Positions 1-64,000 of a DNA stretch of 64,000 bases are shown piece by piece (within the stretch, counting starts at the first letter, position 1; every line of letters begins with the position of its first letter). The position numbers and the translations under genes were made by a program. The stretch comes from an uncultured virus (IMG/VR IMGVR_UViG_3300048799_000004) (Duplodnaviria > Heunggongvirae > Uroviricota > Caudoviricetes), in the IMG/VR virus record IMGVR_UViG_3300048799_000004; one strand, written 5' to 3'. The notes under the pieces are model-generated. The model was not told the DNA's origin and ran no database searches. It was given only the letters and a program-made list of their open reading frames with translations.

Positions 1-1
1 A

Positions 2-652
2 GCTGCATACATCTCGGAGTCAGTCGAGCGCTGTGGGATCAACCCGGAGTCTATGGATGTCGAGCATCTGATCTCAATTCGTCGTTCGCTCAACTTCATG
101 TTCGCAGCGTGGACAGCGCGCGGCTTTAAGCAGCCCTGGATGACGACGTACTCAGTGACGCTCACGCAGGGACAGATTCAGATCCCGCTCATCAGTCCCG
201 CCATCGATGTGTTCCATTCCTACCTGACTCGGGATGGCTATGACGTTGAGACATACAAGATCAGCCGCTCAGACTACGAATCGATCCCTGACAAGATGCA
301 GCAGGGTCGGCCGACGATGTATTGGGTGAACAACAACACGGTCAATGCCAACGGTGCGCCAGTCATCTACATCTGGCAGGCATCACAGAACGATACGGAC
401 ATCTGGAATAGCTCGGTATTCAACCGCGCTCAAGACGCCGGGCAATCCAACAACACGCTGTTCATTCCCTACGTGTGGACTGAGGCAGCTGTATGCGGGC
501 TCGCAGCCAAGTTCGCACAGAAGTGGCGACCTGAGCGGTATGCAGGGCTGAAGGTTGAAGCGGCTGAAGAGTTCAAGATCGCTATGGATAGCACGCGCGA
601 GAAGGCTAACACGCGCATTAGGGTACGCACGAACGGCTGGGGTTGGAAATGA
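2..652 (+). CDS. Head-tail adaptor/connector-like virion protein (5' end outside window)
   Basis: Frame is open from base 2 (AAYISESVERCG...). The ERCG...RRSLNxMFAxWxxRG and QGRPTxYW motifs resemble the adaptor that follows the capsid genes in this phage group. Confidence 0.6.
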   Translation, partial: AAYISESVERCGINPESMDVEHLISIRRSLNFMFAAWTARGFKQPWMTTYSVTLTQGQIQIPLISPAIDVFHSYLTRDGYDVETYKISRSDYESIPDKMQQGRPTMYWVNNNTVNANGAPVIYIWQASQNDTDIWNSSVFNRAQDAGQSNNTLFIPYVWTEAAVCGLAAKFAQKWRPERYAGLKVEAAEEFKIAMDSTREKANTRIRVRTNGWGWK

Positions 653-729
653 ACGCCGTTCTTGGGCGGGTAAAGGACAGCGTTGTGGTGCTTGATGCGC
701 TCAAGGCGTATCTGAAGCGGGGAGACTAA
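649..729 (+). CDS. 26-aa small ORF (MNAVLGRVKDSVVVLDALKAYLKRGD)
   Basis: ATGA overlap with the upstream stop; ends 1 nt before the next gene; fills the gap exactly. Confidence 0.4.
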   Translation: MNAVLGRVKDSVVVLDALKAYLKRGD

Positions 730-730
730 C

Positions 731-1645
731 ATCCCATACGCACGCGACAAAAACGCCATTGCCATCTGCAACCGCAGCGGCCAGAAGATGCTGCGTAAAG
801 ACATGGTCGAGGATGGCTATCTACGCGGCTTGCTTGTGCATCCTGAGTGGTATGACGGCCCGCAGCAGCAGGAAGAGCCGTTCGATCCTGAAGAGGGTAT
901 TGCCATTGAGAAGCCTGCGCCGGACAACGTACAGCCCAATGCTATCCCGCCTGTCATCACTGGCGCGATAGTCGCGGGCGCTGCTGTGCTCAACTGGACG
1001 CAGCAAGACACGCCTTGGGGCACGCTTAAGTGCTGGTATGTCTGGAGCTTGACACCAGGGAATGCGACCTACCTGCGCATCGCACAGGTTTTCCCGGTCA
1101 TTCCGGTGGACCTATTCATCCCTGGACCTGACCTGATCGCTGGCGATCCGCCTCCAGTCGTGACTGGGCTCACCTACACTGACGATGCATGGGTGAGCGG
1201 CACGTCCTACTATGTGACAGGAACATGGTGGGGGCAGAATGAAGGCTTGACGCCTACCGGCCCGAGCAACGTTGTCACGCTCTCATATCCGGTGATCGTC
1301 CTGACGGCTGGCTACGTAGGCTTCGATCAGTACTATGGATTCGTGGACAGCTACGGCTCGATTGCTCCGACGACGATCAATGGGTACACGGTCATCAGCC
1401 TCTATTCGGCTGACAATGGACCGCCGTCCACGCTGAACATCTCTATCGATAAGCTCGGTGGAGTCATGCCAGTGCAGGGCATGTTCACGAGCCTAGGGTT
1501 CACTGACCAACACGAAAACGCCGTCCTGGTGGACACTTCAGCTGCTACCTATGCGACGCACGGAACGTATGCGACGTGGGAGTGGGATCTTACGAACGCT
1601 TCACCATTCGCCAATCATGGCGTCTATGACATCACGGTGATTTAA
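731..1645 (+). CDS. Virion structural protein with a conserved YAxxKNAIAICxRxG N-terminus and a beta-rich C-terminal extension; probable ATC start (ORF track starts at 788)
   Basis: GGAG at 721-724, ATC at 731, in-frame stop at 713-715. The conserved motif lies upstream of ATG 788. Confidence 0.55.
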   Translation: MPYARDKNAIAICNRSGQKMLRKDMVEDGYLRGLLVHPEWYDGPQQQEEPFDPEEGIAIEKPAPDNVQPNAIPPVITGAIVAGAAVLNWTQQDTPWGTLKCWYVWSLTPGNATYLRIAQVFPVIPVDLFIPGPDLIAGDPPPVVTGLTYTDDAWVSGTSYYVTGTWWGQNEGLTPTGPSNVVTLSYPVIVLTAGYVGFDQYYGFVDSYGSIAPTTINGYTVISLYSADNGPPSTLNISIDKLGGVMPVQGMFTSLGFTDQHENAVLVDTSAATYATHGTYATWEWDLTNASPFANHGVYDITVI

Positions 1646-2358
1646 TGACTGGCTTGGCATTTACCTACACGACCCTCACGAACGCTGCGCAAACATGGCT
1701 CGATGACACTGATTCTGATTGGGTGAACGCGACGACGCTGGCTCAGCTGGTCTACCTGTCAGAAAACCGGGTTACAATAGACCTGGATCTCACGATTTTC
1801 GATACCGTATCGACCGGGCAGTCCTACGCGTCCAGCAACACAACCGGCCTTGTGGCGCGACCTTCCGGCATCATCGTGACAGACGCGCTGGGATACCTGA
1901 TCCCAACGGGCTCGCCATCGGCTGGTAAGTTCGTCCCGATACTGCTGCGCGACTATGGCTGGGTGAAGGACTATCTCGTCCCCGGCTTTACTGGTCCTCC
2001 GCAGTATTATGCCGAGGTTGACATCACAAACTGGATCATCGCCCCGTTCCCTGATGTGACCTATGGTCTCGTCAACTGGGGACCATATGCGCCTGCATCG
2101 CTGAACGACAGCGGCAGCGCAACATGGCTCAGCACCAATGTGTCCGAGCTACTGCTCCTAGCGATGTTGGTCGAGGTATCGCTGCTCCTGAAGAACACAG
2201 CGCGACTCTCGGCAGCGATGACGGATTACACGGCGAAGCTCAGCAGCGACAAGGTTCGCATGCGCGCTCTGCGCCGCAAGGACATGTCAGTGCTCCAGGG
2301 CGAAGGTCTTGGGATGCCAGATGGAAAAACACCGGCCTCTAACCCGGCACAGGAATAG
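1645..2358 (+). CDS. Head-tail adaptor / tail tubular protein A-like
   Basis: TYTTL...Q.WL, E.R...DL, GxPxYYA, IAPxPD and TWLS.N...LLL motifs; position in the module. Confidence 0.6.
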   Translation: MTGLAFTYTTLTNAAQTWLDDTDSDWVNATTLAQLVYLSENRVTIDLDLTIFDTVSTGQSYASSNTTGLVARPSGIIVTDALGYLIPTGSPSAGKFVPILLRDYGWVKDYLVPGFTGPPQYYAEVDITNWIIAPFPDVTYGLVNWGPYAPASLNDSGSATWLSTNVSELLLLAMLVEVSLLLKNTARLSAAMTDYTAKLSSDKVRMRALRRKDMSVLQGEGLGMPDGKTPASNPAQE

Positions 2359-2362
2359 GTAG

Positions 2363-4015
2363 ATGGTCTCATATACACCGGCATTAGGATTGACGCTTCA
2401 GGTTGCTGGCACTGACTCCAACACTTGGGGCGGCGTTGCGAATGCTCTCTTCCAGATGTTGGAGAACTCCATCGCTGGCTACGATGCGATCACGCTAGGC
2501 TCTACCAACGTAGATCTGTCTGCGCCGACTCCAGGCTCAGCGAGCCCGGCGTACAACGCGATCCTTGCGTTCAATGGCACGCTGTCGGCGAATATCATCG
2601 TCACGATACCGAACGTCAACAAGACCTACCTCGTCAATAACGCGACCTCAGGCGCATACACGGTGAAGTTGCAGACAGCAACTCCAACGACTGCGCTTGT
2701 GCTTCCCCAGGGCGGCGTGACCTTATGCTACTGCGATGGCAATCTAAACGTCATCAGCGCAGCGGGCAATGCATCGACCTTGGGCGGCTCGGCCGCGTCC
2801 ACATATGCACGACTCGATCCGAACGTAAGCAGCACTGGCGGTGGTGTCGCTCCGAGCAACGTCAACTTCAACCAGAATAGCTACCCGTTCTACCAGATAC
2901 CGTACACGTCAACGCCGTCTCTCGACGCGTTCAATGGCAACAGCCAGTTGATCGTTCTGACTGGAGATGCCGCGTTCACCACGACAGGCGTTCGTGATGG
3001 GCAGCCGATGACATTGATCGTTGCCCAGGACAGTGGCGGCGCACACGCGTGCTCGTTCTCAAGTAGCTTCGTATTCCCGAACGGCAACAACGCAATCGAC
3101 CAATCAGCCAATGGCTTCACGGTCATCGAGATGGTATTCCTGAACTCGCTCGACGCGTGGATCTGCAATATCCCTGTTACCGGCTACACGACAGGCTCAG
3201 CTGTGCCGTTCGCCATCACGATCTCAAACAACACGCACAACTTCAATCTGCTCGCGGCAATGGGCGGCACGGTCTCAGGCACGCCAAACATCACGATCAC
3301 TGTCGCGCCGGGAGTCCTGGTTAGTTCGATGACGCCACTACTGCCTGCGATGGATCTCTCAGGCATGCCTTCTGGCTCAGTCGTGAACCTCATCAACCTC
3401 GGCTACATCCAGGGCGGTGGTGGATATGGTGGTGATGGCGGATGGCAGATCATGACCGGCTCAGGCGGCAACCAGACGGGCATTTTATCTCAAGCTGGTG
3501 GCGATGGCGGTCCCGCGATCTTCGGGCCCGGCTCAAGCACGACGCTGTACATCACGAACTCTGGGTACATCTGGGGCGGCGGTGGAGGCGGAGGCGGTGG
3601 TGGACTTGGCGCAGCTAACTCAGGCGCAGCAACACTAGTTGCCAACGGTGGCGGTGGCGGATGCGGTGCTGGCGGCAATCAGCGCTTTGGTAAGGGCGCG
3701 ACCGCAATCAACCCTGACACCGGATCATATCCGGCGACAGATGGCGGCTGCTCGATCATCGGCATAGCTGGTACTGATGCCAATGGTGCCGGTGGCGCTG
3801 GCAATGCATCAGGCTCAGGCATGGCAGGCGGCGCTGGTGGCGATGGCGGCAACTGGGGTGCAGCTGGTACGGCTGGCGGCGATGGCGGTGGCGGCACATA
3901 CACTGACGCAGGCGGCGCAGCTGGCGATGCTGGCAACGCTGTCCTCATCAACTCTTCGGCGGTGACCTTCAAGACAGGAGGATTGACTCCGCACGTCAAG
4001 GGAGCAATCGGCTAA
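2363..4015 (+). CDS. Tail fibre/adhesin with a C-terminal Gly-rich gp38-like domain
   Basis: N-terminal SYTPxLGL...TWG anchor. C-terminal N.GYI.GGGG.GG, NSGYIWGGGGGGGGG, GG.GG.WG and GGAAG.AG.A motifs, as in T-even gp38-type adhesins. Confidence 0.65.
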   Translation: MVSYTPALGLTLQVAGTDSNTWGGVANALFQMLENSIAGYDAITLGSTNVDLSAPTPGSASPAYNAILAFNGTLSANIIVTIPNVNKTYLVNNATSGAYTVKLQTATPTTALVLPQGGVTLCYCDGNLNVISAAGNASTLGGSAASTYARLDPNVSSTGGGVAPSNVNFNQNSYPFYQIPYTSTPSLDAFNGNSQLIVLTGDAAFTTTGVRDGQPMTLIVAQDSGGAHACSFSSSFVFPNGNNAIDQSANGFTVIEMVFLNSLDAWICNIPVTGYTTGSAVPFAITISNNTHNFNLLAAMGGTVSGTPNITITVAPGVLVSSMTPLLPAMDLSGMPSGSVVNLINLGYIQGGGGYGGDGGWQIMTGSGGNQTGILSQAGGDGGPAIFGPGSSTTLYITNSGYIWGGGGGGGGGGLGAANSGAATLVANGGGGGCGAGGNQRFGKGATAINPDTGSYPATDGGCSIIGIAGTDANGAGGAGNASGSGMAGGAGGDGGNWGAAGTAGGDGGGGTYTDAGGAAGDAGNAVLINSSAVTFKTGGLTPHVKGAIG

Positions 4016-5901
4016 TGGCTGCTCTCACTCGCCCCGGAGTAGGGTTGCAACCAGGAGCAGATAACGAACCTGCGCTTGCCGCTGCATCTGCTGCGCCTAA
4101 AGCACCGGCACAGGCCGATTCTGCGTCTACGAAACCGTCAGACTACCAGTCATACTCGACCGCTGGGGGAAATAACCCCAACGCATCTACGGCCGCTACT
4201 GGCGGCGGGCTCACCGCGTTTCAGTCGTATGAGGCTGCGCATCCTTCTCCTCCTCCGACTACGCAGACGACCACACCAACGTCTCCGCTCGCAACGTCAA
4301 CGTCCACTACTCCAAAGGCTACGATCACCCCTACTGTGCCGGGTGCTAAGCCAACTACTACTCCAAAGACGACTGGCACAAGCTCTGGATCTGCAGCGGC
4401 TCCAAAGACTCAGCCAGGCCCATTCGGCGCTACTGTGCCAGCTGCTAGCAGCACCGGCTCGACCACAGATGGATATGGCGTCGTTATCCAAAACAGTCCT
4501 CCAGCTACTGCCAGTTCGGCCGCTCTCGTCAAGGACGCCGGAACTGGTCCTGGTGGCATCTTCGAGCCAATGTCTACTGGGTATGGCGGCGCTCTAGTGA
4601 ATGACCAGACGAGCGGCACATACGGTGTAATGAACGGCGGCAACATGACTGCGGCTCAGGCTGCGGACTATGCGAAGACAGTCAACAACCCAAACGCTGC
4701 TAACAACAGCGCGGTCATCAACTGGTCCAAGGCATTGCCCGGCGCGCAAACGTATGCAGGATCGACGAACGGTCAGCAGGTCACAAAGGACATCAGCTCA
4801 GGCAACTATGCCGCAGCATTCGCCCTGGCTAACTCAACTGGCGGTGGCGCATACCTTCTGCACGGTGCAACGCTCTCCGGGTTCGGTGGCGACTCGATCA
4901 ATACATCACAGCAGTATGCAGCGTTCTATGCGGCTGCTCAACCGTATATCGCAAAGCTCAGTGGCACACCATCAGGCGGCACTGGGAGGGTAGGTGGAGG
5001 CGGTGGACCCAGCGACCTCAATACTGAGTGGGGCAACGACACTAGCACGAGCGCTACTACTGACTACAACACTACGAAGGGAGGCAAGGGAACAGATCCA
5101 GATCTAGCGACCTACGCCTCTAACGACACAGCATACGAAGCTCAGAACCGCGACAATAACATCGGCATGGGCGTGTTTACTATCGATGCTGCAGGTATGT
5201 TCCTCACCGCAGGGGCTGCAGGCTCTGCCATAGGTGGAGCTATGGGTCTCACTGGCACAGCAGCATCGGCGGCTGGCGGTGCAACCATCGCAGGATTGCA
5301 GGGCACCGCGACAGATCTAGTTGAAGGCGAAGGTATCGGAAAGTCTCTCGTAGGTGGCGCAATAGACGCAGGAGAGGCCGCGCTCAAGCCGTACGTTCAG
5401 GGCGCAATCAGCAGCGTTGGTAGCTCGATTGGTGGCTCGACAGGTATCAATATCCCATCTGGAGTGGGGAGCACCATAGCAGGGGGAGTTACTGGCTATC
5501 TGCGCAACGGTGTGGCCGGAGCCGTTCAAGGCGCTGGCGGTTCGTTGCTCAACTCTCTCCCGTCACCGTCAGCTGGATCATCATTCAGCGGTCTAGGTGG
5601 TGTTGCCGGTCAGATCGCAAAGGTTGCTGCTCCGACCGTAGCAGGCGGCGTGCTAGCTGACAACACTGGCGGCGAAACGGGCGGCACGGGCGGCTATTGG
5701 AATGGCTACGGACAATGGATCGCTGCAGGCGGCGACTCATCCACGAACACACAGAAGAGCACCAGCACTGGCACTGGCTTCACGCCTACCAACAACAACG
5801 TCACGCCATTGCAGGCGCACATTCAGGCTCGCGCAACAGCTGCTCAGCAAGCGCAGACCCTCGCGGCATCGCGAGCGGCACGTAAGCAGAAGTACGGCTA
5901 A
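4015..5901 (+). CDS. Low-complexity T/S/G/A-rich protein with hydrophobic Gly/Ala helices; possible virion or ejection protein
   Basis: 628-aa ORF coupled by TAATG overlaps at both ends. Confidence 0.5.
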   Translation: MAALTRPGVGLQPGADNEPALAAASAAPKAPAQADSASTKPSDYQSYSTAGGNNPNASTAATGGGLTAFQSYEAAHPSPPPTTQTTTPTSPLATSTSTTPKATITPTVPGAKPTTTPKTTGTSSGSAAAPKTQPGPFGATVPAASSTGSTTDGYGVVIQNSPPATASSAALVKDAGTGPGGIFEPMSTGYGGALVNDQTSGTYGVMNGGNMTAAQAADYAKTVNNPNAANNSAVINWSKALPGAQTYAGSTNGQQVTKDISSGNYAAAFALANSTGGGAYLLHGATLSGFGGDSINTSQQYAAFYAAAQPYIAKLSGTPSGGTGRVGGGGGPSDLNTEWGNDTSTSATTDYNTTKGGKGTDPDLATYASNDTAYEAQNRDNNIGMGVFTIDAAGMFLTAGAAGSAIGGAMGLTGTAASAAGGATIAGLQGTATDLVEGEGIGKSLVGGAIDAGEAALKPYVQGAISSVGSSIGGSTGINIPSGVGSTIAGGVTGYLRNGVAGAVQGAGGSLLNSLPSPSAGSSFSGLGGVAGQIAKVAAPTVAGGVLADNTGGETGGTGGYWNGYGQWIAAGGDSSTNTQKSTSTGTGFTPTNNNVTPLQAHIQARATAAQQAQTLAASRAARKQKYG

Positions 5902-8138
5902 TGCTTAAGTTACCGTATGAACGGCAAAAGATCGAAGACGATATGCTGCCGATGCAGGTTGCTCCAGGCATCCTGTCAGTGCTCGCAGACAACGAAGCTC
6001 AGGGGCGATGGAAGCTCGGAAACCTCGTGCGCTTCGCTCCGTCATCCGGCCTCGCTCAGAAGATAGGCGGATGGGTTGACATCACTCCTGGCACCATCGT
6101 AGGTGCATGCCGCAATACGCATGACTGGCAGTCGCTCGATGGTCAGCAGTGGACTGCGATTGGCACGAACTCACACCTGTACATCTACAACCAGGGCACG
6201 ATCTATGACATCACTCCTGTGATCTCTACCGGTACGCTCACGAATCCGTTCACGACTACAAACACTTCAACTTCTGTCACAGTCATAGATACCAACTACA
6301 CCAATCAGCAGGTTGGTGACTACGTCACGTTCGCAGGCTTCTCAACGTTCCACGGGGTAACGCTCAATGGACAATACGAAATATACGACGTCAATGCACC
6401 AGGGCAGTACACCATCATTGCAGGAAATGCTGCTACTGGAAATGGCGCTGGCGGCGGCACAGGCAGCGCTAAATACAATGTTGCCTCGATGGAAGCAAGC
6501 TCGGTCCTCCAATACGGCTGGGGCACAGGCACCTGGGGCGCAGGTACGTGGGGTACACCCCGTGATGGACTTATCCACTCAGGATCATCCTCACCGTATT
6601 CTCAAGTCTCAAACCTCTGGTCCCAGGTTGGCATGTGGTCCCTACAAAACTGGGGGGAGGATCTCATTGCGTCTCCTCGCGGAGGCAGCATCTACATCTG
6701 GAAACACTCCACAGGACCAGGGGCCGCAGCAGTACTGATCTCGCCGAACGCGCCGCTCTACAACAACGTCGTAATCGTTGCGACTGACCAGCGCCAAATC
6801 ATCTGCTTCGGCACGAGCATCCTCAATGCTGACGACCAGCCAACAGGCACGCTCGATCCGAACTACATCGCGTGGTGCGCGGCTGAAGACTACACGACAT
6901 GGTTCCCTGCGGTTACGAACAACGCCGGGGACCTACGCTTGAATGCAGGCTCAGGCATCATCGCCGTGACGAAGACTCGCGGCGGATACTTCGTTGCCTG
7001 CACAGATAGCTGCGCCTACTTCACTCCTACCGGCGACACGAACGTGTATGCATCGACTGGATTGGGCAAGAGCACGCGCGCAATGGGACCTAACGCGGCC
7101 GTGGACTTCAACGGCATCAGCTACCTCATGGCGGTGGACAACTTCATGCTCTACAACGGCACACTGTCAGTGATGCCGTGCGACGTGTGGAACGAGGTAT
7201 TCGGGTCACCGGAGACCGGCACGAACCTCGATCTGCAGCAGTCTGAGAAGTGTTTCGCGTTCGTCAATCGCACGTTCAGTGAGATCTGGTGGGTTTACCC
7301 GAGCGTTGCTGGCACTGGCGAGAACGACTCCTACGTCTGCTACAACTTCCTGCTGAGCGTGTGGAGCACTGGCACATGGCTAGGTCAGGGCGCGTCTGGA
7401 AACAACATGGGCGACATCAACCGCTCATGCGGCCATGACGTGTCGGATCAGTTCTTCGCGCCCTACATGTTCTGTTACAACACGGCTGCCAACACTTCTA
7501 GCATGTATCAGCACGAGACAGGCAACCTTGCGAACGGCTCGCCGAACTTCGGTGAGTTCATCGAGTCATGGGACGTGGACGTAATGCAGTCTGGACAGCT
7601 AGTCAACACGCACCACATGGTTCCGAACTTCAAGGGCACGCTTATAAGCACGGCGACTGTCGGCCCGTTCGTACTCACAGCTGCTGGTGTGGCTGATGCC
7701 GGATCAACGATCTACACGGGCACGCTCACCGGAGGCGGCTCGAATGCATTCGCTGGTCTTACCTTCGTTATCACTGGGTTCGCTGACAGCACAGACAACG
7801 GCACGTTCGTGTGCTCTGCATCGAGCGTCACGACAATCACCTTGGATAACGCTGTGGCGAATGGCGAGACGCACGCAGGCACAGCAACTACGTCGCCTTC
7901 AACTATCCCAGGCACTATCCAGGTCGTGGTGAAGATCCGCAAATACCCTGTTGATGCCTACAAGCTCAAGGGACCATACACAGTGACTGGTCTCACGCAG
8001 AAGGTAAGCGCGCGCGCCAAAGGCCGACAGATCGCGATACGCGTCTATGACTCCGCTCCTGGTCTCGGCAGCACCGCTGGTATCCCGTGGACAATGGGAA
8101 CGTGGCGTACACAAACGGGCGAAGATGGCGATAGGTAA
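5901..8138 (+). CDS. Tail tubular protein B / nozzle-like protein
   Basis: PGI...GRW...VRF...KIGGW, GWGxGxWG, WSLxNWGEDL, EIWWxYPS and C-terminal RA.GRQ.AIR motifs. Confidence 0.7.
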   Translation: MLKLPYERQKIEDDMLPMQVAPGILSVLADNEAQGRWKLGNLVRFAPSSGLAQKIGGWVDITPGTIVGACRNTHDWQSLDGQQWTAIGTNSHLYIYNQGTIYDITPVISTGTLTNPFTTTNTSTSVTVIDTNYTNQQVGDYVTFAGFSTFHGVTLNGQYEIYDVNAPGQYTIIAGNAATGNGAGGGTGSAKYNVASMEASSVLQYGWGTGTWGAGTWGTPRDGLIHSGSSSPYSQVSNLWSQVGMWSLQNWGEDLIASPRGGSIYIWKHSTGPGAAAVLISPNAPLYNNVVIVATDQRQIICFGTSILNADDQPTGTLDPNYIAWCAAEDYTTWFPAVTNNAGDLRLNAGSGIIAVTKTRGGYFVACTDSCAYFTPTGDTNVYASTGLGKSTRAMGPNAAVDFNGISYLMAVDNFMLYNGTLSVMPCDVWNEVFGSPETGTNLDLQQSEKCFAFVNRTFSEIWWVYPSVAGTGENDSYVCYNFLLSVWSTGTWLGQGASGNNMGDINRSCGHDVSDQFFAPYMFCYNTAANTSSMYQHETGNLANGSPNFGEFIESWDVDVMQSGQLVNTHHMVPNFKGTLISTATVGPFVLTAAGVADAGSTIYTGTLTGGGSNAFAGLTFVITGFADSTDNGTFVCSASSVTTITLDNAVANGETHAGTATTSPSTIPGTIQVVVKIRKYPVDAYKLKGPYTVTGLTQKVSARAKGRQIAIRVYDSAPGLGSTAGIPWTMGTWRTQTGEDGDR

Positions 8139-10279
8139 TGGTCAATCCTGTCGCATCTCCGCGAATCATACCGATCAACTTCACCAAGACCTATGAGCAC
8201 GAAAAGCAAAATAGGCTCATGCAAGACGTGCTCAGTCTGCAGGATCGCGTCACTGCGCTTCAGAGCGCGATCAACGAAGCTGGTGGCACAGTCCCTGGTG
8301 GCGGAACGACCGGCTATGTCCTGACGAAGGAAGCTGTCGGCTACGGCTGGCAGCCTGTTGACGCGCAAGTATCCTGGGCAGACATCACCGACAAGCCTAC
8401 ACTCTTCCCGATGCAACCGGCGCAGTTCGCGAACCCTGCGCTCACTCCAAACTTCCTCGTGCAGAAGCTCGACGTCGGCCAAGTGCTACTCGCGAGCGGA
8501 TCGACACAGGCAGGCTTCGGCTTCCTACCATTCGGTTACCTCGCCGGGGTGGATCTCACGAGCCCGACAGACGGGCAAGTGCTCGGGTTCTCAGGCGGTG
8601 AGTGGAAGAACGTCCCCGCGCCTGCGCCAGCATTCTCCGGGCTCACGACCGGCACCATCTACACCGCGACTAGCCCCACATCAGCGAAGTTCCTGCCGCT
8701 CACTCTGCCGGTCATCCAAGGTCCACCTGGACCGCAAGGCGACCCTGGTGACGACGGACAGGACGGCTGGAGCATCCAAGGGGCTGCAGGCAAAGCAGGA
8801 GCCTCAGGCTTGCCTGGATCGGCCGGACCCCCTGGCATGGATGGCACAGACGGCGAGGACGGCTCTCAGGGCTCCCCAGGGGCTGCTGGACCGGCTGGCG
8901 CTGCTGGACCGGCTGGCTCGCAGGGATTACCAGGAGCGGCGTTTATCCAGACAGACTGCGATGACCCTGATATGCCTGTCATTCGTCCGTTCGATAAGAA
9001 TGACCTGGACCGTCTTGGGGTAGAAGTAGGAGAAATACCAGTTCGCGGTTCTGCCGGTACTGGGTGGACTGTTCTTACGAATGCTCAGGCCGGGTATGTT
9101 CTGGTTGGCACTGGAGGGGTTCCAGTGTGGGAAAGGATGCCGCCGACAATACTGCCTGCAGTTCCGCCCCCTCCAAACGTAGACTGCGATGATCCAGATT
9201 CCCCGATGTCGATACCTGGACCTCAAGGGCAAGCTGGAGCGACTGGAGCTACCGGTGTGGCTGGAGCGTCAGGTGCTCCTGGCTGGGATGGGTCTGACGG
9301 AGAAGACGGACAGAACGGTCAGCCTGGGCTCACTGGATTAACTGGCGCTACCGGCGCGCAAGGCATACAAGGCGTAGTTGGCCCGGCCGGATGGGATGGG
9401 CAAGACGGCGACCAGGGCGACCAAGGCTCTCCTGGTATCACAGGCAATACTGGCGCAACCGGTGCGCAAGGCGCAGCTGGCCAGCAAGGTCCGGCTGGTG
9501 TTGGTATCGAAGGACCAGACGGCGAAGATGGGGCGCAGGGCCCGCAAGGATTAACTGGAGCTGCCGGACCACAAGGAACAACTGGAAATACAGGACCGCA
9601 GGGGCTACCAGGAGGTCAAAGCTTTTATTCAGACATCTACGATGAAGAGCCATCACCATCTACGATGATTGGCGCAGACAACAACTCCTTGGAGATAGTC
9701 ACAGCTCCATGGACGTTTGTTGCTCCTGTAGTGTACTCCCCAACCTCAGGCGTTGGTGTCACAGTAAACGCCACTTCTAGTAACTGGGCAGTAGAGATCA
9801 ATGGCAACTCCGCTTCTGGAGGCTCGTATGGGCTATTGATAACCGCAGGCACAACAGCTGCGGATACTGCCTTTGATGTTCGCAATCAACCTGCGACTAG
9901 CGCCCTCTTCACGGTAGGTGGCACCGGCATCATCAACTGCGCGAGCTACGTCCAGTTGAACGGAGACGCGAACGCTGGTCTTCTCGTCAGTAACAGCAGC
10001 GGTACGGCAGGGGAAATTGCATCTGTATATGGCGTTTATGGTAGCGGCTCGAAGGCTAATCTGGCGATCTACTCCGCTGGCGCGATCAGTCTTTACGCAT
10101 CCAACCCCGCTGTTGGAGCCCCTACTCTTACGCTAAGCGCTGCTGCGACAACCGGCGCTAAAACCGCGTCGTTTACCTCTACGAATAAACCAGGAACCAC
10201 GAACCAGACTACACCTGCCTCGTGGCTCCCTGTGACGTGCGGAACTACGCTTTACTACATCCCGTTGTTCATTGCTTAG
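8138..10279 (+). CDS. Collagen-like (Gly-X-Y) fibre protein
   Basis: Two long GXY blocks, followed by a beta-rich C-terminal domain ending in YYIPLF. Confidence 0.75.
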   Translation: MVNPVASPRIIPINFTKTYEHEKQNRLMQDVLSLQDRVTALQSAINEAGGTVPGGGTTGYVLTKEAVGYGWQPVDAQVSWADITDKPTLFPMQPAQFANPALTPNFLVQKLDVGQVLLASGSTQAGFGFLPFGYLAGVDLTSPTDGQVLGFSGGEWKNVPAPAPAFSGLTTGTIYTATSPTSAKFLPLTLPVIQGPPGPQGDPGDDGQDGWSIQGAAGKAGASGLPGSAGPPGMDGTDGEDGSQGSPGAAGPAGAAGPAGSQGLPGAAFIQTDCDDPDMPVIRPFDKNDLDRLGVEVGEIPVRGSAGTGWTVLTNAQAGYVLVGTGGVPVWERMPPTILPAVPPPPNVDCDDPDSPMSIPGPQGQAGATGATGVAGASGAPGWDGSDGEDGQNGQPGLTGLTGATGAQGIQGVVGPAGWDGQDGDQGDQGSPGITGNTGATGAQGAAGQQGPAGVGIEGPDGEDGAQGPQGLTGAAGPQGTTGNTGPQGLPGGQSFYSDIYDEEPSPSTMIGADNNSLEIVTAPWTFVAPVVYSPTSGVGVTVNATSSNWAVEINGNSASGGSYGLLITAGTTAADTAFDVRNQPATSALFTVGGTGIINCASYVQLNGDANAGLLVSNSSGTAGEIASVYGVYGSGSKANLAIYSAGAISLYASNPAVGAPTLTLSAAATTGAKTASFTSTNKPGTTNQTTPASWLPVTCGTTLYYIPLFIA
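8720..9615 (+). repeat. Collagen GXY codon repeats (two blocks, about 8720-8935 and 9218-9615)
   Basis: Visible GGN-NNN-NNN periodicity; translation GPPGPQGDPG etc. Confidence 0.85.
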
Positions 10280-10287
10280 CCCTGCGA

Positions 10288-10296
10288 TGATATAAT
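10288..10296 (+). promoter_or_regulatory. Extended -10 promoter element TGaTATAAT
   Basis: Perfect TATAAT with a TG extension in the intergenic gap; GGAG RBS follows before 10335. Confidence 0.55.
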
Positions 10297-10334
10297 GGTC
10301 GAAGCCTGTACTCACTCAGGTTTGGAGAATAAAA

Positions 10335-10715
10335 ATGCAAAATAAACGACTGAATATCCCGTCCATCGCGCTCTCGACCATTGTCGGAACGACGCGTTTC
10401 GCTCCAGGCAGCGTCGCGGAGTCCGGCGTAGTCGGCTACACGGCGACCTCGACCTACATTCTGATCCGCCACATGCGTATCACGAACTCGGCAACTGCTG
10501 CGTCCGTTGTCTCGCTGTACAAGGGAGCCCTTGCGGGTTCTGCGGCTGGCACAGAGTTCGCGTTCTCTGGCGTGTCCGTCCCCGGAAATAGCTACCTCGA
10601 CTGGTACGGCGAAGTCAAGCTCGACAACTCCTCGACTGGTGTTTGTATCTCAGGAAGCGCCAACCCGGCGACTTGCACCCTCGACCTCGACAACGCAGAG
10701 ATCGGCTTACTCTAA
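10335..10715 (+). CDS. Small beta-rich virion structural protein
   Basis: GGAG RBS; 126 aa; YT......I..I.I.N pattern typical of small tail-associated proteins. Confidence 0.55.
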   Translation: MQNKRLNIPSIALSTIVGTTRFAPGSVAESGVVGYTATSTYILIRHMRITNSATAASVVSLYKGALAGSAAGTEFAFSGVSVPGNSYLDWYGEVKLDNSSTGVCISGSANPATCTLDLDNAEIGLL

Positions 10716-10761
10716 GCCTGCAGCTGGGTGGTCTTTTGGCGGCATATGCTAAGCTGCTACT

Positions 10762-11499
10762 ATGGATTACTCACAAGCAATGAAAGAACTTCCGGGCCAC
10801 GAAAAGGCCCGGATTTTCGTTGGGACACCCGCAGCCTATGGCGAAGTGAAGCACGTCTTCCATCGCTCGATGCTCGTCAGTCAGCTCGACTGCCTGCAGC
10901 ATCAGATTTTCTTCTACTCCGAGACATGCCAATCGCCATACATCCAGCAGGCGCGCAACTTCCTGGTGTCTCGCTTCCTTGAGATGAAAGCCTGCACGCA
11001 CCTGATGTGGATAGACAACGACCTGGGATGGGACGCGAACGCCATCAGCCGCATGGTCGAGCGCGACGTAGATGTGATCTCTGGCGTCTACCCCACGAAA
11101 GACCCAAAGTGCTCAGGTTTCCCGTACTACGAGTTAGGGCCCGTGGTGGATGGTCTACAGCCTGTCCGCCGCGTTCCTGGCGGCTTCATGCTCATCAAGC
11201 GCCATGTTGTAGAGGCTGTCGTAGCCTCCTGTAAGCAGCACACGTTCAATGCGGACGGCAAGGTCATCCTGGTGCCGTACATCTACGGCGACATCTACCA
11301 CGAGGAAACCCAGCAGCTGGCGGTTGAGGACTTCGCTTTCTGCGACCGTTTGATCGCGCTGGGGTTCAAGATCTGGGTAGAAACCAACATCACCTTTGCC
11401 CATGTCGGAAGCTTCGCCTGGGTTGGTAACTTACAGAACACAATCAACGAGTACGCCGAGAAAGGCCCCCCTGTAATGGACGACTCCCCTGTGTGTTAG
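10762..11499 (+). CDS. GT-A fold glycosyltransferase-like protein
   Basis: GTPAxYG, ARNxLVxxFL, THLMWIDND (DxD), GVYPxK, GFMLIKRxV, EDFAFC and HVG motifs. Confidence 0.75.
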   Translation: MDYSQAMKELPGHEKARIFVGTPAAYGEVKHVFHRSMLVSQLDCLQHQIFFYSETCQSPYIQQARNFLVSRFLEMKACTHLMWIDNDLGWDANAISRMVERDVDVISGVYPTKDPKCSGFPYYELGPVVDGLQPVRRVPGGFMLIKRHVVEAVVASCKQHTFNADGKVILVPYIYGDIYHEETQQLAVEDFAFCDRLIALGFKIWVETNITFAHVGSFAWVGNLQNTINEYAEKGPPVMDDSPVC

Positions 11500-11507
11500 A
11501 ATAGATA

Positions 11508-11723
11508 ATGCTCAGTTTCGAGGATCTCCGAAACCTACACGCGATTGCGAAGACCGCCTCCATAAAGGCTGGCGACGCAGTTCCAGTGGCCGTCCTCTTC
11601 CAGAAAACGGAAGCGGCGCTCAAGGATATGATGACCTCTCAGACTCTTGAGAATGTGAAGGCACATCTCGCGGCTGAAGCAAAAGCGTTGGAACAGAAAC
11701 AGCCCGCAAAGACGGGCGAGTAA
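11508..11723 (+). CDS. Small hypothetical protein (fibre-chaperone-like coiled coil)
   Basis: 71-aa ORF directly after TGtTAGAAT. Confidence 0.5.
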   Translation: MLSFEDLRNLHAIAKTASIKAGDAVPVAVLFQKTEAALKDMMTSQTLENVKAHLAAEAKALEQKQPAKTGE

Positions 11724-11758
11724 TAGTCCGGCTCTCTGGAGCCCGAACGGAGTCAATC

Positions 11759-12259
11759 ATGAAGACCATCGCGTACCGCGAGGCGTCCGGCCTCGACCTG
11801 TCCAATATCTATCGCATACTCGCCGAGGAACAGAAGTTCCTTGAAATACCGTATCCTACGCTAGATCTGGACAAGACAATCCGCTATATCGCGAACCTCG
11901 TCCGTTCACCGAACGGCCGTGTGTGGGTCGCTGAACTCAGTGGTCGCATCGTCGGCACTCTCGTGTGCTCGATAGCGCAACCTCTCTGGTCAAACCTCTG
12001 GCTTCTCATTGATGATTTCTTCGTAGTCGATCAGCACTTCCGCAAGCACGGCGTTGCGAAGAACCTGATCTCAGTCGCGAAGGCATTTGCCGACGCCAAG
12101 AATCTGCCGATCTGGTTCGAAGTGAACACAGGCGGCAAGGCAGAATTGAAGGACAGGTTCATCGATATGCAGGGTTTCACCTACATGGGTGGACGGCATT
12201 TGTACTGGCCCGTGAATCTCCCCGCTGACGGCGTGGTGAAGGCGGTGCCAAAAACGTAA
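11759..12259 (+). CDS. GNAT-family acetyltransferase preceding the ejection proteins
   Basis: REAxxxDL, VAExxGRIVG, FFVVDxxFRKHGVA (motif A) and GF..GG motifs. Confidence 0.8.
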   Translation: MKTIAYREASGLDLSNIYRILAEEQKFLEIPYPTLDLDKTIRYIANLVRSPNGRVWVAELSGRIVGTLVCSIAQPLWSNLWLLIDDFFVVDQHFRKHGVAKNLISVAKAFADAKNLPIWFEVNTGGKAELKDRFIDMQGFTYMGGRHLYWPVNLPADGVVKAVPKT

Positions 12260-12268
12260 GGACAGTTC

Positions 12269-13471
12269 GTGGCAGTATCGTTCAATCCGCTCACGCCGGG
12301 AGGCAGCAGCTCAACCATTGGGGCTACCACCAGCTATGACCCGTCAGTCATCTCTGGCTCGAATCAAGCACAGAGTCTTGCCGAGAGCCAAGCCAACACA
12401 CCGTACAGCTCTCTCCCCACGAACGAAGCTGTCGCGCCGATGTCCGGCAACCAGACGCTCGGCTACAACGCAGCGCAGAATAACGCTGGATCGCTACAAG
12501 GCGACTACAACACGATCAACAGCTCCTGGACGAATCCCTCGACCCAGGCGCAGTACATGTCTCCGTATGAGAACAGCGTCCTCAACGCTCAGAAGGCATA
12601 CGCATCGCAGCAGCAGGGAGCACAGACAGCAGCGTTAGGCGTCAGCGAGGGAATGAACAATTCCTTCGGCGGATCTGGCGGTGCAATCGCCCAGGCGCAG
12701 GAGCTGCAGAACTACAACCTGAACTCAAACTCGATGGAAGCGACCGGCCTGCAGTCCGCTTACACGGCTGGGCAGCAGCAGTTCAACACAGCGCAGGGTG
12801 AAGCTCTTTCGGCCGCGAACCAGGAACAGGGAGCGCTCGCGCAGACAGGCAGCGTCGCTCAGCAGATCGCGCAGGCTGGTGACACCTACAACGTCACAAA
12901 TCAGCAGAACGCCCTCAACTGGAGCGGCAAGCAAGCGCAGATGTTGTCAGGCGTCCTGAATTCTATGCCGAAGAACTCAGCGAGCACGCGCGACACCAAC
13001 GCAACAACGTCAGCGTCTGGTATCAGCAACCTTGGTGGCGTAGGCAGCCTTATTGGTATGGGAATGAACCTTGCTGGCGGCGGCAGCGGCAGCGGCGGCA
13101 GCGGCAGCGGCGGCAACGCCACGAATAGCGACGGAACTACACAGACGCAATACGATGCTACTGAGCCTACCGCCTCGCAGGTCAACAGCAACACGACATA
13201 CGTTCCTGGCAGTTACAGCGGATCAACAGGAAACAACGGCACAGCTAACTGGGGAACTAGCACTGGCGATAATAACGGTGACTTGGGTAGCGGCAGTTCA
13301 AGCACTGACTACACGCCTACCGGCGATGAGCAGGTCAGGGCTGGCTCACAGGGATATGTAGATCCCGGCGCTAACACGTCTGGCAATGCTCTCTATGGCG
13401 GCGCGCTCGGCTCGAACTCAATGACCAACCCGACTGGCGGCATGGCGCTCGCGGGACAGGATCTGGGATAA
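12269..13471 (+). CDS. DNA ejection / pilot protein
   Basis: YMSPYxxxV, FGGSxxAI and Q/A-rich helices; position in the module. Confidence 0.6.
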   Translation: MAVSFNPLTPGGSSSTIGATTSYDPSVISGSNQAQSLAESQANTPYSSLPTNEAVAPMSGNQTLGYNAAQNNAGSLQGDYNTINSSWTNPSTQAQYMSPYENSVLNAQKAYASQQQGAQTAALGVSEGMNNSFGGSGGAIAQAQELQNYNLNSNSMEATGLQSAYTAGQQQFNTAQGEALSAANQEQGALAQTGSVAQQIAQAGDTYNVTNQQNALNWSGKQAQMLSGVLNSMPKNSASTRDTNATTSASGISNLGGVGSLIGMGMNLAGGGSGSGGSGSGGNATNSDGTTQTQYDATEPTASQVNSNTTYVPGSYSGSTGNNGTANWGTSTGDNNGDLGSGSSSTDYTPTGDEQVRAGSQGYVDPGANTSGNALYGGALGSNSMTNPTGGMALAGQDLG

Positions 13472-13472
13472 C

Positions 13473-15122
13473 ATGACAGCCTTCAATCAAGACGAAGCGT
13501 TGGCGAACTGGACTGCTGCTGCACAGGCATCTCAGCAGGCTATGGGCGGCTCTGGTGATCCCAATCAGGGCGGCTCGCTAGGTGCTTCATCTGCTGGCAG
13601 CGATCCTTCTGTTGCTCCTGGTATCGGATTGAACGACCCTTACGATCCAAATAGCACCAATCAGAATACGCAGGGCAATCAAACGATGGCGTCAGGCACT
13701 GCACCTAACCTGATCCCTGCGCGCACTCCGAACAACCCGATGCAGAGCATGGGCGGATCCGGTGCTATATCTCGCCTGCCTACTCAAGATCCTGGCAGCG
13801 GCGGACAGCCTGCAAACCTGGGCGTTGCATCACAAGCACCACAGCAGTCTGGCGGCGCTCTACAAGGTGGAGGCGCTGCTCCGCAAGCTCCACAGAATCC
13901 GAACCCGCAGGGAGATCCTGGTCTTCCTACCGCGCAAGGTTCATCGTCTGGTCTCGGTAACAACGACCCAAGCAACATGATGGAGCCCGGCCACCAGGAA
14001 GCTATGAGCAAGGTCATGAACTCTCACAAGGACGAGCTGGAGCGCAGCGGGCGCGCAGACGAGCTTGCTCCAATGGTGAACAGCGAAATCCAAGACCAGT
14101 CAAAGGGTCTTGAGGATCTACATTCTGTGTATGCCAACACGAAGCGTCTTGCTCTGCAGGACGAAGGCAACAAGGCTGCATTGCGTGAGCAGTATGCGCA
14201 GGCTTCTATCCCGGCGATGACGCTGAAGGATAAGGCGATGTACGTCATTGACGCATTCCAGCGCGCCGCCATTGCTAGCGGTCAAGGCATGCCTCCAGGA
14301 TCTGCGATGGCGTATGGTGCTCAGGGTGCCCAGGATGCCGTGAATAAGAAGAACGCCGGGCTGCATGACGCATCCATTGCGCAGTCTCGTCAGTACGATG
14401 CCGACGCAGAGAAACAGGCAGACAAGGCTGTTGACCTTGCGAAAGACAACAACATGGGATACCTAAAATATCTTACAGAGAAGAATGCGGCAAACAAGAA
14501 CGCAACTGACCAGCAAAAGGCTGACGCAGCTGATCGACGTGAGCAAGCCACTGACAGCCAGACATCTGGCAAGATCGCTCTCACAGCAGCTGAGACGAAG
14601 CGCGCCAATGCCGAGGCAGATGCAGCGAAGGCGAAAGGCGCAGCTGATGTTAAGGGCATGGTGCCGTTCACGAAGGACGATGGCACGACAGGCGTAATTG
14701 ACACCAGCACGAATCCTCCGCAGTTCCGCGCAACAGTTGACTCTAAGGACGGTGCGCCTGTTACCGGCAAAAAGACCGGCACCCAGGGTAGCGGGACAGC
14801 AGAAAAAGACGCGGCCAACGCAGCGCAGCTGTTCTCTAAACTACAGGCGTCTGCTGATGCCCGCCAGAAGAGCGGCCTCAATCTTCATCCCAAGGACACG
14901 ACGCAAGAAGTTCTTGAGACAATGCGAACTCAATTCCCGAAGCAGTACGACATCATGCGCGACAATCCTCCAGGCACCACTAAGGCTGCGGCAGCGAAGC
15001 CATCAGCTCAAGCTCCTGGCCCGAAGGGCACGACCCCGGCGCAGCAAGCTGTGGTTGATAAGCAGGTAGCTGAAGACGCTGCCGCTCAGCCCGCAGCTAA
15101 GAGGCCCTGGCAGACAAACTAA
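13473..15122 (+). CDS. Internal virion / ejection protein
   Basis: 549 aa; disordered N-terminus followed by coiled coil; coupled to the giant gene. Confidence 0.55.
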   Translation: MTAFNQDEALANWTAAAQASQQAMGGSGDPNQGGSLGASSAGSDPSVAPGIGLNDPYDPNSTNQNTQGNQTMASGTAPNLIPARTPNNPMQSMGGSGAISRLPTQDPGSGGQPANLGVASQAPQQSGGALQGGGAAPQAPQNPNPQGDPGLPTAQGSSSGLGNNDPSNMMEPGHQEAMSKVMNSHKDELERSGRADELAPMVNSEIQDQSKGLEDLHSVYANTKRLALQDEGNKAALREQYAQASIPAMTLKDKAMYVIDAFQRAAIASGQGMPPGSAMAYGAQGAQDAVNKKNAGLHDASIAQSRQYDADAEKQADKAVDLAKDNNMGYLKYLTEKNAANKNATDQQKADAADRREQATDSQTSGKIALTAAETKRANAEADAAKAKGAADVKGMVPFTKDDGTTGVIDTSTNPPQFRATVDSKDGAPVTGKKTGTQGSGTAEKDAANAAQLFSKLQASADARQKSGLNLHPKDTTQEVLETMRTQFPKQYDIMRDNPPGTTKAAAAKPSAQAPGPKGTTPAQQAVVDKQVAEDAAAQPAAKRPWQTN

Positions 15123-18100
15123 TGGCTGACCTACTCGCGCCGGATCAGGGAGCAGCCGCGCAGCTCGACCAGGGAGGACTTCTCGCTCAGCCAGATACAG
15201 GTAGCGCTCTCCAGCCTGCGCCATCCCCTGAAGTAGCTGCACCAGTCGAGCCAGTAACCCTTAGTCAGCCTGCGAGCGCTGCATCTACACCTACCAAGAC
15301 CCCCGAGCCTGCAGATATTGACGCGCTGAAGGCTAGCCCAACAGAGTGGCCGAAGTTCGAGCAGTACTTTGGCACGCTACCAAAAGACTTCCAGAAGCCA
15401 ATAGCACAACCTGAAGACGTGGCGGCGCTGAAGGCCAGCAACGACGACCCCAAGGTCGTCAATGCATATGAGAAGACGTTCGGCTCTCTGCCGTTCGGCG
15501 CTGTCCCTGGTCGTGACATAGATGACGCCTCTCGTGTGTTCGCATCCAGCGCGATGCGCGTCACTGCAGCGATGGCTGCTGGTGGTCCGCCCACAGCTGA
15601 AGACATGCGCAAGGGTGGAGCCGGTCTCGTCCAACGAGCTGCTGACAGAGCCACGCAGTTCAAGAAGGACATGGAAGATCCTAATCAGAACTGGCAGGAC
15701 AACCTAAAGTCAGTTGGCAGCGCGTTCGTTGCTGCAGGAGAAGAGGCCGGTGGAATTGTCTCATCAGCGGTTGGAAGTAATCCGCTCATGCGCTTCACTG
15801 ATTTCGTGCGCGCCAACCTCAAGCAAACCCAGGACGATCAGGTGGCGCTGCAGAATAAACTGAAGACCTTGCCGCCAGATCAGGCGCAGGACTACATGAA
15901 CAAGCTCACTGGCGGGCAGCTCAGCCCGAACACGCTGAGGAACGTACCTCTATTGCAGGCCCAGAAAGGCTGGAGCCCTACCTCGGCAGTCGGAGACGCA
16001 GTCAAAAAGGGCGCTGATTCCCTGAATGCAGTGGCTGATGATTGGGAGAATGGAGTATCCCCGGCCGCGAAGAAAGCGCTTGAAGAGACGATGGTGAGCC
16101 CAAACAAGGGTGAGCTGCTCGGTCCTGGTGCCACAGACCCACGCGCTGCAATCCTACATGCCTCACAGATGTTTGGAACAATCGCGCCGTTGATGGTGCT
16201 TGGGGATGGCGCTGGAACTATCGGGTTCGGTCTTGGCAGGGCAGCAGCTGTCGAGTCTCTTGCTGATGTTGAGATGCCTATTATCGCCAAGGAAGCGGCC
16301 ATAGCAAAAATGGCTGGAGAAACATCCGTTAAGGCAGCGTATGGCGCAAACGCAATCGCAGCAGGGCACGGGTTCGGCGAGATGAGCGCGCAGCAGGTTG
16401 CCAAGCAAGTCGATCAGATGGACGAAAAGGATCTCATGAAGATACCTGAGTACAAGGCCGTCATTGACAACAAGGGAACTACAGAGCAAGCCAAGATCGC
16501 GGCCAGTCACAATGCCCAGGTAATCGCGTACATGTCTGGAGCCATCGCCTCTGGCCTCGACATCAAGTACGTGCAGGACGGCTTCGGCTCTGCAATGGAA
16601 AACATGGAGAAGGTTGTCACTGCTCGCGCAGGGGCTACCGCAGGCGCTGCTGGTGTGATGGCAGGCACAGTAGTAAAATCTGCGGCTGGCGGCGCTGTGA
16701 TGATGGGCGGAACCACAGCCGGTCAAAATATTGCCACAGGTCAGGATGTGACTAAAGGTGTCGGAGAGTCAGCCGCTCAAGGAGCTGCAATGGGTCTCAG
16801 CACTGCTGTTGCTGGACACGCTGTTGCCGGTGCTGCGGCCCTTGGCAAGAGCGGCGTGGATGCGATGCGCGGTAAGGCCACCGAGCAGAGCACTCCTTCT
16901 AGCGGCACTGATCCGTCTGCACAGAAACAGCTCACAGGCCCAGGCTCTGACACCACCACTCCAGCGCCATCACCAAAGTCATCACAGACTCACGCGGATC
17001 TTCAGTCTGTTGCACGCGGCGAAGAGCTACCGCCAGAAGCAATCAAGGCTCTCAAGGATCAGGGGCTCATCAGCACTGGCTCAACGAGCGGTAAGCCTAT
17101 GGTGTTGCCAGCCGGGAAGCGCTTCATCACGGACTTTCAGCAGACACTGAAACAGTCTGCGGCAGAATCAGCATCCGCCAAAGGCCAGCCTGGGACAGAC
17201 GAGAGCAAGAACGCTCCTGAGACAACGCCCAATAAAATGGACGCTAACGAGGTTAAGGTCCAAGATACTGGCCCTAAAGTCACGGAAGAGGCCGATACGG
17301 CTACTAAAGCGCCCCGTACACCTGACGAGACCAAGGACGAGGCCGGTGTCGCCGCAGACCAGCAGCTGACAAAGAAGCAGCAGATGGACAAGATGCAGGA
17401 GTCTCGCGATGCCGAGATTCAGTCGCATATGGGCTCCAAGCGTGAGGAGGACTATCCGCTGGCGCTCAATCAGAAGGGCGAGCAGGACTCTACCCAGGCT
17501 TCATATGAGCCGCAGAACCGCGCGATGACGACGATGCAGGACGCGATGGAGATGACGCAGAAATCACAGACGCAAGTACGTGAGACCATTCCGCGCGCTA
17601 CAAGCCTATCTAGCTCTGATCGCAATATCGAGTCGCGCTTCATTGATAGCATCTCCTCGAACCTGCCTGCCGCTATCAAGAAGTACTCGCAGCTGCCGCA
17701 GACTGACGGCGGCCGCATCATCAACACTGACGAGGTTCGGCAACTGAGTGCCGACTACGCCGGGGACCATTCAGTCACTGCCGCCGTGCATGAACCGTCA
17801 TCCTGGCTCGCTGGCGTGATGTATAAGCGAGCCCTTGCGCAGCCAGCTCCCCCTGGGAAAGACAACGTCGTTGTGATGACAGCCGGTGGCACTGGTTCAG
17901 GAAAAACATCTGGGCTAGACCTCGCGCACATGGACCCGATCACCCGGCGCGCACAAATCGTATTCGATACGGCGATGAACAGCTTCGAGACCGGCAAAGA
18001 TAAGATCGCCGCCGCGAGAAACGCTGGCAAGGGCGTAATCATTCATTACGTGTACCGAGACCCGCTCCAGTCATTCGCTGAGGGTTCTCTGCCGCGCTCG

Positions 18101-21100
18101 ATGGATATGGGGCGCGTCGTCCCTATTGAGGCAGTGAAGGGAACGCACGAGGGATCATCGAAGGCTATCAAAAAGTTGATGGTTCACTTCAAAGACGATC
18201 CGATGGTGCAGTTTGTAGCTACACACAATGAAGGAAACGGCAAGGCTGTCGCGATAGACCCTTCCGAGGCAGTCAAACTCAAATCAAAGGTGTCGCTGGA
18301 AATCCTGCGCTCCGCAGCAAAAGAGGCACTAAAAAATGGCACAATCACCCCAGAACTCTACGCTCGCACCACCGGGCAACTCGCCCCTGGCACCGCAGCA
18401 ACTGTTGGCAGTAAAGGCGCGGATGGCAGCATACGGTCAGCGGGCAGCGATGTTGGCGTCAGTGAAGGCGGCGCAGGAAGCGAAGGCGAAGGGTCAGAAA
18501 CCAGCCGAGCTAACCTAGACCGCATCGAGGCTCGCGCCAAGCGCAGGTTCGCGGAAGAGAAAGCTCGCCGCACGACAGCCAATAGACTGCAGCTCGTACC
18601 TCGCTCTGGCGCATCGCCAGCAGAGGAGCAGCTCACCAGTAACTGGACAGACCTGTCGAACTCGCTCGCGAAGCCAGGGACATCACTGACGAAGGCTATC
18701 GAGCAGAGCGGTATGGGCGCACACCAGCTGCTGGACGGAATGGTTGCAGCTTCTGAGGGGCTCGCGCCAGAAGTGAAGGGCGTGATGGAGTTGCTGCGAG
18801 AACACGTTCCTGACGTGCGCGTCAGTATCGTTCCGTCCATCATAGGTCGCGGCGGTGAGAAGCTAACAAACGCTGACGGCATGTACTCACCTGTAGACGG
18901 CCACGTCCAGGTCACGAAGCGCATCATCAATAAACCGGCTGGTCCCCGCGTGCTCGCGCATGAGTTGTTTCACGCAGCAATGGCTCGTGAGATAGAGGAG
19001 AACCCAGGCAGTCCGCATGTCGTTGCGCTGGCAGATCTCCTCGATGAAGCTCGGGATCTTGCTGGTACAAAGTACGGCCATGAAGTTGTTGCTGACCACG
19101 TAGAGTACTTCAACAGCACAGAAGGCACCGCGATCAAGCCAAAGAACTACAATCGCAACCTGTACGGCCTCACTGACATACTGGAGATGACAGCAGAGAC
19201 AACGACGAGCCCAGCCTTCCAGCGGCTCCTCGATCACCTGGACAACGAGGTCCGTAAAACCCTCAGCATGGATGATCCGTATCGCATGATGATGTCACAG
19301 GGAGACTACGAGGGTCTCGTGCAGCGCATCGTCAACGGAATCACTGACATCTTTGGCCCACGCAACTCGCGCGAAACACGTCTTCTGCAGGACATCATCT
19401 ACCACACAGCTGGCGTCATGAAGGACCAGAAGGCCCGTATGTCAACAGGACAAATGTTGAGTAAGGATGCGCTGTCTGTAAAAGATGACCTATCGAACCA
19501 GTCTGGCGATGAGACCAGTAAAACGATGGACCACACGCACACGCTCCTAAAGAGCGGGCGCACAGACATGATCAAGGGCCACGACCACGAATGGTTCCCT
19601 GAGACACAAAGAACCGGCAAGGGCGGAACCGGCGAGGATACTCACACGCACGGCCTCGGAGAGGATCGCAAGAACGCTGAAGGCAAGATGATTGCCGACG
19701 ACCTGGGTAAGAACAAGATCTCGAAGCTGGTCCTTGGTGCCGCTGAACTCGGCGCGCTCAAGCTCATTCGCGGCGTCGTCAAGTACGAAGAGTGGGCACC
19801 TGCGATGTCGAAGCAGTTTGGCCGCAGCATCAAGCCTGTACTCCCGCAGCTCTTTGAAATAGCAAAGGACAAAACTCGTGATATCAAATCCCTGGTTTAC
19901 AAGAAAGGTAAAGATGGTCGTTACGTGGGTGGGCCAGCCGGACTTGGTAGAGATGACCTTGCGACACTCAGGGCTACCGTTAGAAAGCTCGCGCGAGAAG
20001 GCGGGGACTTCAGGAACTGGTACGACGAATCGTCCCAGGCAGTGCTCGATGCTGTTGGCGGCGATATCGCAGAAGCGAAGAAGCTCGCGGGTCTGCTGTC
20101 TATCTTTAGTTCCGGGGCTACTGTAAGCGCCAACACCACGATGGCTCTGCGCGCGTGGTATCAGCATCAGAACGGCGTAGCTATTGACACTGGCACAACT
20201 GCGAACGACGAAGTTGCGCAGCGCTGGCTCGACCTCGGGAAAGAGCCTGACGGCATGAAGAAGTCCAACTTCTACGGCAATCTTCTGCAGAAGCTCCAGG
20301 GCGATCACTCAGACGTGTGGCACGGCGGTGTGACGGTTGACCGCTGGATGATGCGCGCTCTTGGCTATGCCAAGGAAGCTCCCACAGACCCTCAGTACGC
20401 ATTCATATCCGACCAGATCCGCAAGGTTGCGAAGGATCTCGGCTGGGAGCCTGAAGAGGCGCAGGCAGCAGTGTGGGTCGCTATTAAGGCGCGCTGGGAA
20501 GACATCCGCAAGGAAGGTCACGCAGAGGCGATGAAGAATGGTTGGATCTCGCTTGGCAAGGACTCGCAGGGGAACCCAGAGACGAACATCCTGGACCCTG
20601 AGCGCTACTACGGCATGATGCTGAAGCGCTCACTCGCATACGCCCTACCTAAGGAGAGTCTCGCGCGCGCCGGGGCGAACTACCGCACGGAGCTGGTCAA
20701 GCAACGTGGTCAGGTCTCCTGGGAAGCTCTCCCGAGTTCCGAAAGCGGCAAGCTACCAGGGATGGAGCACATGCCTATCGAAGTGCAGGCAGCGTTCCAG
20801 CACGACGCAGCTGCTGCGCTCATCAATCCCAAGACCGGAAACGACCATCTCCGTGAGTCACTTGGCATGCTCTCTGTCGGACACATAGACGGCAACTCGG
20901 CTTGGTTCAACAACCCTGGTCAGGTAATGCGCTTCCGTCACTGGTCAACTCAGTCGGACCTCTCGACAGTCGATCCGAAGTTCATGGGCAAGGGCGTCTC
21001 CACCTGGGCTGAGCGCGGCCGTACCAACAAGGTCACGGCGCTCTATCCGTATGAGACAAACGAAGAGCAACCCGAGAAGCTGGTTGCGTCAGGAGCACCG

Positions 21101-24100
21101 CATCAGTATGTCGCCGAGATCCCGGCGCAGCTGTTGTATGACGCGTCCCGAGATCCGCTTGGCTTCCGAGAAGCTGCGATGGAGCCAATAGGGTTCGACG
21201 GCAACGGACCAACAGACTTCTCCTACAACCACGATGAGTTCGAGAAAGGCGTCAAGGCTCACGGCTACCTAGGGTACTACGGCAGTGACGCAGGGGAAGA
21301 TAAGCTCATGCAGGGTCAGGCTCGGCTCTTCAAGCCGTGGCCTGTGACCCCGGTTGATAAATACGTCAACTTTGATGGCTACTCCAAAGCTGGCTCGCAG
21401 GAGATCATATACGCGCCAATGACGAAGGGTGCCGCGAAGCTCAAGGGCAGCGTGCCAATCGACCCGAATGCGCGAGCGATATTAGAGAGTTACGCGGCGT
21501 CCATCGCGATGCTCAATCACCAGAACTCAGTCGGCTGGCACCGCCCACGCACCGACTCCCTGGTGCGCGACGAGAACGGAATGGCAGTCCACTTGACAAA
21601 TGCGTCAAGCGATAGCTTCTTAAGAGCATACAAAGCCGTTTCAGATGCTGCCAAGAGCGCAGGCGTACCTGCGGAGCGAGCGATGGAGTTCGCGCCGATC
21701 CACTCGCCAGAGGGATTCAGGTTCGTGAACTGGGGCGCGATGGACAACAACGAATTCAAAAAGACGGTGAGTGCTGCAATCGCCAGCGTTCTACCAGACG
21801 CTGTGCTCACGCCGTTCGCGGCTGACGGCGGGCTCATCAGTAACGATTGGACCACACACAAGAACGGAGAACAGTATGCACAAGTCATCGCAAAAAACGG
21901 CCACAGCACCGATCTCGCAGAACCTATCGCTGCAGTCAAGCAGCGCCTTGAAGGCGTCTACTCCAAGTACGCCGAGCGCCTTGGCACCGAACATGGCAAA
22001 CGGGGAAGCGTTGAGGGGTCTGCCGATTCAGATGGGAAACTCGGACCACCAATATCCCTGGATCGGCTAACCGGCGACAAGGGAGGATTGCAAAAGGATG
22101 TGCGCGGCAGGTTCGGCAAGCTGGGAACTGATCTACAGCCAGCTGGGAAACTGTATGACCTGAAGAGTCTTGTTGAGAATCCCGCACAAATCGCGGACTT
22201 CGCGAAACGATTGGGGTTCGATATCGAGCTATTCAGCTTCACTTCTGACCCAAGTAAGGGTATCGAGTTCCGCCTACCGAAGCTCGGCAAGAACGGCTAC
22301 ACGGGCGGCAAGCTGTGGCTCTACGATCCTCGTGTCGGCGCTGCCTCGTTCCATGACGCGGACTACACCCGCGCGTGGCGCATCTCGCACGAACTGGGGC
22401 ACGCACTGACAGAGCACTTCATGCAGGCGAAGTACGGAGACAGCTTCCGCTACGGTCTGCTCGGGCAGACCATGCAGGTCGAGCGCGGTGGCGCTGGCAA
22501 GCAGAAGATGGTCAACCAACGTCCGCTCACGCTCTTAGAAGCTCAGCGCGCCGTGGAGTGGGAGGACGTCGCGTTCCGCATGCAGCGAGCGGTCCTGGAG
22601 AAGAACGGCGTGTCGATCCCAGACCAGGACTTCGCGCGTGAGTACAACACGAATATCTCGGACGCGGTGTACCGCGTTCTGACCGGTGACTTCACTGACA
22701 TGGACGGTCTGACGCCATCGGACAAACTACCGGACCTGCAGAGCGTACTGCAGCTCCTAGAAGACTCTGAAGGAACCCTCGCTAAGTCCCAGGGACGCGA
22801 ACCTTCAGTAGGATTTAACCTTCGTGCGTGGAGCCCCATCTCAGATGCGGACATTAAAGCGGCCCTGGAGAACCGTATGTCAGGCGGCGGGAAGGTCAAG
22901 TTCTCCGCGCGCGATGAGTCTGACTACGAGGTTGTCGCCAAAACAAAGGTCGGCGATGAAGTCGAAGGTCCGCACAACGAGTTGACGTTCAGCTCTAACG
23001 AAGACGCGCACGACTACGTTGACTCGCATGACCTACCTCCAGGAGCTAACCACTTCCTGGTGCGGCCGGTAAATCGCAATCCGTTCCAGCGCACTCCGAG
23101 GGCGAAGGACGGCAAAGCGCCGTCGTCTGCAATGAAGGCAGAGTTCGTCTCCAAGTACCCGCTGGTTGGAAAATCCGTCCCAGGGTACGGTCAGCTCGAA
23201 GAGCGTCTGGTCAACGGCAACGTGATTGTCGGCATGGTGACTGACCCATACGATGCTGGCACAGTGTACCTAAGCATTGTTCGATCATTGGAGCCGGGTC
23301 AAGGAGCTGGCACAAAGGCCCTAGCTGACATCGCCGGGTTGGCTGACAAGCACGGCGTAGCGATGGAACTGAACGCATCTCCGCTGGACACTGACGGCAT
23401 CCGCATCGAGCCGCTTATACGCTGGTACGAGAAGATGGGGTTCAAGCAAGGAACTACCGAGAGCATGAGCGAAGGCAGCCCTGATTGGAACGCCGGTCTA
23501 ATGCGCCGCGAGCCGCAAGACCCGGCGAAGTTCTCGGTCACTCCGTTTGAAACGAACGAAGGGAAAGGCTTGAGCGATGAAGATGCAGCCAAGGTATTGG
23601 CGCACGCTCAGGCTATGTTCCCTACCGCACATCATCATCTTGCGAAGTCCATCGAGGACGCTCCGCACGCCGTTCAGGCTGAAGCAGAGCTTCGCGGCAT
23701 CTCAGATAAGATCATGGCAGCCTACGTGCGCGACTACGACGGTACGCACATATATCTGATCCAGAATAACATGACGAGTCCAGAGGAAGCGCTAGACACA
23801 CTTGTGCAGGAGAACGTCGGACACGACGGTATCGCTCGCACGTTCGGCGATGAGATGGGCAACATCATGGATGGCTTCTTGCGCAACGGCTCATTAATGC
23901 CGTCAATTTTGCGCATGGCTGCGCGCGAGGGCATTGACCTGAAGGCAGCATCTGACCCGGTGTCGCGCATGGAAGCTCTGCGCGCCGCCACCGAGGAATG
24001 GCTTGCTCACGGTGCAGGTGCAGAACTTGCTGGCGCTGCAGCCCCCACTGGTTTGCGTGGTGCTGTCGGCACGGCGCTGTCTCACCTGAAGCTGTGGGCC

Positions 24101-27100
24101 GCAGGTAAGGGACTCCCCATTACCCTGGATCGAGATGACGCTCTAGTGGCGCTGCGCCGCGCGCATGACTACGTGAAGTCCGGCGCGTGGACTAATCGTA
24201 TCCAAGAGGCTCGTGATGCCAAGGAAGCCGCGAGCGTGAAGTTCGCCGTTGTTCCGCCAGACCCTGAGTCAATCAAGCGCCAGAACGCCAAGATGGGTGA
24301 GCAGCCAAAGGGGCCGAACACTGAAGGGTATAAGACTCGCGTGACTCGCGCTGTGGCTGATGCGCGCTCCAAGTGGCTGATAGAAAGCGCCGACCAGCTG
24401 TACCGCATAAAGCAGTACGAAGAGGAAGGACAGATACCACCGGCAGAGAGCGGGTACATATCAGCGCGTCTGTCCACGAACGTCATGCCTCAGATCCGCA
24501 CGCTCATGGAGTGGGGCGGAATCAAGTGGACTGGCACAGTTGGGTTCGACCCTGACAAATCAATGGCTCCTGACATCGACACAAGCGTGAAGCCGCTCAA
24601 TCAGATTCACGCGCCGCTCGGCAACGATCCGCAGATGCTGCGCAACTTCGAGTGGTATCAGTACGGGCTGCGCGCTAACGACCTGATGAAGGAAGGTCGC
24701 GAGAACTCTCTCACGAAGGAAGACATCGCTGACGCGCTCTCCTACGCGGTGAAGTATCCGCACTTCGTTCAGATGCAGAAGGACATCGCCAAGCTCAACA
24801 AGAACGTCCTTGACTTCGCTGAACGCGCCGGGATCATCAATCCTGAGACCCGTCCTCTGTGGGAGTCTGAGAACTACACACCGCTGTACCGAGTAGCAGA
24901 AGAGGCGCAGCACGGCCCGTTCGCCTCCGGTGCTCTGGGTAGCGTCAAGAACCCGATCACGCGTCTAAAGGGCGGCACGCAGAACGTGCGCGACATCACC
25001 GGCAATATGGTCCAGAACTGGAAGGTGCTCATCAGCGCTGCGACTAAGGCGCACGCGGCGCGCGTCGCAATAGACAACCTCACGCCACACGGTCTCGCGA
25101 TTCGTCAGCCTGACATGGTGGATGCCGTGATGTCTCCTGAAGGAATCAACGCAGCCCTTGAGAAGGCTGGCATCGAGCCTGTAGGTGCATCCTCGATGGC
25201 TGGCGTCAAGTTCCTGCTCAGTATGCATCAGGCCACAACCGGCGCGGACACGATCACTATCTGGCGCGGCGGCAAGCGTGAGAACTGGCAGATGGTAGAT
25301 CCTCTGCTCGCCCAGTCGTTTGCTGCGCTCAAGAACAGCCCGCTGGCGTCCCTCTCGAACGTAACTGGCCTCAAGACGGTTATGGGATTATTCGGCGGTG
25401 CGAAGCGCGGGCTCACCGCAGCTATCGTCCACACGCCGATCTTCTGGTTGCGCACCCTCTACAAGGATAATATCAACGCGTGGGTAGTCTCGCGCGGCAT
25501 CATGCCGGTGACCCCCATAGTCAGCGCCATCGCCGGGACCATCAAGGCAGTCATCGCTAACCCATCGTTCCGTAGGATGTCTGCGGCAGGTGCTTCGTTC
25601 AACCAGGGGCGCAACGATCCGTCAGACCTGAAGGTAGGCAGGAAGAAGTACCTGACTAAGCAGTCATGGGTTGGTCGGCAGTGGCAGAACTACCTTAACC
25701 TCACATCGAGTTCTGAGAACGCCAGCCGCGTGACAGTTTATGAGAACACACTTAAGAAGACCTCCAGTCACAAGCTTGCTGCCTTCGAGGCGCGCGACAT
25801 CATGGACTACGCCATGCGCGGAGCCTCGCCGCTCGTACACGCGATAGTTGAGACCGTGCCGTTCTGGGGAGCACACTCCCAGGGCATGTACAAGACTGGA
25901 CGCGCGATGGTTAGCAACTCAGGCTCATATGCTCCTACCCTAGGCAAGAAGATCGTAGGGCGCGTGGCCATGCACTCGCTAGACACAATGTACGCTGCGT
26001 CACTTATAAAGGGAGGCGCTCTTGCGTTCCTGGCTGCGGCTGCTGCGTTCCACAACTTCAACAACCCGGCGTACCAAGAGTTGCCTGACCTGCAGAAAGA
26101 GTCATCGTTCAACGTGTATGTCGGTAACCACAGGTTCATGGTGCCGAAGCAGTTCGAGAGCGGCCAGATCTTTGGTACGTTCCCTGAAGCCATTGTGACA
26201 GCAGCCCTCTCGAACAACAAGGCAACCGTTGCAAAAGAGCAGGCGCTTTATGCGTACCATGCGTTTGCGAACCTACTCAACCTGAACCCAACTCCGCAGT
26301 TGGTAAAGCCACTGGCAGAACTGTACGGTAACAGCGACTGGGCAAACAACGGTAATCCTATCCTGACGTCATTCGACCAGGAGCTTGCCCCAAGCGAGCA
26401 GGTTGGTCCGCGAACGAGCCCGACAATCACAGCTATCGCTCGGCACATGCCTATCGGTGGATGGCTGCAGAGCCCGAAGCAGCTGGACTTCTTGGTGCGA
26501 GCATATACAGGTATGTTGGGCACCTACGTATTGCAGGCTACCGACCTTGGGATGCGAGCTGCACACATGGCACCAAAGTCTCCTGATGACATCTGGCGTC
26601 AGCTCCCTGTAGTAAGTAGCTTCATGCCGGGAACTGGTGGCGAGCCGTACACGACGCGATCACTACAGGAACTCAACAAGGTAATGAAGGCTGCGGCTCC
26701 GATTGAGGCCAGCATCCGTGAGCTTGAGGGCGAACGCACAGAGGAATCCGTGGAGCGAGCCAAAGCTCTGATGGATGCAGATCCAGAGCAATATGTTGCG
26801 GTACACGATATGCGCAACACTGCTAAGTGGATTCATGAGCACCAGAAAATGCAGCGCAAGGCTATGCTGGACGCTGAGATGTCTGATGCTGAGAAGAAGG
26901 CTTATCTCAATGAATCCCAGAAAGGCATAAATCAAGCTGCTCACGACATCCACGAGTATCGCCCTGGCGGAACAGAGAACAAGACTCGGGTTGAAGATAT
27001 GCTGAAAAACGCAACATCAATGAACGACAAGGCGGCAATCCTGCGCGCCAACGACATGCCGCACACCGCGAGCCTGCTCGCTCAGCTCGGAAAGAAAATG

Positions 27101-27139
27101 CCACCTGCAGTACAGGCAGCATTGGAGGAACTCGCGTGA
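15122..27139 (+). CDS. Giant polyvalent internal virion protein (zeta-toxin-like kinase, HExxH metallopeptidases, HhH-glycosylase-like, ART-like, GNAT, LPD38-like domains)
   Basis: 4005 aa. Motifs: AGGTGSGKT, AHELFH, VTVDRW...QAAVW, RHWS...DP...LYD...DP, SHELGH, GQGAGT...WYEKMGF, QENVGH, ARDxMDY...VPF...PKxFE...SPxQxDFL. Confidence 0.8.
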   Translation: MADLLAPDQGAAAQLDQGGLLAQPDTGSALQPAPSPEVAAPVEPVTLSQPASAASTPTKTPEPADIDALKASPTEWPKFEQYFGTLPKDFQKPIAQPEDVAALKASNDDPKVVNAYEKTFGSLPFGAVPGRDIDDASRVFASSAMRVTAAMAAGGPPTAEDMRKGGAGLVQRAADRATQFKKDMEDPNQNWQDNLKSVGSAFVAAGEEAGGIVSSAVGSNPLMRFTDFVRANLKQTQDDQVALQNKLKTLPPDQAQDYMNKLTGGQLSPNTLRNVPLLQAQKGWSPTSAVGDAVKKGADSLNAVADDWENGVSPAAKKALEETMVSPNKGELLGPGATDPRAAILHASQMFGTIAPLMVLGDGAGTIGFGLGRAAAVESLADVEMPIIAKEAAIAKMAGETSVKAAYGANAIAAGHGFGEMSAQQVAKQVDQMDEKDLMKIPEYKAVIDNKGTTEQAKIAASHNAQVIAYMSGAIASGLDIKYVQDGFGSAMENMEKVVTARAGATAGAAGVMAGTVVKSAAGGAVMMGGTTAGQNIATGQDVTKGVGESAAQGAAMGLSTAVAGHAVAGAAALGKSGVDAMRGKATEQSTPSSGTDPSAQKQLTGPGSDTTTPAPSPKSSQTHADLQSVARGEELPPEAIKALKDQGLISTGSTSGKPMVLPAGKRFITDFQQTLKQSAAESASAKGQPGTDESKNAPETTPNKMDANEVKVQDTGPKVTEEADTATKAPRTPDETKDEAGVAADQQLTKKQQMDKMQESRDAEIQSHMGSKREEDYPLALNQKGEQDSTQASYEPQNRAMTTMQDAMEMTQKSQTQVRETIPRATSLSSSDRNIESRFIDSISSNLPAAIKKYSQLPQTDGGRIINTDEVRQLSADYAGDHSVTAAVHEPSSWLAGVMYKRALAQPAPPGKDNVVVMTAGGTGSGKTSGLDLAHMDPITRRAQIVFDTAMNSFETGKDKIAAARNAGKGVIIHYVYRDPLQSFAEGSLPRSMDMGRVVPIEAVKGTHEGSSKAIKKLMVHFKDDPMVQFVATHNEGNGKAVAIDPSEAVKLKSKVSLEILRSAAKEALKNGTITPELYARTTGQLAPGTAATVGSKGADGSIRSAGSDVGVSEGGAGSEGEGSETSRANLDRIEARAKRRFAEEKARRTTANRLQLVPRSGASPAEEQLTSNWTDLSNSLAKPGTSLTKAIEQSGMGAHQLLDGMVAASEGLAPEVKGVMELLREHVPDVRVSIVPSIIGRGGEKLTNADGMYSPVDGHVQVTKRIINKPAGPRVLAHELFHAAMAREIEENPGSPHVVALADLLDEARDLAGTKYGHEVVADHVEYFNSTEGTAIKPKNYNRNLYGLTDILEMTAETTTSPAFQRLLDHLDNEVRKTLSMDDPYRMMMSQGDYEGLVQRIVNGITDIFGPRNSRETRLLQDIIYHTAGVMKDQKARMSTGQMLSKDALSVKDDLSNQSGDETSKTMDHTHTLLKSGRTDMIKGHDHEWFPETQRTGKGGTGEDTHTHGLGEDRKNAEGKMIADDLGKNKISKLVLGAAELGALKLIRGVVKYEEWAPAMSKQFGRSIKPVLPQLFEIAKDKTRDIKSLVYKKGKDGRYVGGPAGLGRDDLATLRATVRKLAREGGDFRNWYDESSQAVLDAVGGDIAEAKKLAGLLSIFSSGATVSANTTMALRAWYQHQNGVAIDTGTTANDEVAQRWLDLGKEPDGMKKSNFYGNLLQKLQGDHSDVWHGGVTVDRWMMRALGYAKEAPTDPQYAFISDQIRKVAKDLGWEPEEAQAAVWVAIKARWEDIRKEGHAEAMKNGWISLGKDSQGNPETNILDPERYYGMMLKRSLAYALPKESLARAGANYRTELVKQRGQVSWEALPSSESGKLPGMEHMPIEVQAAFQHDAAAALINPKTGNDHLRESLGMLSVGHIDGNSAWFNNPGQVMRFRHWSTQSDLSTVDPKFMGKGVSTWAERGRTNKVTALYPYETNEEQPEKLVASGAPHQYVAEIPAQLLYDASRDPLGFREAAMEPIGFDGNGPTDFSYNHDEFEKGVKAHGYLGYYGSDAGEDKLMQGQARLFKPWPVTPVDKYVNFDGYSKAGSQEIIYAPMTKGAAKLKGSVPIDPNARAILESYAASIAMLNHQNSVGWHRPRTDSLVRDENGMAVHLTNASSDSFLRAYKAVSDAAKSAGVPAERAMEFAPIHSPEGFRFVNWGAMDNNEFKKTVSAAIASVLPDAVLTPFAADGGLISNDWTTHKNGEQYAQVIAKNGHSTDLAEPIAAVKQRLEGVYSKYAERLGTEHGKRGSVEGSADSDGKLGPPISLDRLTGDKGGLQKDVRGRFGKLGTDLQPAGKLYDLKSLVENPAQIADFAKRLGFDIELFSFTSDPSKGIEFRLPKLGKNGYTGGKLWLYDPRVGAASFHDADYTRAWRISHELGHALTEHFMQAKYGDSFRYGLLGQTMQVERGGAGKQKMVNQRPLTLLEAQRAVEWEDVAFRMQRAVLEKNGVSIPDQDFAREYNTNISDAVYRVLTGDFTDMDGLTPSDKLPDLQSVLQLLEDSEGTLAKSQGREPSVGFNLRAWSPISDADIKAALENRMSGGGKVKFSARDESDYEVVAKTKVGDEVEGPHNELTFSSNEDAHDYVDSHDLPPGANHFLVRPVNRNPFQRTPRAKDGKAPSSAMKAEFVSKYPLVGKSVPGYGQLEERLVNGNVIVGMVTDPYDAGTVYLSIVRSLEPGQGAGTKALADIAGLADKHGVAMELNASPLDTDGIRIEPLIRWYEKMGFKQGTTESMSEGSPDWNAGLMRREPQDPAKFSVTPFETNEGKGLSDEDAAKVLAHAQAMFPTAHHHLAKSIEDAPHAVQAEAELRGISDKIMAAYVRDYDGTHIYLIQNNMTSPEEALDTLVQENVGHDGIARTFGDEMGNIMDGFLRNGSLMPSILRMAAREGIDLKAASDPVSRMEALRAATEEWLAHGAGAELAGAAAPTGLRGAVGTALSHLKLWAAGKGLPITLDRDDALVALRRAHDYVKSGAWTNRIQEARDAKEAASVKFAVVPPDPESIKRQNAKMGEQPKGPNTEGYKTRVTRAVADARSKWLIESADQLYRIKQYEEEGQIPPAESGYISARLSTNVMPQIRTLMEWGGIKWTGTVGFDPDKSMAPDIDTSVKPLNQIHAPLGNDPQMLRNFEWYQYGLRANDLMKEGRENSLTKEDIADALSYAVKYPHFVQMQKDIAKLNKNVLDFAERAGIINPETRPLWESENYTPLYRVAEEAQHGPFASGALGSVKNPITRLKGGTQNVRDITGNMVQNWKVLISAATKAHAARVAIDNLTPHGLAIRQPDMVDAVMSPEGINAALEKAGIEPVGASSMAGVKFLLSMHQATTGADTITIWRGGKRENWQMVDPLLAQSFAALKNSPLASLSNVTGLKTVMGLFGGAKRGLTAAIVHTPIFWLRTLYKDNINAWVVSRGIMPVTPIVSAIAGTIKAVIANPSFRRMSAAGASFNQGRNDPSDLKVGRKKYLTKQSWVGRQWQNYLNLTSSSENASRVTVYENTLKKTSSHKLAAFEARDIMDYAMRGASPLVHAIVETVPFWGAHSQGMYKTGRAMVSNSGSYAPTLGKKIVGRVAMHSLDTMYAASLIKGGALAFLAAAAAFHNFNNPAYQELPDLQKESSFNVYVGNHRFMVPKQFESGQIFGTFPEAIVTAALSNNKATVAKEQALYAYHAFANLLNLNPTPQLVKPLAELYGNSDWANNGNPILTSFDQELAPSEQVGPRTSPTITAIARHMPIGGWLQSPKQLDFLVRAYTGMLGTYVLQATDLGMRAAHMAPKSPDDIWRQLPVVSSFMPGTGGEPYTTRSLQELNKVMKAAAPIEASIRELEGERTEESVERAKALMDADPEQYVAVHDMRNTAKWIHEHQKMQRKAMLDAEMSDAEKKAYLNESQKGINQAAHDIHEYRPGGTENKTRVEDMLKNATSMNDKAAILRANDMPHTASLLAQLGKKMPPAVQAALEELA

Positions 27140-27468
27140 TCGACGTAAACGACTATTTGAGTAAGGGATGGATGATCGCTGCTGGAGTAGTCGGCTGGGT
27201 CTATCGTGGGCACGTCACTCAGGATAAAGAGGCCCATGCGTCGCACGTTGCACGCCTTACAGCCATCGAGGCTACCCAGGCAACTCGGGCAGACATTGCC
27301 CGGTTGTATGATAAACTGGAGGTAGTCGGCGGTGAGCTGCATACCAGCCAGCGCGAGATCATGAACACCCTACTTGCAGCTAAGCTCGCACTCAATACCG
27401 AGAAGCGTGAAGTGCGGGAGCGCCTTGAGTTGGCGGCAGCTGATCCAGACACAGAGATGCATTTATGA
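27136..27468 (+). CDS. Hypothetical protein with an N-terminal hydrophobic segment and coiled coil (lysis module)
   Basis: GTGA overlap; GGAGG upstream. Confidence 0.5.
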   Translation: MIDVNDYLSKGWMIAAGVVGWVYRGHVTQDKEAHASHVARLTAIEATQATRADIARLYDKLEVVGGELHTSQREIMNTLLAAKLALNTEKREVRERLELAAADPDTEMHL

Positions 27469-27782
27469 TAGACCCAGGTGTAGAAAGGATAGTCGCAGAT
27501 ATTGCTGCCGTCATTGCGGCTACGGCCGCATTGATTTCTGCCGTTGTCGGCCTGATCAACAAGGGGATCATTTCTGAGGTACACGTCAATACCAACAACC
27601 GGCTCGACCGGATGTTCGAGATGCTGAAAGAGGAGCGCATCGCTGCAGAGAACGACGCAGATATTGCGCGCACTGCTGCTGTGGTAGCATCATCCAAAGC
27701 AACACGCGACGTACTGGATGCTGCGGACTCTGCAGCCAAGCATGCTCTTGCGGCGCGCGGCCCACTAAACTTCAAGGCGTAG
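27465..27782 (+). CDS. Membrane-anchored hypothetical protein (holin/antiholin candidate)
   Basis: One TM helix (IAAVIAATAALISAVVGLI); immediately upstream of the endolysin. Confidence 0.5.
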   Translation: MIDPGVERIVADIAAVIAATAALISAVVGLINKGIISEVHVNTNNRLDRMFEMLKEERIAAENDADIARTAAVVASSKATRDVLDAADSAAKHALAARGPLNFKA

Positions 27783-27784
27783 AC

Positions 27785-28390
27785 ATGAACCTCGATCAGT
27801 TCATCGACATCCTTCCTAACGCGGACGACAACTGGGTGATTGCGCTTATGGCTGTGTGTGACATCGTCCCCTGGGCGATCAACACGAACTACCGCATCGC
27901 CGGGTTCCTTGGGCAGGTAGCCAATGAGTCCGAGGGATTCACCCACTTTGAGGAGAATCTGAACTATTCTGCTCAAGACTTGATGCGAACGTGGCCTACC
28001 CGGTTCCCGGACCTAGCGCACACGACCGGGTACGTGGACAGCCCCCAGGCCCTGGCGTACCTCGTGTACGGCGGGCGGATGGGCAACACCCAGTCAGGCG
28101 ACGGCTGGGCATTCCGCGGCCGGGGACCGATCCAGATCACCGGCAGGGCTGAATACGCGCTCTGTGGCGCGGCGATCTCCGAAGACCTGCTGGACACGCC
28201 AGAGCTTCTCCTCCAAACCGGTCCTGGGGCCTCCAGTGCGGCTTGGTTCTGGTCAGCTCACGGCTGTAACGAGATGGCTGACACCCAGGCATGGGATCAG
28301 ATCACCCGGCGTATCAACGGTGGGACTGACGGGCTGGCCGACCGGATCGCCTGGACCGAGAAATTTCTCGACTGTCTTGGTGGTCCATGA
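27785..28390 (+). CDS. Endolysin, glycoside hydrolase family 19
   Basis: FLGQxxxES, EENLNYS, GDGWxFRGRGxIQITGR, SAAWFW and TRRINGGxxGLxDR motifs. Confidence 0.92.
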   Translation: MNLDQFIDILPNADDNWVIALMAVCDIVPWAINTNYRIAGFLGQVANESEGFTHFEENLNYSAQDLMRTWPTRFPDLAHTTGYVDSPQALAYLVYGGRMGNTQSGDGWAFRGRGPIQITGRAEYALCGAAISEDLLDTPELLLQTGPGASSAAWFWSAHGCNEMADTQAWDQITRRINGGTDGLADRIAWTEKFLDCLGGP

Positions 28391-28767
28391 CCGAAGGACT
28401 CACTGTTAGCGCTACCGCCACCGCGCCGCCATCCGTCGCTGTACCTACGCCACCACAAGCTCGCACCCAGGACATCCCTGGGAAGGTCAAATGGATGCAT
28501 TGGTCGGAGGTTATAGACTCCCTGCGGCTCTTCCCGCGCCTCATCATCATCCCGATGTTCGTCTGGGCGGCATGGAAGCTCGGGGGCATGTTAGACTGGT
28601 ACATGTGGCATCTGACTACTGCAGAGCGCACCGGCAACGTCACGGCGTTCGCAGGAGTCATCACCACCCCGATTTGCACTGTCTTAGGCTACGCCTTCAA
28701 AGTGTACATTGGCGGCGGGCGCGATTGGGATAAACAAGGGGGAGACGATGTTCGCGATCATCAGTAA
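28387..28767 (+). CDS. Two-TM membrane protein, holin candidate
   Basis: DSLRLFPRL followed by two hydrophobic helices; lies between the endolysin and the spanins. Confidence 0.6.
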   Translation: MTEGLTVSATATAPPSVAVPTPPQARTQDIPGKVKWMHWSEVIDSLRLFPRLIIIPMFVWAAWKLGGMLDWYMWHLTTAERTGNVTAFAGVITTPICTVLGYAFKVYIGGGRDWDKQGGDDVRDHQ

Positions 28768-29188
28768 GTTCTTCGGGGGCTCCTACCTCACAATAGCTCT
28801 GGCCGTTGCCATTGCGGGATTGACTCTGACGTGCTACGTGCAGCATAAAACCAATGGCGCGCTGAGCTTGGAAGTGTCCGCCATAAAATCGCAACTATCC
28901 ACAAGTCAAGATGTGAACCATACTGACGAAATAGCGATTGGCGAAAGTCAAGCAGCACTGACATCATGCCTGAGTCAATTTGCTGCTGCAGGAGCTGCGA
29001 GTTCTCAAGCCGCCACTGCAGCAAGGGATGAGCACACTCGTCTGGCGTCATCTCTCGCGAGTTCCCAATCAACCCTAAAGTCTCTTCTAGGAAAACCATC
29101 AGATGCATCCTTCCTCAAAACTGATCTCAACGCTCAGTACCCTGATATTGCTCGCGTCCTGCGCGGCAACTCCAGTACAGATCGTTAA
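28748..29188 (+). CDS. i-spanin (Rz-like)
   Basis: GGAG RBS before ATG 28748; N-terminal TM helix followed by an Ala-rich coiled coil. Confidence 0.7.
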   Translation: MFAIISKFFGGSYLTIALAVAIAGLTLTCYVQHKTNGALSLEVSAIKSQLSTSQDVNHTDEIAIGESQAALTSCLSQFAAAGAASSQAATAARDEHTRLASSLASSQSTLKSLLGKPSDASFLKTDLNAQYPDIARVLRGNSSTDR

Positions 29189-29411
29189 GACTAACACGAT
29201 CACTGTGACGAAGCAGGTACTGGTTCCGCTGTCAGCGGAGCTGACTGCGCCATGCACAACGCCAACTCTTGCTGCTGCGGGGATACTTCCGCTGTCCGAC
29301 GTTCTTGCTTGGGGTCTTGCGGAGCAGACTGCTCTAGCTGACTGCGACCAGCGAGTTGAGAAGATTCGATCTCTGCAGCCAACTCCGTCTCCTGCAGATA
29401 GTAAGGATTGA
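29103..29411 (+). CDS. o-spanin (Rz1-like lipoprotein)
   Basis: Lipobox LLASC; P..L..PC...ALADC motif; overlaps the end of the i-spanin in another frame. Confidence 0.75.
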   Translation: MHPSSKLISTLSTLILLASCAATPVQIVKTNTITVTKQVLVPLSAELTAPCTTPTLAAAGILPLSDVLAWGLAEQTALADCDQRVEKIRSLQPTPSPADSKD

Positions 29412-29715
29412 GCCAAGCGTAGGTTCCTTCGAGTACGTTGCCGGTCTCGGCGCTCAAGCACATATCCTGGAACTGTGACAGCTGCTGTTTATGCTGCAGC
29501 ACTTCATGAACACGCTCGATGGTTATAGGCGCTGCGTGTCCGAGAATCCATGACTCCGACTCTCGCCCCAGCGACTCACAGATCATCCGTGAGTTGAGTT
29601 GGTCAACCGTGTGCGTCGTCCCTGCTGGAGTCATGCGCTGCCATTTGTGGTAGTCGATCAGCGCGCGGACTAGCACGGCACCGCACAGTCGTGAGTACCG
29701 ATCTGGGATCTCCAT
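29200..29715 (-). CDS. Hypothetical protein (LxxAVLxRAxxDY family), probable start MEIPD
   Basis: ATG just after the upstream stop at 29717; the 3' end overlaps the o-spanin antisense. Confidence 0.5.
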   Translation of the reverse strand: MEIPDRYSRLCGAVLVRALIDYHKWQRMTPAGTTHTVDQLNSRMICESLGRESESWILGHAAPITIERVHEVLQHKQQLSQFQDMCLSAETGNVLEGTYAWLNPYYLQETELAAEIESSQLAGRSQLEQSAPQDPKQERRTAEVSPQQQELALCMAQSAPLTAEPVPASSQ

Positions 29716-29716
29716 G

Positions 29717-30118
29717 TCAGGATCTTGCTGACCGGCCTCGTCGTTTGTTGCGTGATTCAGGCTTTTCATAACCGATTACTTCCTTCGTCGGGGCCAGAGC
29801 TTCTTGTAGCTCGTGGGGCAGGTTGGGAATACTCGCTTCCATTCTCTCATGAAACTCTGTTGCAGGGAAGAGGCAAACGCGGCGCTTGATAGATGCAGAC
29901 TGGAACGCGGGCGTGCAGTCTGCACAGTAGTTCGGCTCGCGCTGGAAGACTTTGCGGGCTGGGGTCGGCGCTTGCTTGTTGAGGCTAATCCAACGGCGGT
30001 ACGATTCAAAGGATTCGAAGCAGGGCGGAAACTCCCCGAGCCTGTGCCGCGTGATCGGGTCGTGCGTCCGGCGCTCATGAATTAGTAGAACCTTTCTTTT
30101 ATTGGCTTCGGTTGTCAT
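29717..30118 (-). CDS. Hypothetical Cys-containing protein (PPCF...YCADC...C)
   Basis: ORF within the minus-strand operon. Confidence 0.55.
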   Translation of the reverse strand: MTTEANKRKVLLIHERRTHDPITRHRLGEFPPCFESFESYRRWISLNKQAPTPARKVFQREPNYCADCTPAFQSASIKRRVCLFPATEFHERMEASIPNLPHELQEALAPTKEVIGYEKPESRNKRRGRSARS

Positions 30119-30302
30119 GTGGCACTAATCCTTTTGGACCCATGCGCCACGGATTTGAAACCGATGGGATATGATGGTCCTCTTCTTGTTGTCTCTCGAT
30201 CCTATAAATCATCTCTACCAGATGCGTATGAATATCTGGCAACATTGGGCTACACAGTGGCCGTAACCTGATTGCCTCCCGCATGCTTTCTACAACCGTC
30301 AC
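30099..30302 (-). CDS. Small hypothetical protein
   Basis: GTGA coupling with the upstream ORF. Confidence 0.4.
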   Translation of the reverse strand: MTVVESMREAIRLRPLCSPMLPDIHTHLVEMIYRIERQQEEDHHIPSVSNPWRMGPKGLVPHDNRSQ

Positions 30303-30442
30303 GGGAGCTTCTTCCCGTCGTAGAGTTCAAGTCCAATCCGAATCATGCTGTAGAACCAAACGCTCAGCAGAGCAACATACACGCCTAGCAGCAGCCAGTG
30401 GCGCAGTTTTAGTTCAGGTCGATTTTCTGGAACTTGTCGCAT
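30299..30442 (-). CDS. 47-aa single-TM protein (MRQVPENRPELKLRHWLLLGVYVALLSVWFYSM...)
   Basis: Hand translation; fills the gap in the operon. Confidence 0.4.
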   Translation of the reverse strand: MRQVPENRPELKLRHWLLLGVYVALLSVWFYSMIRIGLELYDGKKLP

Positions 30443-30912
30443 GAGATGTCAGCTACGAGCGAGCCCTTCTCAGAACCGTCAAGGGTATCTCCAATGCGCG
30501 AGCCAGCAACCAGTTCCGTGATGTCTCCCATCTTCGAGCTGATGACCGTCGCGGCTACCGAGTCAGCGAAGCGCACGATCAGCCCGACCTTGAATGCAGC
30601 CTGCAGCATCAGGGGGACGCCGATGAATTGCTCGATGGGTATCGGATGAACCTCGTGCTCCAGGAACTTGTACTGCAGTCCCATGACTGCCAGCACAGCG
30701 GTAGGCTTCCAGATCCCGCCGACGTTCTCTGCAGCAACCCATGTTACACCGGACCATGCTGAGTTCAGCCGGTAATACTGTTTTCCGTTAATCTTTCCAA
30801 GACGGCTCAGAAGATCAATGGCGTCAGCAACACTGAAGAGCGACATCGAGGTCTCTGGTCGCACAGTAAGCGGCGCGGCCTTCTGCGGTTCACGTGATGC
30901 GTATCCTCTCAT
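30409..30912 (-). CDS. Hypothetical protein
   Basis: 167-aa ORF with an ATGA overlap. Confidence 0.55.
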   Translation of the reverse strand: MRGYASREPQKAAPLTVRPETSMSLFSVADAIDLLSRLGKINGKQYYRLNSAWSGVTWVAAENVGGIWKPTAVLAVMGLQYKFLEHEVHPIPIEQFIGVPLMLQAAFKVGLIVRFADSVAATVISSKMGDITELVAGSRIGDTLDGSEKGSLVADISCDKFQKIDLN

Positions 30913-31253
30913 GTGCGTGTCCTCAGCGCGAACAGCGCGCCCTTCTTGTTGAAGATTAAGTCTTTTCTAAGAGCACGGACTCTTGAATCGACGGATGAAA
31001 CGTATCCTGGTGCATCGTCATCCAAACCGTCAAACCTCACGATGAAGTCTTGTGCCCAGGTAGGGATCGGGCACCTTACGGTGATGTCTCCATTGCTCGT
31101 TCTGTAGTTCTGGTACTGCTGCCGTGAGTCAACGTATGACCGCGAGAACTTACCGAGCGGGCACCACCCAGAGCAGCATTGCGTGAACGTCAAGCTAAGC
31201 GGCTGGCGTTTCAACCAGCGCTCGAACTGAATCTTCGTCGTGATCTTTTTCAA
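30909..31253 (-). CDS. Hypothetical protein (probable TTG start)
   Basis: TTGA overlap with the exonuclease stop at 31250-31253. Confidence 0.5.
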   Translation of the reverse strand: MKKITTKIQFERWLKRQPLSLTFTQCCSGWCPLGKFSRSYVDSRQQYQNYRTSNGDITVRCPIPTWAQDFIVRFDGLDDDAPGYVSSVDSRVRALRKDLIFNKKGALFALRTRT

Positions 31254-31909
31254 CTGATAAACTCCAAACCCTTCTGGGCTGACTGTTGCGAGAGCTTCCA
31301 CAGCTCGTGTCGATACCATTGGTAGATAGACGCCTGCGCCATTGCATCATCAGCGGCCATGTGCTTCAAGAACTTCTTCTTATCCCCAATGGGATTCGGC
31401 GAGCCGTTCTTGGAAACCCCGGCGTAGTGTGCTGCTTCCTTGAAGGACCGTAGATCCATAGCATTCCAGAACTTCCATGTCTTCAGGTGCTCGATCTCGA
31501 AGTCCTCGAACGCTGAATCAATAATCGCTAGGTCAAAGTCCGTTCCCTGACATATGAGCTTGCCGTCACTTGATAGCTCTTCCTTCAGGAACTGAGCGTA
31601 AGACACCAGTAGTTCCTTCAGCCCAGGATAGACGTACACCGCCTCCTGCGAGTTCGGCGACTGCAGCACCCTGCGCGCCGCGTTCTCACCATCCCACCAC
31701 TGTATGGTTGCTGCGCTCACCACACGGTCTTTTTGAGACCGGTCGTCCCATGAAACCTGTCCGTAGAAAACCTGGACATTTGACTTGTCCAGGTTCTTGT
31801 AGAACCCGTTTTCATCGAACGCGCACACACCAATCGACAGGATGAACGCCCGCTTGGACGTTGCTTTTGTTTCTATGTCGACACTCAAGCTGCGCATACC
31901 GGTGCTCAT
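31250..31909 (-). CDS. DEDDh 3'-5' exonuclease (exonuclease VIII / RNase AS-like)
   Basis: VDIET, ILSIG, TIQWW, GxDFD, DLRS and HxAxDDA motifs. Confidence 0.85.
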   Translation of the reverse strand: MSTGMRSLSVDIETKATSKRAFILSIGVCAFDENGFYKNLDKSNVQVFYGQVSWDDRSQKDRVVSAATIQWWDGENAARRVLQSPNSQEAVYVYPGLKELLVSYAQFLKEELSSDGKLICQGTDFDLAIIDSAFEDFEIEHLKTWKFWNAMDLRSFKEAAHYAGVSKNGSPNPIGDKKKFLKHMAADDAMAQASIYQWYRHELWKLSQQSAQKGLEFIS

Positions 31910-33051
31910 GCCGCCCCCTCAAGCGCACCTATCCCTGCCTCGCATCGACGAGATGTCTGGCTCGGCTGGCGCACTTTCGGCGAAGACTCGTTCCCGCGCA
32001 CGGAGGTCAAGCACCTTGACCCGATCAGGATATTCCGAGCCGCATTCACGTCTCGGTCGTGCGACTCACCACAGTCGCGGCATACCCAGGATCTTACAAT
32101 CAACCCATTGACTCCTCGCGGACCACTGAGAGCTCCGCAAGCAGAACAGGTGACGCTGGTATAACTCTCATTGACGACCGATACGCTTCTGCCCGCCTTC
32201 TGGCCTTTATATTGCAGCTGCGTTTTGAGCATGCCCCAACCGCTATCCAAAACGCTTTTTGCCATTTTGGTTTTTGCCAGCTTAAGACTGCTCACGTCGC
32301 CTATGACTATGTTCTGATAACTATCAACCATTTTTCTTGAAAACTTATGCAACGCATCTTTGCGCTGGTTCGCCACGTGGCGATGAATACGTTTTGCTTG
32401 CTTCTTGTGCGCGCGACGCTGTGCGTTGGCGAGCTTGCCTGCGCTGCCGTGCGTCCACCGCCCTGCTTCGAGTTTGTCGCCGTCGCTAGTCGCCGCGATG
32501 GTCTTGCATCCTAGGTCTATACCTACTGCTTCCTGCGGCGCAACGGTCGGTTCAACAGGCACGTGAGCCGGCACGCACAAATACCAATCACCGACCGCGT
32601 CTTGAGCGAAGCAGCCATCCCGAAACTTGTGCTCGCCCAGGTACTCGCGATTAAATACGCGGAACATCTTGCCTGCAAACCGCAACGAGGAGCCGTTACG
32701 TTTCAGGCTTGCAGCCCTGAACGGTACCCAGCCCAGCGCGCGGCGCGGACCTTTACTAAAGCGCTTGTTTAAGACAATCTTTTTCGCCGCCTTGCGCTTC
32801 AATGCGTATTCCAAACACACCACGTTGATTGTATCCGCCCCAATATTCTCATAGTGATTAGTCCAGCCGCTCGTGCGGTTGCACAAGTCAAACCCCGTCG
32901 CGGGTTTTGATGCTTTGGCGCTGAACATGCGGACGTTGTTCCAAACGTCATGCGTTTCTACAGCGGCTTGGTTCAACCATGGGTACGCGTTCGGCTGCAC
33001 CTTCAGGCGAAGAGTGCGCGTGACCGAAAGCGGCATGAGCGGATCATTCAC
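31906..33051 (-). CDS. tnpB: TnpB-family RNA-guided endonuclease with rearranged RuvC-II; no TnpA in the window
   Basis: GIDLG (RuvC-I); IVIGDV plus VNESYTS; CSACG...CRDCG zinc finger; HDRDVNAARNI (RuvC-III). Confidence 0.92.
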   Translation of the reverse strand: MNDPLMPLSVTRTLRLKVQPNAYPWLNQAAVETHDVWNNVRMFSAKASKPATGFDLCNRTSGWTNHYENIGADTINVVCLEYALKRKAAKKIVLNKRFSKGPRRALGWVPFRAASLKRNGSSLRFAGKMFRVFNREYLGEHKFRDGCFAQDAVGDWYLCVPAHVPVEPTVAPQEAVGIDLGCKTIAATSDGDKLEAGRWTHGSAGKLANAQRRAHKKQAKRIHRHVANQRKDALHKFSRKMVDSYQNIVIGDVSSLKLAKTKMAKSVLDSGWGMLKTQLQYKGQKAGRSVSVVNESYTSVTCSACGALSGPRGVNGLIVRSWVCRDCGESHDRDVNAARNILIGSRCLTSVRGNESSPKVRQPSQTSRRCEAGIGALEGAA

Positions 33052-33172
33052 TTTTCCGTAGCTCCTCTGCTACCGCAACCCGTCGCAACGGGGGCGCAAC
33101 GTCCTTGTTGCTTCGGTGAGCGAGATACCCAAGGGCCATGAACCCTGCACCGTTGGCGCGTTTCTTGGCCAT
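33044..33172 (-). CDS. 42-aa small ORF (MAKKRANGAG...) between ssb and tnpB
   Basis: TAATG overlap with the ssb stop; ends in the tnpB start region. Confidence 0.45.
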   Translation of the reverse strand: MAKKRANGAGFMALGYLAHRSNKDVAPPLRRVAVAEELRKSE

Positions 33173-33639
33173 TAGAAGGGCAAGTCGCCGCCCTTCCCGG
33201 CCTTGTTCACACCTGCCGCTGCCTTTATGGCTGCCACTGGCTGGTGCTGCTGCTGAACCTGATCAGGCTCCTGCTCACCGCTCTCGTCCTCGTCGCTCTT
33301 ACCGCCGTTGCTAGACAGCATCTGCAGCTGGAACACGTTGACCTTCGTGGTGTACTTCGTGATGCCGTCCTGGTCCTCGTACTTCTGTGTTTCGAGCTTG
33401 CCATCGACATACACCAACGAGCCCTTATTCAAGTACTTGGCAGCGATCTCGCCGACGCGGCCCCAACACACGATGTTGTGCCATTCGGTCTTTTCCTTCT
33501 TCTCGCCTGTCTCTTTGTCAGTCCACTTTTCGGACGTGGCAATGGAGAAGTTGGTTACCGTGTTGCCGTTCGGGATCGTCCTGGACTCGGGATCTTTCCC
33601 GAGATGCCCGACCAATATCACTTTGTTTACTGATGCCAT
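33172..33639 (-). CDS. ssb: Single-stranded DNA-binding protein
   Basis: VNKVILVGxLGKDPE, FSIATSExWxDK, TEWHNIV and C-terminal DLPF. Confidence 0.97.
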   Translation of the reverse strand: MASVNKVILVGHLGKDPESRTIPNGNTVTNFSIATSEKWTDKETGEKKEKTEWHNIVCWGRVGEIAAKYLNKGSLVYVDGKLETQKYEDQDGITKYTTKVNVFQLQMLSSNGGKSDEDESGEQEPDQVQQQHQPVAAIKAAAGVNKAGKGGDLPF

Positions 33640-34430
33640 TAGTAGTTCCTCACTGCTTCTGTTTCGATATATTTGACACCCGCGTAGATGTCGTCCTTGT
33701 CAAGGGCGTTGTCGCCCTTTGCCCACTTGACCAGCCGCGTTAGGCCGGATTTTCGGAAGTCGATGATTTCATTCACCAGCTCTGGGGTTGCAGTCGAAAG
33801 CATAATGAACAGCGCGCTCGTGTCAACCACAAGACCGTACACGACTTTCTGTGTGTTGGTCTTCACGCCGTATGCCTCTGCCATCGCAGGGGCCTCTTTG
33901 ACCTGCGCTGCTACCTCGATGCCTGCCTGAAGGATCTCTTCAGCTGCCTTGGGTGCGGCTGCAGCCAAAGCAAGAGCCTCGGTCTCGATACGCTGCCTTT
34001 CTGCCAGCGCGGCTGCTTCAGCTGCAGCCTTTCGAATCTTATTGTAAGCCAGGATCTTGCCATCTAGAGCACCCTTTGCTTCTCCCAATCGGCCGGTGTA
34101 GACCTTCCAGAGGGTGTTCAGCTGGGATGTCAGATCGCGCAGTGGCTTGCCGACACGTAGGCGATTCGCCTCTGCTGTGGTCTCTACGGCGCTGATCTCT
34201 GCCCGTAATGCCCCGGCGATAGAGAACGACTTCTCGTCACTAATGACGACTCGCGACATTTGGTCCTCGATCTCGATGGTGTCGATTTCGAGGTTCTTCA
34301 TCAGCTCCCCGAGGGGGCCGATGGTCAGTGTGCGATTTACCTTACCGATCTCCAGCGACACGATTGCTAGCTGGCGGCTCGAAGCGTTCGTGGCGTTCGG
34401 GTCGATGGCTTCGATGATGTTGACGGTCAT
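33639..34430 (-). CDS. Coiled-coil protein of the recombination module
   Basis: R....KPL......N motif and an Ala/Glu-rich helix; GGAG RBS. Confidence 0.6.
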   Translation of the reverse strand: MTVNIIEAIDPNATNASSRQLAIVSLEIGKVNRTLTIGPLGELMKNLEIDTIEIEDQMSRVVISDEKSFSIAGALRAEISAVETTAEANRLRVGKPLRDLTSQLNTLWKVYTGRLGEAKGALDGKILAYNKIRKAAAEAAALAERQRIETEALALAAAAPKAAEEILQAGIEVAAQVKEAPAMAEAYGVKTNTQKVVYGLVVDTSALFIMLSTATPELVNEIIDFRKSGLTRLVKWAKGDNALDKDDIYAGVKYIETEAVRNY

Positions 34431-34439
34431 ACGATACTC

Positions 34440-34535
34440 CTAGTGAAACAATTGAGCGTGGCACGATTCAACTTGCCTCTGATGATCTCCGCACCCGCTC
34501 AGCAGTAGGACAGCGAGAATAAAGAGGTACTTCAT
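34440..34535 (-). CDS. 31-aa lipoprotein (MKYLFILAVLLLSGC...)
   Basis: Hand translation; lipobox LSGC; ATGA coupling. Confidence 0.55.
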   Translation of the reverse strand: MKYLFILAVLLLSGCGDHQRQVESCHAQLFH

Positions 34536-34665
34536 GACTTCACCTTCGAGACTAGTTTGAGACGGACGTCCTTCTGGCCAATGGCGCACCAGCTCGGGAA
34601 GGACTTGAATTTGGACTTGCGCTTCATCTTGCTCTTACAAGCCGGGCACTGATAGATACGGGTTC

Positions 34666-35451
34666 TTAAAAGCATCTTCGCACTCCGCTAGGGGTTGTGA
34701 CTTTTCCGCGCCCGAACCTTGAGTCGGACTTCAGCATGGAGGCTATCTTAACACAACCTTCAAGCATCTGTGTGTGTAGTTTTTCATCGGGCTGAATGAT
34801 CTCGCGCGACAATCTTAAGGGGTGCGGTGCCCGAGGATCGAACGACGAGAACCATCCCTCGTGCGCGCCGGTCACCAGGATCTGGCCCTGCACCTGGGTC
34901 TCATACTTGCGGTTGCTCTTCAGCCCCTGCAGGTACAGCACCGTGTGGTTCTTCTGAAGGTAGGGTGCCTTGATCTCTCCAGTTATCTCGGTAGTCTTTC
35001 CTCCGTCAGTAGAGATACCGTAGTCCGGCGTCGCCGCGAGAATCGGAACCTCCGGGTGACACAGGAATCCAGGCTCGTAAGTCTTGACGTCGTACATCAT
35101 CTCGATAAGGTTGCGCGCCTGCGTCTCGTGATCCTTGCCCCAGGAGAGCGCCGCGCCTTGAGCCTCTGCTGGCCATGTGAAGCCATCGGCCAGTTCAGCA
35201 TCCAGCTCATCAAGCATCTTGTTCTTGGCGGCTAACGTGCCGTACAGGACGGTGTGCAGTCGCTTCGAGGCAGTGATCTTGCCGCGCCGGGCGGACCACC
35301 ACTCAGGGGAGTAGGGTTTGATGTAGGGCGGTCCGTCGTCGGCTGCGAACTTCTCTACGTCAGCGAACGCTGCTTCGTAGGCAGCTGCACCGGCCTTCTC
35401 TTGCACAGAACCCCCTTCCTCGGGATTTGTGGATGGAAATGGAACTCTCAT
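34666..35451 (-). CDS. YqaJ / lambda-exonuclease family 5'-3' exonuclease
   Basis: SPEW...RRGKITAS, WGxxHExxAR, ATPD, EIKAP, YxxQVQGQ and SFDPR motifs. Confidence 0.9.
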   Translation of the reverse strand: MRVPFPSTNPEEGGSVQEKAGAAAYEAAFADVEKFAADDGPPYIKPYSPEWWSARRGKITASKRLHTVLYGTLAAKNKMLDELDAELADGFTWPAEAQGAALSWGKDHETQARNLIEMMYDVKTYEPGFLCHPEVPILAATPDYGISTDGGKTTEITGEIKAPYLQKNHTVLYLQGLKSNRKYETQVQGQILVTGAHEGWFSSFDPRAPHPLRLSREIIQPDEKLHTQMLEGCVKIASMLKSDSRFGRGKVTTPSGVRRCF

Positions 35452-35645
35452 AAATGACAGGGAAAACTTGCGCGATTCAGGCTGTCATCGTTAAGGTTGG
35501 TCGATCCGTCCTCGAACCCTGCGATGTAACCACTCTCCCAGCCAGTCATGCGGCCGAAGTCGGTTCCTTTCTCGTAGCCGCGCCCATACCCGTCCTGGGC
35601 ACACAGGAAGCCTACAGCGAACAGGACGATGATATACCAGATCAC
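35448..35645 (-). CDS. Small membrane protein with GYxxG repeats
   Basis: Hydrophobic N-terminus; coupled overlaps. Confidence 0.5.
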   Translation of the reverse strand: MIWYIIVLFAVGFLCAQDGYGRGYEKGTDFGRMTGWESGYIAGFEDGSTNLNDDSLNRASFPCHL

Positions 35646-36082
35646 GCAGAGACCAAAGCCAGTGACTTGATCGCTACAGCGTAGAGATCCTTCACGCGCG
35701 CGTACACTGCGTCAGCTGGCTCTTTGCCGCTGTCCTTCTCGTCAACCTTCGTCACCGGGCGCGAGTCATTGAACGACGACAGCTCAGCAGGACTGATGTC
35801 ACCGGCAGCCGCTAGCAAAAGTTTCAACAGAAAATACTGCTGGTAGTCGTGACTGACGTTCTCTGCCGCTCCCAGCATGCAGAACTTTACAGCCTGACGG
35901 GTCCGCGCGGTTTTCAATTCGCGGCCCTGGGAGTCCAGCGCGTATGCTCCCTGAATCCAGGCATCGCGCGTGAGCAGGCTATCGGCCTGACGCAACATTG
36001 TCAGGTACACGAATGGGTTTTTCACCCACTTTCCACCCTTCTTCTTGCCAAGGATGGCCTCAATTTCGCTTGTACTAATCAC
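35642..36082 (-). CDS. Hypothetical protein (WxQG...CxxGA...FND family)
   Basis: Motif common in phage early genes. Confidence 0.55.
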   Translation of the reverse strand: MISTSEIEAILGKKKGGKWVKNPFVYLTMLRQADSLLTRDAWIQGAYALDSQGRELKTARTRQAVKFCMLGAAENVSHDYQQYFLLKLLLAAAGDISPAELSSFNDSRPVTKVDEKDSGKEPADAVYARVKDLYAVAIKSLALVSA

Positions 36083-36684
36083 GACGTCGCCTTATGGTTC
36101 AGTGTGTCTATGCAGTCGTCCTGCTGCTCGGCTGTCAACTCGTCGAAAAACTTCACACCGTAATACTTCTTCACGGCTTCCGGGTCTGTGCCTGTGCGCT
36201 CGATCTGATCCTTGATCTGCTTTAGCTTGCCTGTAACTACCACAGCGCTTTCGACAACACCCTTGCCGTCGTCGTCCTCATCGGCAGGCGAGACAGTCAT
36301 CATCGTGTTTGCCTGATAGCGCTTCATGTAGGTGAACGCGCCGCCCATATCATGGATGTCCGTGATGGGGCCGAAGAGCATGACCGGACTTGAGCGCACG
36401 ATCTCATCGTCAGCAGACTTGCGGATGAAAGTCTGTACGCTTGCGTACAGTTTGCCGTCATGGATCTCGCTCCCGGCGTTCTGGTCGAGGTACAGTTCCT
36501 GCGCCTGAAGCACAGGTTTGTAGGTGGCGAAGATCTTATCAAGCGGGGTGTACGAATATTTGTACGTTCCCTTCTTGCCGCTGACAGTTACTTCATCGGT
36601 CTTGCCGATTACCGGCGCAGCGTAGTGGAAGCTCGCGAGCGCGCTGCGTCCCGGCGTGATCTTCGTTTCTGTTGGTTTAGCCAT
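36079..36684 (-). CDS. erf: ERF-family single-strand annealing protein
   Basis: YxYxxLxxI, GGAxTYxKRY and DDDG motifs. Confidence 0.88.
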   Translation of the reverse strand: MAKPTETKITPGRSALASFHYAAPVIGKTDEVTVSGKKGTYKYSYTPLDKIFATYKPVLQAQELYLDQNAGSEIHDGKLYASVQTFIRKSADDEIVRSSPVMLFGPITDIHDMGGAFTYMKRYQANTMMTVSPADEDDDGKGVVESAVVVTGKLKQIKDQIERTGTDPEAVKKYYGVKFFDELTAEQQDDCIDTLNHKATS

Positions 36685-36685
36685 T

Positions 36686-36990
36686 TCAGTTTACCTTGCT
36701 TCGTGGAGGAATGGGTGTGTCTTGGGCCGACGTGCCGATCTCGTTGCCGACCATCTGCGTGTGCCAGCGGTGATAGTCTCGCTGCACCATAGCCTCGAAT
36801 GCCTCCATCGCAAGATCGTTGCGGCGCATGAAGGCGTAGAAGAACTGCCAAGGTGAGAGGAAGAGGCGAGCCTCGGTGTATTCCTCAAGCGACATGGAGA
36901 ACAATATCGTAAGTATCTCCATCACCTTCGGGGTGATTCGATACGACGTGCCATCAGTCTTTATCTGCACTGGAATCGAAACTGCCATAT
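36686..36990 (-). CDS. Hypothetical protein (probable start MAVSIP)
   Basis: GGTGAG upstream of the ATG; 3' part of ORF 36686..37177. Confidence 0.45.
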
Positions 36991-37173
36991 GCTCACCAGA
37001 TCTCGTTGGTGGAAGTTGGGCGTCTAGAATAGCACACTTCCCATGAGTCGATGAGAGCGCATTCGGACGGTGTGAGTTGGGGTGGATGTCCGTGTTTACG
37101 CCATGCCGCTTGTAGAGCAGCCTCCACATGGCGAAAGCGATGTTCATCACGACGCTCGACTTCAGGTAGCGCA

Positions 37174-37512
37174 TCAAGCTGCTCTGATGTCAGGCGTATC
37201 ATTCTGGCGGAACTCACCAAGCGATTCATCCCAGGGCGCGATGTCGGTCCTGGTCCACAACCTGTCGAATCTGGACTCAGTCCAGACAGGCTTGTAGATG
37301 TCGTAGGGTTCCGTGCTTGGCTTGCGGAACCTGGGTAGAGGAACTGGCATCTGTTCGCCAGCAAGGAACCTGTGTCTGGCCTCTTTAAGCGCCGGTAACT
37401 TGTAGGTCATTCCAGCGTGCATGAGGGCAACAGCCAGTGACTGACAGTCGTCGCAGTATGGACGACCAGGGTGATTGGCTGGTGACTTACAGACGATGCA
37501 TTGCTTAGCCAT
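37174..37512 (-). CDS. First gene of the left arm; CxxC...CxxC zinc-finger protein
   Basis: CIVC...YCDDC; ATG 6 nt after the -10 element. Confidence 0.55.
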   Translation of the reverse strand: MAKQCIVCKSPANHPGRPYCDDCQSLAVALMHAGMTYKLPALKEARHRFLAGEQMPVPLPRFRKPSTEPYDIYKPVWTESRFDRLWTRTDIAPWDESLGEFRQNDTPDIRAA

Positions 37513-37518
37513 CCTCTG

Positions 37519-37548
37519 ATGCTACCACAACCGAGGAGGAGATGTCAA
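37519..37548 (-). promoter_or_regulatory. Sigma70-type promoter for the left arm (TTGACA-18 nt-TAGCAT, extended TG)
   Basis: Perfect -35 at 37548-37543; -10 at 37524-37519. Confidence 0.7.
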
Positions 37549-37593
37549 TCAGTTTGGTACAGGTACCATGAAGGCTTCAGGCTCGCCAATAGA

Positions 37594-37800
37594 CCCCCCA
37601 ACCCCCCAAGCTCTTAGCTTGACAGGGCTGCTGTACTCGGCAGCAGCACCAAATCTGAGAACCCTTTCGAGTGGCGAGGCTCAGCTCCTCATTGCCGGTT
37701 TTAATCTTTGGCCCCACGTTAGGAACGAGTTTCGCAAAGATCCCAACTGCAGCGATCATTTATTCGTCGCCCTGCAGGATTGGGTTGGCCCCGCGACGTA
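37594..37800 (-). ncRNA. Candidate structured non-coding RNA (about 207 nt)
   Basis: TGcTATAGT at 37814-37806; five consecutive stems; ends in G6-TT-G6. Confidence 0.45.
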
Positions 37801-37859
37801 GATAGACTATAGCACATCCACTGAAGAGCCTCCCTGCTCGCGTTATGGTATGATGGATC

Positions 37860-38129
37860 ATGTTGGAAACGCGCAAGGGTCTGACGCTCACTCACTGCGG
37901 GGCGATGATGTCGCGCCGGGTTGTCGAGCTTGGCAGGCTGGCGTTCCTGACAGAACGATGTGCTGTGTGCGGCCAGGAAGAGGAATCGGTTTATGTCAAG
38001 TCAGCTGGCAAGATGTCGAAGCTGCTGAGATGGAGGAACCTTGGACAGAACAGAAGCAGAGATCAAGTTGCACAAAGCTCGCAACGCCCTGATGGACCAG
38101 TGGCACCCGCAGTCCCAGCGGGTAGCTGA
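37860..38129 (+). CDS. First gene of the right arm; hypothetical protein with HCG...CAVC
   Basis: ATG 5 nt after TGgTATGAT. Confidence 0.45.
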   Translation: MLETRKGLTLTHCGAMMSRRVVELGRLAFLTERCAVCGQEEESVYVKSAGKMSKLLRWRNLGQNRSRDQVAQSSQRPDGPVAPAVPAGS

Positions 38130-38244
38130 GTTCGAGCGAACTGTAGAGGTCTTCACGCGCATGACGTTCATGGTAGAGCCATCGGCTCATCTGATGGTCC
38201 CGTACCTGAGCGCCCTGGCTGAATGGCAGAGTATACCGAAGTAA
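38041..38244 (+). CDS. Small hypothetical protein
   Basis: GGAGG RBS before TTG. Confidence 0.55.
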   Translation: MDRTEAEIKLHKARNALMDQWHPQSQRVAEFERTVEVFTRMTFMVEPSAHLMVPYLSALAEWQSIPK

Positions 38245-38306
38245 GGCACGGTTCATGGCTTTGGAGCCAGGAGTCGAACTCTAACTATAAAAGCTGCCGG
38301 TCACTA

Positions 38307-38344
38307 GCCCCCCAACCTTCGGGTAATGCGCGGGGCATTTTTTT
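38307..38344 (+). terminator. Possible intrinsic terminator
   Basis: GCCCC...GGGGC stem with a large loop, followed by T7. Confidence 0.4.
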
Positions 38345-38360
38345 ATGGTAGAATCTCGGC

Positions 38361-38777
38361 ATGCTACCAACTGACGTAAACTTAGCTGATGCGTTTGACG
38401 CCCTGAACGACGCGGCCGTCGCGGCCGAGCACGTAGCGATGCCGCTCTCAAAAAAGTTTGAGTACGGTGGCTTCCTGGTCGAATGTGACGGTAAGTTTTA
38501 CTACACTCGGCCTATGACCTCACACAAGACAGCTGAGATCTACCTGCACGCCATTATGCCGAAGACGTGTACTATGTCTGGGATGTTTCACACTCACCCT
38601 GGGGTAGGAAGCCTTGCGAGCTACTTCTCGGAAACGGACATCAAGCTCGCAGCGAAGCTGAATGTGCCGAGCTACATAGGCGTCACCAGCACAGGCGAGA
38701 TCCACCAGTTTGTTGCGGGTCGCGACAAGATCACATACTCTGTGGACGGTCAGCTGTCACTAGGAGAAATTCTTTGA
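38361..38777 (+). CDS. JAB/MPN (DUF4329-like) metalloprotease-fold protein
   Basis: EYGG...FHTHP...FSETD (JAMM motif E...HxH...S..D). Confidence 0.8.
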   Translation: MLPTDVNLADAFDALNDAAVAAEHVAMPLSKKFEYGGFLVECDGKFYYTRPMTSHKTAEIYLHAIMPKTCTMSGMFHTHPGVGSLASYFSETDIKLAAKLNVPSYIGVTSTGEIHQFVAGRDKITYSVDGQLSLGEIL

Positions 38778-38868
38778 ACTACTTGAACCCGCTAGACGAG
38801 ATGAGTCATCAGGCGATGGGGTTTTTTTTGTGGTATGACCCAACCCTCACTGGGAACAGGAAGGTATC

Positions 38869-39024
38869 ATGAGCGACAATCATCTGAATCCTTTGGACGA
38901 CATTAGCTTCGCGGGACTGCAGCGCATCGAGACAATCGTGCGTCAGGAAGCAGAACCCGGCGACGTAGAATTAGTGAACTTCGCCAACCTGATCCGCGCG
39001 GAGCTGCAGCACCGTCATGGGTGA
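38869..39024 (+). CDS. Small hypothetical protein (MSDNHLNPLDD...)
   Basis: AGGAAGG RBS; hand translation. Confidence 0.5.
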   Translation: MSDNHLNPLDDISFAGLQRIETIVRQEAEPGDVELVNFANLIRAELQHRHG

Positions 39025-39412
39025 TCGCGTACTCAGAGCATTGCAGGGCGCTCTCATGGACCCTCATACTCACGAGATGATGGACGAGACAACAGCTACA
39101 GCGTTATCACGGTGGGTCGTGGTAGCACAGCAGATCATGGAAGAAGCCGACACTCCGCAGCGGTTCGAGGAGTTCTGGAAGCTATACCCGCGCAAGGTCA
39201 ACAAGTCAGGCGCTCTAAGCGCATGGAGACGAGCAGATGGCGACAAACACTTCGACCGCATCCAGGCCAATGTGGTTTCAAGGCTGGCCTCCGAAGAGTG
39301 GAAGCCAGATGCCACCGGCATGCAGTACATTCTTCACGCAACGTCTTATCTTAACCAGAGGCGCTGGCTCGACGAGGCAGCCCCACAAGAGGTCAGCAGA
39401 TTCGACCTGTAG
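39017..39412 (+). CDS. Replication initiator / replisome-organiser C-terminal-like protein
   Basis: FEEFWKLYPRKxxKxxAxxAW...YIxHAxSYLNQxRWxDE motif; upstream of the primase-helicase. Confidence 0.7.
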   Translation: MGDRVLRALQGALMDPHTHEMMDETTATALSRWVVVAQQIMEEADTPQRFEEFWKLYPRKVNKSGALSAWRRADGDKHFDRIQANVVSRLASEEWKPDATGMQYILHATSYLNQRRWLDEAAPQEVSRFDL

Positions 39413-39442
39413 CACACGCTACCTCAATGACAGGAAGCCAAG

Positions 39443-41266
39443 ATGACACCACGCCAACTACGCGAAGCACTCGCCGGACAAGTAGAAAGCGTCTGCCGTC
39501 AGTACCTACCGAACGGCCGCAAGCAAGGCCATGAGTGGGTCGTCGGCTCACTCTCTGGCGAGGAAGGTCAGAGCCTCAAGGTGCAGCTCGTCGGCGAGCG
39601 GCGCGGTCTGTGGAAGGATTTCTCGAACAACGAACTCGGCGGTGACCTGCTCGACCTCATCAGAGAATCGCAGGGTCTGTCGATCTCAGATGGCATCAAG
39701 GCGGCGAAGAGATACCTAGGCGTGGCAGACACACCGATGTCTCTGCGGTACGAACCAAAGACCTATAAGCAGCCCGAGCGCCCGGCGACTCTGGCTACGT
39801 TATCCAAACTGGATAATGCTCACCAAATGATGGTGAAGCGCGGACTGGAGAAGGCGATTGAACCCTATAAAGTGGCGACGGCTGATGGCGGCAAGACAAT
39901 TGTGTTTCCATACCTGGACGCTCAGGGAGAGCTTGTGCATCTCGGTTACCGCGATGCTGCGTCGAAGAAGTTCTGGACGAGTAAAGACACGCGGCCTTCC
40001 CTGTTCGGGTGGCAAGCGATACCTAACGACGCCGAAAGCGTTGTACTAACTGAGGGACAGCTAGATGCGATGGCAATGTGGGTTTACGGTTTTCCGGCGC
40101 TCAGTATCCCTTTCGGTGCAGGCAAGGGACATCACGAGTGGATCTCAACTGAGTGGGATGAGCTTGAACGTTTCGATTGCATATACATCGCGTTCGACCA
40201 GGACGAAGCCGGACAACTTGCTGTCTCCGAGGTTGTCAGCCGTCTCGGACGACATAGATGCAAAGTGGTCACGCTACCATGCAAGGATGCGAATGATTGC
40301 CTCACAAGCGGCATCGCTGCAGACGTTATTAGACGAGCGATTGAGGAGGCAGCTGCCCTGGACCCCGCCCAGCTGAGACATGCTGGCGGTTACTATGAAG
40401 AGGTTCACGATGAGTTCTACCCGAAAGACAAAGGCAACATCGGATTTGCCCCTCCCTGGAAGTGGCTTGGACAAGGATTCCAATTTCGCTACGGTGAGAC
40501 GACAGTACTGGCTGGCATCAACGGCCACGGAAAATCTGAGGGAGTCGGACATATCTCCCTCTGCGCTTTGGCGCAGGACGTTCGGACCTGCGTTGCTTCC
40601 CTTGAGTTTAAGCCACGACGTTGGCTTGCTCGAATTGCTCGCCAAGCGCTCTGCACAGTGTCCCCAGAACCTAGCCGTCTACGAGCGCTCCATGATTGGT
40701 ATGCTGACAGACTCTGGGTCTTCGACGTCGTGGGTAAAACACGAATGGAAGAAATGCTCGACGTGTTCCTGTATGCATATCGTCGCTACGGAGTTAAGCT
40801 CTTTGTTATTGACAACATGTCCAAGTGCGGACTCGACGAAGACGACTACAACGGACAGAAGCGATTCATAGAGATGGCGACAGCGTTCGGTATCGAACAC
40901 AACGTCCACATGCTAATCGTCGCGCACATGCGCAAAGGCGAAGGCAAGAGCGAAGAGAAGGGCGGCAAGTGGTCCATCAAAGGGACCGGCGCGATCACTG
41001 ACCTAGTGGACAATGTGATACTCTGGTTCCGCGACAAGGGTAAAGAGATCAAGATCCGTGAGCTGAAGCGGCCCTGTCAGACGCTCGCGCCCGAGGAAGT
41101 AGCTAGGCAGTTAGTTGAGTTAGATCTGAAGCCTGACGCTGTAGCCGAGATCCATAAACAGAGAAACGGAGAGGGGTCTGAACCTTTTCAAAGATTATGG
41201 TTTCATTCCCAATCACATCAATTCCTGTCTGCTAGGGGAGATACCCCGGCGAGGTATTTCGGATGA
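39443..41266 (+). CDS. Bifunctional DNA primase-helicase (TOPRIM + SF4 helicase)
   Basis: TEGQLDA, FDQDEAG and KDAND (TOPRIM); GINGHGKS, VIDN, VAHMRK and IKGTG (SF4). Confidence 0.93.
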   Translation: MTPRQLREALAGQVESVCRQYLPNGRKQGHEWVVGSLSGEEGQSLKVQLVGERRGLWKDFSNNELGGDLLDLIRESQGLSISDGIKAAKRYLGVADTPMSLRYEPKTYKQPERPATLATLSKLDNAHQMMVKRGLEKAIEPYKVATADGGKTIVFPYLDAQGELVHLGYRDAASKKFWTSKDTRPSLFGWQAIPNDAESVVLTEGQLDAMAMWVYGFPALSIPFGAGKGHHEWISTEWDELERFDCIYIAFDQDEAGQLAVSEVVSRLGRHRCKVVTLPCKDANDCLTSGIAADVIRRAIEEAAALDPAQLRHAGGYYEEVHDEFYPKDKGNIGFAPPWKWLGQGFQFRYGETTVLAGINGHGKSEGVGHISLCALAQDVRTCVASLEFKPRRWLARIARQALCTVSPEPSRLRALHDWYADRLWVFDVVGKTRMEEMLDVFLYAYRRYGVKLFVIDNMSKCGLDEDDYNGQKRFIEMATAFGIEHNVHMLIVAHMRKGEGKSEEKGGKWSIKGTGAITDLVDNVILWFRDKGKEIKIRELKRPCQTLAPEEVARQLVELDLKPDAVAEIHKQRNGEGSEPFQRLWFHSQSHQFLSARGDTPARYFG

Positions 41267-41949
41267 GTATAGTTGCTTACTCAGGCGAGATTGAGTTCGA
41301 CGGCGCGAGCTGGTCGGACCTGGACGGATGGCGCGTGCGCTTCCGTGTGATCCAATTGCCGGGCGACGCGACCAAAAGCAATCCGTTCAAGCAATTTACG
41401 AAAAGGTCAGGGGACCGTCCAGGTACTAGATTCGTAGCATCTCTACAGCCAGTCGCATACGGCAAACCCTTTGAGGGAGAAGTTGCGCTTGCAGCTTGGA
41501 GTGACTCAACGAGAGGCTGGACGGTCTCTTTCTCGTTCGCTGAGGAGCCCGTGTCGTTCGCTGGCTGTATCCGGCGCAGTAAAGACACGCCTGGTACTCG
41601 TTTCATGGGTGCACTTGTAGAGATCGATCACGATGAGACTGTGATCAACCAGGAGCAGCGCGAGAAGGTAGAGCGGGACATGACTGCTGGTCGCATCGCG
41701 GACAAGAAGTTGAGCGGCACTGCAGCTATACTCGGCAAGAACCAACAGTTTTGGGAATGGTTGCGCGAGACGGTTAATGAGGGCGAGTGGAAAGAGACCA
41801 CAGCCACACGCTGGATCAAAGATTACTGCGCGATCAAAAGCCGAGCAGAGCTTGATGACCAACGGAACACACTAGCGATTGGAAGGTTTGTAAAGCTCCA
41901 CTCCCAATTCCGAGAGTGGCTGGGGGATACATTCTATGGCAACATCTAA
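41263..41949 (+). CDS. Hypothetical protein with an internal duplication (GE...W...GW.V.F...PGTRF, twice)
   Basis: 228-aa ORF; C-terminal C.I.SR.ELD motif. Confidence 0.6.
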   Translation: MSIVAYSGEIEFDGASWSDLDGWRVRFRVIQLPGDATKSNPFKQFTKRSGDRPGTRFVASLQPVAYGKPFEGEVALAAWSDSTRGWTVSFSFAEEPVSFAGCIRRSKDTPGTRFMGALVEIDHDETVINQEQREKVERDMTAGRIADKKLSGTAAILGKNQQFWEWLRETVNEGEWKETTATRWIKDYCAIKSRAELDDQRNTLAIGRFVKLHSQFREWLGDTFYGNI

Positions 41950-42319
41950 CGTCCTTAGGTATTTGCAGAGGAAGCTGAGCTACATCACTTTTCGCACAAT
42001 AGTGATTTTCGATGTATGGAAGAAATCGTTTGCTCAGTGGCGCGAGTTACAGAAGAACAACGAGCTGGCAGCGTTAACCACGCGTATTCGTGAGTTGCTT
42101 GATCGCTGTCCGCACACAATCATTCTGATCAGGCATGCGCACACCACGCCGTCTATGTTCGGAAAAGATTACGGGTACGACTACCTGAAGGTCTGGGCGA
42201 AGTGTAGCGACTGCGACGAGGAGTGGCTTCTCCAGGGTCGAACTGACGGCTACTTTTCAAAGAGCAGCAACCGTGAAGTGTACAAGGACGCGATCCGCCA
42301 TGTCAACAGCCGAGATTAA
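41936..42319 (+). CDS. Hypothetical protein (CPH...CSDC)
   Basis: ORF within the operon. Confidence 0.5.
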   Translation: MATSNVLRYLQRKLSYITFRTIVIFDVWKKSFAQWRELQKNNELAALTTRIRELLDRCPHTIILIRHAHTTPSMFGKDYGYDYLKVWAKCSDCDEEWLLQGRTDGYFSKSSNREVYKDAIRHVNSRD

Positions 42320-42644
42320 GAGGCACTGGACTCGCGTAGCTGCCCTGGGATGCTGCATCAGTCACAGCCCTGGCCCAACCCTGCACCACGTCCACGGCGG
42401 CTCCTGCAGGTTCGTGGGCATCCACAAGGGCATGGGGCAGAAGACCAGCGACTGGCTTGTGATCCCGCTCGCTGCGCAGTACCATTGCGCCGGGCCTCAG
42501 GCTATCGACGGCGGCGGTATAACCGTTCGCGAATGGGAAGAGTTGTTCGGCACTCAGGTCGAGTTCCTTGAGTGGGTATCCAGAAGGCTTGGGGTAGATG
42601 TCTTCCAAAAAGCCGGATTAGAGTACAGGGTGAACTTCAAGTGA
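42300..42644 (+). CDS. Ref / DUF968-like HNH nuclease
   Basis: VAALGCxxS, LHH, GMGQK, VIPL...H and WEExFG motifs. Confidence 0.7.
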   Translation: MSTAEIKRHWTRVAALGCCISHSPGPTLHHVHGGSCRFVGIHKGMGQKTSDWLVIPLAAQYHCAGPQAIDGGGITVREWEELFGTQVEFLEWVSRRLGVDVFQKAGLEYRVNFK

Positions 42645-43003
42645 GCACGTTCCTGGTCAACAGCATCGAGGGACTGTTCGATACCGCCGAACTTGGCCGC
42701 ATGGGTCCGTGGTCTGATAGCGGGAGGCATCACGCGTATTTCTATCTCGTGATTACCCGCCAGGGGTCTCACGAGCAGTTCGCCGAAATTGGTAACCTGC
42801 TGTATGAGCAGATGATTCTCTTCCGTAAGGCGACGCCGTCACCGGCTCAGTTATACTGGAGGACGGGCGACCGCATTACGATGTGGTCTGCCGATGAACC
42901 TGACTACGGGCCGCGCGCGCAAATGTACACGCGGATCTCGATCCCAGGGTGCAAGATTGATTCTGTTCCAATACTTGATGGTGTGATATGCCTACACTTA
43001 TAG
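42641..43003 (+). CDS. Hypothetical protein (GTG start)
   Basis: GTGA overlap with the previous stop. Confidence 0.45.
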   Translation: MSTFLVNSIEGLFDTAELGRMGPWSDSGRHHAYFYLVITRQGSHEQFAEIGNLLYEQMILFRKATPSPAQLYWRTGDRITMWSADEPDYGPRAQMYTRISIPGCKIDSVPILDGVICLHL

Positions 43004-43275
43004 ACATCCGTGACCGGATCGACGCTACTCGATTGGACGACCCAACGAAATGGACAGCCTGCGATCTTCTTGATAAAACGAAGCAGATGATCGAGAAGGG
43101 TCAGGCGCACGGTGACCAAGTTCGCTTGATCGTACTGGTGTGCCTTGAGGACAAGGAAGGTGTGCGTGACACCTATGTCGCGCAGCGCGGCATCGAGGAC
43201 GACATCGCTGTGCTCGGCTGGCTTGAGATGTTCAAGGCCGAGGCCATCGATATGTTGGAAGCGGACATCGACTGA
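42988..43275 (+). CDS. Hypothetical protein
   Basis: 95-aa ORF coupled to the next gene. Confidence 0.5.
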   Translation: MPTLIDIRDRIDATRLDDPTKWTACDLLDKTKQMIEKGQAHGDQVRLIVLVCLEDKEGVRDTYVAQRGIEDDIAVLGWLEMFKAEAIDMLEADID

Positions 43276-43688
43276 TGCGACTCTTGTACATGCCTAAAAT
43301 CACCCTTGGTGTCGAGAAGGACGCACAGGATATATTCGTTCAGCACGTGCGTGCAAAGGGATGGGGCCATCTGCTCATGATGATACCTAACGGCACTCAG
43401 CTCCCTGGAGACGCCAGGAAGCGCGCGATGTACATGAACTCCCTCAAGAAGCAGGGTCTGTTGCCCGGCGCGTTCGATCTATTCTTCGCGCACGCGGTCG
43501 GCAAGTACCACGGCGCGTTCTTTGAAATGAAGCGCACCAAAGGCGGCGTTATATCCCCAGAGCAGATTGTGTTCCACGGGAACATGCTTAAGCAGGGGTA
43601 CTACGCTGATATCTGCGCCGGGGAAGACAAGGCGATTGCGAGCTGGGAAGAGTACATGCTTGGGGGAAAACCGCTTTGGTTCAAATGA
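43275..43688 (+). CDS. VRR-NUC domain nuclease (resolvase candidate)
   Basis: E...Q, IPNG, GxxPGxxDL, EMK and SPEQ motifs. Confidence 0.88.
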   Translation: MRLLYMPKITLGVEKDAQDIFVQHVRAKGWGHLLMMIPNGTQLPGDARKRAMYMNSLKKQGLLPGAFDLFFAHAVGKYHGAFFEMKRTKGGVISPEQIVFHGNMLKQGYYADICAGEDKAIASWEEYMLGGKPLWFK

Positions 43689-44473
43689 TTCGAGGCCGTG
43701 GCACAGGTCTGGAAGATCTTACTGAGCAGCAGCGCGCGTTCTCAGTCGAGTGGGTGAAGACTCGCTCGCCGAAGAAAGCACTGATTGCTGGCGGCTACTC
43801 CACGCACGGAGACAACACGTCAAGCGCCACACGCATCCGCAAGTCGTGTTTTGAATATATCGTGATGCTGGAGAGAGACATCCGCATCGACTCATCGATG
43901 AGCGTGATCTCTCTGCAGAAGTCCATCGCCAAGCTTGCCAACGCGAATCACAGGGACTTCCAGATCCTCGACGAAGACACCGGGGTATGGCGTCCTCGCA
44001 CGCTTGAGGAGTGCACGCGAGAGATGCTTGATGTTGTAGAATCCTACGAGCTGATGTGGACGTCAGACCCGAAGTGGAAGCCTGACCCGAACGACCCGGA
44101 GAAGAAAGATCCAGGGCGCTGGGTGCTGGCGAACGTCAAGCTCCCCAACAGGCTCGAAGCCAAGAAACTACTGGGTCGCACGATGGGCATGTTCGAGAAC
44201 GGCAAAGCTGCGCTGCCGCAGGGCGTTCACGGCGGTGAGGCGCAGGACCATGCTATGCTGAGTAGGCTATCTACCCCAGAGCTGATGCAGCTGCGAGCAC
44301 TGATGCTGAAGGCGTCGAGCATGATTAGTCAAGTGACAGCGATTGATGTAAAGTCTGAAGTCCTGGTGGCTGGGAAGACGGGCGCAACAGCGGAAGTAGT
44401 TCCTGCAGGGCTCCCGCAGGCTCATGAACCCAGCCCCCAGGCAGTACTATCTTCAACTAAGGAACAGAAATGA
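43685..44473 (+). CDS. terS: Terminase small subunit
   Basis: LTEQQRAF..E...A.IAGGYS HTH-like N-terminus; VKL.NRLEA..LLGR..GMF. Confidence 0.75.
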   Translation: MIRGRGTGLEDLTEQQRAFSVEWVKTRSPKKALIAGGYSTHGDNTSSATRIRKSCFEYIVMLERDIRIDSSMSVISLQKSIAKLANANHRDFQILDEDTGVWRPRTLEECTREMLDVVESYELMWTSDPKWKPDPNDPEKKDPGRWVLANVKLPNRLEAKKLLGRTMGMFENGKAALPQGVHGGEAQDHAMLSRLSTPELMQLRALMLKASSMISQVTAIDVKSEVLVAGKTGATAEVVPAGLPQAHEPSPQAVLSSTKEQK

Positions 44474-45375
44474 CACGACGCGAACAAATAGAGAAGCTGG
44501 TAGCCAAGGGGAAGTCAGGGGAAGAAGTTGGCCGCGCGCTAGATATAGATTCAGGCAGCGCTCGCAGAATAATGCGCCAGATAAAGAGCGATTCAGGCGC
44601 GAAGAAAACCACGGTTAGTCATATCATGGTTCCAGATTGTCAGATACGGCCGGGCGTGTCTACTGACTTCCTGACGTGGATCAGTTACTACATCGCAGAT
44701 CGCAACCCAGATGTTCTTATTCAGATCGGCGACTTCGCCGACATGAACTCGCTCAGTTCCTACGACGTCGGCAAGAAGGCGCACGAGGGCAAGCGATACG
44801 TAGCAGACATCGACGCATCGAACGAAGCGATGAATCGCCTGATGGAGAAGGTGCCGAAGAATACCCGCAAAGTCCTTACCCTTGGCAATCACGAGGACCG
44901 CATAGATCGAGCTGTCGAGGCAGACGCAAAACTTGAGGGCGCGATCTCCATCAAAGACCTCAACTACGAGCACTTCGGCTTCGAGGTCTATCCGTTCCTT
45001 CAGCCTGTCGTGATAGACGGCGTCTCGTATTGTCACTATTTCCCACGGTCAGCGTCCGGCTCTGTAGGTCAGACGAAACGCGGCGCACCCAATGCGCGAG
45101 CACAGCTGATACGTGAAGGACGCAGCGCTGTCAGTGGACACCAGCAAGGTTTAGACGTGGCATGCATGCCTCTCGGAGGGGTACTGCAGTGGGGTATCAT
45201 TGCTGGTAGCGCGTACCCGCACATAGAGAAGTACCTGAGCCCGCAGGGCAATACGCACTGGCGCGGCATCCTGGTGTTCCACGAGGTTCGTGATGGATAT
45301 TTCGACCTGATGACTGTGTCGTTGGGATACCTGAAAGGACGATACGGCTACCGAACTGTAAAGCGCAAAGTGTGA
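44470..45375 (+). CDS. Calcineurin-like metallophosphoesterase with an N-terminal HTH
   Basis: PDxQ, IGDFAD, LGNHEDR and GH motifs. Confidence 0.88.
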   Translation: MTRREQIEKLVAKGKSGEEVGRALDIDSGSARRIMRQIKSDSGAKKTTVSHIMVPDCQIRPGVSTDFLTWISYYIADRNPDVLIQIGDFADMNSLSSYDVGKKAHEGKRYVADIDASNEAMNRLMEKVPKNTRKVLTLGNHEDRIDRAVEADAKLEGAISIKDLNYEHFGFEVYPFLQPVVIDGVSYCHYFPRSASGSVGQTKRGAPNARAQLIREGRSAVSGHQQGLDVACMPLGGVLQWGIIAGSAYPHIEKYLSPQGNTHWRGILVFHEVRDGYFDLMTVSLGYLKGRYGYRTVKRKV

Positions 45376-45402
45376 TACACTCCGACTGTCCTTAACCTGG
45401 AG

Positions 45403-46164
45403 ATGCAGATGAAACGACTTTGGATATTACTTGCAGCCATTCAGCTGTCAGTGGTCGCCGCTTCTGGTGTGCCCCTCTCGACGGCTCAAGTGACTCCGCC
45501 ACTTCAGCATCGCACGTCCGGCATCGACCCTCAGAGCCAAGCGGGGTGGCGCAAGAAGTTCAGCAAGGATGGATTCTGCGAAGGTCACGTCGCTGAGGTT
45601 ATACCGTACCAGGACGGAGAGTTTCTGATTACGTGTCTGCATGCGAAGCTGACAAAGGGCGTGGTGCTGTCGCATGACTTCAAGGGCAAGCCTGAGTCTG
45701 CACCGCAGCCAGCGTCAGACGTCTTCGTATACGATACTCCTGAGCTTGCGGCTATAGATGCGCTGAAGTTCATTGACCAGGAGAAGAGCGAGGTATATGA
45801 GTACGGCGGCGCAATCGGCAAGCTAGAGAACGGCAAGTTCATCGTTAGCTATCCAAACACGAACTACTCAGGAGACAATGTTGCGATTGACGTCAGTCAG
45901 CTACCCGCTCAGGCGAAGCTGGTTGCAACGTACCACACTCACCCGTGCATACCGAAGCACAAGGTCCAGTTCTTCTCTCCAGAAGATCTGTACATCGTGA
46001 TCTTTGGTCGGCTCGATGAGGTCTTCATGGGCGACTTCTGCTCAGGGATTGTTCACGAGTTCAAGTACGGCGACAAGCCTGACGAGACGCAGCTAGATGA
46101 GCATGTGTGGTCTACTGCTGGCCGCAATGTTGGTGTCTTCACTACGCACACCGAGGACGAGTAA
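45403..46164 (+). CDS. Signal-peptide-bearing JAB/MPN (DUF4329-like) protein
   Basis: MKRLWILLAAIQLSVVAA signal; EYGG...YHTHP...FSPED. Confidence 0.75.
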   Translation: MQMKRLWILLAAIQLSVVAASGVPLSTAQVTPPLQHRTSGIDPQSQAGWRKKFSKDGFCEGHVAEVIPYQDGEFLITCLHAKLTKGVVLSHDFKGKPESAPQPASDVFVYDTPELAAIDALKFIDQEKSEVYEYGGAIGKLENGKFIVSYPNTNYSGDNVAIDVSQLPAQAKLVATYHTHPCIPKHKVQFFSPEDLYIVIFGRLDEVFMGDFCSGIVHEFKYGDKPDETQLDEHVWSTAGRNVGVFTTHTEDE

Positions 46165-46592
46165 TGCTTCCCACAGATTACGACGCAAGAAAGGCTTTAC
46201 CGCTGTGGGATTTTCTTTTCGGATACTTTCCAAAGGCGTGGTTGGAGGTTGTGCGTGTTGCTGTCGCGGGAAACACGCAGCATCAGAACGTAGGTAAGAC
46301 GATTATATGGGCTCGCGAGAAGTCTACTGACCAACTCAACACCGCATTCAGACATCAGTTCGATTATGGTATGGGCATCAAGAAGGACACTGACGGTCAG
46401 TGGCACCTTGCCAAGGCCATCTGGCGGCTGTCGGCGCAACTGCAGCTCGACATCGAAGCTGAGGAGCGCGACTCAGAGCAGACGCTGGATTATGAGGCTA
46501 TGGTGCGCTCTGAACAGGAGTCAGTCTCTACTGCGCAGTTGGAAGAGTTCCTAAGTGCTATTCAGCAACATCGCAACGGCGCTGGTTATTGA
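46164..46592 (+). CDS. DUF5664-like protein (dATP/dGTP diphosphohydrolase N-terminal family)
   Basis: K..PL...FPxAxxEV.RV...GNxQH, RH, and D.DG..HLAKAxWR motifs. Confidence 0.7.
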   Translation: MLPTDYDARKALPLWDFLFGYFPKAWLEVVRVAVAGNTQHQNVGKTIIWAREKSTDQLNTAFRHQFDYGMGIKKDTDGQWHLAKAIWRLSAQLQLDIEAEERDSEQTLDYEAMVRSEQESVSTAQLEEFLSAIQQHRNGAGY

Positions 46593-46593
46593 T

Positions 46594-46788
46594 GTGCCAA
46601 TTTATGAGTACCTTTGCTCAAATGGCCATATCAGCGAACAGCTGGTTCCTGCAGGGGCAGCCAGCGTCCAGCGGTATCAAACGATGGTCTGTGAGCGCTG
46701 TGATAACGACGACACACCGGAATTGGCGTCGCGCTCATTGCTTCTTGCGCAGCGCATATTGTCAGCGTCTCATGGGAGGGTGAAATGA
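46594..46788 (+). CDS. FmdB-like zinc-ribbon protein
   Basis: PIYEYxCxxGH...CxxC...R.LS. Confidence 0.7.
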   Translation: MPIYEYLCSNGHISEQLVPAGAASVQRYQTMVCERCDNDDTPELASRSLLLAQRILSASHGRVK

Positions 46789-47375
46789 AACCTGAGTGGA
46801 TGACTTTCAGCAACGGTGTCACTGTCAATCTGAATGATTTCGACGGCGACGAGGTTGGAATCGAAGAGCTTGCGCTGTCACTGGCGCGAGTCAATCGCTT
46901 CGCCGGTCACACGAAGAAGGGGGTCACGTACTCAGTCGCTGAGCATAGCGTGTGGGTAAGCTTCCACGTTCCTAGTGCGCTAGCTTTCCCTGCGCTGATG
47001 CACGACATTGAAGAGGCAGTGTTCGGCGACATCCCTACACCTGCCAAGCATCTTGCACCGGCAGTAATCGAGGCTGGCAACAAGATCCGTCTGGCCATCT
47101 GGAGATCGCACGGCGTACGCTGCACGACTCACGAGTGGGAATACATCAAGGAATCAGATCACGTTGCTCTCATCACCGAGGCGCGCGACCTGATGCATCC
47201 GAACATCCAGAGATTCGTACCGTTTGACCGTGACTACTACATCCCGCAGATATTCCCTCTGATGAACGAGGACGACATCGTCAATCAGTTTCTGGACCGT
47301 TACAATGACGTGTCAGGTATAGCGAAGCAGGAGCTGGACGCTGCGGCGTACATGAAGAGCCTGCGCACTGCATGA
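46785..47375 (+). CDS. HD-domain 5'-deoxynucleotidase-like hydrolase (YfdR/YfbR family)
   Basis: LAxxNRFAGH, YSVAEHS, LMHDxxEAxxGDIPTPxK and D.....E.RDL motifs. Confidence 0.88.
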   Translation: MKPEWMTFSNGVTVNLNDFDGDEVGIEELALSLARVNRFAGHTKKGVTYSVAEHSVWVSFHVPSALAFPALMHDIEEAVFGDIPTPAKHLAPAVIEAGNKIRLAIWRSHGVRCTTHEWEYIKESDHVALITEARDLMHPNIQRFVPFDRDYYIPQIFPLMNEDDIVNQFLDRYNDVSGIAKQELDAAAYMKSLRTA

Positions 47376-47977
47376 CTACCGTGGCGTACCGATCAGGCAT
47401 CCTAGCTGCGGACAGTCGCAGTACCACGCACACCGATGCCGGTGGTGCGCGCGTGTTCCTGAGTGAGAAGCTGTTTCGCAAGTCCATCCTGGTCAACGGG
47501 GTGCAGCAAGAGGTTATCCTGGCTACTGCAGGCGAGACGTTTTCAGGTCTTGTCTTCGTTGACTGGCTGGGCTCGGGTAAGGAAGCTCCTGAGAACCTTA
47601 TTCACGGAGACGCTGAGTTCACCGTGCTCGTTCTACAGAATGACGGGCTCTGGGAATTTGATAAATGGTGCAGAGGAGAGAAGGTGCTCAACGAGTTCTA
47701 CGCGGTAGGATCTGGCGCGAAGGCGGCGATGGGTGCCATGCACATGGGCGCGAGCGCAAAGCGCGCGGTAGAGGTCGCCTGTTTGATCGACCCGTACACC
47801 GCTCCCCCGGTGGTAACGATGACCCTGCGGAAAGCCAAGGCCAGGAAGTCTGCTAAAATAGAGCATGGCAAACAAGCCGAAACAGCCAAGACCGATCAAA
47901 GCGCCCGCGTTTCAGGCAGTGATGCCCGCAAAGGGAGCAGCACTGACGAAGGCAGCGCCCACGGTGACTTATCGTAA
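47372..47977 (+). CDS. Ntn-hydrolase, HslV/proteasome-beta-like peptidase
   Basis: N-terminal M-TT, AADSR, K, AG, and AVGSG..AA.GAM..GASA..AV..A..ID motifs. Confidence 0.8.
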   Translation: MTTVAYRSGILAADSRSTTHTDAGGARVFLSEKLFRKSILVNGVQQEVILATAGETFSGLVFVDWLGSGKEAPENLIHGDAEFTVLVLQNDGLWEFDKWCRGEKVLNEFYAVGSGAKAAMGAMHMGASAKRAVEVACLIDPYTAPPVVTMTLRKAKARKSAKIEHGKQAETAKTDQSARVSGSDARKGSSTDEGSAHGDLS

Positions 47978-48000
47978 GAAGAAGCGTATACTGGTACGCG

Positions 48001-48495
48001 ATGAAACCTTGCGTTAAATGCGGGTCTACAGAGCGACTGAGACCCACTGTACGCGATCCTCTTGGCCGCTGTCGGCCTTGTGACGCGGCGTACCGTGTAC
48101 TGTACCGCTCCAGGAACACCGCGCTATGCCTGTCGTATACGGCTACGTGGAGGGGTAAGAACAGGGATCATCTTAGGGCTTACGATAAGGCTCGGCCATC
48201 GTCAGATGCAGTCTTTAGGTCTGCCAGGAGGCACGCCGCCAAGCTGCAGAGGTCTGCAGTCTGGTGCCCGCAGTGGCTGATGAGGTTATACTACGATGCG
48301 TGCCCAGATGGTTTTGAGGTAGATCACATCGTTCCTATGCAGGGGAAGATGGTGTCAGGGTTACATGTTTCCTGGAATCTGCAGTACTTGACGCCGAAAA
48401 AGAACAGAGAAAAGGGGAATAAATATGCAGTCTCGTGCCAGGAAGTCAATGAATTTACCGGTAGCTCCGGGTGGCCCATCCAAAGGGCCGCGTAA
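48001..48495 (+). CDS. HNH homing endonuclease
   Basis: CVKC...C..C; VDHIVPMQGxxVSGLHVxWNLQxL...NxxKGN. Confidence 0.9.
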   Translation: MKPCVKCGSTERLRPTVRDPLGRCRPCDAAYRVLYRSRNTALCLSYTATWRGKNRDHLRAYDKARPSSDAVFRSARRHAAKLQRSAVWCPQWLMRLYYDACPDGFEVDHIVPMQGKMVSGLHVSWNLQYLTPKKNREKGNKYAVSCQEVNEFTGSSGWPIQRAA

Positions 48496-48856
48496 ATCGC
48501 TGAATCAATTTGTTGTTGGGGCTCCGCGTCAACCGCCGAAAGCTCCGAAAGGTTTTGTTCCAGGATCTATGCCTAAAGCTCCAGCTTTACAGGGGCTTGG
48601 GGTTCCTGCTAATCCGATTTTAAGCGGCAAGAAGATCACCCCCACGGTGAAGTCGGCCCGCCCTGGCGCGTTCAAGGCTCCGATGCCGAACGTGACTCAG
48701 CAAGGCCCGGCACTCGGCGGGCCCAAGCTCGCGAAGGCGGCTGCGGCTCTAAACCGTCAGAAGACTAAGACGAACAAGCTGCTCGGCTCGGCCGGTAACC
48801 CCCAGGGCGTCCAAGGCCCCACGTCAGTCGCTGACGACCAAGACCCGTCGCTCTAG
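48425..48856 (+). CDS. Basic Pro/Lys/Ala-rich hypothetical protein
   Basis: ORF immediately before terL; start uncertain. Confidence 0.5.
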   Translation: MQSRARKSMNLPVAPGGPSKGPRKSLNQFVVGAPRQPPKAPKGFVPGSMPKAPALQGLGVPANPILSGKKITPTVKSARPGAFKAPMPNVTQQGPALGGPKLAKAAAALNRQKTKTNKLLGSAGNPQGVQGPTSVADDQDPSL

Positions 48857-48858
48857 CC

Positions 48859-50478
48859 GTGATCGAGCTGGAGGGCACCCCCAGCCTCACCATCCTGTCT
48901 GCGGAGATCTGCAGGCGTAAGTTCCGTGAGTTCGTCAGGGAGAGCTGGCACACCATCGAGAACGAAACGCTTCAGTGGGAGCCGTACTTAGATGCAATTT
49001 GTGACCATTTGGTATACGTGTTCCTGGGAGACATCAAGAACCTTATCATTTCGATCCCGCCACGATTCTTAAAATCTACTTTAGTTTCGGTCATCTGGCC
49101 AGCGTGGATCTGGGCGAACAACCCGAAGATCAAGTTCCTCACCGGCTCATACGAGATCGGGCTAGCGACCCGCGACGCGCTGCGCATGCGCGACATGGTG
49201 CAGAGCCCCTGGTATCGGGCGCGCTTCGGCAGCGACATCATCTTGAAGCTCGACCAGAACGAGAAGAACCTGTTCGTGAACAATGCCGGTGGTCAGCGCA
49301 TGGCCGTGTCTGTCGGCGGGCGTCTCACCGGGTTCGGCGGCGACTACCATATCGTTGACGATCCGCACAACATCCAGGACATCAACTCGGACACGAAGCG
49401 GGAAACAGCAGTCCGCTGGTACAAGGGGCCGCTGCGCACGCGAGTGAACAACCCATCACAGACTCGCCGGGTTCTGATCGCCCAGCGCTCGCACTCACAG
49501 GACCTCACCGGGGAGTTGCTCGCGACCGAGGGAAAGAAGTACGTTCACTTGTGTTTACCGAATGAGTTTCGCAGAGCCAGCCGTTGTGTCACACGTATCC
49601 TGACGAAGGATGGCACTCATGGCAAGCTTGTGTACATCGATCCTCGCAAGGCCGAGGGTCAGCTCCTGAGCCCAGACCGTTTGACGGCAGAGGCAACATT
49701 GGAACTCAAGGACGGCATGACCGAGGCCGACTACTCGGCGCAGTTCCAGCAAGACCCAAACAAGGAGGGCGGCTACATCCTCAAGCGTAGCTATTGGCAG
49801 CCCTGGGTCAACCCGTCGTGGCATGAAAACCCAGGTATGCAGCGCGAACTGCCTGAGTTCTATGAGAAGATTCAGCTCTATGATACGGCCTTCGAAGAGG
49901 GGGAGGAGAACGACTACAGCGCGCGGCTCACCCTTGGTATCTTCCGGTACACCCCGGAGGTCATGAGCAAGGTACGCCTCCCGGATGGTAGAATGGTGGA
50001 GAGGGCTATTAAGAAGCCTACTCGCAACTGTGCGATTCTATTGGGCGCGTGGCGGGACAAGGTATCGTTCCCGGTGCTCAGGGCGCTAGCCAAGAAGTCG
50101 AACGATAAAGCGAACCCAGACTGGATCTTGATTGAGAAGAAGGCAAGCGGCCACTCACTTATCCAGGAGATGCGCAGAGGGAACATGCCAGTACTCGCGG
50201 TGAAGATCGACGGGGACGGGGACAAGATCTCGCGGGCGCACACAGCCAGCCTCTCGTTGGAGAAGGGCTGCCTGTTCTATTTGCCGAACGAAGACTTCTC
50301 CAAGCCGGTGATGGACGAGTGTGCTGACTTCCCGAAGGGCAAGAATGACGACTGGGTCGATTGCTTGCTGATGGGACTCATGTGGCTGCGTAAGCGCGAC
50401 GGGGTCCAGTTCGAAGAAGAGGCAGGAACGATCAGATTATTTAGGCCCCGCAAAGTCAAGGGCATAGGCACTGCATAA
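48859..50478 (+). CDS. terL: Terminase large subunit
   Basis: PPRxxKS Walker A, IVDDP Walker B, AQFQQxP, DTAF, IEKKASG and FPxGxNDDxVD motifs. Confidence 0.96.
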   Translation: MIELEGTPSLTILSAEICRRKFREFVRESWHTIENETLQWEPYLDAICDHLVYVFLGDIKNLIISIPPRFLKSTLVSVIWPAWIWANNPKIKFLTGSYEIGLATRDALRMRDMVQSPWYRARFGSDIILKLDQNEKNLFVNNAGGQRMAVSVGGRLTGFGGDYHIVDDPHNIQDINSDTKRETAVRWYKGPLRTRVNNPSQTRRVLIAQRSHSQDLTGELLATEGKKYVHLCLPNEFRRASRCVTRILTKDGTHGKLVYIDPRKAEGQLLSPDRLTAEATLELKDGMTEADYSAQFQQDPNKEGGYILKRSYWQPWVNPSWHENPGMQRELPEFYEKIQLYDTAFEEGEENDYSARLTLGIFRYTPEVMSKVRLPDGRMVERAIKKPTRNCAILLGAWRDKVSFPVLRALAKKSNDKANPDWILIEKKASGHSLIQEMRRGNMPVLAVKIDGDGDKISRAHTASLSLEKGCLFYLPNEDFSKPVMDECADFPKGKNDDWVDCLLMGLMWLRKRDGVQFEEEAGTIRLFRPRKVKGIGTA

Positions 50479-53117
50479 TGGCTCTCGAAGAACAACCAAC
50501 GCCGACACCTGATGACTCAGACGACATCACTCAAAATGATGATGGGTCAGTTGACGTTGGTGAGATGAGCGAGAAAGAATCCAACAAGGAGTCAATGGCG
50601 CAGAAGAAGCATGACGCCAACCTTGCTGACTCTCTGGACGAGAATCATCGTCGCAACCTAGGCATGAAGTTGAAGGACTACCTGGGCGTGGACGAAGAGT
50701 CCAGGCGTGATCACTTACGCAGGCTGCGTAAGGGTCTGGAGATCATCGGTCTATCGGACATCCCCTCAGATGAGACTGTGTTCGAAGGCGCATCCACCGT
50801 AACTCACCCGGCGCTCGCCGAGGCTATGGTGCAGTTCCAATCACGGTCCATCAGCGAAGTCTTCCCGCCGCAAGGGCCGGTGAAGGTTGTCCCCGAGGAC
50901 GACGTGGACGAGGACCAGGAGGATCAAGCGGATCGCATCGAGGTCTTCATGAATCGCCAGCTCACGAAGCTGGATAAGCAGTACTTCTGGAACGTGGACC
51001 AGATGCTGTTCTATCTGCCGTTCGCCGGTTCAGCTTTCAAGAAATGCTTTTACGACATCCAGCTCGGTATGCCGGTCGCGCGCTTCCTGCGCGTCGAGGA
51101 CTTCATTGTCCCCTACGACGCCATGAGCCTGGAGGATGCGAGTCGTTACACTCATCGCTACTACATGACCGGCAACGACCTGAAGCGCGCGATAGCTGAC
51201 GGCGAGTTCATTGAGCCCAAGGGTATTTGGAGGCAGCCGTATGTTGCAGAGAGTTCCCCTGAAGATCCTCGCATGCTTCTCGATCACGCTGATGCTAGAA
51301 ACGTGGTGCGTCACGAAGACGACAGCACCTACGAGATGTGCGAGATGCATATCGACTTTCAGTTCACCAACGAGTCAGTTCCCCTTTGCCCGAAGGACAC
51401 TATAACGCCGTGGGCGCGCGTGCCCAGCGGGTTCTACGATGCGACTGGGCAGAAGAAGAACGAGTTCGCGTACCCGTACATCATCACCTTCGAGCGTGAG
51501 ACAGGAGAAGTACTTGCAATCCGACGCAACTGGAAGATCGACGACGACAAGCGCAGGAAGCGTGTCTGGTTCGTCCACTACAAATACCTGCCTGGGTTCG
51601 GCTTCTATGGGTTCGGACTACTGCACCTTATCGGTAGTCTCGGTGCCGCAGCGGGCGGAGCACTCAGACTTTTGCTTGATGGTTCACTCACGTCGTCTCT
51701 CCAGGGCGGCTTCCGAACTAAATCTCTATCTCAAGCTGGAGAGGTCCGGTACAAAGCGGGAGAGTGGGTTGATGTTGATGCGAGCGCTGAGGACTTAGCA
51801 AAGGGTTTCTACACGCCACCGTTCAAAGAGCCGACCCCGGCGCTGTTCAGTACGCTGAAACTATTGGTTGAGGGTATTCAATCGTTCTCATCGACGACTG
51901 AGGCTATGACCGGCGAGTCGCCGAACACTGGCCCGGTGGGAACAACCCTCGCCATCATCGAGCAGGGCAGCAAGGTGTTCTCCGCTATCCATAAGCGTCT
52001 GCACACAAGCGCTGGAGAAGAGTTCGGTATCCTATATACGCTGAACAGCGAATATATGGCTGACGAGAAATATCCAATCAATTCAAAGCAGTTCAACGGC
52101 ATCAAGATAGGGCAAGACTTCAACGGCACGATCACTCACGAGATCCGTCCTGTCAGCGACCCGAACATCTGGTCGAGCACGATGCGTATCGCGCAGGCTC
52201 AGTCAGTGCTCGGGCTCATCACGTCTGACCCCTCACTGTATTCGGAAAAAGCCAAGCGCAAGGCGCACCGTGAGATGCTGAGGGCGCTGCGCGTCCACGA
52301 CGTTGATCAGTACATGTCTACGGATGCGTACAGCGAGCTGGACCCGGTCAGCGAGAACATGGCGATCATGGCGAACACGCCGGTACGCGCGTTCTACGAT
52401 CAGCTCCACACGGCGCACATCGCCATCCACCAGGACTTCATGCAGAAGACGATGCCTGCCTTGGACCCGGCGCTGCAGCAACAGTTCCAGATGATTATGG
52501 CGGCGCACGTAGCCGAGCACTTGGCGTTCCAGTACAAGGTAGAGATCGAAAAGACGATGGGTATTCCTCTGCCGCCGTTCGATATGCATGACCCGACAGA
52601 GACGAAGGTCTCACCGGACCTGCAGAACATGATCGCGTCCGCCGTAGCTGTGAAGGTCAACGCTGTACCCGCGCCAGCACCTAACCCGGCCGCGCAGCAG
52701 CAACAGCAGCAGCAGCCTACCTCGCAGCAACAGGACGCGGCGAAGGCTCAGGCCATCAAGACGCAGACGGATGCGAAGGTGCAGCAGGCGACGAAGGTTT
52801 CTCAGGCGGATGAGGCTCGCAAGCAACTCTCGGCAATGGGCGACGCGAAGCGCAAAGACACCGAGACTAAGGCCAAGATACGACGGGAGGATGCGCTCTT
52901 GCGCGCGAAGCTCCTGCGAGAAGGTCACATCAGGAACGCCCACGACATTCAGTTGCCGTCCGACAACATGAAGTTCGATGGCGGTACGCCCAAAGGCGGT
53001 CAGCAGCCTCCGCAGTCTCCCCCAGGGCAATCGATGGCACCAACTCCGCAGGGTCCTCCGCCATCCCCAATGGGCGGGTCCGGTCCACCCATCGGCGGTA
53101 GCCCGGCTGGTGTATAG
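50478..53117 (+). CDS. Portal protein
   Basis: HPxLAEAxxQFQ, LFYLPxAGSAFKK, PGFGFYGFGL, PVGTTLAxxEQG, AIHKRLH and PVSDPN motifs; follows terL. Confidence 0.9.
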   Translation: MALEEQPTPTPDDSDDITQNDDGSVDVGEMSEKESNKESMAQKKHDANLADSLDENHRRNLGMKLKDYLGVDEESRRDHLRRLRKGLEIIGLSDIPSDETVFEGASTVTHPALAEAMVQFQSRSISEVFPPQGPVKVVPEDDVDEDQEDQADRIEVFMNRQLTKLDKQYFWNVDQMLFYLPFAGSAFKKCFYDIQLGMPVARFLRVEDFIVPYDAMSLEDASRYTHRYYMTGNDLKRAIADGEFIEPKGIWRQPYVAESSPEDPRMLLDHADARNVVRHEDDSTYEMCEMHIDFQFTNESVPLCPKDTITPWARVPSGFYDATGQKKNEFAYPYIITFERETGEVLAIRRNWKIDDDKRRKRVWFVHYKYLPGFGFYGFGLLHLIGSLGAAAGGALRLLLDGSLTSSLQGGFRTKSLSQAGEVRYKAGEWVDVDASAEDLAKGFYTPPFKEPTPALFSTLKLLVEGIQSFSSTTEAMTGESPNTGPVGTTLAIIEQGSKVFSAIHKRLHTSAGEEFGILYTLNSEYMADEKYPINSKQFNGIKIGQDFNGTITHEIRPVSDPNIWSSTMRIAQAQSVLGLITSDPSLYSEKAKRKAHREMLRALRVHDVDQYMSTDAYSELDPVSENMAIMANTPVRAFYDQLHTAHIAIHQDFMQKTMPALDPALQQQFQMIMAAHVAEHLAFQYKVEIEKTMGIPLPPFDMHDPTETKVSPDLQNMIASAVAVKVNAVPAPAPNPAAQQQQQQQPTSQQQDAAKAQAIKTQTDAKVQQATKVSQADEARKQLSAMGDAKRKDTETKAKIRREDALLRAKLLREGHIRNAHDIQLPSDNMKFDGGTPKGGQQPPQSPPGQSMAPTPQGPPPSPMGGSGPPIGGSPAGV

Positions 53118-53374
53118 TGGCAGTACACCCACTACCGCAAGAGGTACGGGCAGCTCGGTCCTACCTGAGGCAGCGAGGGATTAGGACTGAGGATATCTCG
53201 CCGCGCACCTTCGCAGGGGCAGCGAAAGAACAGAGCACTGGATTCAAGGGTGTCATGAAGTTTCTGGGCAATCAGTTGGCAGGTGGGCAGAATCAGGCGG
53301 CGGATATTCACTCCGCGATAGCTGATGAGGACCACGACAAGACTGAATCGCAGCTACCTACAGGCGGGCCATGA
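53117..53374 (+). CDS. Hypothetical protein (R.AR.YL...ISPR.FA)
   Basis: ORF coupled to the portal gene. Confidence 0.55.
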   Translation: MAVHPLPQEVRAARSYLRQRGIRTEDISPRTFAGAAKEQSTGFKGVMKFLGNQLAGGQNQAADIHSAIADEDHDKTESQLPTGGP

Positions 53375-53631
53375 GCGTAGAGTCACAGTTGGCGGTGTTC
53401 ATTTCCAAGGAACGTTCACGTATCGTGAACGCTTGGGGAACAGGCGTCGAGGACTACGGCACATATTTGCAGTGGCTCGGGAAGTGGCGTGAAATCAAGG
53501 CCCTAGAAGATCACTTGGCCGAACTCAAGCGCAAGCGCGGAGACAACGACGATGAGCCTACTGACGACAGACCTGCTGCCCGAGGACGTAGAGGAATCAG
53601 CTCCGACGACATCGCAGCCGACGCATGGTAA
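53371..53631 (+). CDS. Hypothetical protein of the head module
   Basis: G..DY..Y...G motif; lies before the GroES-like gene. Confidence 0.55.
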   Translation: MSVESQLAVFISKERSRIVNAWGTGVEDYGTYLQWLGKWREIKALEDHLAELKRKRGDNDDEPTDDRPAARGRRGISSDDIAADAW

Positions 53632-54022
53632 CCTCCCGCTCGCCCTACGACCTATCAAGTGGTTCGTCCTGGTGCGACCGTATCGCCCGAGAACTAAGAT
53701 CGGAAGCATCGCCCTTACCGAGAACGACCAGAAAGCTCAGGCTGTATTCAATGAGACCGGACAGATACTGGCGCTCGGAGGCTTGGTTGGTAAAGCTGTC
53801 ACCACGTCGGGCCTTAGGTTTGCCGACGATCCCGATCAGCTGACGGTAGGCATGTGGGTCGCGTACCCGAAGCACTGCGGCTCAGAGCACTGCACCAACG
53901 ACGTGATCGTTGACGCAGACGGAGTAGCACAGCTCGACACCCTGAAGACCATCAAAGAGACTGACGTCATCGCGCTCGTTCCTGATCCTTCTCGCTTGTG
54001 GGTTTGGATAGCTGGAAAATGA
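53552..54022 (+). CDS. GroES-like co-chaperonin
   Basis: LRPIxxxVLVRP, GxILALG, VGxWVxYxKxxG and I.E.DVIA motifs. Confidence 0.7.
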   Translation: MSLLTTDLLPEDVEESAPTTSQPTHGNLPLALRPIKWFVLVRPYRPRTKIGSIALTENDQKAQAVFNETGQILALGGLVGKAVTTSGLRFADDPDQLTVGMWVAYPKHCGSEHCTNDVIVDADGVAQLDTLKTIKETDVIALVPDPSRLWVWIAGK

Positions 54023-54420
54023 GGCAAGAGGATCTAGACTTCGTCTGGCCAATCCACCTACTCACCAACGTGTGGGTTGTCTGTGGTTCGCGCTACTTCA
54101 ACGGCCGCCAGCGCCTGACGGACGAGCTGGATCGGCTGTCGAACATCCGCAAGCCACAAGCAATCTACTCGGGCGGATGTCGCGGCCCAGACCGCATGGG
54201 CGAGACCTGGGCGGTAGACAACAAGGTCATCGTTGTGAAGGTGCTCGCGGACTGGTCTAAGTACGGCCCGCGTGCTGGTCCGTACCGCAATGAGCAGATG
54301 GCTCTGCGCGCGGAAGGGGGAGCTTGTATTTGTTTCTGGGATGGGAAGAGCAGGGGGTCGCTGTCGATGATGAACAGAGCAGGCGCGCATGGATTATACC
54401 TACATATTGTCCGCGTATGA
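54019..54420 (+). CDS. SLOG-superfamily (YspA/DUF2493-like) protein
   Basis: VCGSR, SGGxRGxD, ADWxKYGxRAGPxRNxQM and WDGxSRG motifs. Confidence 0.85.
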   Translation: MRQEDLDFVWPIHLLTNVWVVCGSRYFNGRQRLTDELDRLSNIRKPQAIYSGGCRGPDRMGETWAVDNKVIVVKVLADWSKYGPRAGPYRNEQMALRAEGGACICFWDGKSRGSLSMMNRAGAHGLYLHIVRV

Positions 54421-54777
54421 GCGGGAACGCTGCTGCAAAAAAGAAGTACCGTGAGTCAGCTCACGGGCGTAAGAAGCAGCTAGAAGGAGTGCTGCGTTGG
54501 CAAGCGGCCAACCCCGATAAGGTACTCAAGTCTCATCGTAAAACAAACGGCTACCCAGAGCCAACTCGTCCCATGCCGTCCTCTTGCGAGTCATGCGGTC
54601 AGATACCAACCGGGCGCAAGAAACGCTTGGATTTAGACCATGACCACGATGTTCCGTGGATGGCTCTGCGGTAAGTGCAACAGAGCGTGCGGGATGCTAG
54701 GAGATACGCAGGCTGCTGTACTCTTGCTAGTGGCATACCTCGGGCGCGTGTTAGATCGTACAAAACCTGTGATATGA
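54417..54777 (+). pseudogene. Frameshifted endonuclease VII-type HNH
   Basis: CESCG...LDHDH in one frame; FRGWLCGKCNxxxGxLGD...YL continues in the +1 frame from about 54649. Confidence 0.8.
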
Positions 54778-54837
54778 TAGGTACATACCCACTCAGGCTG
54801 TAGCCAGAGGCGTAACGAACAAGAATAAGGACTCAAA

Positions 54838-55860
54838 GTGCCCAAGACTTACGACCACAGCTTCAACGACCTGCATTCCGAGGACACCGTCGAAGGTGCC
54901 CAAGTGGACCTCCAACCGGAGGTACGGCAGGACGCAACCGGCGCAACGATCATCAACGAAGCTCCACGCAATCCAAATGCAGGTAAGGCTGACCAGTTCG
55001 GCGACATCGACAAACGAGTTGATGCCCCGGAGGAAGTCAACGCTGATGAGACCTTCGAAGTCGAAACCACTCGCAAGGATGAAGGTGGCAACGAGGACGA
55101 GCAAAAGGACACATTCGAGGAACGCCTCGGACGTGAGCGTCGCATGCGTGAGGAAGCTGAGGAGCGCAGCCGCCGCCTGGAAGCACAGGTAGGCCAGCTC
55201 ACCCAGCGAGTTGATGTGGAAGAACAGACCCGCGCTGCGGATCTGGAAAACACGAAGGATCGCACGAAGCTCGACACTCTCAAGGCAAGGAAGATCAAGG
55301 CCAAAGAGGAGGGCGACACGGCTGCTGAGGTTGAAGTTGATGATCAGATCACTGATGTCAAGGCCAACATCAAGTCACGCAACGACAAGCTGGAGTCAGC
55401 TCGCGCTGCGGCGAAGCAGACCCCGGCGAAGGCGACGGTAGTCAATCCGAAGGCGCAAGCCTGGATCACGGCGCACCCCGCGTACGGTAACGATCCCTTG
55501 TTCAAAGAGGCTGCCTTGGCAGCCGACCAGTTGCTCTACAAAATGGGGCATAACCAAAACAGCGACGAGTACTACACTCGTCTGACGAAGATCCTCGACG
55601 AGCGGTTCCACGACAAGGTGAACCCAGAGTATCTGAAGTCGAAGCGCGGCGGCAAGTCCGGCGCTGGTGGAGTCGGCAGCAACGGTGTGCGCGGTGGAAG
55701 CTCGATGGAGGTACGGAACAGTAACCCTAACAAGGTTACCATCACCAAAGACGAGATCAAGATGCTCCAGAGCATGGGGCAAGACACCACGGACCCGAGA
55801 GTTCTTCGCGAGTTCGCCCGCAATAAGCAGGCTGATGCACGCAAGGAGAAGCAGTCATGA
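54838..55860 (+). CDS. Capsid scaffolding protein
   Basis: Acidic N-terminus, coiled coil, PKAxAW...P.YG and SDEYY motifs; position before the capsid genes. Confidence 0.75.
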   Translation: MPKTYDHSFNDLHSEDTVEGAQVDLQPEVRQDATGATIINEAPRNPNAGKADQFGDIDKRVDAPEEVNADETFEVETTRKDEGGNEDEQKDTFEERLGRERRMREEAEERSRRLEAQVGQLTQRVDVEEQTRAADLENTKDRTKLDTLKARKIKAKEEGDTAAEVEVDDQITDVKANIKSRNDKLESARAAAKQTPAKATVVNPKAQAWITAHPAYGNDPLFKEAALAADQLLYKMGHNQNSDEYYTRLTKILDERFHDKVNPEYLKSKRGGKSGAGGVGSNGVRGGSSMEVRNSNPNKVTITKDEIKMLQSMGQDTTDPRVLREFARNKQADARKEKQS

Positions 55861-56483
55861 GTGAGAAAGGATATGTAGAGGTTCCCGAGTTCGTCCCGAA
55901 CGAAGAGATCGACACGGACGACATCGGTGAGCTGCAGAAGCGCATCAATCAGATCAAAGCTGCTGGTGCCGCACAGACAAGTAAACGTGCTCAGACAGTT
56001 GAGACTCATGAAGTTGACACTGGTGATGAGCAAGTCCACGGCAACGTGGACGTGGTCGAGAACGAGCAGGATCAGATGAACTGGAGAGATCCAGGGAACC
56101 TTGAGATGCCCGGCCCCCGACCAGGGTTCGTTCAGAGATTGGTTCGGACAGCCTCGCGCGGTCAGCAAGACCCGCAGAACTGGTCGCGAGCCATGCGTGA
56201 AGGATGGCAGCCTAGGAACATTGATAGTGTTCCGAAGGAAGACTTACCGCCCACCGTCGCTTACGCAGGGAACACTGTCATTGGCGTGGAAGGTTTGATC
56301 CTGTGCGAGATGCCGGTACGCATCGCACGACAGCGTGCGAAGTTCTACCGTCAACAGACGGCCGTGCAAACGGAAGCCATCGAACGGGACATCCACAAAG
56401 AAGAACGCCAGGGATACGGTGCCATCGTGGCCGACCGGCGACAGAGAGTAAAAACGGGGCGGGGGGCAGACTCAGAGGACTAA
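55857..56483 (+). CDS. Conserved head-module protein
   Basis: P.PRPGF..R.VR...D..N.....REGW and GLILCEMP...R..FY motifs. Confidence 0.65.
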   Translation: MSEKGYVEVPEFVPNEEIDTDDIGELQKRINQIKAAGAAQTSKRAQTVETHEVDTGDEQVHGNVDVVENEQDQMNWRDPGNLEMPGPRPGFVQRLVRTASRGQQDPQNWSRAMREGWQPRNIDSVPKEDLPPTVAYAGNTVIGVEGLILCEMPVRIARQRAKFYRQQTAVQTEAIERDIHKEERQGYGAIVADRRQRVKTGRGADSED

Positions 56484-56526
56484 CATCTGGGCGTCTCCGT
56501 CCTTCAACAAAAAGGATTGAGACATC

Positions 56527-57141
56527 ATGGCAAGCACGCTTCCGAACAGCCCCTACGGCTTCAAACCCGTCCGTCACCAGAATGGTGGCGTAATCCGCGC
56601 AGCTTCGTACACCATCGCATCGGCCTACGCCTCGAACATTTTCGCTGGCGACTTGGTCTCGATGGCGTCCGCCGCAGCCCGCAACATCATACTGAACACC
56701 ACGTCACTTTTCGTGCGCGGCGTGTTCATGGGTTGCGAGTTCGTTGACTCGGCCGGTAACACCCGGTTCGAGAAGATGTGGGTTGCCAGCACGGCGATCC
56801 TCGCTGGCACAGTCATCACGGCCTACGTGTATGACGACCCGTTGATTATCTTCAAAGCGATGGTCTCTGGCGTCAGCGCCACGACGTTCGCCGCGACCGA
56901 TGTCAATGCGTACTACGCTCCTGCTGGGCAGTCTTCTGGCTCGACCCTCACTGGCATGTCAGCCGAGTACGCGAACTTCGCGACCTACACGAAGACAGCC
57001 AACAAGAACGTCTCGTTGTTCCTGTACAACCTGACGGGCAACCCTGGCAACGATCCGGTCAACTTCGGTGGATACACTGAGGCTGAGTTCCTGATCGTGC
57101 AGTCCGACCTGATCGCGCAGTGGGCGCACACCCTGGTCTAA
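56527..57141 (+). CDS. Capsid decoration / minor head protein
   Basis: PYGFKP, IASxYxxNIFxGDLV, GVFxGCE and YDDP motifs. Confidence 0.7.
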   Translation: MASTLPNSPYGFKPVRHQNGGVIRAASYTIASAYASNIFAGDLVSMASAAARNIILNTTSLFVRGVFMGCEFVDSAGNTRFEKMWVASTAILAGTVITAYVYDDPLIIFKAMVSGVSATTFAATDVNAYYAPAGQSSGSTLTGMSAEYANFATYTKTANKNVSLFLYNLTGNPGNDPVNFGGYTEAEFLIVQSDLIAQWAHTLV

Positions 57142-57174
57142 GCAGCAACCAACAAAAGAGAGAAGAGAACTACA

Positions 57175-58083
57175 ATGGCAATGAATCGCAGTCTGTTCAA
57201 GAAGCAGTTGCAGCTCGGACTGAACACCGTGTTCGGTATGGAGTACAACCGCTATCCCGAAGAGTGGCGCGACATATTCGACATCAATACGTCTGTCAAG
57301 GCGTATGAGGAAGATGTGTTGATGGCCGGTCTCGGCACCGCCCCGGTGAAAGCCGAAGGCGCAGGCGTGTCGTTCGACGAAGGCGCAGAGTCCTACGTCG
57401 CTCGGTACATCCACAACACGGTTGCGTTGGCGTTTGCCATTACGCAGGAAGCGGAAGAGGACGGCCTCTACGGTTCAATCGCGGGCAAGTACAGCAAGTC
57501 GCTGGCTCGTGGTTTGCAGAACACCAAGGAAGTCTCGGGCGCAAACGTTCTGAACAACGGGTTCAGCACGTCCTATCCTGGCGGCGACGGTGCTGCACTG
57601 TTCTCGCTCAGCCACCCGATCTGGGGCGGCGGCGTGCAGGCGAACATGTTCTCGACTCAGCCCGACCTTTGCGAATCAGCCCTTGAAGCGGCCGACATCG
57701 CGATTGGCTTGTGGGTTGACGAGCGCGGTATTCGCATCGCTGCGAAGCCGAAACGGCTGATCGTTCCGAACGGCAACAAGTACGTAGCACAGCGCTTGCT
57801 GTTCTCGGACTTCCGTCCGGCGACCGGCGACAACGACATCAATGCTCTCAAGTCCATCGGGACGTATGCGGGCGGCGTCAGCGTGAATCACTATCTCACG
57901 GACCCAATCGGCTGGTACATCAAGACGGACGTTCAAGACGGTCTCAAGCACTTCGTGCGAAAGAAAGTCGAGCGCGGTCTTGAGGGTGAGTTCGAGACAG
58001 GCAACATGAGATATAAAGCACGCGAGCGATACAGCTTCGGCTGGTCGGACTACAGGGGCTGCTGGGGAAGCGCGGGAACCTAG
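57175..58083 (+). CDS. Major capsid protein (Mu gpT-like, HK97 fold)
   Basis: GLNxxFGxEY, APVKxEG, ALAFAITxEAxED, KEVxxANVLN, LFSxxHP and KARERYSFGWSDxRG motifs. Confidence 0.93.
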   Translation: MAMNRSLFKKQLQLGLNTVFGMEYNRYPEEWRDIFDINTSVKAYEEDVLMAGLGTAPVKAEGAGVSFDEGAESYVARYIHNTVALAFAITQEAEEDGLYGSIAGKYSKSLARGLQNTKEVSGANVLNNGFSTSYPGGDGAALFSLSHPIWGGGVQANMFSTQPDLCESALEAADIAIGLWVDERGIRIAAKPKRLIVPNGNKYVAQRLLFSDFRPATGDNDINALKSIGTYAGGVSVNHYLTDPIGWYIKTDVQDGLKHFVRKKVERGLEGEFETGNMRYKARERYSFGWSDYRGCWGSAGT

Positions 58084-58115
58084 AATCTCTTCATAAACAA
58101 GAGGCTAGAAAGAAG

Positions 58116-58140
58116 AGGGTCACAGAGATGTGGCCCTTTT
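58116..58140 (+). terminator. Intrinsic terminator after the major capsid gene
   Basis: AGGGTCACA-GAGA-TGTGGCCCT followed by a T run. Confidence 0.8.
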
Positions 58141-58167
58141 CATTTATCTGCTATAATAACTCCAGCC

Positions 58168-58776
58168 GTGACACATAAAGACCCAGAAGCAGCAAAAGCC
58201 TACCAGCGCGAATACGCGCGTAAGAACGCGGCGCGCAAGAAGGCGTACCGAGAAGCCCATAAGGACGAGATCAAGGCACGCATGAGCGCCTACGGCAAGG
58301 AGAACCGCGCTCGGCGCTACGCCTATCTGAAAGAGTGGCGGGCTAAGCATCCGGACAAGATGCGCGCTATAGACCGTAGATACCGTAACGCTAACAAGGC
58401 TCAGATCAGCGCCAAAAAGAATGCATATGTAGCCATCAAGGTACGGACAGACCCGCAGTTCAAACTTCGCCGGTTGCTGCGATGCCGCCTCAACGATGCC
58501 CTCAATGGCAATTACAAGACTGGTTCTTCGGTGAAACTGCTTGGTTGCTCGGTTCCTGCTTTGGTGCTTTGGCTCGAAGCAAAGTTCACACCGGAGATGA
58601 CCTGGGACAATCATGGCCCAGTGTGGCACATCGACCATAAACGCCCTCTTGCAGCCTTTGATCTCTCAGATCCTCTCCAGCTGGCAGCAGCTTGCCACTA
58701 TACGAACCTCCAGCCGATGCTTGCCTTGGATAACCTACAGAAAGGGTCAGTTATAATAGGGGATGACATTCCTTAA
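58168..58776 (+). CDS. HNH endonuclease
   Basis: Basic Y..N repeats; MTWDNHG..WHIDHxxPL..FDL...HYTNLQP...N..K; TGcTATAAT upstream. Confidence 0.88.
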   Translation: MTHKDPEAAKAYQREYARKNAARKKAYREAHKDEIKARMSAYGKENRARRYAYLKEWRAKHPDKMRAIDRRYRNANKAQISAKKNAYVAIKVRTDPQFKLRRLLRCRLNDALNGNYKTGSSVKLLGCSVPALVLWLEAKFTPEMTWDNHGPVWHIDHKRPLAAFDLSDPLQLAAACHYTNLQPMLALDNLQKGSVIIGDDIP

Positions 58777-58807
58777 ATCCTGGTCAGCAGCCGCATTGCT
58801 CGGCCTT

Positions 58808-58834
58808 AAGGCCCCCTCGTGGGGCCTTTTCTTT
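58808..58834 (+). terminator. Intrinsic terminator
   Basis: AAGGCCCC-CTCGT-GGGGCCTT followed by a T-rich tail. Confidence 0.8.
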
Positions 58835-58835
58835 A

Positions 58836-58844
58836 TGGTAGAAT
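58836..58844 (+). promoter_or_regulatory. Extended -10 TGgTAGAAT upstream of the tRNA cluster
   Basis: Same motif as at 38346-38354. Confidence 0.55.
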
Positions 58845-58852
58845 GATCGCAT

Positions 58853-58929
58853 TGGGCTGTGGGCAGGGCACCCAGGATTCCCTGTGCACGGAGTCAGCTC
58901 GCTCGGTTCGAGTCCTTGCCGTCTCGCCA
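58853..58929 (+). pseudogene. Degenerate tRNA-like element
   Basis: GGTTCGAGTCC T-loop and terminal GCCA at tRNA spacing, but the stems pair poorly. Confidence 0.35.
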
Positions 58930-58936
58930 TGTTTGT

Positions 58937-59011
58937 TCCGGGATAACTCAGTGGTAGAGTGACGCCCTGTTAAGGCGGATGTCGGTGGTTCGAATCCATC
59001 TCTCGGAGCCA
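58937..59011 (+). tRNA. tRNA-Asn(GTT)
   Basis: TCCGGGA/TCTCGGA acceptor, ACTC/GAGT D stem, CTGTTAA loop, TTCGAAT, encoded CCA. Confidence 0.93.
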
Positions 59012-59015
59012 TTGC

Positions 59016-59091
59016 CGCGCGGTAGCTTAGTCCGGCTTAAAGCGTTGCCCTCATAAGGCAAACATCGCTGGTTCAAATCCAGCCCGCGCAA
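59016..59091 (+). tRNA. tRNA-Met(CAT) with an initiator-like C1xA72 mismatch
   Basis: CGCGCGG/CCGCGCA acceptor, GCTT/AAGC D stem, TTGCC-CTCATAA-GGCAA anticodon arm, GCTGG-TTCAAAT-CCAGC T arm. Confidence 0.9.
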
Positions 59092-59128
59092 CCTTCCCAA
59101 GATCTCCGGTTCGTGTATACTCCCTGAC

Positions 59129-60190
59129 ATGAGTAATGACGGTCCTAAAATCTGTGTGCTGATTCCAGCGTTCAACGAGGCGCGCGTGATCGAAGGTACG
59201 CTCGATTCTCTGCGTGACGCCGGGTTCGAGTGCCGTGACATCTACGTTGTAGATGACATGTCGTCAGACGCGACGGCAGCACTAGCGCGCCGCAGGGGAG
59301 CCAATGTCTACACCGTCCCTGAGAAGGGCGGCTGCAAGGCGAACGCACAGAACCACGGGCTCGCTCACTTCCAGCTTCAGAACAAGTACGATTGGGTCGT
59401 GTTCGTTGACGCTGACTCCAAGGTCGAGTCGCAGTTCCTGAACGCGATGTACGAAGCGGCCGAGACTCACCCGGACGCTACGCTTTTGATAGGGCAGGTC
59501 AAGTCTGCCAAGAACAACCATATCTGTGCCGCTCTGCGCGCGTATGAGTACACCTTCTCGCACGAGGTCATCAAGGGCGGTCAAGCAAACTTCAACATGA
59601 TTACCGTCTCGCCGGGCTGTGCCTCGATGTACAAGCTGGCCGACTTGATGAAATTGAATATAGACTCAGGTACGCTCGCGGAAGACATGGATCTGACGAT
59701 ACAGGTCCACAGGATGAAGGGGAAGATCAAGTACATCCACGCAGCTGGCGTCAGTACCCAGGACCCAAGTACTTTCAAGGACTACATGAAGCAGAATATG
59801 CGGTGGAACCGTGGCTTCTGGCAGATCATTCTCAAGCACAAGACGTTTGCGTTCACGAAGAAACTACCTGTTGACTGGTACATGATGTATCTTGTACTCG
59901 ACACCCTACTACTCAATCGACTATTCACTCTGCCGATCCTGTGCTGGCTGTTCCCGTTAAAATGGGTAGGCTTTGGGGTATTGGTTGATATGCTGTGCTA
60001 CTTGGGGGTAGGTGTTGTCATCGCGCTCAAGACAAAGCGCTGGGATGTACTGTGTAAGGTGCCGATTTTTTACTGGCTGGCGTATCTGAATCTGTACGCC
60101 TTCCTGAGTAGTTTCGTAGAGATTATTCTGTGCCGGAAAAAGATCCTGGCATGGAACAAAGTTCAGCGTTACGATTTTATCACAACCTAA
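59129..60190 (+). CDS. Processive membrane GT2 glycosyltransferase (PgaC/IcaA/cellulose-synthase-like)
   Basis: IPAFNE, DDxSSD, KAxA, DAD, LAEDMD and QNMRWxRG (QxxRW) motifs; C-terminal TM helices. Confidence 0.92.
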   Translation: MSNDGPKICVLIPAFNEARVIEGTLDSLRDAGFECRDIYVVDDMSSDATAALARRRGANVYTVPEKGGCKANAQNHGLAHFQLQNKYDWVVFVDADSKVESQFLNAMYEAAETHPDATLLIGQVKSAKNNHICAALRAYEYTFSHEVIKGGQANFNMITVSPGCASMYKLADLMKLNIDSGTLAEDMDLTIQVHRMKGKIKYIHAAGVSTQDPSTFKDYMKQNMRWNRGFWQIILKHKTFAFTKKLPVDWYMMYLVLDTLLLNRLFTLPILCWLFPLKWVGFGVLVDMLCYLGVGVVIALKTKRWDVLCKVPIFYWLAYLNLYAFLSSFVEIILCRKKILAWNKVQRYDFITT

Positions 60191-60204
60191 AGGAACCGTT
60201 TCTC

Positions 60205-60675
60205 ATGAAGACCTTATCGTTTGCAGTCGCTGCGATTCTCGCTTCGTCTGCTGTGCTCGCTGATGGCCCGCTCGCATACCCCGGTTCGTCCTGGGGTGCT
60301 GTGATCGCTCCAAGTAGCGTGATGGCTAACACTCCCGAGACCGGCAACGTGCTGTACATGGGTAAGATCACCCAAGGTATTGACTGGTATAAGTTCGGCA
60401 AGTTCACGTTCGACACATACGCCAGCTTCACCATCAGCGACGACCACAATCACCTGTCATACAACGACAAGATGATCCCGGCTGTTGGTATGCGCGTTGA
60501 TCGCCACTTCGGCGACGGCATCGTTACTCTAGGAGTTGAAGAGTCGTATGAGCATCATTGGGGTGACGGCTGGGACGGCCGCACTCTCGTGAGCAGTTCA
60601 ACCCCTGGTATGAATGGCGCTGGAGTGCAGGCGTATGTCAGCTACTGGTTCGGCTGGAACCTCAAGGGGAAATGA
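60205..60675 (+). CDS. Exported beta-strand-rich protein, outer-membrane candidate
   Basis: AAGGA RBS; Sec signal ending AVLA; amphipathic aromatic strands; ends YVSYWFGWNL. Confidence 0.65.
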   Translation: MKTLSFAVAAILASSAVLADGPLAYPGSSWGAVIAPSSVMANTPETGNVLYMGKITQGIDWYKFGKFTFDTYASFTISDDHNHLSYNDKMIPAVGMRVDRHFGDGIVTLGVEESYEHHWGDGWDGRTLVSSSTPGMNGAGVQAYVSYWFGWNLKGK

Positions 60676-60676
60676 G

Positions 60677-60784
60677 ATGTACTTCCCGTTCAACTCATTC
60701 ATCGTCAACGTAGTTATGCGGTGGCCGGTACTGGCCGCAGTCGTTGCTGCCTGTGGCGCTTGCTACGCTGCCTACAAGGGGTAA
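60677..60784 (+). CDS. 35-aa membrane peptide (MRWP motif)
   Basis: Hand translation MYFPFNSFIVNVVMRWPVLAAVVAACGACYAAYKG. Confidence 0.5.
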   Translation: MYFPFNSFIVNVVMRWPVLAAVVAACGACYAAYKG

Positions 60785-60786
60785 GC

Positions 60787-60915
60787 ATGAAGACGTTCTT
60801 TGATGTGGTCATGAACATTGCATCTTCTCCTGGGGTCATCGGCGTATGCATGCGTTGGCCTGCGCTGATCCCAGTTGCGGTGGTGCTGGTTGTTCTGTGT
60901 CACTACTACACATGA
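60787..60915 (+). CDS. 42-aa membrane peptide (MRWP motif)
   Basis: MKTFFDVVMNIASSPGVIGVCMRWPALIPVAVVLVVLCHYYT; AAGGGG RBS. Confidence 0.55.
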   Translation: MKTFFDVVMNIASSPGVIGVCMRWPALIPVAVVLVVLCHYYT

Positions 60916-61331
60916 CACCCGACTTCATCCTCCCGTACGAAGAGACAGCGCAAAAGGGAGCATATGCAGCGAGCCGCGCGTTGATAGTCCGTCAACCGTG
61001 GGCCGACAAGATTCTTGATGGCTCAAAGACCTGGGAAATACGAGGATCAGCTACCCACGTCAGAGGTCGTATTGGCATCATTCCCGCGCGGTCCAAGATG
61101 GTTTCGGGATACTGCAATCTAGTGGCAGTAAGGGGACCTCTAACCATCAGTGAACTCTTAGAAACTGTTGGTTTACATGCGATAAACCGCGAAGAGCTTC
61201 TCCGGCAAGGACCGCCTTATCCTTGCACGTACGCCTGGGTCCTGGAACAGTCGGCGAAGCTTGATCGACCGATTGCCTATAACCATCCGAGAGGCGCAAT
61301 TATTTGGGTGCGCTTGCAAGACAGCGCGTAG
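60912..61331 (+). CDS. ASCH-domain protein
   Basis: ALxVRQPWAxxIxxGxKTWEIR...RGRI and YAWVL...P motifs. Confidence 0.88.
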   Translation: MTPDFILPYEETAQKGAYAASRALIVRQPWADKILDGSKTWEIRGSATHVRGRIGIIPARSKMVSGYCNLVAVRGPLTISELLETVGLHAINREELLRQGPPYPCTYAWVLEQSAKLDRPIAYNHPRGAIIWVRLQDSA

Positions 61332-61346
61332 AGAGGTTTTTCCAAG

Positions 61347-61763
61347 ATGACACCTGACTTTTTCAACTGCTGCTTCGAGGCAGTAGGGGCGTATTTCATC
61401 GCGCAGCACATACGCCAAGTCCTGAAGGATAAGGCAGTGAAGGGACTCTACATCCCTGCTACTGCGTTCTTCATGCTGTGGGGTTTTTGGAATCTTTTTT
61501 TCTACCCTCATCTCCACCAGTGGTGGAGCTTCAGTGGCGGGCTCGCCATCGTGACTGCGAACGCTGTGTGGGTAGCGCTACTTTTGAAGTACCGAACTCG
61601 TATGTGCCAGCTCACGAACTGTGCTGATCGCGGCAAGCATCCGGCTGACGCTGACCACACGTACTTCCGCAGCGCCATAGACGACGCATGCTCGCTGAAT
61701 GATATTGGTGCCCGGCTCGACAGTCCCGATCCCGCAACCCTCGAACCTTTTGGAGGTCCGTGA
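61347..61763 (+). CDS. PQ-loop / SemiSWEET-like 3-TM membrane protein
   Basis: Three hydrophobic helices with a xxDKxVKG loop; GAGG RBS. Confidence 0.6.
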   Translation: MTPDFFNCCFEAVGAYFIAQHIRQVLKDKAVKGLYIPATAFFMLWGFWNLFFYPHLHQWWSFSGGLAIVTANAVWVALLLKYRTRMCQLTNCADRGKHPADADHTYFRSAIDDACSLNDIGARLDSPDPATLEPFGGP

Positions 61764-61942
61764 TGAATGAAGCGCCTAAGATCTACGCCCGACAGTTCTC
61801 TCGTTGGAACTTACGCGGCGCGACCCCTCGCTACAACGCGAAGGACATCGAAGCGATTGACGTACTGCGCTCTGGGTCCAAGAAGACCGGGCGCGGCTTT
61901 CAGCCTGCAGGCTTCCGCAACGGCGCGAGGATACACCGATGA
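61760..61942 (+). CDS. Small basic hypothetical protein
   Basis: GGAGG RBS; GTGA overlap. Confidence 0.5.
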   Translation: MMNEAPKIYARQFSRWNLRGATPRYNAKDIEAIDVLRSGSKKTGRGFQPAGFRNGARIHR

Positions 61943-62145
61943 CAACTGATGATGTCCAAGAAGGCCATGTTAATGTTGCTGCCTACAACGGCAACCTACC
62001 GGTCAACTTAATGTCGAAGCGAGAGCTGATAGCTGCCAAGCTATTGGCTGGCATGCTGTCTGGTAAGAGTCTGTACCACCTGGAGGCATACCCTAGGATT
62101 GCTGTCTTGAATGCAGACTTGCTGCTGATCGAGTTGCAGAAGTGA
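61939..62145 (+). CDS. Small hypothetical protein (MSKRELIAAxxLAG...AV..AD.LL.EL)
   Basis: Common small phage protein motif. Confidence 0.6.
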   Translation: MTTDDVQEGHVNVAAYNGNLPVNLMSKRELIAAKLLAGMLSGKSLYHLEAYPRIAVLNADLLLIELQK

Positions 62146-62591
62146 CAGCGCTCGTAGTCTATACGTGCAAGACCTGCGGCTTAGAGTACAAGCGACGCCG
62201 GGACACATGGGCGTCAAAGGATACTTGCAGCGCACGGTCCTGCTACGTTCGGCACAAGACCGGACAAAAAACTCCTAACACGGCCGCGCTCGATGCGGCA
62301 AGGGCTGCAGGTGCTAAGAGCTACATTGGCATATGTGCCAAGGGGCACGTCGGCCCGCGATCCACGTCCAACTCTTCCTGCAATGAGTGCAGGCGCTTGC
62401 ATCGCGGTCTCCGCAACAAGCCGAAGCACTACCGGGATGAGCGGGACACGACCTATCCAGGCGCGCTGAAGGTAGAGCGCAAGGGTCAGTTCGATGAGCA
62501 TGGCATACGTCCGCCATTCAAGATGGAGTTGCTTCCTGGTCTTCACCCCACGGCCCGAGCATGGTTTCTCTCCCCAGCCCCCCGGTTGTAG
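62142..62591 (+). CDS. Cys-rich zinc-binding protein (CxxC...CxxxxC; CxxGH...CxEC)
   Basis: Resembles the N-terminal modules of HNH nucleases, but has no clear HNH core. Confidence 0.55.
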   Translation: MTALVVYTCKTCGLEYKRRRDTWASKDTCSARSCYVRHKTGQKTPNTAALDAARAAGAKSYIGICAKGHVGPRSTSNSSCNECRRLHRGLRNKPKHYRDERDTTYPGALKVERKGQFDEHGIRPPFKMELLPGLHPTARAWFLSPAPRL

Positions 62592-62740
62592 TAGTTCCGA
62601 AGGCGACCCGCGCAGAGCTTCTCTCTGAGCTGGCGTTCTTCGAATTCGCTAATGGTGGACTCAGGGACACTAAGCAGGGCAAGGGGAAGTTCGACGCTCA
62701 GATCGAGGCGCTGAAGGCCGAGCTTGCCACGGTGCTATAA
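62561..62740 (+). CDS. 59-aa hypothetical protein
   Basis: Hand translation MVSLPSPPVVVVPKATRAELLSEL...ATVL; fills the gap. Confidence 0.4.
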   Translation: MVSLPSPPVVVVPKATRAELLSELAFFEFANGGLRDTKQGKGKFDAQIEALKAELATVL

Positions 62741-62765
62741 TGGTGGATCACCAGGGGGTTCACAC

Positions 62766-62987
62766 ATGAGCGGAAGGGCTATGAAAGATGAGAGGCGCGG
62801 CAACACTGCCGGAGCTGCCAAGAATGGCGTAAAGCCTGCCAGCACGGTCAGCGGCGGCAAGTCAACGTCGTTTGCGAATTCTGATGCTGCAGCCAGCGCG
62901 AAGCGCGGCGGCAACGGTGTGGTATCAGACTCAGGCTCGGATATGACTAACTCTCGTCATGAGTACAAGCCAAAGGGCGGCAGGTAG
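62766..62987 (+). CDS. Small basic low-complexity protein
   Basis: TGcTATAAT and GGGGG upstream. Confidence 0.5.
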   Translation: MSGRAMKDERRGNTAGAAKNGVKPASTVSGGKSTSFANSDAAASAKRGGNGVVSDSGSDMTNSRHEYKPKGGR

Positions 62988-63378
62988 CTATAGCCTGTTG
63001 CTGGCGCTACTTCTGACAGGCTGCGGCTCGTCAGGATCTTCAGCGCCTGTCCCGGTGGTGACTCCTCCGGTGGTGGTCCCTCCCAAGACACCCCCTGTGG
63101 TAGTTCCTCCGGTGGTCACACTGCCAGCGCCAACGACCGGCGTCATGATCCTCACCTGGGTAGACCCGACCGAGAACGTCAACGACACGGCGCTAACGAA
63201 CCTCGCCGGGGTCAAGATCTATTACGACGACACCCAAACGATTACGATTGGTCTCGGGCAACTGATCTACGAGTTCACCGACGTGCCCATTGGAAACCAC
63301 TGCGTCTCGATGACCGCATTCAACACGCTAGGAGCCGAAAGCGCGCACTCTCCGACCGTCTGCGAGGACGTGGAGTAG
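62959..63378 (+). CDS. Lipoprotein with a Pro/Val linker and fibronectin type III-like domain
   Basis: Lipobox LTGC; LTWxxPTENxNxTALTNLAGxKIYY...AFNxxGxESxxS. Confidence 0.75.
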   Translation: MSTSQRAAGSYSLLLALLLTGCGSSGSSAPVPVVTPPVVVPPKTPPVVVPPVVTLPAPTTGVMILTWVDPTENVNDTALTNLAGVKIYYDDTQTITIGLGQLIYEFTDVPIGNHCVSMTAFNTLGAESAHSPTVCEDVE

Positions 63379-63469
63379 CAATAAGTTGATACGCCATACG
63401 CACTTAGTGCTATGTGCGGTAACACACAGACGGATTGAGAGCATACTGAATTGAGGAGACACAACAAAC

Positions 63470-64000
63470 ATGAAACACGCATTTAAGCTCGCGTTGGCAC
63501 TGGCCTTTTTGATTGGCGGCGGCAACGCCTTTTCGCAGGTTCCGCCGATTAACAACGCAGGGACTGGCAACGTCGCCAGCGGCAACGTAGTCGGAAACAA
63601 CAACACGTCAACCAGCACCAGCACCAGCACGACTACGGTCAATGGCTTGGGCTCAGGTAACGGTGCTGTCATCTCTGGTGGTGCAGGCGGCGCGGGCGGC
63701 TCAGGTGGAGCTGGTGGTGCAGGCGGCGCGGCTGGCGCTGGTGGAGCTGGGGGCACGTCAGTGTCCAATTCCCAGGGCGGCAAGGGCGGAACATCTTTCT
63801 CGAACGCTGAAGGCGGCAAGGCCACGGCGAGCAACAACGTCGAAAGCTCAGGCAACGGTGCCGGGCAGTCGGTGAACCTATCGAGCCCTCGGTTGGCAGC
63901 TACAGCCATCGCAGGCTACGGCGAGACGACAGCGTCATGCCGCTACCACGACGGGGCTGGTCTCCAGCTGCTGATCGTGGGCGCATCGTTCGGTAAGTCC
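63470..64000 (+). CDS. Exported Gly/Ser/Asn-rich protein (runs off the window)
   Basis: GAGGAG RBS; signal MKHAFKLALALAFLIGGGNAFS; GGAGG repeats; no stop before 64000. Confidence 0.7.
   Translation, partial: MKHAFKLALALAFLIGGGNAFSQVPPINNAGTGNVASGNVVGNNNTSTSTSTSTTTVNGLGSGNGAVISGGAGGAGGSGGAGGAGGAAGAGGAGGTSVSNSQGGKGGTSFSNAEGGKATASNNVESSGNGAGQSVNLSSPRLAATAIAGYGETTASCRYHDGAGLQLLIVGASFGKS

Follow-up and report, generated by a model that had tools for sequence, protein, structure and literature searches.

The uncultured Caudoviricetes virus recorded as IMGVR_UViG_3300048799_000004 carries, in the 64,000-nt stretch of DNA that we analysed (hereafter the window), a gene for a TnpB nuclease between ssb and an exonuclease gene. 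This raises the question of whether the phage has recruited a TnpB as one of its own recombination genes or whether the gene came with a mobile element. The initial annotation favored the former, describing a solo, Fanzor-type TnpB that was domesticated and built into the operon, and a domesticated Fanzor-like nuclease in a recombination operon would have been striking. Our results point instead to a gene that very probably belongs to a 1,216-nt non-autonomous insertion sequence (IS) of the IS200/IS605 family, a recent arrival in this phage. The domesticated, built-in gene is contradicted by a near-identical phage, contig L080, which is without the element, and by relatives that lack synteny. 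The features are listed in Table 1.

Judged by its sequence, the gene is predicted to encode TnpB, an RNA-guided nuclease, whose RuvC-II site is rearranged and combines a Gly with an alternative Glu. Its matches to PF07282 (E 5.9e-24; 84.4 bits against a Pfam cut-off of 26.3), PF01385 (E 5.4e-15; 56.1 bits, cut-off 30.5), and the NCBIfam model guided_TnpB (NF040570; 188.3 bits, cut-off 100) all exceed the curated thresholds for membership in the TnpB family, and the Pfam Cas12f1-like_TNB domain spans residues 272-341. By sequence, the top solved relative is ISDra2 TnpB (E 7.6e-25), while the match to the mimivirus Fanzor2 (9b0l) is weaker (E 5.6e-12); the alignment to ISDra2 TnpB does not include the N-terminal 160 residues. 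In the alignment to ISDra2 TnpB (8bf8/8exa), Gly251 is matched with the Glu at chain position 278, which we take to be the catalytic one, and Glu295 follows 44 residues after Gly251. The initial annotation had read the active site correctly, naming the intact RuvC-I Asp, RuvC-III Asp, and zinc finger and placing the replacement of the canonical Glu by Gly and the later Glu at the codons where we find them. It was also right about a solo TnpB of the rearranged RuvC-II type. Among the relatives, D179, G251, E295, D334, and the four Cys show no variation in 26 of 26 sequences. An AlphaFold2 model from the 26-sequence alignment (mean pLDDT 52.5, pTM 0.36) is too poor for active-site geometry.

The catalytic competence that the annotation ascribed to the Gly plus shifted Glu is reported for TvTnpB and ApmFNuc (PMC10530073) and for the RIIr clades with a rearranged RuvC-II site (PMC10691335). 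The window protein resembles these TnpB2/RIIr clades in having Gly at the canonical Glu position, followed some 45 residues later by an alternative Glu that is conserved. The same sources describe TvTnpB ("TnpB2") as associated with an IS605 TnpA and as acting on NTGAC targets with no collateral cleavage (PMC10530073), and some rearranged TnpB branches as enriched in viruses (PMC10691335).

Table 1. Coordinates, in the window, of the insertion sequence, its parts, its neighbors, and further sites of the same element
Feature	Position	Strand	Basis or remark
Entire non-autonomous IS of 1,216 nt, carrying only tnpB	31899..33114	-	Difference from L080; conservation limits
IS left end: GAAG start, hairpin, second hairpin, tnpB ribosome-binding site GCAGAGGAGC	33052..33114	-	Alignments
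IS right-end terminus GGCGGCATGAGCACCGG: tnpB stop TGA and overlapping outward ATG (31907-31909)	31899..31915	-	23 copies
Omega-RNA-like scaffold over the last ~39 tnpB codons, ending at the IS right end	31899..32021	-	Covariation
Predicted guide-encoding flank TATGCGCAGCTTGAGTGTCG, start of exonuclease gene region	31879..31898	-	Directly 3' of right end
tnpB CDS, 381 aa, GTG start	31906..33051	-	Sequence, profile matches
RuvC-I Asp179, motif DLG (GIDLG)	32515..32517	-	Sequence, ISDra2 alignment, relatives
Gly251 at canonical RuvC-II Glu position (IVIGDV)	32299..32301	-	ISDra2 alignment; 26/26 relatives
Alternative Glu295 (VNESYTS), six residues before first CxxC	32167..32169	-	26/26 relatives; ExxxxxxCxxC pattern
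Zinc finger C302/C305 ... C324/C327 (CSAC...CRDC)	32071..32148	-	26/26 relatives
RuvC-III Asp334 (HDRD)	32050..32052	-	Sequence, ISDra2 alignment, relatives
HNH endonuclease gene remnant, first 19 codons	33115..33172	-	Intact ORF in L080
Rv2179c-like DEDDh exonuclease gene, with 31897 as its true ATG start	31250..31897	-	PF16473, E 2.2e-23
ssb gene, upstream neighbor	33172..33639	-	Pfam SSB, E 3.2e-37
Second insertion site of the same IS	34441..34442	-	Run X15; the ATG of the 263-aa gene follows 11 nt downstream
Left flank of third insertion of the same IS	37424..37453	-	Run X3

The limits of the element emerge from two comparisons that agree. By blastn and direct sequence comparison, 31899-33114 is exactly the segment that separates the window from its sister contig L080, and across the family conservation ends sharply at 33114 and at 31899. 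The hairpin of the left end (GCAAC-AAGGAC-GTTGC, 33096-33111) keeps five of five pairs in 10 of 16 evaluable copies, and the five different stem sequences seen among copies amount to compensatory changes. The right-end terminus GGCGGCATGAGCACCGG occurs once in the window; among 23 copies conservation halts right after ...CACCGG, with T, G, C, or A as the next base, and the outward start codon is ATG in 22 of the copies and GTG in one. These discrete ends, which have no inverted repeats, are common to copies at unrelated loci in the family comparison. Here, the flanks CTCACC and TATGCG have no common repeat, indicating no target duplication, and the 4 nt preceding the left end are CACC; their position -2, which is A in 14 of 16 copies, does not follow the C-N-A-Y consensus of the family. 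A scan for promoters and terminators gave nothing above chance and nothing within the IS left end.

The initial annotation had seen no intergenic space for IS ends at this locus; the ends at 33114 and 31899 fall within the two overlapping ORFs. The overlaps themselves, with a 42-aa ORF on one side and through ATGA with the exonuclease ORF on the other, are present in the sequence. The 42-aa ORF is a chimera in which the 19-codon HNH stub is fused to the IS left end, and the ATG within ATGA belongs to the IS and does not start the exonuclease, whose ORF in L080 begins MRSLSV at the ATG homologous to the true start. Annotators should note that an IS can bring both close ATGA coupling and small overlapping ORFs, neither of which is evidence of integration.

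At its right end the element appears to encode a guide-RNA scaffold. Across 36 pairs in 21 copies, 89.7% of cells are paired, compared with 35-39% when the partners are slid; compensatory changes are found at 24 of the 36 pairs, and none of 500 shuffles attained what was observed. The IS boundary coincides exactly with the end of the last scaffold helix, and covariation on the 21 copies describes a predicted structured 3'-end RNA that reaches the element boundary and is then followed by flank. The minimum-energy fold of the window copy contains the same helices, and its energy is ordinary compared with shuffles; given this z of 0.08, it is the covariation on which we base the scaffold. Rfam offered no family for the right-end RNA, its sole match being a chance-level hit to Hrs13 (E 1.1) outside the element. 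From the known mode of action of TnpB, we infer that the 20 nt adjoining the right end, TATGCGCAGCTTGAGTGTCG, may serve as its guide. This sequence is unique in the window, and in the IS-less allele of L080 the same 20 nt are intact and preceded by CTCT. Of the metagenome runs described below, X15 comes from an RNA library, and there the 3' part of the IS has the highest contig depth; such depth is no measure of expression and DNA is possibly present, so we do not count it as evidence.

Comparison with L080 also reveals what the element replaced. The identity between L080 and the window is 100% over window 36280-33115 and 99.98% over 31898-27753; between these flanks, 333 nt of an HNH_3 gene in L080 take the place of the 1,216-nt IS. 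The HNH ORF at this site in L080 is intact (134 aa; Pfam HNH_3, E 7.7e-8), and its alignment to phage HNH homologues begins at residue 6 or 15. In our reading, the IS is a recent arrival in this lytic phage that settled between ssb and the gene for the DEDDh exonuclease and removed 333 nt of the free-standing HNH gene. We considered and rejected a simple insertion into an empty allele, for which the right flank was expected to read TTATGCGC and was found to read TATGCGC, and also a deletion via slippage between GCTC repeats, for which the junction sequence is unsuited. A megablast search of GenBank phages with 31000-34000 gave no match, and none of the viral contigs searched contained relatives of the exonuclease. 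The nearest viral record (G001) stops at window position ~34628, short of the IS locus.

We also followed the locus in peat and permafrost metagenome runs, taking assembled contigs rather than raw reads as the evidence. At the ssb-exo junction we observed three alleles, one empty, one with the HNH gene, and one with the HNH stub and the IS. The HNH allele is present at this site in three of four runs (X3, X5, and X8), and X15 has the empty allele with neither insert. The same IS is found elsewhere as well. On an X15 contig its right end is fused to 30 nt identical to window 34412-34441; in X3, the loose end beside the left end is window 37424-37453 and a phage contig carries the right end ~3.2 kb beyond 33600, with ~579 nt apparently missing at the site; and in X5 the flanks at both IS ends are absent from the window. 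Deletions adjoin the element in both of the two insertions for which both junctions are known. The IS is thus polymorphic in its presence (L080) and has copies at several sites (X3, X5, X8, X15, and the genomes discussed next), and its exactly matching ends at at least three further sites argue for current activity. IS-ended copies at other loci, the very observation that the initial annotation had set against domestication, are what these exactly matching ends represent.

The relatives of the element paint a similar picture. Close relatives (57-73% identity) are found in multiple copies between housekeeping genes of Steroidobacteraceae-like metagenome-assembled genomes (MAGs), likely the host genomes, as well as in other viral contigs, where the sites are unrelated. 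In total, 67 genome loci carry relatives, mainly in Steroidobacteraceae/Gammaproteobacteria MAGs; five MAGs have one to five matches per genome, several of them at contig ends, and an internally deleted derivative occurs in L097/L103. The loci that we examined are flanked by housekeeping genes and none of the 29 shares the phage context, nor is the ssb-tnpB-exo operon context shared by any of 11 viral loci (39-71% identity). The immobile, conserved neighborhood that would mark a domesticated TnpB was not found across the 11 viral and 29 examined loci, L080, and the runs. A Y1 TnpA lies beside tnpB at one of the 29 loci (L047, in a 44%-identity clade), and none of the 115 flanking ORFs at these loci is a serine recombinase or resolvase. 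Among five related MAGs, one contains Y1_Tnp; the match is split, and the 3.2-kb stretch that holds it has no related tnpB. In the window, neither Y1_Tnp nor a resolvase was detected in 68 of 69 ORFs of at least 75 aa (ORF 35454-35684, plus strand, was left out), in line with the initial annotation, which had recorded no TnpA or serine recombinase.

Taken as a whole, the element is an ordinary active IS of a kind that is already known. Like the non-autonomous, tnpB-only elements of the IS200/IS605 family, for which ISDra2 TnpB is the studied enzyme, it combines OrfB_IS605 and TNB domains in its protein, ends that are asymmetric, the left one bearing a subterminal hairpin, a predicted guide-RNA scaffold that lies over the 3' end of tnpB and stops at the right boundary, a first flank base that varies, insertion after a short motif, and numerous solo copies with few TnpA. 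It differs from ISDra2 in the Gly that replaces the RuvC-II Glu, with a Glu 44 residues on; in the motif before its left end, which is C-N-A-Y-like and not the TTGAT that is the TAM of ISDra2; and in a right end with a conserved outward ATG overlapping the stop.

Given the rearranged site, one could suppose that this is an IS607-type or pro-Fanzor element, moved by a serine recombinase via GG core sites, although we give that origin almost no credence. Its alternative Glu is common to Fanzors, lying six residues ahead of the zinc finger (E295-SYTSVT-C302, fitting ExxxxxxCxxC), and the right end terminates in GG; to this extent the "Fanzor-type" label of the initial annotation holds. It does not hold for RuvC-I, which is DLG in 26 of 26 relatives with DPG absent, or for the context, where no serine recombinase was seen among the flanking ORFs of 29 loci. 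According to PMC10711439, DPG in RuvC-I marks the pro-Fanzor/IS607 lineage, ExxxxxxCxxC describes the alternative Glu, and a variable first base past the right end, such as we observe, is the IS200/IS605 pattern. The left flank, moreover, ends in C-N-A-Y rather than GG, the 115 flanking ORFs of the 29 loci include no resolvase versus one Y1_Tnp, and the IS607_TnpB model (93 bits) scores below IS200_TnpB (136 bits), each below its own cut-off. A small chance attaches to a second alternative, that TnpB and its RNA no longer work and the IS persists because it is recent and neutral. The open reading frame, the catalytic and zinc residues kept in 26 of 26 relatives, the scaffold maintained through compensatory changes, and the exactly matching ends at at least three further sites all speak against a dead passenger, while the rarity of a Y1 TnpA beside tnpB (just 1 of 29 loci) and the minority status of the IS allele in X8 (depth ~3-4 versus 28.9 for the HNH allele, contig depth being a poor measure) speak for one.

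That TnpB is a fixed phage gene, co-expressed with ERF, YqaJ, and SSB and no longer mobile, we consider very unlikely. Its IS ends are intact, a near-identical phage does without the element, the same IS occupies other sites in other samples, and the context is shared by 0 of 11 viral and 0 of 29 examined loci. The tight fit between ssb and exo with its ATGA overlap would favor a fixed gene, yet the ATGA is supplied by the IS itself, as in 22 of 23 copies. Other points in favor are the orientation, which matches that of the operon, the absence of TnpA from the window scan (68 of 69 ORFs), and a left end with no promoter-like site, such that the gene is probably read with the operon. Domesticated TnpB derivatives such as TldR do resemble the window protein in their TnpB fold and associated RNA; however, 10.1101/2023.11.30.569447 describes them as immobile, syntenic, and nuclease-dead, whereas the window IS keeps its catalytic residues, ends, and mobility.

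How might a recently arrived, tnpB-only IS move and persist in a phage? We propose that a Y1 TnpA from the host would act in trans, moving the IS by single-strand "peel and paste," with insertion following a weak C-N-A/C-Y motif. Because the left end has no promoter-like site, the IS would be transcribed along with the phage operon, and the right-end ATG over the tnpB stop would allow the downstream gene to be translated by coupling, which would account for tolerance of the IS inside operons. Against this account stand the absence of a Y1 TnpA from the window scan, its rarity beside tnpB among relatives, the CACC before the left end, and the loss of 333 nt here and apparently of ~579 nt at the X3 site. 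With these nucleotides missing, the event was not a simple insertion, and deletions beside an insertion are not predicted by standard peel-and-paste. In the fuller and rather unlikely scenario given below, they might come from a transposase that pairs the right end with some TAM-like site downstream, and the right-end ATG and the precise adjacent deletions would both be traits adapted to life inside operons.

The likeliest activity of TnpB would be homing. The 3'-end RNA, carrying the guide TATGCGCAGCTTGAGTGTCG, would load TnpB to cut IS-less phage genomes at the site, and the phage recombination functions ERF, YqaJ, and SSB would then copy the IS in, resulting in homing between co-infecting phages. 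The CTCT that precedes the IS-less target may fall within the motif range used by the IS. A fuller version, which we put forward tentatively and think rather unlikely, is that the TnpB IS and the HNH gene compete for the ssb-exo junction, with the IS homing by RNA-guided cutting between co-infecting phages; the cut would fall at the exonuclease start in IS-less genomes, and ERF/YqaJ/SSB repair would insert the IS and erase the HNH gene. The element resembles free-standing phage homing endonuclease genes of the T4 Seg/Mob type, represented here by the HNH_3 gene of the sister allele. These are likewise selfish nuclease genes lodged between two conserved genes of a phage; close relatives differ in whether they carry one, and during co-infection such a gene is expected to spread because it cuts alleles that lack it. 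In contrast to those genes, the target of the element would be read by RNA rather than by protein, and it also transposes elsewhere. To our knowledge, "non-restorative transposon homing" between co-infecting phages is so far theory only; homing between phages or plasmids exists as a concept in PMC13565253.

The locus therefore offers a clean natural case of a TnpB element with a rearranged site jumping within a phage population, with the "before" and "after" alleles both in hand and a rival homing endonuclease displaced. With these defined sequences, phage-to-phage TnpB homing becomes directly testable.

In describing TnpB as a domesticated nuclease built into the phage recombination operon, the initial annotation relied on the gene's setting. 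The same-strand neighbors encode ERF, DUF6197, YqaJ, a 263-aa unknown protein, SSB, a 42-aa ORF and, after TnpB, an Rv2179c-like DEDDh exonuclease, and elsewhere the window carries phage genes, for capsid, adaptor, primase-helicase and a polyvalent protein of 4,005 aa. The ORF for this last protein (15122-27139) contains Zeta_toxin-like, DUF7178 and LPD38 (large polyvalent protein) domains. In keeping with that annotation's remark on the absence of TnpA and serine recombinases, scanning 68 of the 69 window ORFs of at least 75 aa yielded neither a Y1 transposase nor a resolvase.

The claim that there was no intergenic space for IS ends did not survive comparison with L080, a sister phage metagenome contig lacking the IS. 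L080 matches window 36280-33115 at 100% identity and 31898-27753 at 99.98%, and between these blocks the window carries 1,216 nt, from GAAG to CACCGG. In its place, L080 has 333 nt completing an ORF of 134 aa that contains HNH_3 (E 7.7e-8). Because L080 carries this intact ORF, the window's 42-aa ORF is the HNH gene's first 19 codons fused to the IS left end; phage HNH homologues align starting from residue 6 or 15, which marks the stub as genuine gene sequence. The L080 exonuclease starts at the ATG homologous to window 31897, and the extra "MSTG" and ATGA overlap of the window exonuclease originate from the IS right end. Since the 42-aa ORF holds the left end and the ATGA was brought by the right end, both signs of "no room" are themselves IS ends. 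On another viral contig (L002, 5098-5700), an HNH_3 endonuclease ORF lies directly upstream of an IS-family copy.

We mapped the ends by DNA alignment around viral-contig relatives (59-71% identity), whose neighboring genes are unrelated, and 57-68% relatives from genome contigs. Right-end conservation continues beyond the stop codon to ...GGCGGCATGAGCACCGG and stops abruptly in 23/23 copies, and the first base thereafter varies. Left-end conservation begins at GAAG, followed by a hairpin (GCAAC-AAGGAC-GTTGC in the window; stems GAAAC/GTTTC, GCGAC/GTCGC, GCGAT/ATCGC and GGCAC/GTGCC in other copies) that has 5/5 stem pairs in 10 of 16 evaluable copies. The 4 nt preceding the left end are mostly C-N-A-Y: of 16 copies, 14 have C at -4, 14 have A at -2 and 15 have T/C at -1. 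They are CACC in the window, and CCCT and CGAC in copies with matching ends from two metagenome runs, X3 and X5.

The window stretch is present in peat and permafrost metagenomes, and we compared it with assembled contigs, not raw reads, from 4 of 24 listed runs (X3, X5, X8 and X15). The HNH allele, with 333 letters between 31898 and 33115, occurs in X5 (depth 13.8) and X8 (depth 28.9, on a 44-kb contig), and by our own reading loose ends in X3 at 31898 and 33115 are the reverse complement of both ends of L080's 333 nt. A 151-nt contig from X15, an RNA library in which DNA is possible, joins 31898 to 33152 with one letter between and carries neither the HNH insert nor the IS. Three alleles were seen at the ssb-exo junction (window 31898/33152 in X15; L080 3130-3499). 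The empty allele has 22 nt from ssb stop to exo ATG; the HNH insert of ~369 nt is a multiple of three, with its start codon (overlapping the ssb stop) and its stop codon both in the flanks.

The window's own IS junctions were not found in the contigs of these four runs. Matching IS ends were, at other sites. In X15, a right end of 236 nt, interrupted by one single-base gap and free of other letters, runs into 30 nt equal to window 34412-34441, 11 nt upstream of the 263-aa gene start and directly after ...TTTCACT. In X3, the sequence adjoining the left end is window 37424-37453, and a 3.8-kb phage contig carries the right end, 3,244 letters past 33600; in X5, the flanks of both ends are absent from the window. 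Such ends at other sites, which the initial annotation had itself named as contrary evidence, contradict a built-in gene. We conclude that the element is an ordinary non-autonomous IS200/IS605-type IS that is polymorphic in this lytic phage and apparently active, judging from these junctions, and that its TnpB is not domesticated. Contig depth spikes over window 31992-32139 in DNA runs (145 in X3, 36-69 in X8, versus ~17-29 in flanks), which fits many related community IS copies sharing the conserved RuvC-III and scaffold region.

Relatives on genome contigs come mostly from Steroidobacteraceae or unclassified Gammaproteobacteria MAGs; five MAGs each hold 1-5 matches, several of these at the ends of contigs. 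Rather than keeping a conserved synteny, relatives sit among unrelated or housekeeping genes, chromosomal copies lying, for example, at exbD/tonB, gatA/gatB and ccm. The 115 ORFs flanking 29 loci include one Y1 TnpA (L047, in the 44%-identity clade) and no serine recombinase. Two viral contigs (L097 and L103, ~1270-1800) carry an internally deleted derivative with both ends, in which the left end joins the tnpB part for residues 221-357, followed by the right end. In L020, a chromosomal copy upstream of a CcmA-like ORF, the first 8 flank bases (5157-5164, TATGCGCA) are identical to window 31891-31898, which could be chance or target preference. Six loci or locus pairs (L020, L026, L041, L056, L023/L024 and L051) have 60-230 extra nt a few codons past the aligned tnpB start, and in copies with extra 5' nt the protein match begins at residue 8-12. 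In L009, a 43%-identity TnpB relative lies near a terminase large-subunit gene (1199-3625) that contains an intein, with Hint and LAGLIDADG homing endonuclease domains.

Features of the window tnpB gene and its product
Feature	Position	Strand	Description
tnpB ORF	31906-33051	-	381 aa, GTG start
GIDLG, D179		-	RuvC-I
IVIGDV, G251	32299-32301	-	present in sequence
VNESYTS, E295	32167-32169	-	present in sequence
CSAC...CRDC; HDRD, D334			zinc finger and HDRD, both present

All motifs quoted by the initial annotation were found, at the codons it gave. Relatives have ATG at the position of the window's GTG. The protein matches Cas12f1-like_TNB (E 5.9e-24) and OrfB_IS605 (E 5.4e-15) in Pfam and guided_TnpB in NCBIfam (188 bits, cut-off 100), and more than 6,600 proteins score E 1e-20 or better among 8,000 candidates scored. 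All 26 relatives compared (64-73% identity) retain D179, G251, E295, D334 and the four Cys. In the best solved relative, ISDra2 TnpB (E 7.6e-25), chain residue 278, which we take to be the catalytic Glu, aligns opposite G251. These residues assign the IS-borne protein to the rearranged-site TnpBs.

Large TnpB clades, some enriched in viruses, are described with Gly at the RuvC-II Glu and a compensating Glu ~45 residues on (RIIr; PMC10691335), as is "TnpB2" (PMC10530073); the latter source also describes TvTnpB, which is IS605-TnpA-associated and cuts NTGAC targets without collateral activity. What marks the Fanzor lineage is the alternative Glu together with DPG in RuvC-I, a combination in under 1% of homologues, and IS607 association (PMC10711439). 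"Fanzor-type" thus holds for the rearranged site, common to both, but not for the lineage signature: the window TnpB has DLG rather than DPG, IS607 context is absent, and its family's right-flank base varies. By these marks, it does not belong to the Fanzor lineage.

The right end (31899-31915) includes an outward-reading start codon that overlaps the tnpB stop and is conserved, as ATG in 22/23 copies and GTG in 1/23. Read-out ORFs from it, GatB and a CcmA-like ORF among them, reach at least 100 aa in 10/23 copies; in some other copies, a short read-out stops on or close to the ATG of the following gene. The pattern looks like adaptation to life inside operons, with survival bias or long chance ORFs in GC-rich DNA as possible alternatives. 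In many copies (L004, L013, L015, L016, L017, L020, L021, L022, L029, L036 and L051), a co-oriented gene's start codon is 0-12 nt away or interrupted.

The terminal ~123 nt of the IS share a conserved fold, with compensatory changes in 24 of 36 tested pairs and pairing in 89.7% of cells, versus 35-39% with partners slid; 0/500 shuffles reach the observed values. Fold energy of the window copy alone is not unusual (z 0.08), so support for the scaffold comes from covariation. No matching family was found in Rfam, and both the location and the shape of the structure are those one would expect for a TnpB guide-RNA scaffold. The predicted guide would be the 20 nt beyond the right end (31898-31879), which occur once in the window. 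In the HNH allele, CTCT precedes the match to this guide and is within range of the left-end motifs, making the IS-less allele a plausible target of guide-loaded TnpB.

Relative to the HNH allele, 333 nt are gone beside the window IS (33115|31898), so the window allele did not arise by insertion alone. The X3 junctions lie ~579 nt apart on the window sequence (37424|~36844), assuming a contig collinear with the window, and adjacent phage DNA is missing in 2/2 insertions with both junctions known. A transposase reaction pairing the right end with a downstream TAM-like site could produce an adjacent deletion, and CTCT stands at the end of the HNH segment that was lost; alternatively, gene conversion between alleles may have been aborted. 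A 2026 review (PMC13565253) treats the homing of TnpB transposons into co-infecting phages as theoretical, and this IS polymorphism is chiefly valuable in offering a natural test case for TnpB homing from phage to phage.
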